A DNA stretch of 56,184 nt, counting the filler, from Platydemus manokwari (taxonomy: Eukaryota), in NCBI GenBank assembly GCA_037951405.1. It is 5 parts of 5 records of this genome, joined end to end, with 100 filler letters (N's around TTAATTAATTAA, not from the genome) between each part and the next. Parts side by side here need not be neighbours in the genome. Positions count along the whole stretch, not along the records: positions 41,847 to 56,184 come from JBBMOY011481418.1; 4 more parts are not named here. The stretch is one strand, 5' to 3'. Made by a program: the position numbers and the translations under genes. The notes beneath the pieces are model-generated. The model did not search any database, had not been told where the DNA came from, and worked only from the letters and a program-made list of their open reading frames with translations. Of this stretch, positions 1 to 56,184 are shown piece by piece; positions within the stretch are counted from its first letter, which is position 1, and every line of letters begins with the position of its first letter.

Positions 1-2849
1 ATAAATAATAATAATATTTATTTAAATCTTGTTGAGTACCGAAATACCTCAAAGTAAATAATAATAAAAGTATATAATTTTTTTTCAAAATCTAGGCACT
101 AAAACCTCTTAAAATAAATGATTCTAAAAATAGATGAAATAAATTAATAATTCCAAAAATAGAACTAAAGATGCGTAGGAACTTAAAAATAGACTAAATA
201 AAATACAATAATAATAATAAAGATGATTAGTCTAAATAGAAAAGAATAGTATAGAATAAGAGTTATGGCTAAAAAATTAAGCCCATAACATTTGGTTCAA
301 AAAGCCCATTATTTCGAAAATCTCATTATTAGAAAAGTTCACTGTTGAAAATCAATCTTATTGATTACTTTTCTAAATCAAACAATATACACCCACAAAT
401 TAATCCACTTTTCTACGAAAATATTCTGTTGTCGATCGATCTGAGAATTCTTATTTGAATATTAGCAGACGAAAAAGTAGAAATTATTCTTGTGCAAAGT
501 TAGAAGTCTTAAGATCAATTAATTTAATCATTGCAATTAAAAGTGTCTTGAGAGTTGCCCAATCACTTTGTCAATAAAGCCTAAAACGCATTTAACCTTC
601 ATCATCTTATCTGTATAGTTGCCGGATTATTTAGGTTCCAACTATCTCAAAATCATATTAGAGGACTTAACAGGTTTCCGCATACGGGACTAATAAAATC
701 AAACAATAACATTAGCAGTTAAATAAATAATTCTAATTAATCTACATGGTTATTTGTTATTTGCATTTAAACAATATTGTCATATTATTGAACACATAAT
801 TTAATATTATTATATTTTGTTAATTTATTAATTTTATTTAAAATAAATTTTATTATTTCTTTACAGCGCCTTTGCAGTCAGACATGAGATAAATAACAAA
901 TAAAGAATTAGTTACGATCCAATTTTTTCTGAAACCCAAACAACTACGATACCAAACAATATTTACGATTGTTTAAACGAATTAAAATATTAAATAATTT
1001 GCGAGATAGGGAATTATCGATTATTTTAGTAGTTGACGCTGCATGTCAATTCAGTGGTAGGAAAACTTGTTACAAATGTTTCTAGCAACATTAGATATAT
1101 AAAATATGACAATCAGTAGTCAATTGCCATTACGACGAAATTAAGAAAAAAACTAATAGACTTCAGAAAATCGATTGGACGTTATCAAAAACAAGTTTTA
1201 TTGATAAAAATAATTTTTTGGAAAATCATGAACAATAAATTTATGGGTTGATAATTTTTAATTTATTGGAAAATCATAGAGAACCGTATGTAAAGAAAAG
1301 ATTAAATACACATCCATATTTTTATGAATTTATGTGAATTATTTTCGAAAGGTAATTTTTTCAATATTTTTATTTGTTAATATTAATTTAAAATATAATT
1401 AAATTTTAAAAATTATTCTTGTGATATGAAATACAAATAGAAAATTATTCTTCTGAGAGTAATGAATTTCGACAAAGCAAGTTGTAGATGATGATATAAA
1501 AACTGCTATTGTCGTTGTTAGCAAAGATAATGGAATTAACAATGGTAATATTCTTTGTGAAAAGATTAGACATGTTGAATCCGAAGAAAACATTGTCTCA
1601 AGATATTAATTAAGTTTAAAAAATTATTCTTTTGAAACTTTATTTTTTAGATTAACAAATCATTATGTACGAAGAACCGGAATTTCAACAACAGATGGAT
1701 TATCAAAATTTATCACATCAGATCAATTAGATCATAAAAATACTGCTCATTTATAATGAAAGGAGTATAATTAAATCAAATGAGAAGCAAAGACAATTTA
1801 ATAGAAAATTTAGGTAAAAAGTGTATTTATCAACTTCCAAAACAACGGGGATATAATTTCAAATTCAAAAATATTTTATATAATTCATTCACCACACAAA
1901 TTCCAAGAAAATTAAATAATCGAGAACAACAAAAATGGAAAAAAATCAGATGATAGGATATATGAAAGCTATGGAGGAGCAATAAGTATGCATAATTTAA
2001 ATAGCGGAGTAATCTGTCAAATAGCGATAAGAAAAGCAAAAAGTACTAAAACTATGATTGTCCAAACACTAGCAATGCTTAGAAAAGTGTTTATAAAAAT
2101 ATTTCAGATCAATTACAAATTAAATGGAGATAGTTGGAGTGTTTAAATGTTAGAATGCATATCAATGAACATTAGTATAAGGATCAATGAATCAGGAAGT
2201 TGGAAAAGATCAAATAATTCATAAAAAGTAACCTTGCGATGATAATTCATAAAGAACAAGGTCATTAAGATAAAGATCTTATTAAAAATATAAATTAAAT
2301 AACATTAATATCCAAACAAGAGGCAATAAAACAAAAAGCAGTCGAAAGAGAAACTACAAAACCCTTAGTTTGTAATGCAAATGAAATTATCCTAGTAATG
2401 ATAATAATAGGAGTAATAAAAACCAGTGTAACCAAAATGATAGTGATGACTTTAAGCTTCAAATTGTACAAATTATTTTACTAAAAGAATAACCAACATT
2501 GGGAAATAAGTTTATAGCAATTATAGAAAAGGAATATGTATATAGTAAAAAAAATAATAGTTAAAAAATATGCTATTTTGTTGTAAAATAGTTAGTTTAT
2601 CGTTTAATAAGAACTGTGCACAGAATTTTCTGGTTAACAATTTTAATAAATCTATATAATAACAATATTAGTGCAGGAATAAAAAATAACAGTGGAAATA
2701 ATATTGTAAATATTAAAAAATCAACTAGTAATTCAACCAAATATCCCTACCAGTTAAAAAACCAAATAAAATTAAAGAAAAATGAGACCAATCAAAAATT
2801 TCCCAATGGGAAAATAGAAGATCTAACCAATAAAATTTCACCCTTACAA

Positions 2850-4070
2850 ACTTATACAAGTCGATTTCCTTTACCAGAGAACATCATTTGTCAACTTCGA
2901 TCAATTAACAGCAAATCCTGTATTTATTTTCATAGTTCTGTAGTTGTAGTTAAGGGAAACATGAGTATTAAAGAAATTAACAGTAACGTCATAAGAAATT
3001 ATTCAAGACATTCTATAATTCTAAAAAAGCTAACAAGAAAAAGAAGAAAGATGAATTTCTATGATACAACGGAAATTCCTAACTCGTTAAAAGCAGCCTC
3101 TCAAGACGAGCGAGCAACAACAGTGTTGCAACCAAAGGGAAATTTATATTCAAAGAGATACTTGAAGATGTGGAGTTTGAGTATGAACACATCATCTTGC
3201 ATACTCACACCACAACAGTGGGGATCAGATTGAAATCCAAGGAAATTAAATTAAAGCTATTTTCGTCGGCTCACACGTATTTGCAGAAAGTACATCATAC
3301 ACGGACTAATTTTGATAAAGTTCAAATAATCTCGTCAGACTTACCAGCGACAATAATTGTGGAGAAAATTAGGAAGAATCAAAATCTTCTCATGAAATTC
3401 CGAAAACCAAGCACATTCAACACTAACAAACGAGTGAAAATTCCGTTCGACTATGGAAAAAGCTATTTGTCATTATGCGCAGTCATTAATAGCACAAGAA
3501 GAGAAGTATTGCGTCGTTTATTTAGACGCCTGGTTAGCAACAGATTTCAATGGGAAAAACACCAGTGTAAGTAATCCTTGAAATTGAATGTTGTCTCAGA
3601 GGCGAAATTAAGCATTAAATTTGTCTGTTAAACCCATATGAACCCACTGCCCTTACGAAAAGTTGCCATTTCCAATTACAATTAGTTAGTGGTAAGTTAC
3701 CCATTTTTTGTGAAGTAATTTTGTTTCCCTTAAGAAAAAATGTTCTCAATGAAGGGAATAAATAACAGTAAGAATAGCAATACAAATGTTACAAGAAGTC
3801 AATAAAATTATGATCATGATCATAACTGAAGACGCAAATGAACAACCGCACAGAGTGGTTGAGAAGAAGGAGGGCATAGCATCACAAATGAATGATAATT
3901 TTGCGATTTTAGAATCTCGAGATGTTGACAGAGGTGCGATAGTGGGATGAAAGCTATCAAACATTTGAGGAAATCGAGAGGCAGAAAGCAACAGAAAGGT
4001 ATCGGCAAACCACTTAATGAATTTCTAGCAGCCAGTTAAAAAGACGCGTGATGGCACGCTTTCACAATCC
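2850..4070 (+). mobile_element. Degenerate Ty3/Gypsy LTR-retrotransposon pol remnant (RT-RNase H)
   Basis: Frame-broken motifs occur in Gypsy order: STFNT..KRVKIPFDYG (~KTAF.T..MPFGL), YCVVYLDA (~VYLDD, ~3507-3530), ITEDANE (~TDAS), AIV..IKHL, KPL, and R.MAR. Many stops and frameshifts are present. Confidence 0.6.
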
Positions 4071-4073
4071 TCC

Positions 4074-5802
4074 TGTAGTGATAGGGTTAGGAGAAAATGA
4101 ATTAAATCCAATAATTGTTGCACGAATACGAATTAACTTTCTCTTGTTCATATGTAAAAATCCCAATTTATATGGTAATCTAATACTTGTATCAATGCAT
4201 ATTTATTTCAGTTTATTTTTTATCACCAATATATAAAGGTTAATAAGATCCTGTTAAATATTTAAAGAAATTTAATAATAAATAAATAATAATTATTAAT
4301 AAACTCAAAGGATTAACCACTAATTAATTTTCCATAAAATATTAACCCGAGTTAAATAGAAATTAAACCCTGATAAACAGGAAATAACAAACATTTATTT
4401 CACCCAGTAATAAAATCACCTATTCATAAAAATTTTATTGAATAGAATTAAATAACCCGTATTTGTCTACCAACCAATACCTCATTAATATAATGTTCCA
4501 TTGAATAAAATTAAACAATAGTCTTTTGTTAAAAATAATAATAATTAATTTATTCATTGGAAACCCCTATTGTAAACACAATAGCATTAAATGAACAAAA
4601 TAATCCTATTGAAGTAAAATAATACGCATATATTTATAAGGAAAATACCGCCAAGTAAATAATAGTATAAATAGGCTGATAAAAGTTAGCTTCTTGAAGT
4701 CTGTTACAACAAACAAATCCAGCCTATCCAAATTATTCAAAAGCCCATAACTAAACATTCAGTTGCATAAGCCATCAAACCAATAAGCATTGTCATCAAT
4801 CATTATCACTCACAAACAAAATATATTTTATTAAAAATTAATGTCTTATATTTCAGATATGGACGATAAGCAGACGCAAAAGGCTACACACCCCAACCTA
4901 TTTTATCGAGGAATCCAACAATCCATAATCACGGGCACCAGTCACAACATAGTAATAAGAAAATATGCACGGGTAGAAGAAATACCCAACAAAATATAAT
5001 AGGACCCTAATAATTGTGCATTCCATAACACAGACTAGATTTCGACTTGGAGAATTAATATTAAATAATCCCGGGGAGACCCATCACATAGTCATACATA
5101 CGGTGACCCCAAGAATCACCATAAACTGGGGGCTGATGAATAGAATTAAAAAACCCGTATTTGTCTACCAGCCAATACCTCAATTATATAATATTCCATT
5201 GAATAAAATTAAACAAGTCTTTTGTTAGTTTTAACGATAATTAATTTCATTCAATGAAAACCCTATTGTAAATACAATAGCATTAAATAAACAAAATAAT
5301 CCTATTGAAATAAAGTAATACGCATATATTTATAAGGAAAATACCCTCAAGTAAATAATAGTATAAATAGGCTGACAAAAATTAGTTTCTTGAAACGTCT
5401 TATACAACCAACAAATCTAGTCTATCCAAATTATTCAAAAGCCCATAACTCAACATTCAGTTGCATAAGCCATCAAGTCAGTCAAATACCTGGAAAATCA
5501 ATTTGATGTTGATATTTTTTGAGAAGATTTTTCAATCCAATGTCGACATGAAGATCAGTAAGCCTTATTCGTTGCAAAATCATCAGCTATTTACTTTAAC
5601 AAACGCATATTTTTCAGATTGATCCCAAAGCTCTTGAACAATTGATGAGGACAAAGGTTACTACAGCTACTATTTCTTTATTTCAATTCTATTACCAACG
5701 TGCAACTGCCCTAGTTGTCACGAATTAAAATTAATAATAACAAAACATAAATAATTCTCCGGTTCTTATTTTTTAAATTTCAAAATAAATGTGTTTACTA
5801 CA
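4074..5802. mobile_element. Candidate solo LTR / LTR-like insertion (right end 5665 or 5802)
   Basis: Begins TGTAGTGA where the pol similarity stops. TTACTACA (7/8 inverted match) occurs ending at 5665 and at 5802. Only imperfect target-site duplications are seen (ctcc/ctct). Confidence 0.35.
4439..5476. repeat. Direct repeat of ~340 bp (4439-4778 and 5137-5476) separated by a ~358 bp spacer
   Basis: Both copies read TGAATAGAATTAAA.AACCCGTATTTGTCTACCA...GTTGCATAAGCCATCAA with high but imperfect identity. Confidence 0.9.
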
Positions 5803-7179
5803 CTCTTTATATACTATTTAAATTACAACACATTTTGCATCAACTTTGTTTATATTATCTCACCGATGTTATCAAAATCTAGCCATTGATACTGACACAC
5901 AAATAGATCATTTTCATCAAAATATTAATTAATATCAACTAGTTACTCTGCTTTCCAAAGACTTCTTTTTGCGTTTTACAACCAACATTATTCATGATAA
6001 ACTGATATTAGCACTACAAAGTCAACATTTGGAAAATTGAATGGAATCTTGTTTATTTTTATTATTTACTTACCTCATTCTAAAATGATATCTGATAAGA
6101 TTTTTCGTGATTAGTATTTTTGGAAACATAGATATCAATAGTAATAAATAATAATATATATAATTATTTAAAAATTTCAAAAATAATAATTTTTCACAAA
6201 TGTTAACTATTCTTAATATTAGTAAACTTAATAAACTGTCATCAATCTCCATTAGGGGATTAGTTGGAAGCCATTGAATCATAACATCCGAAAAGTCGAT
6301 AACGAATTTGTAGAAGTCTAAAATAAATATTTTTTTTAGTTTTATTCAGAATAGGGAACACATAGACCCTCCACCGATTTTAATTCCTTAAGGACACGAC
6401 ACTTATCCTTTTCATTATTTATCACAGTTATCAATTGTATATTTTATCGCTAATATATTATTTTATTGTACGAATTATTTTATTATCTATTTATCGAACA
6501 CAACCTAATTTTCTGTTAGGAATACCAATTATCTACTTTTGATGGACCCAAATTAAATTAAGATTTAAATCATTGAAGATAACTTATTGATTTAAATCAA
6601 TTTCATTTGTCACTTTAAAATCCCATCGGTATAAAGACGTGATAGATATATTATGAATAAATAATTCTCAAATCAAACGAATACAAACTTAATGAGCAAA
6701 GATTAATTTTTGAAAATGAAATGGAAAAAAGTTAAAATTACTAAATTAAATGAACAATTAGTATTCACGATTTCTGTTGCACTATAGTAAATAGTTTTAA
6801 TGCTGATTCAATCTTCTTATTATAAAGCAATTGTTAAATCATTTAGAAAGTCAAATTTTTTAACTAAAATCGACTTATAAAACTCATCTCGCAATTTGTT
6901 GGGTGCTGCAGAGAGCTACTTGTTTTAATCAGACTGTTGTATATTAACATTCAATATTTATATTTCATTTAATTTGCATGAATATTTGAGGTTAAGTGTA
7001 AATTCTTGTAAATTATATTCTGCAAATTCTTAATCATAATTTTTTTATCTCCTATTCTTGTGAAATAATTCAGAAGTTAAAAAATAGATAATGGTAATAT
7101 TATAAATCTTAAATCATAGTTAAAAATATGGCATTAATAATAATTTAAATTTGAAATAATAACCTTAAGTAACCTTAAA

Positions 7180-8000
7180 ATCAGCATATTAATTGATTAT
7201 CAGATAATAGTGAAAATTAATCAGATATTCAACCGCATTTAAAATAATCTTTCCATTATTCTATGACCCAGTGACATAGTATATAAGGCCAGTAACATCT
7301 AGTGTTTTAGCCTGAAACCACTAATAACAAACTCTGGCTGATTTGAAGAAGGCAAAGTCAATTTTGCAGAGGCCTAGTCAAGATAATTTCGATACAAAAG
7401 TAAAATATTTTATGCCCTGTATTCCACAGGAAGAGAATATTCATACTCTAAATTGCCGACAATCGAAGTACACATAAGATCACTTAGTATAAAATTACAT
7501 ATTTGATTATTTAGCAGCATATTATCCACTATCTATATTTCTCCAATATTTTCTAAGAGGTTTATTGATCGTAAAAGCTTTTTTGAATTGTGGTACAAAC
7601 TACCAGACTTTAAGTGTATAAAAGTAGCTTTAAAATTCCTTTGTTGTATAAAATTAGTGAAATTATATTCTTTGTTACTGATCATAATAAACATTTTATT
7701 ATTCAAGTTTGATCATTTATTCAATTGGCATGTTGACAATAAAATCAAAAATTTTATTTATAATTTTGTTATTTTCAATCATCACCTTCTGGGAATATTT
7801 CAGTGTATTATTAGATTAAAAGAGATTGATAAGGATATCAATAAAAATATCGAGATAAGATAAGAATTAACAAGGGAATTTAAAATAATTATCTACGCCG
7901 TTCCACTTATCTCCATATAAGTTGTTTAATGTCAAGGAGAATAAAGACAAATTAGCTAAAGTTATATAACTGAAGGTCGAAATAAACCGAAACGTAACAA
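7180..8000 (+). mobile_element. Possible Penelope-like element 3' remnant with degenerate hammerhead motif
   Basis: Weak GIY-YIG-like residues (HTLNCRQSKY..IRSLSIKLH). CTGAAG-GTCGAAATAAACC-GAAACGTA at 7970-7996 resembles the minimal hammerheads of Penelope terminal repeats. Confidence 0.3.
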
Positions 8001-10479
8001 AAAGTAATAATATAGTAATAGTTAATTAATAATTAATAACAGTTAATCTAATAATTAAAATAAATAAAGTTAATTCACCTTACTTTATCTCTAGCGAGCT
8101 ACTGATACTAACTTTGTGATAAGGCCTGTTGGTAAAACATTTATGCTAATCGTTGTAAACGTTACGAAGAAACTTGGACAAAATCATCTGACACGACAAC
8201 AAATAATACAAAGAAACTCGAAGAAAACAATAACCGACAGCCATGGGGAACATCGATACCTCTTTCGCTCACAAATGTTTACATTAATTAATTGATTAAT
8301 TCGTATTTTTATTCTAGCAAATGCGCAAATAGAGAAACGCCAACCAGTTATCCAACCGGTGTGGACATATAACTGGAAAAGCTTTTGGGTAAGTATAATT
8401 GCCCATAGAGACCCTCCACAATATTATAGTGAAATACTAATACGAAATTATCACTGCAGCAGCACAATTCACTTATCAAGATGTATTTGAAAATTTATGG
8501 CCAAACAAAACCATACAACTACTCGCATACCGCAACTCGATAGTTATATTATAACTGAGTATGACAATGTCAGCATACAAACGTTACCATTTGATAAACA
8601 TATATTGGAAGAATGCTCCTTAATAATAGTAAGGTATTTACTGAAATCTAAAGGTAATTTTGCATACACCATCAAATATCGTTAAATTATTGAGTTTACT
8701 GTAACTGACTATCACAACAATAGGCAAGTACTACGTCAATAGTAAATTAATTCTGAATGTAATAGTAAAATTTAAATATCTGAGGCACAATCATTAAACT
8801 GTAAAAACTCAATCATGTAGTGATGAAAAATAATTGAGTTTTAACAAATTTTATTTAACAAAAAATGTAAAAATTAAAAACAGAACAAAACAATTGTTTA
8901 AATTGTACAACGCTTCACGAAGGTTATTTATTAAGATTATCTAATTTGGTTATGATAAAACCGAATGGAAAAGGATTTTAATTTAATATTAAGATAATTT
9001 AAACATAGAACATTAATAGTAAAATTGTTGTGCATCCATCTCAACAACAATAAATGAATCATTACAATATTGACAAAACAGTCTCACTAATCAATAATTG
9101 ATTCGTAATCAAATTACTCAAAATCTCAAATAATTCACAATAGAGAAATCTAAAAATAAACTATAGGAAAAAAACCTTTTTAATAAATTAATTTGTAAAT
9201 TAAACATTGTTTTTATCAAAAATTATATTATTTTTATTATTATATGTAAAGGAAGTAAAAATAAAATAGACGATATAATCGGAAGTCTGATCATAGACGA
9301 TGATCAAAGACGCAAAACGTGATTAAATGAACTGAAAATTATGGCAATAGAAAGTGACTCAATTATTATACGTAAGGAAATTAAAATAAATTATAAGACA
9401 CACAAAAGAGCCACAGAATAAAACAAGGCGAGAAATTCAAGATAGCCTACATTGAACCGCATTTCAAACTTCATGAATGAAGGAAATAATTGCCTATAAG
9501 AACAGAAACTCTTCTGATAATGGAATGTTAAATACAGCTTAAAATATCTAGACATGTTCATTAGTTGAAAACAGCCATTGAAAAATTCCTATTTAATTTT
9601 AATATAATATTATGAATCCGAACATCTTATTAGAGAAAAATGAAATTTCTGTAGAACAGTTAGTACAAACTAAACATGGTCAAATAAAAAATCGTACCTT
9701 AACATAACATTACTAAACTTTACAATTTCAAAATTCAAAATAAAGCAATTTCTATCAATTCATTAAATTTGTAAATATGTTAAAATTTGTCTTTATTGAA
9801 ATAACTCCATGAACATTATTTGAAACCGATGTCCTCATGGTTGACAATATTCTGTAGCATTTTTCCCTAGACAATTTTTAACCATAACATTGCTCCAGAT
9901 TGTTATTATTGCAATAGTCTGGAGCATTTTTGATCGGGATAATTTAGAGGGGTTAGTCGTGTAACTTACATTTGTATTTGCAGAGCAATTGTTTAAATTC
10001 GTTGTTTATAGAAAAATAATTTAATTCAAATTTTTTTCTGATCATTCATATTTTTGAGGACTCCGAAAATAATTTAAATTATTTAAAAATATTTTAGCCT
10101 AAAAAAATTATGTTAACAATTTTTTGTACTTTTTGGTAACTTTAAAAAATTTCTTTTATAAGTTAAAAATTATTACATTACAAATTATCATATAAGACTT
10201 CAAGAATAATTTTTTTATGTCGATCAATACCTCAATTTCCATTATTTCTCAGCGCATAATAACTTTGATAAATTAAAAATATATTTTTTTGAAAAATATT
10301 TTTTAAGTTTTTATTTAGAATTTTTATATCAATTTACACGATTTTTGAACATTATTATAAGTATAAAGTCTTTGAACATGTGGAAATGGGGTAAAATTTT
10401 TAAACGGGCTTTCAAAAGTTAGGCATGATGATTAATTAAAAAATTTATGTAAACAGAGAATATTAACAAAATTTCATAA

Positions 10480-11500
10480 ATATATCAGAATAAATTATAA
10501 TTTACAATTTCAATTTCAATCGAAAGGCATAGTCAGCTGAAACAACTTGTCAAATCAAACATCAAAATTTGTTATGCCCTAACATCAATTAAATCAATTT
10601 CATATATTAAATAATTATATTACTTGTATAAAAATATTAATTATAACTCGAGTAATATAGGTGATAAATTTGATAATGGAAATAGATGGAACAACAATGG
10701 AACTCCCACTTACTTAGACAACCTAGATACATCTAATTTCCTGATAGTATCAAATCACTGATTGAAATTCATGAAAACATAATAATTTTCTATTAAAATT
10801 CTACAAAAATATAGACATCACAAGTGCAGAAAGACTTAATTAAATAATATATTCCAAATATAGAAATAGATCTACAGAAAAGACACTGTATCATTTAAAA
10901 ATCAATTGGCACTAGCTAGAGTAAATGAGCGGGGAATACTGCATGATTCTTAATTATTAGAGGACATACAATATGGACTGTATGTATTGAAAACTAAAAA
11001 ATCAATATTCTAAAAAATCAAAAAACTAATTATTTATTTATCAAAATCTTATTTAAGTTTAATGTACAATGCTCTTATTAATCCAGACAGTTAGTTATTA
11101 TTTCTAATAAATATTATCTGCAGACACTATACATTAATCTATATTTGGAAAATCAAAAAAGCAAGCAAATTGTACTTCTAGCAATCGAATGTACTACATA
11201 TTAGAAGCTCAACATCGACGAAGCTATCCACAAACTTAAACATAAAGCTAGAATTCTCAATGTCATTAGGAGCATTCGTCATTGATACTCTAGCACAACA
11301 ACAGATCAATTAAATATGATATTGAAACAACTCCCATAAAACATCAGTCCTAAAGAATTACCTTACAAATTAGATAATAACAAATATTACGCACGATTCG
11401 AAAATCAAACCTTATAAGCTATAATCGAAAATGTTCTATAATGCTAAGACAAAGAAAACTCATGAAAATAAAAGGTTAAATTAAATTTAATAAGTTTAAT
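10480..11500 (+). mobile_element. Penelope-like reverse transcriptase remnant
   Basis: EIDGTTMELPL at ~10679-10711 (~QIDGVAMGSPL) is followed by KFYKNIDIT (~YxRYVDD region). Heavily decayed. Confidence 0.5.
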
Positions 11501-11550
11501 TCAGTCGTAGTGTATCAATCATGCTCATAATTAACTATGATATGAACTAA

Positions 11551-11650
11551 NNNNNNNNNNNNNNNNNNNNNNNNNNNNNNNNNNNNNNNNNNNNTTAATT
11601 AATTAANNNNNNNNNNNNNNNNNNNNNNNNNNNNNNNNNNNNNNNNNNNN
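11551..11650. other. Artificial contig linker N44-TTAATTAATTAA-N44
   Basis: An identical 100-bp construct occurs four times. TTAATTAATTAA is palindromic and gives stops in all six frames. Confidence 0.98.
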
Positions 11651-13179
11651 ATGTTTAAATGATTTGGTAAAACAAAAACTTTAAACAACTAAAAAACATG
11701 AATAACTTTTGACTCAGCCTAATAATTTGGTTCTATAATTTCTTAAGTCTAATAATCGATTTTTCAATTTATTTTTGAATAAGGTAACTAAAATGATTTA
11801 ATAATTCAAATAATCTGAAGACAACATCTTTTTGATTCTTTGGTTGAAAAATATAAAATAATTATTTATTTAATAAACATTGAATTTTAGAATAATTTTG
11901 GCAAATTAAAATTTCAAAAACTTTACTAGACAGAATACTGAAGTTCCTCCGGGCATTAGCCTAACGATCACAGGGTGTCAATTTGTTGTCAAAAGTTTTC
12001 TCCTTTCAATATACAATTAATTCGTATCTAATGACTTTTGTTTTGAGCCTAGTGTATCCATCATTTCTAAAGGACTCTCCACGATTATTATAAGATCAAA
12101 TATTTTACCAAGGTGCTAAGTCACCCAAGCTAAAATGCCCATTGCTTTAAACTTGATATTGGATGTGAATGCATATAATAGATATTTTATTTATAACATT
12201 TTGTCCAAAGACTAACATTTTCAAGATGTAATCATTCGTTTCTCACGCTTCAATTACAAAACCATTTTTTGCCTTTGTACAGATGCCTTAAACTCTTCAT
12301 ACATTTACGATTTCATTGGGCACTTAAATTCAACCAGAAACATTGTAGAGGTCCTGTGATTATGAATTTATAAATTGATTCATGAGCTTTACAATGCGTT
12401 TACTACTCTATTTCATAAAGACATTTCTGAAATTTATATTCTGCATATAGTTTTCGGTAAGAGCATGCACTGTGTCTGATTTAGCTTAATTTAGAAATTT
12501 AAAGTCCATAATCGTGAATCCAACGCCAAACATTAATTTAACACATACTTGGCTGATTCATGTATTTTTTGTATTAGCAAATTGATTTTACAAGTTCTCA
12601 TAAAACATTGACTTTAGAGTTTTTGAATTTCTTTGAATTTTCGATTTCCAACAATAGCACTTTCCTGCGTGGATTAAGTTATATTTTGATAAACTCTAAA
12701 AGTAATTTCACTAGTTTCGATAAAAAAACTGATTGTTGTTTGAATTTTTATCCCTTTCTGATTTTGCCCAACCATGTTATTCTCTTGGGTGTTTCTCTTC
12801 TATGTAAATTTAGCCAAATATGGGCATCGCCGAGACTTTAATGACTTACCATTAATGAAGTTTGATTTTTCAAACGATCCAATTACTATTTACTTAACCA
12901 TCTGATATCGACTTGATACCATGTTAACAAATCGATTGAATTCTTTGAAAGAGCCCAATAAGTAGCAAAGTAGTAAAATATAAAGTAAAGGTAATAATAA
13001 AATTTAATGAAAATAGTTAATGAAAATAGAATTATTAAAAGTGAAAATTAACATAGGAAAATAATTTAAAATAAAATTATAATTATTAAAAATAAATACC
13101 AAGAAGAAATAATAAATAAATAAATAAAATATTTAAAAATAGAAATTATAATTTGTTTTAACGAGTTAAAAAATGAAAA

Positions 13180-14100
13180 TAGGAATAACTCCCTCGCTTA
13201 GGCATGCAGACTGAGGGTAGGAAATTTTAAGTTTACTAAAGAATTGGGCAACCAGTAGCTGGCTGGCAAACAGTTTAAAACTGAGTCAAAGTGAAAAGAA
13301 ACCAGGCAGCAATCTATTGAAAGAAGAATTTGGATTATTTTGGAAGATATTGATGAAGATTAACAGAGCATTGAAGTAAAAAATATAGATTTTATTCAAG
13401 GACATTGTCGAATCTATCAGGTTATTTTGTATTTGCTAATTATCTTAGTCTCAGTAAATATTCGAGGACGCTGTACCAGAATATCAGTATTGTTGTATAA
13501 TGTTTCCGTGACCATAGTCGCTCATGCTACTAAGTAGTATAGGCCAGGAGTAGCTCTTTGGCGGGTATCCAAATTTTGTGCACGGACTAGATCCGTATTT
13601 AACTGATTTTATATTTATAAGTTGGATCCTTATGTACAATTTTGCTGTATATAAAAATTCTAAAGTGTTGTGTACAAAAGAATTGAAGGTTGTAATTTTT
13701 ATTTCACTTAATCATTTTCTAATCAGTACGTCATAAACGACTCTAATATTCTAAAAATGGTCCATCAATCAATCCAAAACAAAGTCACAATATTCGTTTT
13801 TCAATTTAAAGTTGGCCATCTTTACATTATTACTTATATTTGAGATTTGTGTATAATCTGTGTATCACATTCTAAATTTGATCTTTTATTTCTCAAGTTC
13901 CAAATTTATGTATTGATTTTGTGTGCTCTGCATGGGTCAATGCCTAGGTGTGTGTTACTGTGTAGTTATGTCCATTTTCTAATTATAATCTTTTATTTAA
14001 ATATTTTCTGATTGGCTGGTTGATATGCCTGTATGGTTGTGTAGGAATCCAAATGCTGGAAGTACTAAAATAATGGGTCCAGATTGCAAAATCGTTTTTT
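13180..14100 (-). mobile_element. Decayed LINE (CR1/L2-like) RT C-terminal remnant and 3' end
   Basis: Minus-strand residues DPCRAHKINT*IWNL (~FDxVxHxxL) and KLYIRIQL..YG (~LY..IRP.L.Y), plus a GC-richer 3' tail at 13189-13220. Confidence 0.35.
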
Positions 14101-16679
14101 TGTGAAATTTCATTTGTACTTAACAATGGGTCCCTAGTTTTTACCAAAGGATGCATGATATAAGTTTTCCCGTGATTATGCTATCGACCGAATTATTTAA
14201 TATCTAACAGAAATTTATTCAAAGATACTTGCAACATTCTTCGGTACTGAAAATAAGTACTTTCTGTTAAATCTTATAATGGTAATTAATAATCCAACAA
14301 CTAACGTTTATATTAAAAAGATGTTTACAAATCCATGTTTCACTCAAAGATTATCCGATTAATTAATAATTCGTCTTTATTTTTAGCTAAGATGGTAATA
14401 TATTCGATGTAAGCAAGGTATATGATGATATAGGGCTGAAATTTTATATATAATCGCTGAAGAATAATATTAAAGAATTTTAAATACCTTATCTAACGAC
14501 AGTGAACAAAATTATCATGTTGATTTTAACGTATTTTTACATATTAAAATACTTTATCTTAATTTAATTTGTAACAAACTTCTTAATAATGTTAACTTAT
14601 TTTTCATCGTCACTAAATCTCGAAATATTGATTGAGCAAATATTGATTGTTACAACTTTAAGTTTGTAACCATGTATATGATAACCTTTGCCATAACATT
14701 TAAATGATATGAAAATATTTCGATAAGATTTATGACGTATCTTTTCACTTTTATTATGTATGTGATAAGAAATTGATAGGTTGCTATTTAATATTTAACT
14801 TTATATTATCCATACAATTCTTAGTATTTTATTGGAGTATTATGTTTTTAAATTTCTTCGTTGGGATATGAATGGTTTGTTAATTTATGAATTAATGTTC
14901 TACTTGCAGAATGCAATCAATAATTTTTTCTACTTCTAAGTGCATGTTAATGATGATATCTAAATATCTTTTGGATCAAATTAAGTTTCAGATGTGTCCG
15001 AACCTAGTAATTCTGATCAATGTTCTTCATTTAATATGATACAATAAACGAATTTCTTATTAAATATCAAATTTCAACAGGGACTTACTTATTCACATGT
15101 TTTCATTCAAACTGTTTTCCTCCATCATTCAATGTATTATTTTGATATTTCCTCAAAGCAAATTTCTGACGTTAAATTTAAAATTTGACAAGTCATATCA
15201 TTCTGTTTGGAGAGTGTCATTGAACCTACCAGTTTACTATGTTTATAAACAAATATGAAGGTAATTACAATATTATATTTTTCCTTATAAACGATAGTCA
15301 CAAATACTTTTTATATTAAGTAAATTCCTTGCTGTTATTCTCTTTGTTTAACGTAAAAGTCTTTCGAAATTGTCAAAGAACTTATTCGCAAGCTTTTACC
15401 TTATGAATGTACACAAATCTTCTTAACTAGATATAATTTAAAATTTATATTGAATAAACTTAACAAAACACACACTAACAGTCATAACAGTGTTAATCTT
15501 TTATTGACAACTATTTTCATTTATAATTTATTGATTCTCATATCCTTAGTGTAACCTAATGATGCAGAAATAGATAAATGTAATATAAATCGCTTATATA
15601 ACTATTTAACAGCAACTGTAAATCTCTTAGTGAAAACTATTGTTAATTATAATTTATTGATTTTTCTTAACCCAAGAATTTAGAAATAAATTAGGCTATG
15701 TAAATATTGAGAACAAACACTCAACGATCAAGAAACGAAGAAGCCTGAGAAATTTAAAGAGGACAAGATATTACAAAACAGAAGATATTTGTCTACCAAA
15801 GTGTTGAAATAAAATTATAAATTTAATCGTATTAATGAAAAAATTAGATTGTTTAAAAAAGTTTTTGTGCCTCACTTTATTTACAGTAAACTAAAATTTC
15901 AAATACTTTAAATATTTACTGATTCTCTATTAATTTAAGCGATAATTTAAGTTTAATAAATATCTAAAAGTGTGTTTTTGTTTAAGTTTAATTATTAAGA
16001 ACTAAAGATATATAAATAATTATAAAAAATAAGTTATACTTGATAAACAAATTTATTAAAGTAATGCAATGAAACATGAACTATTTTAGTTTTATTACCC
16101 GTGGTTATTTACAAAATTTATTTCAGTTAGTACATGGTTGGATATTCATTTTAAATTTATTTAGTAAAGAATTTTATGAACTATTTATTCTTCACCTGTG
16201 AAAAATGGAAAGGATGATATATTGAAGCAGGTACTGTTAAATGAATGAATAAAGAGAACAAATTTAGATAAATGGTGAATGTTGGTGTTCTATCTCGAGA
16301 TTTGAAAAATCGTGTAGACTTGCTAAGCATTATCTACTAAGATGTTAAAACAAAATAATAAATCCATTTGAAACAGGTTAATATATTAACGTTATTGCTA
16401 TTGATATCGTAAGAGTGATCAAATCAACTTATTAATATTTGCTTCTTATCAATGTTTACTTTTCATCTATTATTTATAATCTATAAAAACGTTTATCTTA
16501 TTATTCATGTTCACCATATTGTAAACTATTTTTTTCTTGAAATTAATCGTAAGTAATAGTAAACTTTTTATTTTTTCGTTTTGCAGATTAATAATGATCT
16601 TTCTAAATATTTTGATTTCTTAAATGTACATTTTAGCATATTCTTGTGTTTCTATTTATTTCCTACTCAATCTCAATAT

Positions 16680-17191
16680 TACCGTAAAATACAAGTATTA
16701 AGACCCCCTCATTTTTAGATCAAAAATTTTAGAAAAACCTAAATTACTTTATTCGTCATAGTGAATAAATGATATTGTTCTTCACTCTTAAACATATCTT
16801 CTATTTCCAAGTGTTGATTAACCAGTTCTGTAGCTAGTTCTTCTATTTCCTTATCATCTGTGTCTGAGGAATCAGTTTGGGCAAAATAGCACCATCCTCA
16901 AAGCCAATTTTTGCAAGTTCAACCACTTAAGCTTGTTTCTTGCAGTATAGGAATTTCGCCTTTCAGCCATTTTATGGGTATCAGAAAATTGCACACAAAT
17001 TTGTTAGCTGAAATATAAATTTGTTGTGTAGCATCATAAAGCAGCTGAATAACGGCAGAAAACTAGCTAATCACATGCATTAATGGTTGATCCAGCAAGC
17101 CATGTTGCTGACTACATCTATTAAGACCCCCTGGATTTTAGACTGCATTTTTTTGCAAAAATGTAGATCTTACTACGCGTAATCTACGGTA
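16680..17191. mobile_element. pogo/Tigger-like MITE (~510 bp)
   Basis: Termini TACCGTA...TACGGTA with a TA target site and imperfect ~25 bp TIRs (taccgtaaaatacaagtattaaga vs taccgtagattacgcgtagtaaga). The subterminal motif TATTAAGACCCCCT repeats at ~16697 and ~17119. Confidence 0.75.
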
Positions 17192-19016
17192 AATACTTTT
17201 CAGAAGTATGTCAAGTAATTCTTTATAGATAAAATGTAATAAAAATTAGTTCCACTATGTATAAAATATTAGTCTCTCAATACTTGTTTAAGAAAATAAA
17301 GTACAGAGATACATACAAATATATATGCTCAAATATTCGAAAGTTTTTGTTATAAATTTAATAACAATAAATTCCCATATATTTTTAATTATAAAGTAAG
17401 AATACTGCAATGACACCATAAAACCTTTAGAATTTTTTTTACAGATGTTGATCACAAGGACTCATGATCATCCACACATTTTAATCAACCAATCAATGTC
17501 AAGATAAACTTCATATGCTCAGAATAAATATTCACATAAACATAAGGTAACAAATAATCAAATGAATTAATCAAAACACTCAAAAAATATGAAATATCAA
17601 TTAAATTTTCTGAAATAAAAATCATCAGTTGTCATGAGCTATTACATATCACAGTGAAAAATATGGCGATATTCGATTCAGGGGTCTTTAGTAGGTTGTG
17701 TCCTTATTTAATTGTGATATTTTTAAGTTTTTCTGATTTGTAGTTAAGATTGTTGAAAAGAAAATCTGAGGCATTTAATAATTATATACCCACATTACAA
17801 TATTTAGAAAAATATTTCAAATATTCTTGTGAAAAAAATTTCATTTGGTCCATAGCAAATAAAATGTAAAATACATAAATAATTAAAAATAACATATTGA
17901 TTTAACCTTATATAAAAGAGAAATAATATTTACTAATTGAAAAAACAACTACGACTTTAAAAGGCGATTTCTTTCATGATGAGATGATATTTCCTTACTT
18001 GATCAATCACAAAAAAATCGGCATAAAATTAGTTGTGATTGTTTTAGAATAGAAATATAAATATAGAATACAATCTATATTTAAGGAATATCGAGTAAGT
18101 ATTTTGTTTTAATAAAAAATTATTTATAATATGATTTTTCTTTTGTTGTAAAACACTTTGCAAGAATTTTAGGCTATTAATTTTTGTTTTGTTTGTACTT
18201 TATTTATTTTCATTTATTCGCATCGTCATGTTTATCGGTTTAAATGATGTCAGTAAATTGACGTGAATTAAAAAAGGAATCTAATTGAATTTTGTTTAAA
18301 TGTTCAAACATGTGCACACCGAGTAACAAATGTGGTTAAATTTTGGATAGGGAAAAATATATTAAGCAATTTAAAAATCATCTAATTCCAGATTACAAGA
18401 CACAGCTAATGATAGCTGGACATTTCTAGTTGCAATCATGGCACTTTAAAATTAAATATTGTTTATTTTCAATATTTTCTGATAAATACACGGGTCTATT
18501 ATTGTTATGCAATATCATTTACTAATAAAATTGATTTATAATTTCAAAGGAAAGAGATTGTAATTCGAAAAATATTGTAAACTAATGTTGCTACTCTTAA
18601 GAGAAAAAAGGAAAATTATTTGTTAATAATAATATTTGAAATTTTTTATGTATGAATTAATTTTTAATCATAATTTAATTAAGTGAAAATGTTTTTAAAA
18701 TACTTTAAAAATAAAAATTTATAATAAAATTCCTTAGATATCAACAAATTTTATCATGACACAATTAAAGCCTAAGTGTTAAATCGAGCGACATTTTGAT
18801 ATAAAAATTTCTCTTAATGATTTTGTTATAAATTTATTTTATTTTCAAAGTGTCAAATTGGGTTTTAATCTGACTTTGATATCAGCAAAATTCTGATAAA
18901 TAAAAAATACATGATTCTAATAATTATAAAGATGAAATAATATCGATTTGACTACAGCACAAAGGATATTATTTATAATTTCCATATAATTCTGGAATTA
19001 ATTGGTTTTTATTAAG

Positions 19017-19228
19017 GACAAAGAAATCAAACGATTAGAAGAAACCATCAAAATTAAAAATGAACAAATTAGTGAATTGGAAAAGGATTTATCGGGTTTC
19101 AGAAATATTCCCGTAAAAATGTTTAAGAAGGAGGCTCGCGGCATTGGCATATCTGCAGAACCCAGAGGTCATACTTTTAATCATGATCAAATTCCAAAAT
19201 GCCTAAATCACGTGAAAAAAGAAAAAAA
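19017..19228 (+). CDS. cGMP-dependent protein kinase (PKG) N-terminal exon: leucine zipper + autoinhibitory segment; rest of gene not in this contig
   Basis: DKEIKRLEETIKIKNEQISELEKDL is a heptad coiled coil. It is followed by ARGIGISAEP, matching the PKG pseudosubstrate (RAQGISAEP/RQAISAEP). The exon is flanked by AG (19015-16) and GTAAC (19229). Confidence 0.75.
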
Positions 19229-21739
19229 GTAACAATTTAAAATTTAGTTAAATACTATAAGGAATTTCTCAATTAAATTATTAAACAAAAATTGTTAGAA
19301 TTCGTAGTTAAGGAAATTGATTTTCGGTATCTGTTAAGATATGAATTTCAAATTAAATCGATTATTTTCATGTGTAAATCGATTCTCATGAGATTATTCC
19401 CTCATTTAAAATTCGAACTCAATTTGACAATTAAAATTAGAATTTTAAATGCGAGAATTTTTTATTTAACGGATTGAAATTGTTTTTATTTGTAGATTAT
19501 CTAATAATAAACCATAATGACGATATAATTTTATTTATAATTCCTCTAGTACATGTCATTTTAATTTAAAGCATTCATCGTATATTCCCTTTAAAAATGA
19601 AATACGATAATAATATTGAGAATAGGCAATATTACGTGTGACTAACAAACATAAATGAAACGTTTAATTTTAATACTGAGTCTGTAATTTGTACATAAAT
19701 ATAAAAATTTACCAAAAAATGCCATATGATTTTGAGCCAAGTTTAAGGAAATACTTGCTCAGATGATAAAACAATCACACAAAATTCAAACAATTGTAAA
19801 AACATTATTTAAAAATCATTGTTATAAGCTTATGTCGTACTGACAAGCTGGTAACGTTGCTGATGAAATTTTCAAATAGTTTTATCGTGTTTATTTCGAT
19901 TAATACATGAAATATTAATAAATGTGAATTAGCTAAAATTCAAAACTGATTAATAAAAACAGGTCTTTCTTTACAGTGATTAAACGACACGAAGTGAATT
20001 GTAATTCAATTTTAAAAACAATATTTTTCCTATTAAAAATTAATTATAAAAGGCAATTATACTTTTGGATCCGTTTCGCAATTTTTCTAAAAGTAAATTA
20101 AATAATTAATTGCTTAAAAAAGTAAAAATGAAAATATTTTTTTAAGAAGTTTCTTAAATTATAATATTTAATTTCGGTATGCTTTACTTTTTTAAAAATT
20201 TCTGTTGTCTGTGATTGTCAAGTTGACTAAAATAGAACATACGTAATTCTAATTACGAACATTAATCACATATCCACATTCGAAATTGTACGCAAATTCT
20301 CAGGAATCGAAAAATGCGATAAACTGATAAGTTTCTTGGTCACATTAATTAAAAATTTATGATGAAATATCTTCTATTAAAGTTGTTTTATTAATCAATA
20401 AAGATCTAAATAAGATGAACCTAAAATTCTACGCAATTATTTTTTACTTTGATAATTTTAAATTCTCTTATCATTTACTCAAACCATACTTAGAAGAGTA
20501 TTGTAAAACAATGAGATATAATTTCTGCATTCTTTTTCTCTGCTAGAATTTTTTTCTATCTTTCTTTCAATGTTTTTAAAACACCATGCCTATTTTCGCA
20601 TACATATTTTCTCTTGTAAATTTCAGAATTCATTTTGTCTGTTTTCGTTTATGGAAATTTTATTAAACATCCATAAATCTTTTATTAATTATTTATAAGA
20701 AACTGTTTTCAATAAATTCAATATAATTTTTGAAAATTTTCTGACTTGAGGAATAACGTTTCAAATAATGTTTTATAATCAAAACACTTTGTTCAATTGT
20801 TTAATGTGTAATTGTTCTGTTTATATATCAATATTCCAATAAACATTCAACATAATAATAAAAATTTACAAACAATTAACTTTCCGAAACCAATGTTTTT
20901 TATCGTAGCCTACTCGAAAAAGTTAGAATATTTAAATTTCAATTTCCAGGATATAGCAAGAATAAATAACGAACGTAGCTAACTGATATATTTTAAAAAT
21001 CAAAAAATAAAATAGTCTATTATAATTCTTTATTATAACAGAAAAACAATTTTGTGATTACATTTGATGTAACATCGAAGCATGACTGGATAAAAGATAA
21101 ATTATATTGATAATATCAAAATTGATAAATATTTAATTAAAACATTAAATCGACTCATAACATTTAGTATATCGAGGGCAACTACCAGTATTTTATGGTC
21201 AATAAATTATGTCTCTATTTTTACTTTTCGGGTACTGATTTCGTCTTTGATTTGACATAATAATTTATATGCAGTTTTAATTAATACATAGAGTCAATTC
21301 CAAATATAAGTTTGGCTAATAAAACTAATCTGCAATTAAACACTAGAAGCTATTTTGGTTGGATACCTTTCACTTACACTATTGTAACTTTATATTTAAT
21401 CTTTATGATACTATATTAGCGATATATTAACATACCGATGTCCTGTTGCAATGGTTTACCAATAAAAAAATGAGAATACTTTTATATCATTAGAGACATA
21501 TTTTCTCATTATTCCTCGAAATTGAGGAAGTTACAACTATTGCTGTTTATCCAACTTAAACTAAATTTTGATGCACATCAGATGATCGTACCCTAGTAAA
21601 ATGACTATTTGTGACTCACTTTAAAATTTAATATCACTTTATTTGATTACTGACATCATTTTTCGTTTAAATCATTTTTTAAATTTCTTCATTTTATTAA
21701 TTGTTTATTTAGGTATGTTTATTTTATATTTTTAATAAA

Positions 21740-21808
21740 TACCAGGTTGAGTCAAAAGTTATTCATGTTTTTATGCAGGTATTTTATTAACACAAATTGT
21801 TATAACGC
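21740..21808. mobile_element. Mariner-like terminal inverted repeat at contig end
   Basis: TA-CCAGGTTGAGTCAAAAGTTATT resembles mariner TIR starts (CCAGGT / AGGTTGGTGCAAAAGTAATT). Truncated by the gap. Confidence 0.4.
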
Positions 21809-21908
21809 NNNNNNNNNNNNNNNNNNNNNNNNNNNNNNNNNNNNNNNNNNNNTTAATTAATTAANNNNNNNNNNNNNNNNNNNNNNNNNNNNNNNNNNNN
21901 NNNNNNNN
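21809..21908. other. Artificial contig linker N44-TTAATTAATTAA-N44
   Basis: Same 100-bp construct. Confidence 0.98.
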
Positions 21909-22040
21909 GAAAATAACAAGATAATTAATAAAAAATATTTTGGCTAATTTGAGTTTTTTGTAAACCTATCATAGTTTTGGCCCTCCACATTTTAAAAAAC
22001 AGCAATATGGCCCTTTGCTGAAAAAGTTTGGAGACCCCTG
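21909..22040. mobile_element. hAT (Charlie-like) element terminus
   Basis: ...TGGCCCTTTGCTGAAAAAGTTTGGAGACCCCTG (reverse complement CAGGGGTCTCCAAACT) is followed by TTCTAGCA, close to the Charlie nTCTAGAn target. GGCCC subterminal motifs are present. Confidence 0.7.
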
Positions 22041-23708
22041 TTCTAGCACATGAAATAAATGATAATAGAAATTAATAATATTCGAATCGAATATTATTCG
22101 TTATAAACTGAAGTTTTTTGATGTGCTTTTTGACCACAACATCAGATGAGTGACGAAACTTGTTACTCAATGGATTTCTCAACAAAATCCTTTTAACACG
22201 ACTGTAATATATACCAAGAATTATTATTATTGGGAGTCAAGAAAGGATTTCACGAAAATGCACCGATTTTGAAAAGCTTATAACACACTGAATAGAGAGG
22301 AGAAATTTTATATGTTTACGATTGAATGAACCACATAAATTTTTTATGAATTTAAAATTGTATTGAAAATAAGTTAATTCACATAAATAAGATAATTACC
22401 TTGATCATAAGATGGAAATCTTCCTAAAATAATTAACCGTAACATAACTTAAAAACAACTATGAACAAAAACGTGCACTGAGTTTAGTATTGAAAAACTA
22501 AATTTATAAAACCAAAAAAATTGCATGTATTACTGATACTTGTGAAAGTAATAATACATTTCTCCAATAAATATCGAAGGACAAGTGAGAATATCACCAG
22601 AAATTCGTTTATGGTACACCAGTTGGAAGTAAAAATCAAACCAAATAAAATAAACCGTTTGTAAGTCACTTCATAAATGAAAGTTTTGGTATCAAACATT
22701 TATCAACATAAATAATTTCCAAATAAAAAAAAACGGATCACATAAATCAGATAAAACATATCCAAACTAGTTGATATCGGATCAATGAATTAACAAAACA
22801 ACAACTGGACATTAAGGAAATGAATCTATTTCTCTCATTGACAAATCAATGAAGCGCCATATGTAACAACTTGAAAATATTTTTATAAACAACTACCCAA
22901 GCTATTCGTTGTTCCAAATCGTTGTGAAATCAATATTTCTATCTCAATAAATAATTTTTTATTGATTTACATTTGCCTAAACATTTTCGATCAATTCTCG
23001 ACTCCATTATTGTCCAATTATCACAGCAATAAATTACAAAACTGAATTACAGCATAAATTTCAAAAAATCCTTACATTTGCTTTCCAGCACCGACATTAA
23101 TCGAATCCATTTTTTTAATTGGAAAATGATTTTCATGATCGATATCGGAATTTGGATCACAAATCAATCTAATATTTCACCATATCAATTAATGTACCAA
23201 AGCAGTTACAACAATCAAATGTAAATATATTTCCTGAGATTTGTAATAAAATCAGCAGCTTGTTCCGACAATTTTCCATGCTTATTCAGATGATCGAATC
23301 CTTGAAAGATTCCATATTATTGATTTCGTGTTCATTTGGATGGATATCAATAATATCAATAATAATAATAATAATCCAGTTAATAACACCATATTGATTG
23401 AAAAATGTCAAAATACACAATTTATTAAATCATATTTCCACAAAAATAAATCAATATCACTCAATAATACACACACAGAAAATAACCAACTGAATGACTC
23501 ATACGGCAGTTCTACAAATAATGATTACCATGGTGATGATTTTTAGAAAATCAATCATTTTTAATGGTAATTTATATCAAACCAATTTCAATAAAATATA
23601 TTCCAAAATAAAAAAAAATTCAAATAATCAATAAATTCCAACACCGGATCATTGTTTTTGCTCAATTCAATCGATATTTGTTGTTTGTGAACGCGCCAAA
23701 TTGTGTGA

Positions 23709-25058
23709 TCAAAAATGATCACAAATCGGTAATTTTTCCATCGCTCGAGCATAATCGTACTGTGTGATGTTGTCGTCATGATCACTGAACCGTTCACCGA
23801 AATAATCAAATATAAATGTCGATGGCATTTGTCGAGCGACGATTTTCATCAATTCATCATCGATTTGATTGCAATTCGTCAAGTTGAGCAATTTCAACTG
23901 CAACCATTTGTCGGGCAGAAATCGAAATGCCGTTCCACGAATGATGTGATTGCCAATCAGACTCAATCGTTCCATTTTCACGGAAATCGATACCAATCGA
24001 TGGATTCCATCATCGGTAATGTTCCAACACCATTGCAATGAAAGAACTCGCAGATTCTTTCCACACAGATGGAGAATCGAATTCAACACCTCATCATCAA
24101 TCACCGAACATTCGTTGAGATCCAAACTGATCAATTGCGTCAAAAGGCTTTCGTTTTCATGGAAAAGGTCGAGCATTGCCGGTTTCGATAGTTGGGTGGC
24201 TTTGTGAACTGTGAGATAGCGAAGATTTGCCAACGAACGGATCGGAATGATGGCACTATCGGTCAATGTGTCGGCATAACTGATGGAGAGAAATGATAAA
24301 TTCCGACAGAATGTCAACGCTTGCAGACCGATTTCACTCAATTCACAACCGTCGATCCAAATCGAATGCAGAGTCCGATGGTGTTTGTTGGCAATGGAAA
24401 CGATTCCATAATCACTGATATTTTGAATGCCATCGATATTGATCGCTCGTAGAGTGATTAATTTTTCAGATATCGCATACATCGTTTGGTCATTTAGATT
24501 GGAACAATGGGAAAGATTCAATATTTCCAATTTCGGTAGATATGTACACAACAAATCGATCATATCATGGTCCACGGATACCCCTTCGAGATTGATGTGT
24601 CTCAAACTGTGACCGTATTGACAAATTGACAAAATAGCTTCTTCGTATATATCACAAAATCCAATATCTAAACACAAAAGAAACGGACAACGGACAACAA
24701 TATGTTCCATGGCTTCATTAATCAATTCCAGACTACTGGCTTTTAAAACAGTTAATAATGGTCTTTGTTCTAGATAGACTTTAATTGTGGGTAGTGGAGT
24801 TTTTTTTTTTAATCGTAAAACTTTCAGTAAAGTTGGATCGCGTGCTAATTGATGCCATCGTTTATTTACCAATCCGACCGAACGTTGTAAATCGGCTTTA
24901 TTAATGAATTTGAATATGTTGAGCAATATTTCCGGTGGTAATTTGGCACTATGATCTTCATTGTCGATATATGATTTCACTGGGTGATTATCAATTATTT
25001 TCGAACTAAATGAATTAATTATGTTTTTAATTTTTTCTTTTGACGTATCAGAAAACAT
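23709..25058 (-). CDS. F-box/leucine-rich repeat protein (FBXL family, SCF substrate adaptor), intronless, 449 aa
   Basis: F-box LPPEILLNIFKFI...VGLVNKRWHQLARDP is followed by many Cys-containing LRRs (LNLSHCSNLND, LDLNECSVIDD, LSLQWCWNITD, LNLTNCNQIDD). The ORF is uninterrupted from ATG to stop. Confidence 0.93.
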   Translation of the reverse strand: MFSDTSKEKIKNIINSFSSKIIDNHPVKSYIDNEDHSAKLPPEILLNIFKFINKADLQRSVGLVNKRWHQLARDPTLLKVLRLKKKTPLPTIKVYLEQRPLLTVLKASSLELINEAMEHIVVRCPFLLCLDIGFCDIYEEAILSICQYGHSLRHINLEGVSVDHDMIDLLCTYLPKLEILNLSHCSNLNDQTMYAISEKLITLRAINIDGIQNISDYGIVSIANKHHRTLHSIWIDGCELSEIGLQALTFCRNLSFLSISYADTLTDSAIIPIRSLANLRYLTVHKATQLSKPAMLDLFHENESLLTQLISLDLNECSVIDDEVLNSILHLCGKNLRVLSLQWCWNITDDGIHRLVSISVKMERLSLIGNHIIRGTAFRFLPDKWLQLKLLNLTNCNQIDDELMKIVARQMPSTFIFDYFGERFSDHDDNITQYDYARAMEKLPICDHF

Positions 25059-28000
25059 ACATTTTTAAACAATAGATTTTTTAGGATTTAAAAATTAATA
25101 TTGCATTTAAGGACCGATACAAATGTATTGCCTCACATCCTAAAATGCAAATGAATTTAAGAAAATTTAGAAATTACTTAAAATTTATAAAAAATTATTT
25201 TGTATTAAATAAATATTAAAATTTACTATACTTTTAATTTAATAACATTTTAAATTACTGCCAAGGTACAATAATTGATTTGGTTAAACAATATTCTAAT
25301 AAAGAATAATTATTAATTTTTTAGATTAAAGCATAAATTTTTAAAATAACAACACAATAAATAATAAATCTCAAAAGCTATGACTAGAACTTTTTAGTAT
25401 TGATCAATAGTATTGCGTATCATTTTTAGTAACTTCCTTAAATATTTAATTACATGAGAGAAGGACTTGTATTTTGACATATAATTAATTAGGCATAAGA
25501 CTGTTACGGACTACAAAGCTATCATATGTCAAAGATGTTCTTTAAGTAACAAACTCTATTCTTTGAGCTATTAAATTTCATTAATCTTAATTGTCTTTTT
25601 TGCTAATAAATAAGATAGTCTATCTCGATTCACAATCTTTACATGGGTTGAAAATATTCTTTTATTTATTAGCAAACTTCAATTGTAATTTAGTTGATTT
25701 TAAAAAATTGCAAATTATCGATAAAGTTTATTAGATATTTTCAATCCAAAAATGATCACAAAATTATCCTTTCATCAAATCAAAATCATTTTAATTCATC
25801 TTCAAAAAACCAATTCAATGAAGCGTGAAAACTTTCTGATCAAACTAGCAAATTTGTTAAACTATATTTTCAGTTGCAACTAATTCGACTTAATTGTTTT
25901 TTTTCGACAATTATTTTATTTCCTGACTTAATCGAGCGAATTTAATTCAAAAATCAAACATTCAACCAATTATATTCGTGTTACGAGAAGTTTTTTGATA
26001 TATTTTTATTCTAAGCTTGTTTATCAAAACAAATTCAATCGTTTCTCTGATTTCTGAATATTGAAAATACGAAAGCAGTTTAATGACTTAAACTTCTACA
26101 ACTTAAGGTAATTAGACTTAAAAAGCACAAAGGGTTTAAAGGGAATTTCTGTCAGGTTAACTTACTTAGTGAGTGTTTCAAAGAGAAGCTCGATAGTTAG
26201 ATGAATTCTCATAATTTAAACTGTTTATTATTGATGTCAGAGACAATTTCTGTAAAATAACATCGGTTATCAGATTATAAAAATGAAAAAATTATCTCAG
26301 AGTCATAAAAATAATTTATTTTAAACTTTAATAAATATAAATTTATTAATAAAACTAAATTTACAACATCAAACTGGTTATTTCAATTGATTATAAACTA
26401 ATGACACATCGGTGTCTCGTTAAAAACTGGGTTTTAAAATTGTAAATCAAATTTGTTGACATTTATTTAAAGATAATCATTTAACTGAATTTTTGTAGCG
26501 ATTATCTGGTAAAATTACTTTTGAAAAAATTGCATTCATCAATATTTTTAGAATTTTCTAAGCATATTCTCAGTTTTATCAGAAAAGCACTAATCGAATC
26601 ACTTACACTTCGCAAATAATTAATTAATAAATACTTGTACTCTTTATCTGAACTTATATTTACAATAAATTTTATAATGGCCACTCATTGGTTTATTTAA
26701 AGGCTAATTGAAATAATAATATTACATTTTAAAATTATTTCATTAAATTAAACAATAAAATTTGATTAATATTTAAAATTATTCATTTTTATTTCATATT
26801 TAAAGGAAAATATTCATTTTTAATGAAACAGAAACAAGTATTGATTTTAGAATTTTGTTCTAAAATAGAAACCTGAAAAATCTCTAAGAAAAATTATACA
26901 AGCAAAAAATGTTCTTCAACTTTCTATACACACACATCCACGCACAAATATTAGATTCCAAAACGAGAGAATACAAAAACAATGGAAAATAATAAATAAA
27001 TCACTGAACATTACCGAATAGATTGTATAATTTCTGAGAAACATGTAATTAATTTTTCTTTAATAACCGAGCAGTATTTTTGTAAAATAAAAAAAATACT
27101 CAAATATCCACATCGAATTTTTCTTTCCATTTTGTTCCTGTATTTCCATCACCTCAACTTAATTACTCCACATGGACAATATCATTAAACCGTGATCATT
27201 AAGCAATATTTCTAGACAGTTGCATCTGTTATTATTAGCTTTTTGATTGAGGAAAACTGAGCATGCATTGAAGTTCTTTGATCCATCGTTCTGTCGAATA
27301 TAATTAGAAATTCATCATCTAATTAGAGATGTTCTTACACGACAAGAGAGATGATCAAAAGACCACTGCGCCCTTAAAAATATTCCTGGTTCCCTAATAA
27401 TAGACTAAAGAGAATGATGACATTAGCAAACATTTCTCGAATAATTTCATTATAAAATGAAATTTGAAAAATCATGCAGTGAAATTTCTTTGTATATTCC
27501 ATTTTAGAGATTTTCTTCCATTAATTTTGATTAAATTTGAGTTGATATTTTTTAAAAAATTATGTACAACATTTTATCACTATATGCATATACTAAATTC
27601 TATTTGTTTGAGATTTCGAAATGGTATATTTTAAAAATGTGGGTTAATTAATTTATTTAAAAAACATGCTTTTGAGAACAATGTAACTTGACTTTAATGA
27701 AAGAAGTTCGTTTTGTAAAACAAAACAACTTTATGTTATATAAAAAATAAAATTTCACTCGTGCAGTTTTCACATTATTTCGGACATGTCCTTAAATTTA
27801 CCATAAATTTTTTTGGCATTTTTATTAAAATTTTGATAAAAGGTTATGCTAAACATAGCTACCACTAGAAAGAGCACCAGTCACAGACAATGGACAAAAA
27901 TAATAGATCTGACTTTTCATAGTAATCTCTACATATTATCTATGTAATTGTCTTTTATCTGAAAACTTTTATGGGATATATTCATATCTTTATCATTAAA

Positions 28001-28479
28001 TTTTCGATGATAATAAATATATAATCATTAGATCCGTAACACAAAATAGATTTTCCCGAAAATTATTCAACTCGTTTTAATTTATTATAAATTCATTATA
28101 CATTATTATTGTTGAACTCGCACCATCAATTTCGGTATTGCATAATTAAAAAAAATTAAAAACGATAATTAAATAAATGCATTATTAAAATAGGATTTAA
28201 CAGTGACTGCATGCGCTATCTGCAATGAAATCCATTAATAAATTATGATAGGTTACCTTCGCGGTAGTGACAGTTGTGAGAATTAAACATTATATCTGGT
28301 ATTTAATTGGCAAAAAGATTTACAAATACGGTGAATAATGGATTACCTGTTGAGATTTTCAATCGATCGACCAAAGTTCACAATAATAAATCGTTAATAA
28401 CAATGGAATCAAAAATATATTTATCAAATGATATGACTATTGATTGAAGAAAAAATCCAGCGTTGATTAGTGTTTAGTT

Positions 28480-29311
28480 AGAGCAGAGATAGAACTGTAT
28501 TCAAGTAAATCATGCAATACTAGAACTATCAAATATGAGCGATTATATTCAATTTAAATTTCGCGGGTTGATAGTACAGACAATTTTTCAGGTTGTCAAA
28601 TTTCATGTCAATATTTTCATTGGTTAAAAAGCTATGTTGGTCACTTCGAAACAAAAATGTTTTTTCGATTCACAGAATGAATGATTTGGTTGAGCAAAGA
28701 AGAGAACTTTTGCTTGAGAATCAAATTTCCAATGTAGAAACATTGATGATATCGTAGAAGGGCTTAGGTAGAAACAAAAGAATATGAATTGTATAAAATA
28801 TTTAAAGAGAATTGAGAACGTATGAGGACGTACTACCGATGAAATAACCATAAATATCAACTGATACAATTGACATTTATATGTCGTTCGCATGAAAATG
28901 TTCGCTCAAGAAACCAGAATGAAGTGCGAATAACTCTTGGTTTTTGCACTATGATAACGCACAGTCTGACGTTGCGTTGATTATTCGAGACTTTTTCATC
29001 AAAAATTCAATACATATCATTCCAAAACTACCACATTCGCCCGGTGCAGCACCTTGTGACTTCTGTCCATTCAATGAACTCATAAAAACCCCTCCGAGAA
29101 CACTATTGTGCTCGATTGAAAAGATAAAAGTCGAGTCGTGGATGGTATTGAATGGCATTCTGGAAATCGATTTACCAACTGTTTCGAGGTTTAGAAAAAA
29201 CATTGGAATAAATTTATTATGTAGGAAGCCGGTGATGGGATTGGTTTTGAAGAATAAATAAAGATTTTTCTTTTATTACAAAATTCTGGGTCATATTTAC
29301 TGACCAATCGA
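28480..29311 (+). mobile_element. Decayed, internally deleted mariner (Tc1/mariner DD34D) transposon
   Basis: ORF 28944-29261 reads HYDNAQSD..IIRDFF.KN....PHSPGAAPCDFCPF, matching the mariner HHDNAP..H / PYSPDLAPCDF motifs. A mariner-like 3' end lies at ~29250-29311. The left boundary is approximate. Confidence 0.85.
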
Positions 29312-29539
29312 TATATATATTTACCGCCATTATCTAATTTGAAATAAGAGATTATTTAGAGTGTTTATTAAAGCCAAAATTGAGATACATGGTTTTAGGT
29401 TTATATTTCGAACTCGAATCAATTATTGAAAATTAGACTCACGTTTATAATATTATATTACATATTATATGTTAATAATTTTTTATAAATAATTACAGTG
29501 AAAAATTTTAATTTTATACACTCACAGTTTCCAGAATAT

Positions 29540-30060
29540 TAATAACAGTAATTCGGACAAGAGGAAATCATCAGGTCAATAATGTAATTATTCATGTCCG
29601 CCTCTTCACGAGAGAACCGAAATCATCAAAAACAAAACAAATGTGAACAAGCACGATAATAACAAGCAATTGGAATATTGCAATGCAAATACAAAATTAA
29701 ACTATCCGCCTCATTAATGCTTATCAAGGTGTGTCAATGAGCTTGAGAACGTTAAATACGCAGTTGCCAATCACTGGCCGAATCTGAAATCAGCGAAAAT
29801 AATGATGATATGAAACACTCGTCCATCTACGGTGTCACAAAGCCATGTTGAACCGATGATATTTTACCAGACTCAACTATGTTGAGAGCACTCAAAATTC
29901 AGTCATGCGATAATTTTATTTACAACGTTTCTTCAACAGAAGCACGTGGAGAGGTATCTGACCCAGCAGTCGGTTCTGAAAACATACAGCAACCGCAATT
30001 GTAATCTTATACATGTACGGTCCTCTTCAGTTTGTTGTTGCTGTCCTCAATGCCTACTAA
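29540..30060 (-). mobile_element. hAT-like transposase N-terminal remnant
   Basis: Broken motifs ILSALNIVES, LFSLISDS (~LF..MFPDS) and FVFDD (~F..FDES) occur in the expected order. Confidence 0.35.
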
Positions 30061-32123
30061 CGCATCGTTTGCGTAATTAATTTCGATATTTTAGCGTAAA
30101 TTAAATTTGTAACATCCATACTTGAATGGATCAGTTCAATAGATCCTAAATCACTTCAAAAGGAGAAAATGAAAGATTAAACAAAAAATATTATATATTT
30201 AAATTAACTCACTAAATATGACCAATAAATGTATCCCAATAACTTATTATTAGTGATGTCCTATCAAAACCCTTACTTATGAATATTTGAGCATTAAATT
30301 GAAATTTTGGAATTTTAAAATACCACCTTTAAAATTTTAATGAAAAACATATGTTTTATTGCAATTTTTGACTCAAAGATGTTTTCCATGAATAAGGAAG
30401 GATCTTAAGCGAAACACTAATTAATGTACCACCAATCAGACGTCAACCATCGTCTTGTTTGATATAAAGTTATAACAGAACAACTGTGTGTTAAAACACA
30501 ATTCAGGAAAACGATCGGTTTTATATATGACACCAATCAAGATTTAAAAACAAATCAACTTTAACAATAAATTCAATTTGATTAAGTTTCGATGAAAACA
30601 TGGGAAAATATTTGCCATTACAATTCGTTCTAGGATTTTTGTCGATTTGAAAAAGTCTCACATTGTTAATCCTCAATCCAATTTGTGAAAGATGGTGATT
30701 TGTTACGGGAGACCATTGGAAAAAGTCAAATCAAGAAAACAGATTATTCCACACGGTCGAATAGAGAGATAAACTGTTATTGATTTATCAACGAAGTTTC
30801 GTAATTGAAATTTTGGTTGTTGATGGATTATCTCTGGCGGGATGGTTAAAACTATTCCGGTGTGATTATTGGGAATTGAAATTGTTAGCACCATTGAATT
30901 GGTCTTGTTATTTAACGGAAAATGTACTCGGAATTTTCTAGTTGAGAATTTTCACTATTTTATCATCAAATCAATCATCCGTATTTTAAGATATAAAACA
31001 AATTAATTTATACTTAATCAATAGAACATCTATTTATAGTAACATCACGATATTATAATATGCACAACTTAGATTGAATTAATTCATTAAAACACGAATC
31101 CATATAATAGAAATTCGAAAATTCACAGTATTCGTTAATATGAACTATTAATGATAACTAATTTACTAAAACTTGTTTTATTAAATATGATGTTAATAAT
31201 TTCATATTTTTGTACGCATATTTTAAGCATATATTTTCAATATTCTAAAAAACAATTATCAAACTTAATTATTACTTCATTAAAGGGATAATTCATAATT
31301 AATAGCAGTACGACCATTAATACTTCGTGATAATACTGCAGAGCTGTGATATAACATGGGCGATGTGATTCGTTTCTCAGAATTTTCATTAAAAAGCAAG
31401 CTGATGCTCCTGGATCGAAAGCTGCTTCGATGATTGCATTAACAGAATTGTCATGTCTCATTAGATTTCGAGCAAATTCGTTCTTTGAATTCATAACTGA
31501 GAGTAGAGTACTCCCATGCTCGTCAGTGCTGCCGTTCTTTGATGTCCTTATAGTTAGTGAGATCAAAGATTTGCAATGAGTGCATTTCCACTGAGAAGGA
31601 AACAAGCATCAAATCTACAACAGCTGAGAGCAGAGATCTCATTTGTGATTCGTAACGATTTCCTCAATTCCGCCATTTTTCAACTAACAGAATCGTCATT
31701 TGTGTCTCCACTGTGGATTTCTTGCGATTCAACGCAGCCTCCCGTACAACATTAATAATTTAATTTACATCCATTCAAACAACCATCAAATTAATTTCAA
31801 GAATTAAATTATTTGATTATCGATTTTAAATTCTACAATAACTCGTAAATAACAGATGATTTTCTTTTCTTGTCGTTCTTGTTTATTGTTGAGTTTGATG
31901 AATATTTGTTTAAATTGTATTGATGGATTTCTAGGAAAATTTATTTGTTCAAATGAGAACAAGATGGAGAGCAATTTCATGAAATGAGGGATAATATTCA
32001 ACTGTATGGGGAGCCATGGGGATGTTTAAAAATAAAATAGTAAGGGCAGGTTAAAATAGATTATATAATTATCATACTAATTGTAATGAGAATTAAAACA
32101 AATAAAAATAAATTTAATAACAT

Positions 32124-32197
<74 letters not shown>
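32124..32197. repeat. (AG)n microsatellite
   Basis: About 35 AG units with one interruption. It produces the spurious poly-ER and poly-SL ORFs in the ORF track. Confidence 0.97.
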
Positions 32198-32201
<4 letters not shown>

Positions 32202-32256
32202 AATAAAAGAATCCTGTTTACAACAATTCTCTATGACTAAATTACCGTATACCATC

Positions 32257-32356
32257 NNNNNNNNNNNNNNNNNNNNNNNNNNNNNNNNNNNNNNNNNNNN
32301 TTAATTAATTAANNNNNNNNNNNNNNNNNNNNNNNNNNNNNNNNNNNNNNNNNNNN
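32257..32356. other. Artificial contig linker N44-TTAATTAATTAA-N44
   Basis: Same 100-bp construct. Confidence 0.98.
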
Positions 32357-33314
32357 GTTTCTTGTTATTTAATCTAACTTTTAATGATCTTATATATTAA
32401 TAATTTCTAATATGTAGAATGAATTTTGAATTACTTTTAGTAATGCTAATCTTAGGATTATTGAAACCAATATATAATATATCTTGGTCTCTTGTTTAAT
32501 AAAGCTACTGACCATGTATAAATTTGTGACTCCTAAAATTAAATTAGATTTGAAAGCTTATTTAAATAATTAACTTGAATAGGTTTATAAGTTTGTATTT
32601 TCAATAATTTAGGCTAATTCAGACACACAAAATTCGAATGATTTAATAAGTAATTTTCCCTCTCCTTTAGTTTCGTAATATATTTAATTATCCTGTATTT
32701 TTCTGTTTAAGGTTAATCTAATCATCATCAAAAATAATGGTCTATATAAGCTTCCATAAATCCAAATATGTTTTTTAGTAAAAATCGTCCCGTTAACTTG
32801 TTTTTTAAAAAATGAAAGGATTTTCTCTTCTGAATCTTTTATTTTATTTATTCTGACTTTCTTTAGTTTGATCTGGAATTCATGATTTTAATTCATCAGT
32901 TCATTCATTAGATTGATCTTATAATATAACAAGCTTGATATTCCCAATATTTTGGATATTTTCAATTTCCTAAGTCCCTAATGATTATCTCATGTTGTCA
33001 AATAAGTTAAGGAGGACATTATTTTCTAAACTTACATTATGATCATCAGCTCCTATTTTCTTTAATTCAATTTCAATTTCATATTTTAGGAAACCATCAC
33101 ACATATCTACAAAATTGAAGGTTTGTTGAGATTCAAAAATAATATCTTCGGATTCATTTAAATTGAATCTATAGTTGAAAGTGGGTTAATAATATATAAA
33201 TCTTCTTTTTATTAACATTTATACATTTACAAATACTTCTATCCAATTTTGATTCCATTTTTGTAGCAAAATTTAACAATAAAAAATATTTTTTTGAGAA
33301 TTTTCGTTTTTCAT
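32357..33314 (-). pseudogene. Polinton/Maverick (adintovirus-like) major capsid protein remnant
   Basis: Minus-strand NLNESEDIIFESQQTFNFVDMCDGFLKYEIEI...SLENNVLLNLFDNMRIII(fs)EIENIQNIG, then LKNIFGFMEAY..LTLNR, then YTWSV..KRPRYII(fs)GF. The order and content match Polinton double-jelly-roll MCP motifs. Frameshifted. Confidence 0.65.
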
Positions 33315-35205
33315 CTTAAGTTATTTACCTTAATTTATTTAATTTTATTAAAATATTTTATTGAATTATAAACATTGTTATGACCACCCTTTTTAAACGC
33401 TAATGTCTTTCTTTATTCATAAAATTATTCTATTGGGTTCAATGCTACTGGGGTAAGCCCAGATGAAAATTTTAATCCCGTTCCCATTATTGCTTGGCTA
33501 TTTTGTTTATCTCGTAATTTATAATTTCAACCGTCGTTTTATGGGTATTGATTATAATTCTTGTTAAGTAATTCCCTCTTCAGTTAAAACTTTAAAATAG
33601 TTAAAAATATCATTAGAATTTGGACTTCTCCTTATAAACGTCTTGTTATTCACAAATAATAAATACATTTAGTTCTTTATTATTAAAATATTAAGTTGTT
33701 CATTTAACTGTAAATAATTTTTATTGTCTGATATATAAAGTAAATGTTTATGTTTATTGATTTCAATGAAATGAAATCCGTTTTATTTTCAATTATATAT
33801 GGAGTGATATTTAATATAATTTGATTTTTGAGAAAATTTTGTTAACATATCAAAGTATTTTTCAATATCCTCAGTCTTCTTTTGTAACATCATTAAAATA
33901 ATATTTATTATTCAATTTTACCACAAAAAATCTTGTATTATTATCTAATTTTTTGATTTGCAATTTCGGATAAGGCAAAGGAACAGATAATGCATTTTCA
34001 TTCACTCTAAATTCTTCAAAATAAGTTCTGATTTCAAATTATAAGTCAAAATATATTTAATTAATTATAGCGAGACTGAATGATTTCTTATTAACCTTTT
34101 ATCCCTTGATAGCTTCTAATTTCTTTCCATCTTCTATTGTTAATTGATATTTGTTCATTGTTTTCAAAGACTTAGTTTGATTTTGTACAAGTTTTTCTAT
34201 AAATTGTTTAGTAAATTCTATAAAATTTTAGAATATTGTTTTTCTTTGATTGATGTTATAATTTTTCCTATCCATTATTAGGCATTATTTTTAAGTTCAA
34301 AGGCTGTGATAATCTCAATAAATTGACCATTAAAATGCAAATCAAATACAAAATAAGCATAGCATGAATACCACCATGTTTCTGGAAATTAATGCAGTAG
34401 TTAGGGGATGTAGTAGCACGTCACTTTGTGGAAAAGTACAAATCGCATGGTTATTTTGAAATTGTATGAATTTATGTTTGGCTATCCAATATGAACAAAA
34501 ACTGAAACAATAATTTAGAAATATAAAATATAAATAAAATCTATTTCGCTAGAATAAAATGAAATATTGTAATCACCAGCAGTGAGATGAATTGTTTAGA
34601 AATTTTATGTCGAGTTATTATTGTCCACCAAACAATAAAATTAATCTAAGGAAAATTTAATGAATAGCTCCAGGTGCGAATTTCTCAATGCACTTTAAAG
34701 GAAAATTATTTTAAATTTTTGTTACTGGATAAATTATTACAGGGTTTCAAAATTAATAAAATACTATAAAAATATTAAAATGATAAAAAATTGAGATTAT
34801 TTGATGAAATTTAGGATAAAAAATCGAACGTGATTAAAATATTAAGATGATTATATGGTGTACGCAGAATATTTAACTGAGGAATATTAAGATAACAGAT
34901 TAAATGACCTTATCACCTAAAAATCAATTGCAAATGATTTGTTTTCTTTAATGGTGCACATTTAAAGGTGCATTTTAAAATTTAAAATTAAATCTTATTT
35001 AACAATTGTGTTTATAAATACCAAATATATGCAATTTAAAATAATTATTACCATAATATCACATATTTATCGATTTACGAAGAAATCAATGTTGTTATGA
35101 CTGGTTAAATATTTTTAATGATTTCATAAAAGTTTGAATGGTTTTATCGACCACCACATAACAAATATTAATTTAATTGACGAATAAAATTGATCAGTTT
35201 ACTTA

Positions 35206-35955
35206 TCAATACACAATGTGATACCCTTGCCATATATCTTTACTATTGTTCCAACTAATTGGGAGAGTGCTAAAAGCATATTTAACTAGCACACATTGTT
35301 TTTGATCACCGCTGTAGTAGAATGATTTGCAGTTGTCGTCCTGAAAACATCTGTAATTAATATTTAAAAATTTTAAAATTAAATTATGATTCTTATTAAT
35401 TTACCGTGATCCACAATGCAAATTACTTTTCGATTTTAATTTTTCGTAACAACCCATTTCATTGTCATTATTGAAGATGTTGACCTTATTGAGTTTGAAT
35501 CGTATCGAATTGATCTTAGTAAATTTAACACTAACACAGATAATGTTATTCTTCCGTGTGCATGGAAAATCGTTAATTCCGTCAGGCATACTTTCTGTGC
35601 AATCTTCCCCTTCACCGAAATTATCTGGCTGATAGGATTTCCATAATGTTTTATCATTAGACAATGAACCATCGGTTTTCATCCACTCGGTTTTATTATC
35701 AAATCGTTCATTGAACAAATCGGTCATTCCCAAAATGAATCCAATCGAATTGTTCATACAAGACCTCATTAATTGTATTTCTTTGTCTATTGCTAGTCTT
35801 CCATTCATTGAGTAACAACTTTCAGCCGCCTTACAAAAAGGTTGTCCTTCATTTTCATAATGATAGCAAATTGAGTTACAAAATGAGTAATTAATTGGAC
35901 AGTCAAGTCCTTCCGATTCATCGAAATAAAGAATTAACAAAACATAAAAAATCAT
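35206..35955 (-). CDS. Secreted C-type lectin with C-terminal PAN/apple domain, paralog A (exons 35955-35405, 35350-35206; 231 aa)
   Basis: Signal-like MIFYVLLILYF; CTLD with CP..Y..C..CY, C....GRLA, ILGMTD, W..YQPDN..EDC..IND.PC...IC. A 54-nt GT-AG intron restores LHCGSR-CFQDDNCKSFYY....QCVL, the PAN C-x3-C-x5-C-xSFxY-C pattern. Confidence 0.88.
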
Positions 35956-38530
35956 TTTAAATGATAAACATAATCTTGCATCTTGGAAATGCAAATGATT
36001 TCCTGCAATAAAAATTGTCGACCAATAAAATATCTAATTCTATTTTTAATTAATGAGTGTACATGTCATTTTTTAAAGTAATATCTATTTATTAATCAGG
36101 AAAAATATTGCTAATTAGTTTTTTATAGCCATTAGCATTACTTTCGTTTATGAAAACTGATAAATTAATCATATTATAATCTTTCGAGCATTGGTAATTT
36201 GAAGGTTTATATACGCTCGAATTGTTAAAAACAATTTTAATATAAAATATCATTTCAAAATATTTATCACAACTACACAAAATTTAATCGAGTCAAAAAA
36301 TTTTAAATGTACCGATTTTGTATTTACTATTCCAATATTATTCTTTGCGTAATGTAAAAGAAATATTTTGGATGGACTTTTAAAATTTTTTAATTTTTAT
36401 GGCTTCTTGTTATTTAGCAAAAACGTCAAGCAATAACCGTTGTAAAAGAAGGAATACTTTTGTCACTATTAAGCTCTATTTTATTTTAATTCCAGACCAA
36501 CGTAAGTAACATGAATAATACGAGTATAAATGATAGAAATGAAAATGTGAATACAAGTACGAATTGTGTAAAATGTATTGATAAAAGTAATAAAGGTATT
36601 ATTAGGAATTAGCCTACAAAGAGTACTAAATATGGAAATTTTTATCATTAAATATATGCCTCTGGAGGCGGAGCCAGTAGCAAGTGACCTATAATAAACA
36701 ATCATTATCAATATGCTTTTAAATAAGTTTAGTGCTGGGTGTTAAAAGTAGAATATCATTTAAAAAGTAATCCAATATATAATGATACTAGAACTCATGC
36801 GAATATTCAAGAAAATTATCAAGGTTTTAATAAAGTTTTAGTAAAAATTTAATTTGTTTCCATCAAAATTTATTGTTTCAAAATATTTCAAATATTTAAT
36901 AAAATCTAAGATTTGCTTAATTTTTCGATGCCGTTATTTTAATCACTCAACTTTTTGAGGTTTAGGCAACCTTTTAAAATTAAGATCTACTTGACATGGA
37001 CCTAAAATTCGTAACGTTCTTCGTCCTCTCTCTCATACATGGTTCTTTATTTACCAAAATTTTAGAGCACTTTATCTATCTTAATTTCATCGCATATTAA
37101 TAAAACCGAAAATATTTGATAGTTTTTGATAAATCGTTTATAATCGATGCTTAACACAATGTAAGACCTCAACCAGGTTCAATTAATTCCGTAATCTCTT
37201 TAACTTCGTCATTATTAGTTTTTCTTACAGAAAAAGAAAGCATATCCTGATCGATTCACCCTTTTTAGAAACACAGCCAAATGAGAGTTCAAAGTGCTCA
37301 TATTAGGCTTTATGACATTATTTTCAAGAGGATTTTTTATTAATTATTACATTTTGATTTCTAAACTTCTTGAACTCTTTTTGACGTTTTAGGCAATGGG
37401 TTCATCTTTTTGTCAAATCTTGTGATAGGCTAAATATGTTAATACCAAATCGTACCAAGACGTCATAGAAATTGAGTTATTTTTTATATACACCGATTTA
37501 ATTTAATGTCTACGTTATCAAAAGTCTTCAGTGTTATTTCGATTCTACCTTGGTTGTTGTATTTATTTCCCATAAAATATTTCTTTTACCTCAATAATTT
37601 GTTATACTAGAATTTTATTTTTCCAAATAATGAGGATCCTCATTGTCCCTTGACACGGTTTGTGTGAATTGGATAATACACCAGTCAATCACATCAGAAT
37701 TTATGAACTACCATTCCTTATTGCGACTTCAATTTCTCTCATACATTACTGTTATGGATGCGTCAGAATCCCGTAACATGTACCTTTGAACCCAAGTATA
37801 CTGCTCAATAGTGGAAACAATGCAACTATCGAGAAATCCACAAGAGATTGAAAGCTAACTTAATCACTTGCTTCACTTTCGGTTTAAATATAGTATTCAT
37901 TGATCTCATATTGTTTGATTAACTGGTGATTAACTGGTACACGATTAATTTTAACCCAAAATCTTTTGTCTGCACGACTGGGCTTAGACTTTTGAAAAAA
38001 GTCTCTTTGTGAAAACTTTTTTATCCTTTTTAAATCAGCAATGAATCTATCTTGTGAATCTCTTGAAATATAGTCAAAATAATGTTGCAATGGCTATTCA
38101 CAGATTGATGATTTTCTTTTGAAATTAGTGATGTATATAATTTTCCAGTTTCACTATGATTATTGATATATTCTTAAATATTTTGGAATGGCAAGGAATA
38201 TTTGTTCCCGTGAAATTCTAATATCTCTCAATATTAATTTGAATTATACCTTAAGCAATCATTAGAGGTGATTTATTACTTTATGCCACTAACTTTTAGT
38301 CTCTGAACAAATTTCATATTCTCATCATAAGAAACTTAAGAAACTTGCTGTGGATTGTCCATATATTTCCCGTCGTTTATTCTAGAGATCAAACATTTGC
38401 CTGAGTTCCTTCAAAATATATCTCTTTGAAGTAGTAGATGATTTATTTAATCCTGCTCTTATGGTGGTAGGTGTTTTGATGCATAAAAGCTTTAATATAT
38501 TGAAATTGTACATTTCATGAAATCGTAAAA

Positions 38531-39196
38531 TTAAACCTAAACTTACCAGAACGGTCAAATGACCGCTTTCGAGTCTTTAATGAAAATTGGTAAATTCCAC
38601 TGAACCGTTTATAGGTTGCGGACGATATATAACCACTGATAATTTTTTATGAGCACATGTTCAGCCACAAAATTTTTATCAAAAAGAACTACTTTAGTAG
38701 GCACAAGAAGGAATCACCCATAACTGCGAAAGAAAAGAAAGACAAAATGGCACTTTTTTCAACTAAGCTTTACAAATCAAATAATTGTACTTTAACAATT
38801 TACAAAACCAAACCGAACAAAAAAGTTTTCATACTAAGTTCAAAGTACAAATATGTAAAAATGGAAGAAACATGTAAATATATATCTGAAACTATTGCTT
38901 TTTAAAATATACCAAATTTGGTGTGGATATGACCGATCAAATTGCTAGAAAGAATAGCACAAAATCTAAATCTAATAGATGGTCTACCCAGGTATCTTTC
39001 AACATTCTGGATTTAGCTGCTATAAATGCTTGGATTTAATATGAGAAAATAACTGGAGGAAAAATTTCGCGACAAGAATTTTTATTTCAGTTGGCATAAA
39101 AACTTGCCACCGAATACTGACATATAAATGAACAAGAAAAAATGGAAAGCATAGCGAAAACATCAGCAGATTCCACTACAACTTCTGAAAGACGAA
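38531..39196 (+). mobile_element. piggyBac transposon remnant (left TIR + deleted transposase)
   Basis: TTAA-ACCTAAACTTACCAGAACGGTCAAATGACCG is a piggyBac-like terminus. Motifs GRYITTDNFF, KKVFILSS and TKFGVDMTDQ..RW..FNILDLAAINAWI..ISRQEFL are typical of PGBD transposases. Stops and frameshifts are present. Confidence 0.88.
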
Positions 39197-39632
39197 CAAA
39201 CTTAACTTATAGCTCTTATTAAGAAGCTTTTTAATGAATATCTCCTTGGAAACATCTTCCTTATTTTCCATATGAACTCCAATTATGGAAATTTTAACTC
39301 TTCTTAAAAAGTATGATGGACTTCGAAGGTCATGATAAAGTGTCCTGATCACCATATAAGGTGTATTTGTCAACATTTTCTTCTTGTATATCTGAAGAAG
39401 AATTTTATTAATTAAAGATAAATCTCCTTTAAAATATAAATCGGATTTTATTTCATACTCCACGCCAGGAATTACATAATTTAATTTAAACTCGTTTCTC
39501 AAAATTTCCGAAACTTGCATTGCTTCAATGTTTTTATCGACTAGTGAAAGAAATTCTTCCACATCTTCACCATTAAAAATAGCTGGTTCCTTGTAAATTA
39601 ATCGCGCTTTTTCTAAATCTGTTCGTTCACAC
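39197..39632 (-). mobile_element. Gag-like fragment of an LTR retrotransposon, truncating the piggyBac remnant
   Basis: Open frame EPAIFNGEDVEEFL...LRSPSYFLRRVK...KEIFIKKL resembles Ty3/Gypsy capsid (PxxFxG..VEEF; MHR-like region). Confidence 0.45.
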
Positions 39633-40105
39633 TAAACCTTTTATTAAATTATAAATTATACCTTTATATTTAAAATTTAAAATTGTTTAAAAATTTTAAA
39701 ATCTACTTATATTGTAATGGGAATAAATCCATATTAAGTAAACATTTTTAATCGATCTATTGATAATTGGTTTATTTATTGTTTTGTGCTCTATTTTATT
39801 TTTAAAGCAATTTTTATCGGATTGTCTAGGTTAACATGTACTCAGGAATTTTCTAGATATTCCTCACAGCGCGTCACATTATAAATAAATTTTAATTTGA
39901 TTTTACATAAACAATAATGCTTAGATAAAACAATTCCTATTTTTATTCCAAACTGTGGTAAATGTTTGATAAACATAAGAAAATCGATTAATATATATAA
40001 AAACCAATAAAAATCCAAAATAAAAATATTTTATTCGTCACCAGTTTTCATTGGATTATATAATCTGTATTAGTGGGAATGCAATGCAAATTTATCATTT
40101 AGAAA

Positions 40106-40851
40106 ATGATGTTTTATCTTTTATATTTTCTTTATTCTGTTAAATCCGAGAAGATAGTGTGTCCAATTGATTATAAATTATGTGGATCACTATGTTTTCA
40201 TTATGAGAAACGAGAGGCGCCTTATTGTAAGGCTGCTGCAAGGTGTTATTCGATAAATGGAAGATTGGCAAAGGACACTGAAATAAAATCAATTACGTCT
40301 TGTCTAAAATATGGTTTTACATTTATATTAGGAATGAATGATTTGTTCAACGAACGATATACCAGTATGACTGATTGGATGAATAGCGATGGATCATTGT
40401 CTCGAAATAAAGACCTATGGGTCTCAGATCAACCGGATAATAATGGTGGAAGTGAAGACTGCACAGCAACCTTCTATGGAAAAGTTTATGATTTATCATG
40501 TAATATCGGACGTGGCATTCTCTGCATTGGTGATAATTTGGTGAAAATCAATTCTAAAATATTTAAAATCGATACAAATAATATCTATAATAATGATAAT
40601 GAAATCGGATGTTATGAAACATTGAATTCGAAAAGTAAATTACATTGTGGAACACTGTAAATGATATTTACAATAGTTAATCTTTATAAATATTTAATTT
40701 CAGATGTCTTCAAGACGATAATTGCAAATCTTTCTACTACAATGATGCTCGAAACCAATGTGTGCTGGCGAAATTTGCATTCAGCACTCTCCCGGCTAGT
40801 TGGAAAAATAGGGATGATATATGGTCAGGATATCACATTATTCGGCTGTAG
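40106..40851 (+). CDS. Secreted C-type lectin with C-terminal PAN/apple domain, paralog B (exons 40106-40656, 40704-40851; 232 aa)
   Basis: Colinear, gap-free paralog of A with motif QPDNNGGSEDC..VYD.SC. A 47-nt phase-2 GT-AG intron sits at the identical position. Exon 2 reads CLQDDNCKSFYYNDARNQCVL...WSGYHIIRL*. Confidence 0.9.
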
Positions 40852-41746
40852 TTGAACAACCGAATCTAAAACTTTCGCAATCATTTAAAATATTTAATCG
40901 CTGAAATTATTATGGATTTTCAAATAAATCGATAGCATTTGATATTATGATAATAAATATTCAAAATTATATATATATATATATATAATATCAAAATAAT
41001 TGTTAAACCAAATTTTTCTTTAATTTTTGTATGGTTAATTCTTATAATTTTAAAATTCAAAAAAGCGAAAATCGCTGAAGAAAGAAAGCAATTGGTGATG
41101 ACAAAATATTAATCAACACTTTAATTTCTTGACATAAAATCATCATTTTCATTTAACCAAGCCGCGCATTACAATAATGATAATATTTATAATCATTCCA
41201 ATAATATTACGAGCTTCACTATTCGCAAACAATAATTATGGGAAATATTATGTCGGTTGTGAAGATAAATCCAGGTTGTAGCCTTTGTCATGGTCACTCA
41301 TTATAGAAGTACTGAATTACGTGTTGTGACACAAAATTCGGTTAAAGTTGTTTGGAAAAAATCACTTATCGACACAAAACCACACTAATAAGCTTGATTT
41401 ATAAAATCGAAATTTGAGAAAGACTGATGATATGTGGGGCTAAAAGAAATATAAAAAACCTCAGAATCGCATATAAAACCGTTTCAAATGTATTTTTCCA
41501 ATGGCTGTACTGTTGGTCGAATAATAGTGCTGCTCCTGTTTTGAAATCAAGATCACAGACTCATCCTTCAAGTTTATAATTATATTTACATCAAATCGTG
41601 TTTATTTACATCATAGGCAGTGTAGACATATATTTATAGATCCGCATGGAAATTACCAAATCTAAAATCGATATCCTTGACTAAAAGAAAAGGAAATTAT
41701 TATACTTCAATACATTCTATCATTAGGTATCCCTCTAAATGTATTT

Positions 41747-41846
41747 NNNNNNNNNNNNNNNNNNNNNNNNNNNNNNNNNNNNNNNNNNNNTTAATTAATT
41801 AANNNNNNNNNNNNNNNNNNNNNNNNNNNNNNNNNNNNNNNNNNNN
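41747..41846. other. Artificial contig linker N44-TTAATTAATTAA-N44
   Basis: Same 100-bp construct. Confidence 0.98.
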
Positions 41847-44800
41847 ATAATTCAATATTATTTACAAATCATTTTTCTATCAACTACTTAAATTAATTGC
41901 AACCTTTCTTTCCATCAATGACCGTCAGACAGTAAGTAGATTTCATTTATTTTTAAAATAATACCGAATAGTCTCGACATCTAAAAGGATTTTTTTTCAC
42001 TTTTGCTGTTTATTTTTTTTAAAAAATAATTTTTGCAAGTCGTGATAAAAATAATATGAAAAAAAAGGTAATTTGTAAGTAATTACTTGCTAACAACTTA
42101 ATAATCGAATCAGAATCATATTGTATAGGTAATATTATTCAAGTACCTTACGTGATCTTCTGTATTCGAATCGAATATTCATTATTAGTTTCAATCGACA
42201 GTGTCATTCTATTTAATGGAGATCTTTGATATTTCATTAGAGATGAAAATTCTTTTTGAAATATAGCACAGGAAACAAGAGATATATATTTATTCCCGGA
42301 TTATGGTGGATAAATTGAAATCTTAATCATATATCACTGTTGGTCCGGAGTAGGAAATGAAAGATACGATGAGAAAGTCATTGAACTATTAAAGCTATTC
42401 CCGATAATTTCTATCAATCCACTCCGACAATCTCATTCCCAAAAATAGTCTCGATATCAGTCAACAACTTTGCAACAAGCGTGACAAGTCAAAACCAAGC
42501 AGATTTTTAAAATTTTGAGTTTTATTTTTGAAGCGAATATTGGTCAGATTTTTCATTCTAGAGATCAGTTTGAATATTTATCTCAAATATTAAAAACAAT
42601 ATCTCATTTATTCGCTTTTCACTAACTTAGTACCGTTACCAATATTTTATTCATTATGATCGAGCTATCCTAATTCTTTCAAATCCAATACTATCGCCAA
42701 CACTTGTTCTGGAGAATATAATATTTCAAGTAAAGACCTTTTCTATCACGCTCTCGACATTATATTTATTGAGACTTCTGACCACAGAACACTCAATGAA
42801 TTTTTATGATTATACGATATTTATTTATACATGAAAAACGAAATATGACAACGAATATCTATAATGAATATATAATGAATATGATATGAATATGATCAGC
42901 ACTTTACCAGTGCTCTAATAGCTTACTTTTATAACTTAATCTGTCTAAAACAGCAATTCACATTTGTGTTCGATTTTTCTGAAATTTTTTTCATTTTGGT
43001 TTAATTTTTGCGCTGGCATCTCTGAGTTGATATAAATGTGGTTTACATGAAGAATTCTTCAATAATTGCTCGATATTTATCAATATCAAAATCTTATTTG
43101 TTCGATATTTTCAAAAATTTGACATTTTCGGGGGTTCTTCTAATGAGGGTTCTTCATTTTCCATGCTAACAGCTTCATATCCATCACTCTTATCTTTATA
43201 ATTTTTTGAAATAAGATCCTACTTAAACTTTCTTTATCAGAAACCAGTTTTAAAAATAAGTTTATTTCTCAATAATCTGGATTCCACATAAATTTATGAA
43301 ATGATATCATTTTATTGATTTGTTTGGTGAATGTTCCTTTTAATTTTATGTTTAAATAAGGAATATATTTAACATTTACAAAACACAGTCATCGACCTGC
43401 AATCGAGGTTGTTGATGTCTCTTAACAATGGGTCTGAACTTTAGAATAGCTATTTTCAATGACCTCAACGTATTTTCAGAAGATCTTATTAAATAATCTA
43501 TCCACACACACCATCACACACGTATATATATATATATATATCACATGTAGATATAATAAAGGTTTTTAACGACAATTCTACTTTTTGACCTTCTTATTGA
43601 CTTCCTGTCATATATTTAAATTAAGAATTCATGTTTAAAGAATTGCTCATCGGTTACTGTCACTTTCGAATTAATCTAAAGATTGTGAGCTCATGTCAAC
43701 CAATGACATCAAGAACTAATTATTGCAGAATCTTACCAAGAGAAAACATCGATAAAATTGTGTATGTAACTAATTATATGTTGTTATTATTCTTCGACAA
43801 ATTCTCGGCAACTAGAACAGATTCTGTTTAGCATATTGTTTAAATTGACTGGAATACGAAATACAATGATTGAATCAATTGATCGCGACCAAACAAAATG
43901 TGCATTTTGTTTGAATTATATAATAAGCAAATTTAATAAATTGGTAAAATCCAGATATTATCTGGGGATAAATAACTATTAAAGTGATCTTTTATTTGGA
44001 AGACTGCAGTGAGATTCAATTCGAGTTTTAACCTCATTTTTAAGCTAACATCGATAATTTCCTTTCTCAAAATCAATATTGCTCTTAAAACTATCATCAA
44101 AAAATACCCATAAATATCGACAATGCTGTTTCTCATTAATTTTCATCTGATAATAATTCTTTTTCGAAATTCAAGTCCAATCATATCAATAAATAACAAA
44201 ACAATATTTAGAAATGACATTTTTAGAAATATCAGATTATCTTACTTGTTTTCTTTTTTTTAATCAAAACTCGATGTGAAAATGGAATTTCTTTATGAAA
44301 CAAAATGAAAGCAAATTATCAATTTCAGAAAAAAATATTAATTATTTTATTTTTTCACGATAACCAATTGAAATCGGTATTCGAATTTTGATGTGTTTGA
44401 AACACCAATAAGAGTTTCTGATATTTTTATAATGGTTTGAGAGATATTCTTTGTCATCTTTTTCGTTTGTCGTGTGCATATTTTTGCCAATGAATTGCAA
44501 TGAAAGTGAAATTTATCAGTTTAAAGAAAATTATTGGAAATTCTCAAAGATCCTATTGGTAATAACGTAATGGAACCATGGAAACAAGTTCGATATTCAA
44601 TAATATGTAGACATATTAAATTTTCTTGATAATATAATGATGGTTTATCGATTTTAATATGATGAGATTTTTTAAAACATTTAAAGAAGTTATCAAAATA
44701 TTTTAAAATTATTTAAATAATCTTTCGTGGACAGCTATTACTGAATCCATTTAAAATATTCAATCGATATTTGGGGTACAAATGGTGATAACATTGAGTG

Positions 44801-46414
44801 ATATGTGTAATGAATGGCATAGAATTTTATGTAAATCACATAAGTAAAAGATAAAATAAAATGAGGATGAGTTAATGATTCTCAACATTAGTTTTCATGA
44901 CAACCAATCAATATTATGATTCGCTGAGATAATCTAGTATCAAGACATTAATAAAATAAAAAGAAAATTAAAATCGAATGATTCAGGATCATTCAATTCA
45001 TTGTCTTATTTGTAAATGAGTCAAGGACATGATTTTAATTCGTGAAGGCATGTAGTAAGATTTCGATAGGCTATATTTTATTCTATTGAGTTGATGAATT
45101 GGGAGATATTTATTTATAATAATTATTGATTGATTGCACCACCATCAAACAAAACTTGATTAGATAGCTTGGCAATTTTATTCAAGATTTATAGACCTTT
45201 GATATATGACTAACATTTGTTGGTATATATATGATAATGATTCCAAGATTATGTTGCAGTGACAGAATCGTGTCAACTTATTTCGTATGCAGTAATGAGT
45301 CGAGAAAGTAGATGTTCACAGATCATGTCCAAAATCCAAAGCCACGATCATTAGTGACTGGCTTTATCACTTGCAATAATTTTGTCCGAGCTTCCAAAAA
45401 GGTTATTAGATTGCTGATCGACTTACTGTTGAACGGAATAAAAGACAGAAATACCGAATTCAAAATATTAGATTTTATTATGATTTTATTCGGGATACAA
45501 CATTTCTTAGGCAAATTCATGGAACACGTTACTGTAATTGTATTTCATTCCATCTCTCATAATAGATGATTATTTATAAATCTTTACTTCAAAAAGTCTA
45601 ATCTCTTAATATATTTAGTCAAAATCATACCTTTTATCAGATCAATAAAGGTGAAAAATATACGATAGTATATCAACAATGATTGTGGAGAAGTAACACA
45701 TGTTTTCTTCGACGTACATGGATCTCTTTAGCATTTTCATCTTTCCATTACAGACCAATAAATCACTGTCTTCATTGTAATTGATGAGATTTATGCTATA
45801 TTTACTTTGTAAATGTAAAACATGAATGACAGCCGTCAAGATCCTTATTTTGAATATTGATTTAAGAATTCGAAACTCGGCGAATTTTCTCAATATTGGC
45901 GCAGGACATCTCGATCATTTATCATATTAAACACTGATAGAAATATGTGTACGTGCGTATCTATTTATAGAGAGATAAAATATATCGGAATAGAAACTGT
46001 GTTTATATTTTATTTTCAAACATTTCCTTTTAGAGCTTACTGGTCAAAATTAAAATGAAGTAACTCGGACTGATAATAGTTCTATATTACTCTTATACTT
46101 TATTTGTTTCATTTATTTTATTTATTTAAATCCATTACACACTCTTTAAATCATATTTATATAAATCTGTCTTTATTACTCTATTTTATTTCATTAAAAA
46201 ATCTGTCATTTGTTTCATTTTTATCTTACTTATAATCAATATTTTCAAGGAGAAAATAAAAAATTCTAATTTTATTATTGTTACAAATAAGTCGTTTTAC
46301 ACTTAATAATTTATTTAATGCAATAACGATGTTATATACATCATTTTATTATTGGATATGTAATAATGTCTTGGGAGGTTTATTGGATTGTAGCAACTGA
46401 CAAATGCGCAATCA

Positions 46415-46809
46415 CTAATCAACATGCAAACAACATACACACATCATGCATACGACATCCACCTTTCCATTTACGAATCTCCCTTACAATTATATATTTC
46501 TTTTTTATTAAATTCTAAGAGTCATTAGTGTTTCTAAGTTTATTTTTACAGGCAGTGGTGCCCTAATGGCCTACTTCTAAATAAAAAAATAAAATAAAAC
46601 AAGATAAAAGACGTAATACATGATATTCCAATGTTTAATAACATAGATAGCACATCGTGGATTTTTACAGCGAGGGCATAAATGGGTTGACAGGAAATAC
46701 TGGTCTCTTCTTCATTATTTTCTGCAATTATAACACTGGAAATCACAAGAACAAACACAGCAAAAAAACACAACACAATCTATGAAATCACAAGAGATAT
46801 AAATGCCAT
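46415..46809 (-). pseudogene. Disrupted multi-exon secreted cysteine-rich (defensin-like) peptide gene
   Basis: Signal-like IVLCFFAVFVLVISSVIIA plus acidic ENNEE. Phase-consistent GT-AG introns lie at 46619-46577 and 46549-46483 around a 27-nt exon. The spliced product is LCPRCKNPRCAIYVIKHWNIISRPLGHHCLEIRKWKGGCRMHDVC. At least one frameshift is needed. Confidence 0.5.
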
Positions 46810-46971
46810 CTATGATTAATAACTATTTAAAATGTATTTTAATATTTTAATATTTTTAAATTGGTGTTTGTGGTGCTAATGGTGATTGATTGATTAAAAC
46901 TATCATCATAACTCATTTCATTTTATTTTTATTATTTCAGAATAGCATAAAATAATATATTTTTTTAAAAA

Positions 46972-47382
46972 ATGCCCGAATATAAGTGTGAAATTTGTGA
47001 TTTATCTTATAAGACTGTTCAAGCTTTAAAAACACAAGAAAAATCGAAAAAACATATTGATTATGTGAATGAAGTATGAATAAATGTGAATGTGTAGGAG
47101 GTTTTCTGATAAGTAATTATGTTCATGAAGATATTAATTAGTATTAAGAACAAACGGGTTCAAAAATCAATAATTAATAAGCATATGATCATGGATTTAT
47201 TTAAAGAATGTTTATTCAATAATCAAGATAATCATCGAGATGTTATAAGAATTGGTTCTGATAAACATGACATATCGGTAGTGAAAACAAATAAATTAGC
47301 TTTATTTAATTTCGATCAGAAGATATTTATTCGTGAGGATGGAATAAATAAAAGAGCTTTTAAAAGTAAAATAATTTATTAA
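46972..47382 (+). mobile_element. Polinton/Maverick remnant: zinc-finger N-terminus fused by deletion to the protein-primed PolB C-terminus
   Basis: 46972-47079 MPEYKCEICDLSYK...SKKH is C2H2/U1-like. 47119-47382 KNKRVQKSII...FKECLF...IGSDKHDI...NKLALFNFDQKIFIREDGIN matches the Polinton PolB end (KGVKK..YKECLF..RS..H..K.AL..DDKR..DGI). Confidence 0.75.
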
Positions 47383-48337
47383 ATAATTAAAATGATTTAA
47401 AATTTTAATTAATTAAAATTTTTAAAAGAATTTGACCCCGTTAAAATGGAATCAATATCAAATGACTCTGGGCTAATAGTTTTCATAATAAAGATTTTAT
47501 AAATATTGAGTTGGTACATGAAATCGTGTGGTTTTATTTGTTGCAAAGTAAACATTTCAACTTGTTGTTTTAACTGATTTAAGATATTTTCATTGAGCTG
47601 AATTATCTATTTATATCATTTTAGATTTTCGCTTTCATTACCCTCATTAAAATTGAGATAAAAACGAACATTTCCGGCATTTACTCCTTTTCTATTTTAA
47701 TCAATATTTAAACCCCGCAGAAGCTACCCCAATTTGTGCACCATCCCAATAATTCAATTAAAGAAACAATTTGAAACTGGGAGTGAAAAGGATAAAACTC
47801 TATTAAACATCATAGCAAATCAATGACTGATCCAAATAAATATTCGATTATTCCGCCATCTAAATAAATTAAGTTACCTTCTTTAACATAAGGAGAAACA
47901 GTAAAAATGAATGGAATTTAGTTTTATAATTTTAATTCGGTCTGTAATACGGCTTCTGATGCATTAAAACGTGGGACTTTTAGAGGAATAAACTCCAAAG
48001 AATTTCCAGTATGTGAAGATAATGATAATGTTCCACCAGGAGTAGTTATTAGTAATAAAATATGTATAACTAATCGATTATTATGCTATGTTTTCATAGA
48101 ATGTTATTGTAATCTTAGAAAAAAGAATACTTTTTTCCACGTTCAAAATTAATTGATGAGAATTATGAGTGAGTTGCTGTAATGCTAAATTTTTAAAAAA
48201 ATTTTTCTATTTTTTCTTTACAATTTATATTAATGTTGCAATTTTTCAATGCATTGATTTTCATATATATATAATAATTTTACTTTCCATTAATTAATAA
48301 TGATTTTGTCAATGGAGAAAACCATTGGCAAAAAAAT

Positions 48338-48400
48338 TGCCGCCAACCGGGTTCGAATCAGTGACATTTAGAATTCAGTCTAAAATTCTCACAATTAAAA
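48338..48400 (-). tRNA. tRNA-Phe(GAA) pseudogene, 5'-truncated (nt ~10-73), followed by T7 Pol III terminator
   Basis: Minus strand TTTTAATTGTGAGAATTTTAGACTGAATTCTAAATGTCACTGATTCGAACCCGGTTGGCGGCA-ATTTTTTT aligns to eukaryotic tRNA-Phe. The TTAGA/TCTAA anticodon stem is perfect, with GAA anticodon and TTCGA T-loop. The 5' acceptor strand (expected GCCGCCA) is absent. Confidence 0.8.
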
Positions 48401-49650
48401 CGTTTATTTCCATAACAAAATATTTTGACATTTTCTGGAACCTTCCTCAGAGTATTAGCAGCTTGGCTTGTTGAAAATTTTGATAGTTGAAGAGTGATTC
48501 TCCATTTCGCAGTTTTATCGCTCTCCAACATCAAAATTGCTCTGGTTCTGATTCCACACCCTTATCCTTTCATTATCTTCTATAACTTCGTCTCACTGCA
48601 TCATCGGCTTCCTTCATATCGATAATGACTCCACTTTGATGGTAATGCCGTATCCTTGCTGAGTGTCGGATATTGGGCCTTGATAGGTCTCTTGCCATGT
48701 TGTCCACCTCTGTTTCGGCAACTCCCATTTTAAGCAATGTTGCAATTGTACTTTGTGGAATTGATCCGAATGACCCGATGATAACTGTCAGGATACTAAT
48801 TGAGTAGCCCGGTTTGTTTTGTTTGATCCGTTCTCTAAGTGTAGTATAGTGTTCTTGATTTCTGGTGTTGGCATTGTCCAATAGTTCTTCTATGTCAAGA
48901 GGGCACTTGATGTCGGCTAGGTAAATTGATTTTTTGATCGGATCCTCGATGTAAAGGTCAAATCTCAGTTTGGAGACTTCGTCACACTTGAGTAGATATG
49001 GAATAGTCTCGTTGACATTGATTATTTTTTGTTGAGATTCGATTTCTTCATAGATAATTTGCAGGGATGCTTTATGCCGCTGGACTACAAGTGTCAGGCA
49101 AGGGACACATGATTGGAGAACATGCACCAGAGTTTGTTCTGCAGCATTGCACCTTCTACATTTCCTTTTTACTGGATCCTTTTCGAAAACTCTCTCATTG
49201 ACTGGTAAAATACTTAACCTCGCTCGATGAATGAATTGCCGTGAATAATTTCCAATGAATCCGTTAAATATTATTGGATTACATTTAATGTTTGTCGAAA
49301 TGACTTTTGCCAGGTAGCTTGAAGCTTTTCTTTATAGCCATTTTTCTGGGACAAGTCTCGTGTGGATTTGTGTATTATTCTTGTAGCTTTATTTTTGTCT
49401 TTGATTTTAGTATTGAAGCATTTAATATCGATTTGAATTGAATAATTGGGTGGAATTCTTCATTAATGTGATGTATTGATTTATATTTGATTATTTTAAA
49501 CTGATCTTGCACGGAATATGTTATTTTCCCTTGCTCGTTTCGGTACTGACAACCATTCACATATCAGTTGATCTGATGTCCACTAGGCTCTGAAGATGGA
49601 CTGGTGTTGGTATTTAATTTTGTCTTTAAGTCCTTTACAGACAGAAATTA
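48401..49650 (-). mobile_element. 5'-truncated RLE-type non-LTR retrotransposon (NeSL/Utopia/R5-like): CCHC zinc knuckle + restriction-like endonuclease + 3' UTR
   Basis: Open frame 49331-48573 reads RQFIHRARLSILPVN...CRRCNAAEQTLVHVLQSC...RH...LRFDL...LADIKCP...IIGSFG. A ~170-nt 3' UTR ends in AATAAA (48408-48403). The 5' boundary is approximate. Confidence 0.88.
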
Positions 49651-49849
49651 TTTGTTAAAATTTTAAACTTTCAGTCTTGTTCCAATGGTTTATCTCCTAA
49701 TCAAGCGTTAAAGTATTACGCGTACACGACCAATACAAACAAATCGGTTCATTGACCGAAACCCAAAAAATTATTTATTGGAAAATTATTGATCATAAAT
49801 TTAAAATCCCTACAATCGCATGGATAACCTTCTCTGACCAACAAGTTAA

Positions 49850-50500
49850 AAAGCATCAAAACATTCTGTTTTTTACATTTTATTTGAAAACCTGGCCATC
49901 TAAGACATAAATCGTAACCAAACTATTTGTGAATGAGTAGGTTTTAAGACATCCCAATTTGTTTACAAAATGATACTAAGTTGCTTATCTGGTACCAGAT
50001 GGTCCTTTGAGTAAATTTAATTATGCCATAGAATTAAAGCCAAAATGAATTTTTAAATAAATTTACAAATCAAATTCATCCGAACAGTAGATTGAAACGA
50101 ATTACGATATTTCTTGCAGTAAAGAACGACAAAATGTTTAGCAAATTAAATGAAAAGGAATTTATAAATAAATAACGACAAATTACCAGTTTGGATTCTC
50201 AAAACAACTACTGATGAGAATTATATTGTGATTCTTGAAACCAAAACCACAAAAGCGAATATCACGTGAAAAATAGTTATATTGTATATCGGTGTGAAGG
50301 AGATACTTATTAAGAAAATATCACGTAATTTTCAGGCGCGTAGCGATGAAGAAGAGGATTTGCTCTATAAAAAACCTAGTTATTATCATCAGCATGTATA
50401 AGATAAATTAACTGTTTGTCTAAGGATTAAAATGAGAGAAAAGGAGCCAATTTGTAAACCAGAAACTAGTTATCTAAAATATCAATATCGATGATCATAT
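49850..50500 (+). mobile_element. Penelope-like element remnant (RT thumb + GIY-YIG)
   Basis: NNDKLP.LD (~ExNxKLPFLD) at ~50170-50197 and IVYRCEGDTY*...RNFQAR..E (~VY..C..YIG.T.R.L..R..EH) at ~50281-50350. Confidence 0.45.
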
Positions 50501-53500
50501 ATATTATTGTGGTTATGATCTATACGTTGTATCTGTATATTTTGTTTTAAAACTTTCCAAAAGTACCTTAACTCTATTATCACTGTGATTTGTTATGATT
50601 TTAATTCAGTGATGACGAATTAGTTTGAATTTACTTGTTGAAAAGCTTTATTGAGATTCTTAATTAGAGCTAAACTTTTAAAATATTATAAAATTCTGAA
50701 GTTAATTAATGAAATTGACCTATACTCAAATAATAGTTGCTGAAAATATACATTTAATGATATCATCTATTGCATAATTACTGTTAAAAGGATATATTTT
50801 GCAAATGAAATGCGAATATCGCGTTATCTCTTAAAAATATTACTTCGCATTATGCCGATTGAAATTGATGAATAAAGGAAACGAGTTTCAACTAAGCAAG
50901 CCTGCACTTCTCAGTTTAACTAATTTTGTAGTGGATTTGGTGGATTGATTCTGCAAATGTCTTTTCGATATTGTTCTAATAGATTACAAATATACCATTT
51001 GTTGTTTTTAAAGGTTTTGATTGGATTTTATGAAGGCGTTTATTTGTAAGGAAAATACGACCTGTTAGGTAAATGTAATAGGATATTTAATTAATTAAAA
51101 ATAAAATAAAGTAGCTCATATTTATAATAAATATTATAACCATAATAATAATCATTATAACCATAAATATAATGTCGGTGATTGTTGGCACAAACTCAAG
51201 ATAGAAATGCTTGTATTTTGAGAAACTTTTAAAGCAGAATACATAAATACAACGTTTAAAACTAAAGTCGATAATTCAAATGATCATCGGCACAGTTAAT
51301 TAATGCACGCACTGGGAACTGATTGAAAAATCAGGACAAAAAATGATATCTTTAACCAACTCTTATTTAAACAATGAAATAATTTTCATTTTATTTTAAA
51401 TTTCCTTTTATAGATAACTATATGTTTCGAACCGAATAGCCTAGCGTTTCATTATATCCATACAAAAAGCACATATTAGCAAATCTGCATCCTAATAATT
51501 ATAGGAAAAACTAAAGATGTGAAACAAATTACAAAAAAATTTAAGCTATCAAAAAATCGTTGAGCACATTGTGAAGATGAAATTAAGAATAAAACAGTCG
51601 ATAAATAAACACTTCTTATTTATTTTTACCCCAATAAAGACTCTGAGTTTATATCTTTAATTGGTCAATCTTATTTAACGTGTATGTATTTTTTAATTCA
51701 TGGAATATATGCATTTGATCCTCAAAAGTATTACCGTGTTTGGTAATTCTTTAATATAAAGGATTTATACAGACGTTCTCGTAAAGAAATCAAGTGCTTC
51801 AGAGGCGTGGCATGAAAAGAATATCGAAATACTAACTTGGGGAACAAAACAATATATAAAAATTGACATTTTCAGACTTTAATAGCGAATGTATACTAAA
51901 TAATTAAGTTAGTTCCTGTATAGTAATGGTAATTGTATTGGAAAAAGATGACCAAGGAATGATTATGTAATCACATATGGATATCAATAAATCAAAAACA
52001 ATGATAAAAGATATTGTAATTTCTCGGGAAGGAATAACTGGACATATATTATTTTGGTCATCATTCCAACGATTATTTGTAAGATGAAAAATTCACAACA
52101 AGAATGAACAGCCGAATAATTACGTTCACGTTAAGAACAAACAATCCGATATGGCTGAATTATTAAGTAGGTTGGATATAAAGATAGTTTTTGATGATAT
52201 TTGTAAATAAGAGTGTTCAAAATTAATCGATATTAGTTGCAATTTTATGTCTTGATCATCACAATAAATGTCCACAGATAGTGAAAACCTAGAAAATTCA
52301 TTGGATGCTGATGTAAAAAGCTTGTCAATTCTATCATTATTTGCTACAGCTTAACTTGGATCTTCAAAAGCTTAATACTTTCAAAAACGGCTCTGTTCTC
52401 TATATATTTTCATCAATTCTTTCGTAATTTACACATTTTGTGTATAAATTTTCATTCCTTCAATTTTGTCATACTTTGTCACTTTATACTTAGTTTGATT
52501 TTATGTCCTGAGGAGGGTTCACAATGCTGCCATTTAACCAAACTAACGTATTCACAGCATTCATATTATTCTACTACTGATTCCCATAAATTATTGATGT
52601 ATTTTTTGCAACCCCCGTACACGTCAAAAATTGCAAGCCATTGATAAAATATACAAAGCCAATTGAAAAATTCGACTAAATATTAATAATCTCGAGATAT
52701 ATCACTGAATTTTCAAAATTTATCTTAAAAATGTTTCATAAGGTTGCTCTACATAGAAGCTATTACTAACAATTGGTTTGATAATATCCTTATATTGATT
52801 AAGATAAGGTATTGAATAATCATTAAGGATCAATCTAGCAATTCTGAATCACGGTATATTGACAAAATCGTGTGATCAAAGCCTGGTCACAATAATTATG
52901 CAAATACTTTTGTAATAAAACACGAATATTTTGCGTTGATTAGCTTTTATTAACGCAAAATAAAAGAAAATCTGGGTGTTAAGATGAAAACATTATGCAA
53001 ACACATATCAAGATAGATAAACATTTGTTTTAACTTTCTCCTTCGTATAAATTACAACTCCAAATCAATACGGTAACATTTTGATCCAATATTTGTGCAC
53101 ATTTATGCAATAATTATAAAATATTGATTATTAATTCTTGATCTAACACAAGAATTGTCAATAAATAATATTCAAATAATGGTTTATTGATTGTATTTCA
53201 TATTCGATGGAAGGAAAATTCCATTTTTATAAAATCCTTCGATTGATTTGAATCCAATCCAATCTACTGGAAATAATAAAACAGAATCCATCGTAAATCG
53301 TTCACCAAATAAAGTTTATCTGCATTCAGTGTTGAAAAATATGAAGTAAAGTTGTGGCTATTTTTTATCTCAAAACATGACAATATTTGCTGCCAACAAT
53401 GATAGCCGTGAAGAAACTTGATATTGTCTAGAAATCGATTTATCAGATCTTCATATTTATTGATGTGGATACAATTCTTGTCAAAGATTTTCACACAATA

Positions 53501-56184
53501 AATCATCATAAGACTATTTATCATCTCGCTTACATGCATATTTTGTTTTAGTCTGATTGTTAGTCAGTATGATGCCTACCCTTCCAATAGTAATTGCCTT
53601 TCGGATTTTGTTCTATTTTCTATTTGCTTGCTATCCTTTTTCCTTCTTTCTCCTCATTTGTTTTTCCAATTTTAAGGCATTCTTTATAGCTATCGGTGGT
53701 GCTATATTTCCGTTGTATTGTTGAAATCCTCAGGAGTAACCTCTTATTTCTAGGAATATTTCCTCTTCATTAAGTGTCTTTGATGCAATAAATTCTATGA
53801 TTTTTGCTAATTTGTGACCATTTGGTTCAATTTATTTTGCTCAGATGACATGTTATAAGAAGTGACGTTCTTAAGTCCATTCACATTTTAAAGTTTTGGC
53901 TTTTAGGTTTGTTTTTCTTTATTTGAAGAATAAATTTTCAATATATAATCTTTCAAAGTTTCAGAATATATTATCGTATCATTTATTGTGTGGTAAATCT
54001 GTTATAATGGTGTTGATAAATATATGGAATGTAGTTACTGCGTTCAATAGGCTAAACGGCATTTTGCGAATTCATATAAATACTCTTCAGTGAAGTGTTT
54101 AGAAAAGGAAAAATTAGGGCAAACCTTAAGATCGCTTATTTTTCATGAATATCGAAGAAAACAAACTGAAATAATCTTAAATATTGGATCCAGAAATGAC
54201 AGATGAAATAAGACAAAATTGATAGCCACTTTGTTTTATGAAATCAGAGTGGGAACTTGTCACCACAAGATGAATTTTAAAGCTTTTTGTCTTAAGATGG
54301 TACATCCAATGTTTGATAGAACATCTGAAGTTTGATTATTACTTCTAGATAAATGCCTGATATTCAGTAGAATTTGGTATTGGAATATACTGTGCTTTTG
54401 ATCAAGGAATCTAAAGAAGTTCGTCAAAGCAGTGTTGTTGAGTACAACACCTACAATAAAATAAATGATAAATCAAATATAATTTGGTGCGTGACTTTTC
54501 AGTTCGTTTTCGATCTGTTGTTTTGAAAATAATAGCGGCTTACAACTGAAAAATAGAATTAAGAAAATAGAAAAATTAAAATAAAATTAGTTACCAAATA
54601 TAGAGACCATATGAATAATGGGATAAAAATAGTAATAATAAAATCTAATAATATGATGAAAAAATTAAATAATAAAAATTATCGGATTAAAAAATAATAT
54701 TGATAGAGACACAAAATTAATGATGCTTCTTATACATCAAACCACTTATCCAATCACTAAATACAGCAATTAATAGTTCTCGCCAATTGATTCAATTCAC
54801 AAATTCTATAATAAAAATTAATTTACATTGTTATTAATAACAATCGTTCCAAAGGAATTCCATTTATTAGTCAACATTCAATTCACATGCAATCTCGAGA
54901 ATAACATACCACTTGCATTGGAAAAAAGAAACTCTGAACACTTAAATCAACATCTAATCAGCACCACGAGGCTCACGTCTTGTAAAATCCTATTTGCTCA
55001 AAAGAAACCAACATTGTACGCTACCGGTGCCATACCCTTTCGAGGCAGACATATTTGACTTACTGAATAGTGACGAATCATTAAATGAATCTGAAATCAA
55101 AATGAAGAGTAAATGCAACGCAAACAAACACAAAAGGTACTTTGGAAAAACTCAAAGATAAAAAGATACTTCTAGGATAAGTGACAATAACAATTACATG
55201 AGAATAACTTTGACTGTGGCTCATTAATATGAATATGCATGGACCATAAAAGCATCAGAAGAAAATCTAAACAAAACAGTTCATAAGATTCGATTGAACA
55301 ATTAACAGGGATGAGACTGGCCACTACAAAAGATCAGGACGACCATATTCGATTCAAAAGAAGACAAGTGATGGCCTTGTGTAAAAAATAATTTCAAAAT
55401 CGAAAATTTCTATCAATTGATCTTAAAAAAATTTAGGAATTGTTACTATCACAAAAACATATAATGATACTGTGAGCAGGAGCAGCTGGCTTTTTAAAAA
55501 GCTGAAATACTAATTCACAAAGAGTAAGCATTATGTGAAGATAAATGCTTAATAATCAGTGGCTTATCATTTCAAAACACATATTATATCCTAATATGAT
55601 AAAGAAAAGATAATGAACGCTTTCAGTATAAGACATGATCAGGGATAAACAATAAACCGATGTAAAACTAAACTGACGGAATTATTAATTAAATTGTGTT
55701 GGGATTTCACAACCAAATAACAAATCATACTCAGTCTTATGTGTACCATATAGCATCTTAAAATAAGTTACAAATTCTTTAGATAGATTTCGGTAGTAAT
55801 GTCTTCAAAACCTGCTAGTGAAGATCGCATAGAACCATAAATATAAATAAAATCAATAATTCCACAACATATTTATTTATTAAAGAGGATAAACAAAACT
55901 GAAAATTCAAAAATTAAACTATCATATATTTAGTGGGTTTTGTTTAAAATAGAAATGTGCTACCAAATGAAGGTTTGAGCGAGAATACTAGCAAAATAAA
56001 TTATATGCTTTAATTTAGTTGGATCATATAATCTCGAACATTGAAAAGTGCAAACGAGTGTCGAATATTTGGTCGAACATTTTATGCATTGATCAAAAAA
56101 CGGGTTTACAGAATTTACTTTGGAATTGTGATCGATTGGAATGGAACTCAATATCCAATAAACACACACACACACAAACATATA

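Follow-up and report, generated by a model that had tools for sequence, protein, structure and literature searches.

A NeSL-type retrotransposon copy adjoining a tRNA-Phe-like sequence in Platydemus manokwari, a candidate case of insertion into a tRNA gene

How did the 3' end of a decayed non-LTR retrotransposon come to lie, in the same orientation and without a spacer, directly against the 3' part of a sequence that resembles a phenylalanine tRNA gene? The question is raised by a locus on the minus strand of a stretch of Platydemus manokwari DNA (the window; 56,184 nucleotides in five joined parts, filler included). An earlier note made from the sequence alone had read it as a candidate site-specific element in a tRNA-Phe gene, a target that the note did not recognize as described. 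In the present study, the element, its junction, and the flanks of its relatives were analyzed in order to weigh this reading against other origins of the same arrangement.

Coding remnant and identity of the element

The feature is a 5'-truncated and partly decayed copy of a non-LTR retrotransposon with a restriction-like endonuclease (RLE), which extends from about 49641 to 48395 on the minus strand. Its open part is an ORF tail at 48573..49283 (minus strand), in which 236 codons run from 49283 to 48576, with a stop codon at 48575-48573, and which encodes a CCHC zinc knuckle and the RLE. The knuckle (C42/C45/H54/C59 of the 236-aa tail; 49107..49160, minus strand) and the catalytic core of the endonuclease (R107-x-D109, read as RFD, with D124 and K126 of D-I-K; 48906..48965, minus strand) lie on columns that are invariant in alignment A1, which comprises 16 rows, the ORF tail of the window and 15 relatives. 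These invariant columns, all of which are filled in the window copy, are the four knuckle residues, R69-H70, D109, D124, and K126. The motifs by which the earlier note had recognized a NeSL/Utopia-like ORF end, namely FIHRARL, C-x2-C-x8-H-x4-C, RH, R-F-D, and D-I-K, were all present and aligned to invariant columns of the 15 relatives. The note had also taken FD, where PD is typical, as a sign of decay; this point was not upheld because the lineage itself has R-[IV]-D there, the relatives in A1 showing RID or RVD, and RPD in one.

A decayed and frame-shifted coding remnant was detected by tblastn on the 5' side of the open tail (49284..49641, minus strand). Residues 121-199 of relative P0001 match this remnant in another frame, with a stop, at an E value of 0.005, and the lineage motif (L)xWING appears in it as YVNG. 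The 5' truncation point of the element is placed at about 49641-49650 (minus strand). When full-length relatives were used as tblastn queries, matches were limited to 49373-48606, plus the weak one up to 49641, and no reverse transcriptase (RT) homology to these relatives was found 5' of 49641. The copy therefore retains only the last ~400 of ~1,540 codons and lacks the RT. In line with its 5' truncation, no RT domain was found in the ORF of the window copy, from which Peptidase_C48 is also absent.

With the 236-aa ORF tail as the query, phmmer was run exhaustively against 1.84 billion representatives and yielded 493 relatives, the best of which showed 44% identity (E 4.5e-60). Several of the matches, proteins of ~1,540 aa, begin with a protease of the Ulp1 type (Peptidase_C48) and also contain RVT_1; RVT_1 was found in P0004, P0008, P0011, and P0015, and Peptidase_C48 in four full-length relatives (35-39% identity). 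The arrangement of Ulp1 protease, RT, and RLE in full-length relatives corresponds to the NeSL-type architecture (PMC4640811). The A1 profile also matched solved R2 proteins in their C-terminal endonuclease region (9nl3_A at 1.7e-19, 8gh6_A at 2.5e-4, and also 9dou_A), and the domain identity of the tail is established by these matches and by the invariant columns of A1. Searches of other kinds were less productive: Pfam assigned no family to the ORF tail, the ESM Atlas returned generic eukaryotic zf-RVT clusters only, no relatives were found among the viral contigs scanned for related loci, and a homologue search with the tail in the length range of 130-413 aa found none, which is uninformative given the 493 phmmer relatives. 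The relatives, the alignment, the match to R2 proteins, and the architecture of the relatives together support the prediction that the window fragment belongs to an RLE-clade (NeSL-type) non-LTR retrotransposon, as the earlier note had proposed.

The 3' junction and its flank

The stop codon is followed by a 3' UTR of 178 nt without poly(A) (48395..48572, minus strand), the last 24 nt of which (48418->48395) form a lineage 3'-terminal motif ending AAATAAACGTTTTAA. Similar AAATAAA...TTTA(A/G) 3' ends are found at five loci encoding relatives (L001, L002, L007, L024, and L027) and in the published planarian elements LIN25_SM and LIN15_SM. The 3' ends adjoining the flanks of the relatives read ...AAATAAATATTTAA (L001), ...AAATAAATTTAG (L002), ...AATAAATTTTTAG (L007), and ...AAATGTTTTAG (L027), and those printed for the published elements read ...TAAACGTTTTAA and ...AATAAACGTTTTAA for LIN25_SM and ...ATATTTTTAA for LIN15_SM (S6 Fig, PMC4640811; machine-read PDF). 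In a comparison by eye with LIN25_SM as printed, its last 25 nt agree with the 3' end of the window element at 21 positions. A GCCxxGCTG motif located ~70 nt ahead of the 3' end is common to the window, L001, L002, and L024.

Since the relatives and published LIN25_SM finish in the same motif, the 3' end of the element is probably at 48395 (...AAATAAACGTTTTAA) rather than at 48401 (...AAACG), and the tRNA part would start in the D-loop, most likely at nt ~14-16, give or take 2. The bases CGTTTTAA had been taken as D-stem by both the Rfam match described below and the earlier note, which located the junction at tRNA nt 9/10, the boundary between the acceptor and the D-stem, and considered exactly the acceptor strand to be missing. 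With the element end at 48395, the junction moves into the D-loop and the absent part becomes tRNA nt 1-~15. Of the ~170-nt UTR without poly(A) in the same note, the lack of poly(A) was confirmed, and the end at 48401 gave way to that at 48395.

The flank itself is a decayed tRNA-Phe(GAA)-like piece covering tRNA nt ~16-73 (48338..48394, minus strand; Rfam RF00005 and hand alignment). Right after its discriminator base, an A and seven T's resembling a Pol III terminator were read from the sequence (48330..48337, minus strand); the T7 run at 48336-48330 corresponds to the oligo-T terminator that the earlier note had placed behind the tRNA piece. When aligned by hand to nt 16-73 of human tRNA-Phe-GAA, the reference sequence being that printed in PMC11706605, the piece is identical at 45 of 58 positions (78%) with one gap, the anticodon stem, GAA, T-loop, and 3' strand of the acceptor are in register, and identity is unbroken over 10 nt across the anticodon (TTAGACTGAA). 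Eight of the 12 mismatches are changes from G/C to A/T, as decay would predict at the A+T content of this genome (71.5%). The anticodon loop comprises 6 nt (CTGAAT) and is one base short of 7.

Automated detection of this piece was poor. ARAGORN found no tRNA, and Rfam gave nothing at E<=10 on the 2.2-kb stretch and no family at the threshold, hence no U2 gene, on the 14-kb piece at 41847-56184. RF00005 was matched only with the stretch cut at the junction, as a 5'-truncated hit over model positions 8-71 with 18.3 bits (threshold 29) and an E value of 0.065, and the predicted fold of the piece was no better than that of shuffled sequences (z -0.87). We nevertheless regard it as quite likely that the flank is a decayed sequence derived from tRNA-Phe. 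The identification of tRNA-Phe(GAA) in the earlier note accordingly holds for a 3' part in the same orientation that abuts the element, at 45/58 identity, and is weakened by the negative ARAGORN result and by an Rfam score of 18.3 against 29.

On the 5' side, no motif of tRNA nt 1-15 was found within 3 kb upstream of the element. In the upstream sequence, the tRNA piece was matched locally by nothing better than an 8-mer with a score of 16, below the null mean of 17.2, in agreement with the earlier observation that the 5' part of the tRNA is absent from the 5' junction. A candidate tRNA remnant 5' of the element (AGACTGAA, about 49670) was rejected, being an 8-mer only and below the null.

Flanks of relatives and published elements

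The 3' flanks of 12 contigs encoding the closest relatives (L001-L007 and L023-L027) were examined. In L002, the flank matches the published sequence of a tRNA-Leu primer exactly over 15-16 nt, after which the contig ends, and its junction lies at the same D-loop position as that of the window. Behind L007 lie 22 nt that are the same as those at the 3' end of human tRNA-Gln-CUG, and then a T-run; L024 is followed by a tRNA anticodon arm with the anticodon TCC (Gly-like), 13 nt of which are identical to a published tRNA fragment. In a tree of the RLE domain, the window element falls in a clade of six rows (SH-aLRT 98) with P0004 (locus L002) and P0002 (locus L024); P0003 (locus L007) joins them in the clade one step further out (SH-aLRT 99). 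Relatives from the clade of the window element abut other tRNAs, as is supported by these loci. The flanks of L001 and L027 have a tRNA-like look only (a T-loop box and a CTGAAAA loop, respectively) and are not counted as tRNA junctions because Rfam found no tRNA match in them, even in truncated mode. No tRNA follows L006, L023, or L026, and the contig stops inside the UTR in L003, L004, L005, and L025. A hammerhead-like motif in the L001 flank was not supported by Rfam (12.7 bits, E 5.3).

Four distant metagenome relatives (24-37% identity) have U2 snRNA genes next to their 3' end and form a separate, Utopia-like clade in the tree, which is based on the RLE only. Since U2 genes beside these relatives are what Utopia predicts, the reading of 3' flanks recovers known targets. 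Utopia, a member of the NeSL clade that inserts into U2 snRNA genes, resembles the window element in its homologous RLE domain (24-37% identity), but the U2-flanked relatives lie in a separate clade of the RLE tree; neither a U2 snRNA gene nor 28S rDNA was found by Rfam at the 3' junction of the window or elsewhere in the piece at 41847-56184.

Target specificity has been reported to have diversified in the R5/LIN lineage of platyhelminths (Kojima and Jurka, 2015; PMC4640811), and a later paper (PMC5035012) restates that planarian elements of this lineage target tRNA genes. In Schmidtea mediterranea, LIN15_SM, of the R5/LIN lineage in the NeSL clade, inserts into tRNA-Arg genes of three isoacceptors, and LIN25_SM, of the same lineage, targets tRNA-Glu (Kojima and Jurka, 2015; PMC4640811); the published 5' junction of LIN15_SM retains tRNA sequence, a tRNA flank is present in only one of the four printed copies of LIN25_SM, and NeSL-1_TV is specific for tRNA-Pro (PMC4640811). 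The statement in the earlier note that some families of the NeSL clade target other tRNA genes is thereby confirmed by LIN15_SM, LIN25_SM, and NeSL-1_TV. Like the window element, LIN25_SM and LIN15_SM are RLE non-LTR elements that lack poly(A), and they insert into tRNA genes in the same orientation. They differ from it in the type of tRNA and the position of the junction, which is at tRNA-Glu nt 4/5 in LIN25_SM and tRNA-Arg nt ~25 in LIN15_SM, compared with tRNA-Phe nt ~14-16 in the window. Judged by the printed 3' end alone, the window element may be LIN25_SM-like and closest to the LIN25_SM type.

NeSL-1, which inserts into the spliced-leader genes of C. elegans, and NeSL-1_TV are site-specific for multicopy small-RNA genes and have an Ulp1-like protease, RT, CCHC, and RLE, an architecture shared by the full-length relatives of the window element. 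They differ from the window element in their targets and host phyla, and the window copy is without the protease and RT. R2 (structures 9nl3, 9dou, and 8gh6) has the C-terminal CCHC and a PD-(D/E)xK-type endonuclease in common with the window element and uses target-primed reverse transcription (TPRT), by which the downstream part of the target adjoins the 3' end of the element; unlike the window lineage, it targets 28S rDNA, has no Ulp1 protease, and shows low identity. Insertion inside tRNA genes is also known from Dada elements, such as Dada-tY_CaAu in tRNA-Tyr and tRNA-Phe (PMC8869645), but these are DNA transposons with a transposase and their mechanism is unrelated to that of the window element. 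No description of a non-LTR element that targets tRNA-Phe turned up in full-text literature searches. The novelty suggested in the earlier note is thus narrowed by the published targeting of tRNAs by planarian LIN families (PMC4640811), and what would be new is Phe.

Origin of the junction

The explanation that we favor, to which we give a little better than an even chance, is that a tRNA-targeting element of the NeSL/LIN type was inserted by TPRT at the D-loop of a tRNA-Phe gene or pseudogene and that the locus then decayed. The target of this old, 5'-truncated NeSL-clade copy would have been a gene or pseudogene for tRNA-Phe(GAA), nicked by the endonuclease of the element within the D-loop/A-box region (tRNA nt ~13-16), where reverse transcription would have been primed. 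Priming at this nick would place the 3' end of the element (...CGTTTTAA, no poly(A)) directly against tRNA nt ~16-73, with the T-run terminator behind them. The tRNA would have lost its upstream part at or after integration, and both the element and the tRNA remnant would have decayed thereafter. TPRT is ascribed to the window copy by analogy with R2, and the role of the tRNA as the insertion target is inferred. The explanation is supported by the intact RLE domain and its homology to R2 and NeSL-type proteins, by the tRNA-like flank in the same orientation with its T7 run and 78% identity to human tRNA-Phe nt 16-73, by the tRNA flanks at relatives L002, L024, and L007, by the U2 genes beside the distant relatives, by the multi-copy state of the element, and by the insertion of LIN15_SM and LIN25_SM, with which the element has the 3'-terminal motif in common, in tRNA genes. 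Targeted insertion is opposed by the single junction that represents the family of the window element, by the absence of tRNA nt 1-15 on the 5' side, unlike LIN15_SM, by a tRNA call below the threshold, and by flanks that fail Rfam (L001 and L027), are without a tRNA (L006, L023, and L026), or have a tRNA in one of four copies (LIN25_SM).

Copy number bears on the alternatives. Only one public run, kept as short contigs, contains the stretch; in it the element is multi-copy, its summed depth being about 60-270 compared with about 18-25 for unique flanks, and identity to the other copies is 83-91%. The exact contigs are interrupted at 48239 and, on the element side just before the junction, at 48414. 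The summed contig depth is ~1,900 over 48352-48445, 7,900 over 48258-48351, and 14,000 over 48164-48257, compared with ~18 in unique flanks; these values over 48164-48445 are 100-700 times that of a single copy, and suggest that the flank may be part of a high-copy repeat. The high depth may reflect either simple-repeat contigs of very great depth that match in part (80% threshold) or a high-copy repeat that includes the tRNA-like piece together with its downstream flank. In the latter case, the element may have been inserted, still by sequence recognition, into the tRNA-derived part of a repeat, such as the head of a SINE or a repeated unit that carries a tRNA. The depth over 48164-48445, where low complexity is clear in the bin 48164-48257 only, and the two contig breaks are consistent with such a target, as are the departure of the tRNA piece from a canonical tRNA according to ARAGORN and Rfam and, with a weak Rfam score, the L001 flank, in which, as in flatworm SINEs, a hammerhead-core-like motif comes after a T-loop-like box. 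The exact contig at 47684-48239 is single copy (depth 17.7), however, partial matching may account for the depth, and T7 right after the discriminator base is a feature of tRNA genes that would halt the transcription of a SINE by Pol III. We judge a repeat target to be unlikely.

Also unlikely, in our estimation, is that the tRNA piece was carried along with the element and was not a target at the window locus. It may have been acquired by 3' read-through (transduction) from a master copy residing in a tRNA-Phe gene, by a template switch during reverse transcription that led from a pre-tRNA to the RNA of the element, or by later segmental duplication or rearrangement. The missing 5' part of the tRNA and the U-run end, which resembles that of a Pol III primary transcript, are compatible with these routes, and one contig joins 48071 to 50143 and skips the whole block, but has no more than 21 nt on one side, and the depth inside the block is not halved. 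The tRNA flanks of the relatives and of LIN15_SM run on into genomic tRNA-gene flanks, and both the tRNA type and the junction position vary by family, which argues that the tRNAs are targets and not passengers. In known small-RNA/LINE chimeras, the small RNA is on the 5' side, which we count against a carried-along piece. Chance juxtaposition, through an AT-rich tRNA lookalike or an unrelated tRNA pseudogene beside a randomly inserted LINE fragment, would agree with the negative ARAGORN search, the subthreshold Rfam score, and the z-score of -0.87; it is made highly improbable by 45/58 identity in the hand alignment, where the anticodon arm, the T-loop, and the terminator all fall in register, by the same orientation without a spacer at a D-loop junction shared with L002, and by the habitual adjoining of tRNAs in this lineage.

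Under targeted insertion into a tRNA-Phe gene or pseudogene, with one old copy as the basis, the odds are roughly even between a family that is specific for tRNA-Phe and one that hits several tRNAs. More tentatively, and with the balance of probability against it, the family may be a tRNA-Phe specialist that cuts in the A-box/D-loop and belongs, as a single branch, to a radiation in which each family of NeSL/LIN-type elements was retargeted (Phe, Leu, Gln, Gly, Arg, and Glu, at different positions). Since the targeting of tRNAs by flatworm NeSL/LIN elements has been known since 2015, a Phe target, if confirmed, would be an incremental addition. If real, a lineage that repeatedly switched tRNA genes and cleavage positions would reveal the course by which target recognition evolves in these proteins. 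R2 and other site-specific RLE retrotransposons are under study as gene-insertion tools for safe multicopy sites, and a retargeting radiation of this kind would amount to a naturally occurring series of RLE/RT integrases retargeted to Pol III genes. For genome annotation, the locus is to be recorded as a dead LINE fragment with a disrupted tRNA-Phe pseudogene, and as neither a gene nor a functional tRNA.

The 3′ ends of related elements

The 3′ UTRs of four elements, namely, the minus-strand NeSL/LIN-type element in the window (48440-48470) and its relatives encoded by contigs L001, L002, and L024, have the motif GCC(C/A)A(T/A)GCTG(G/C) in common, which is positioned approximately 60-70 nt upstream of the 3′ end in each case. 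This motif may represent a 3′ UTR element for recognition by the reverse transcriptase.

The flank of the closest relative of the window element (L001, 4672-4800) contains a T-loop-like box (GGGTTCGAATC) that is followed, 40 nt further on, by a hammerhead-core-like motif (CTGATGA ... GAAAC), a combination that is reminiscent of the hammerhead SINEs of flatworms. In searches of this flank against Rfam, no match to tRNA was obtained, and Hammerhead_3 reached just 12.7 bits (E 5.3).

Regarding the distant relatives with a restriction-like endonuclease from metagenomes (L008, 3409-3908, as well as L012, L013, and L017), complete U2 snRNA genes are located after the elements, and a 5S rRNA gene is present another 200 nt beyond the U2 snRNA gene in L008. 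These elements are Utopia-like and reside within U2 (and U2-5S) gene arrays.

Contig depth around the tRNA-like piece

The summed contig depth over the tRNA-like piece and approximately 170 nt downstream (window 48164-48445) was 1,900-14,000; nevertheless, window 47684-48239 was spanned by one exact, single-copy contig. Clear low complexity within the deep region was confined to 48164-48257. This depth may reflect either the cross-matching of simple repeats or a high-copy repeat that takes in the tRNA-like piece.

A contig skipping the element and a deep short stretch

One contig (depth 12.1) links window 48071 to 50143, leaving out 2,071 nt that contain the entire element and the tRNA-like piece. 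This contig could represent a deletion or empty-site allele, or else a repeat artefact; its shorter side is only 21 nt, and depth within the skipped block was not halved.

Window 47656-47728 (approximately 70 nt) probably represents a short repeat of high copy number or a portion of a MITE or SINE. Its summed contig depth was approximately 4,000-5,000, versus approximately 18 in unique flanks, and window 47656 and 47724/47728 were the exact divergence points of many contigs (43, 20, and 26).
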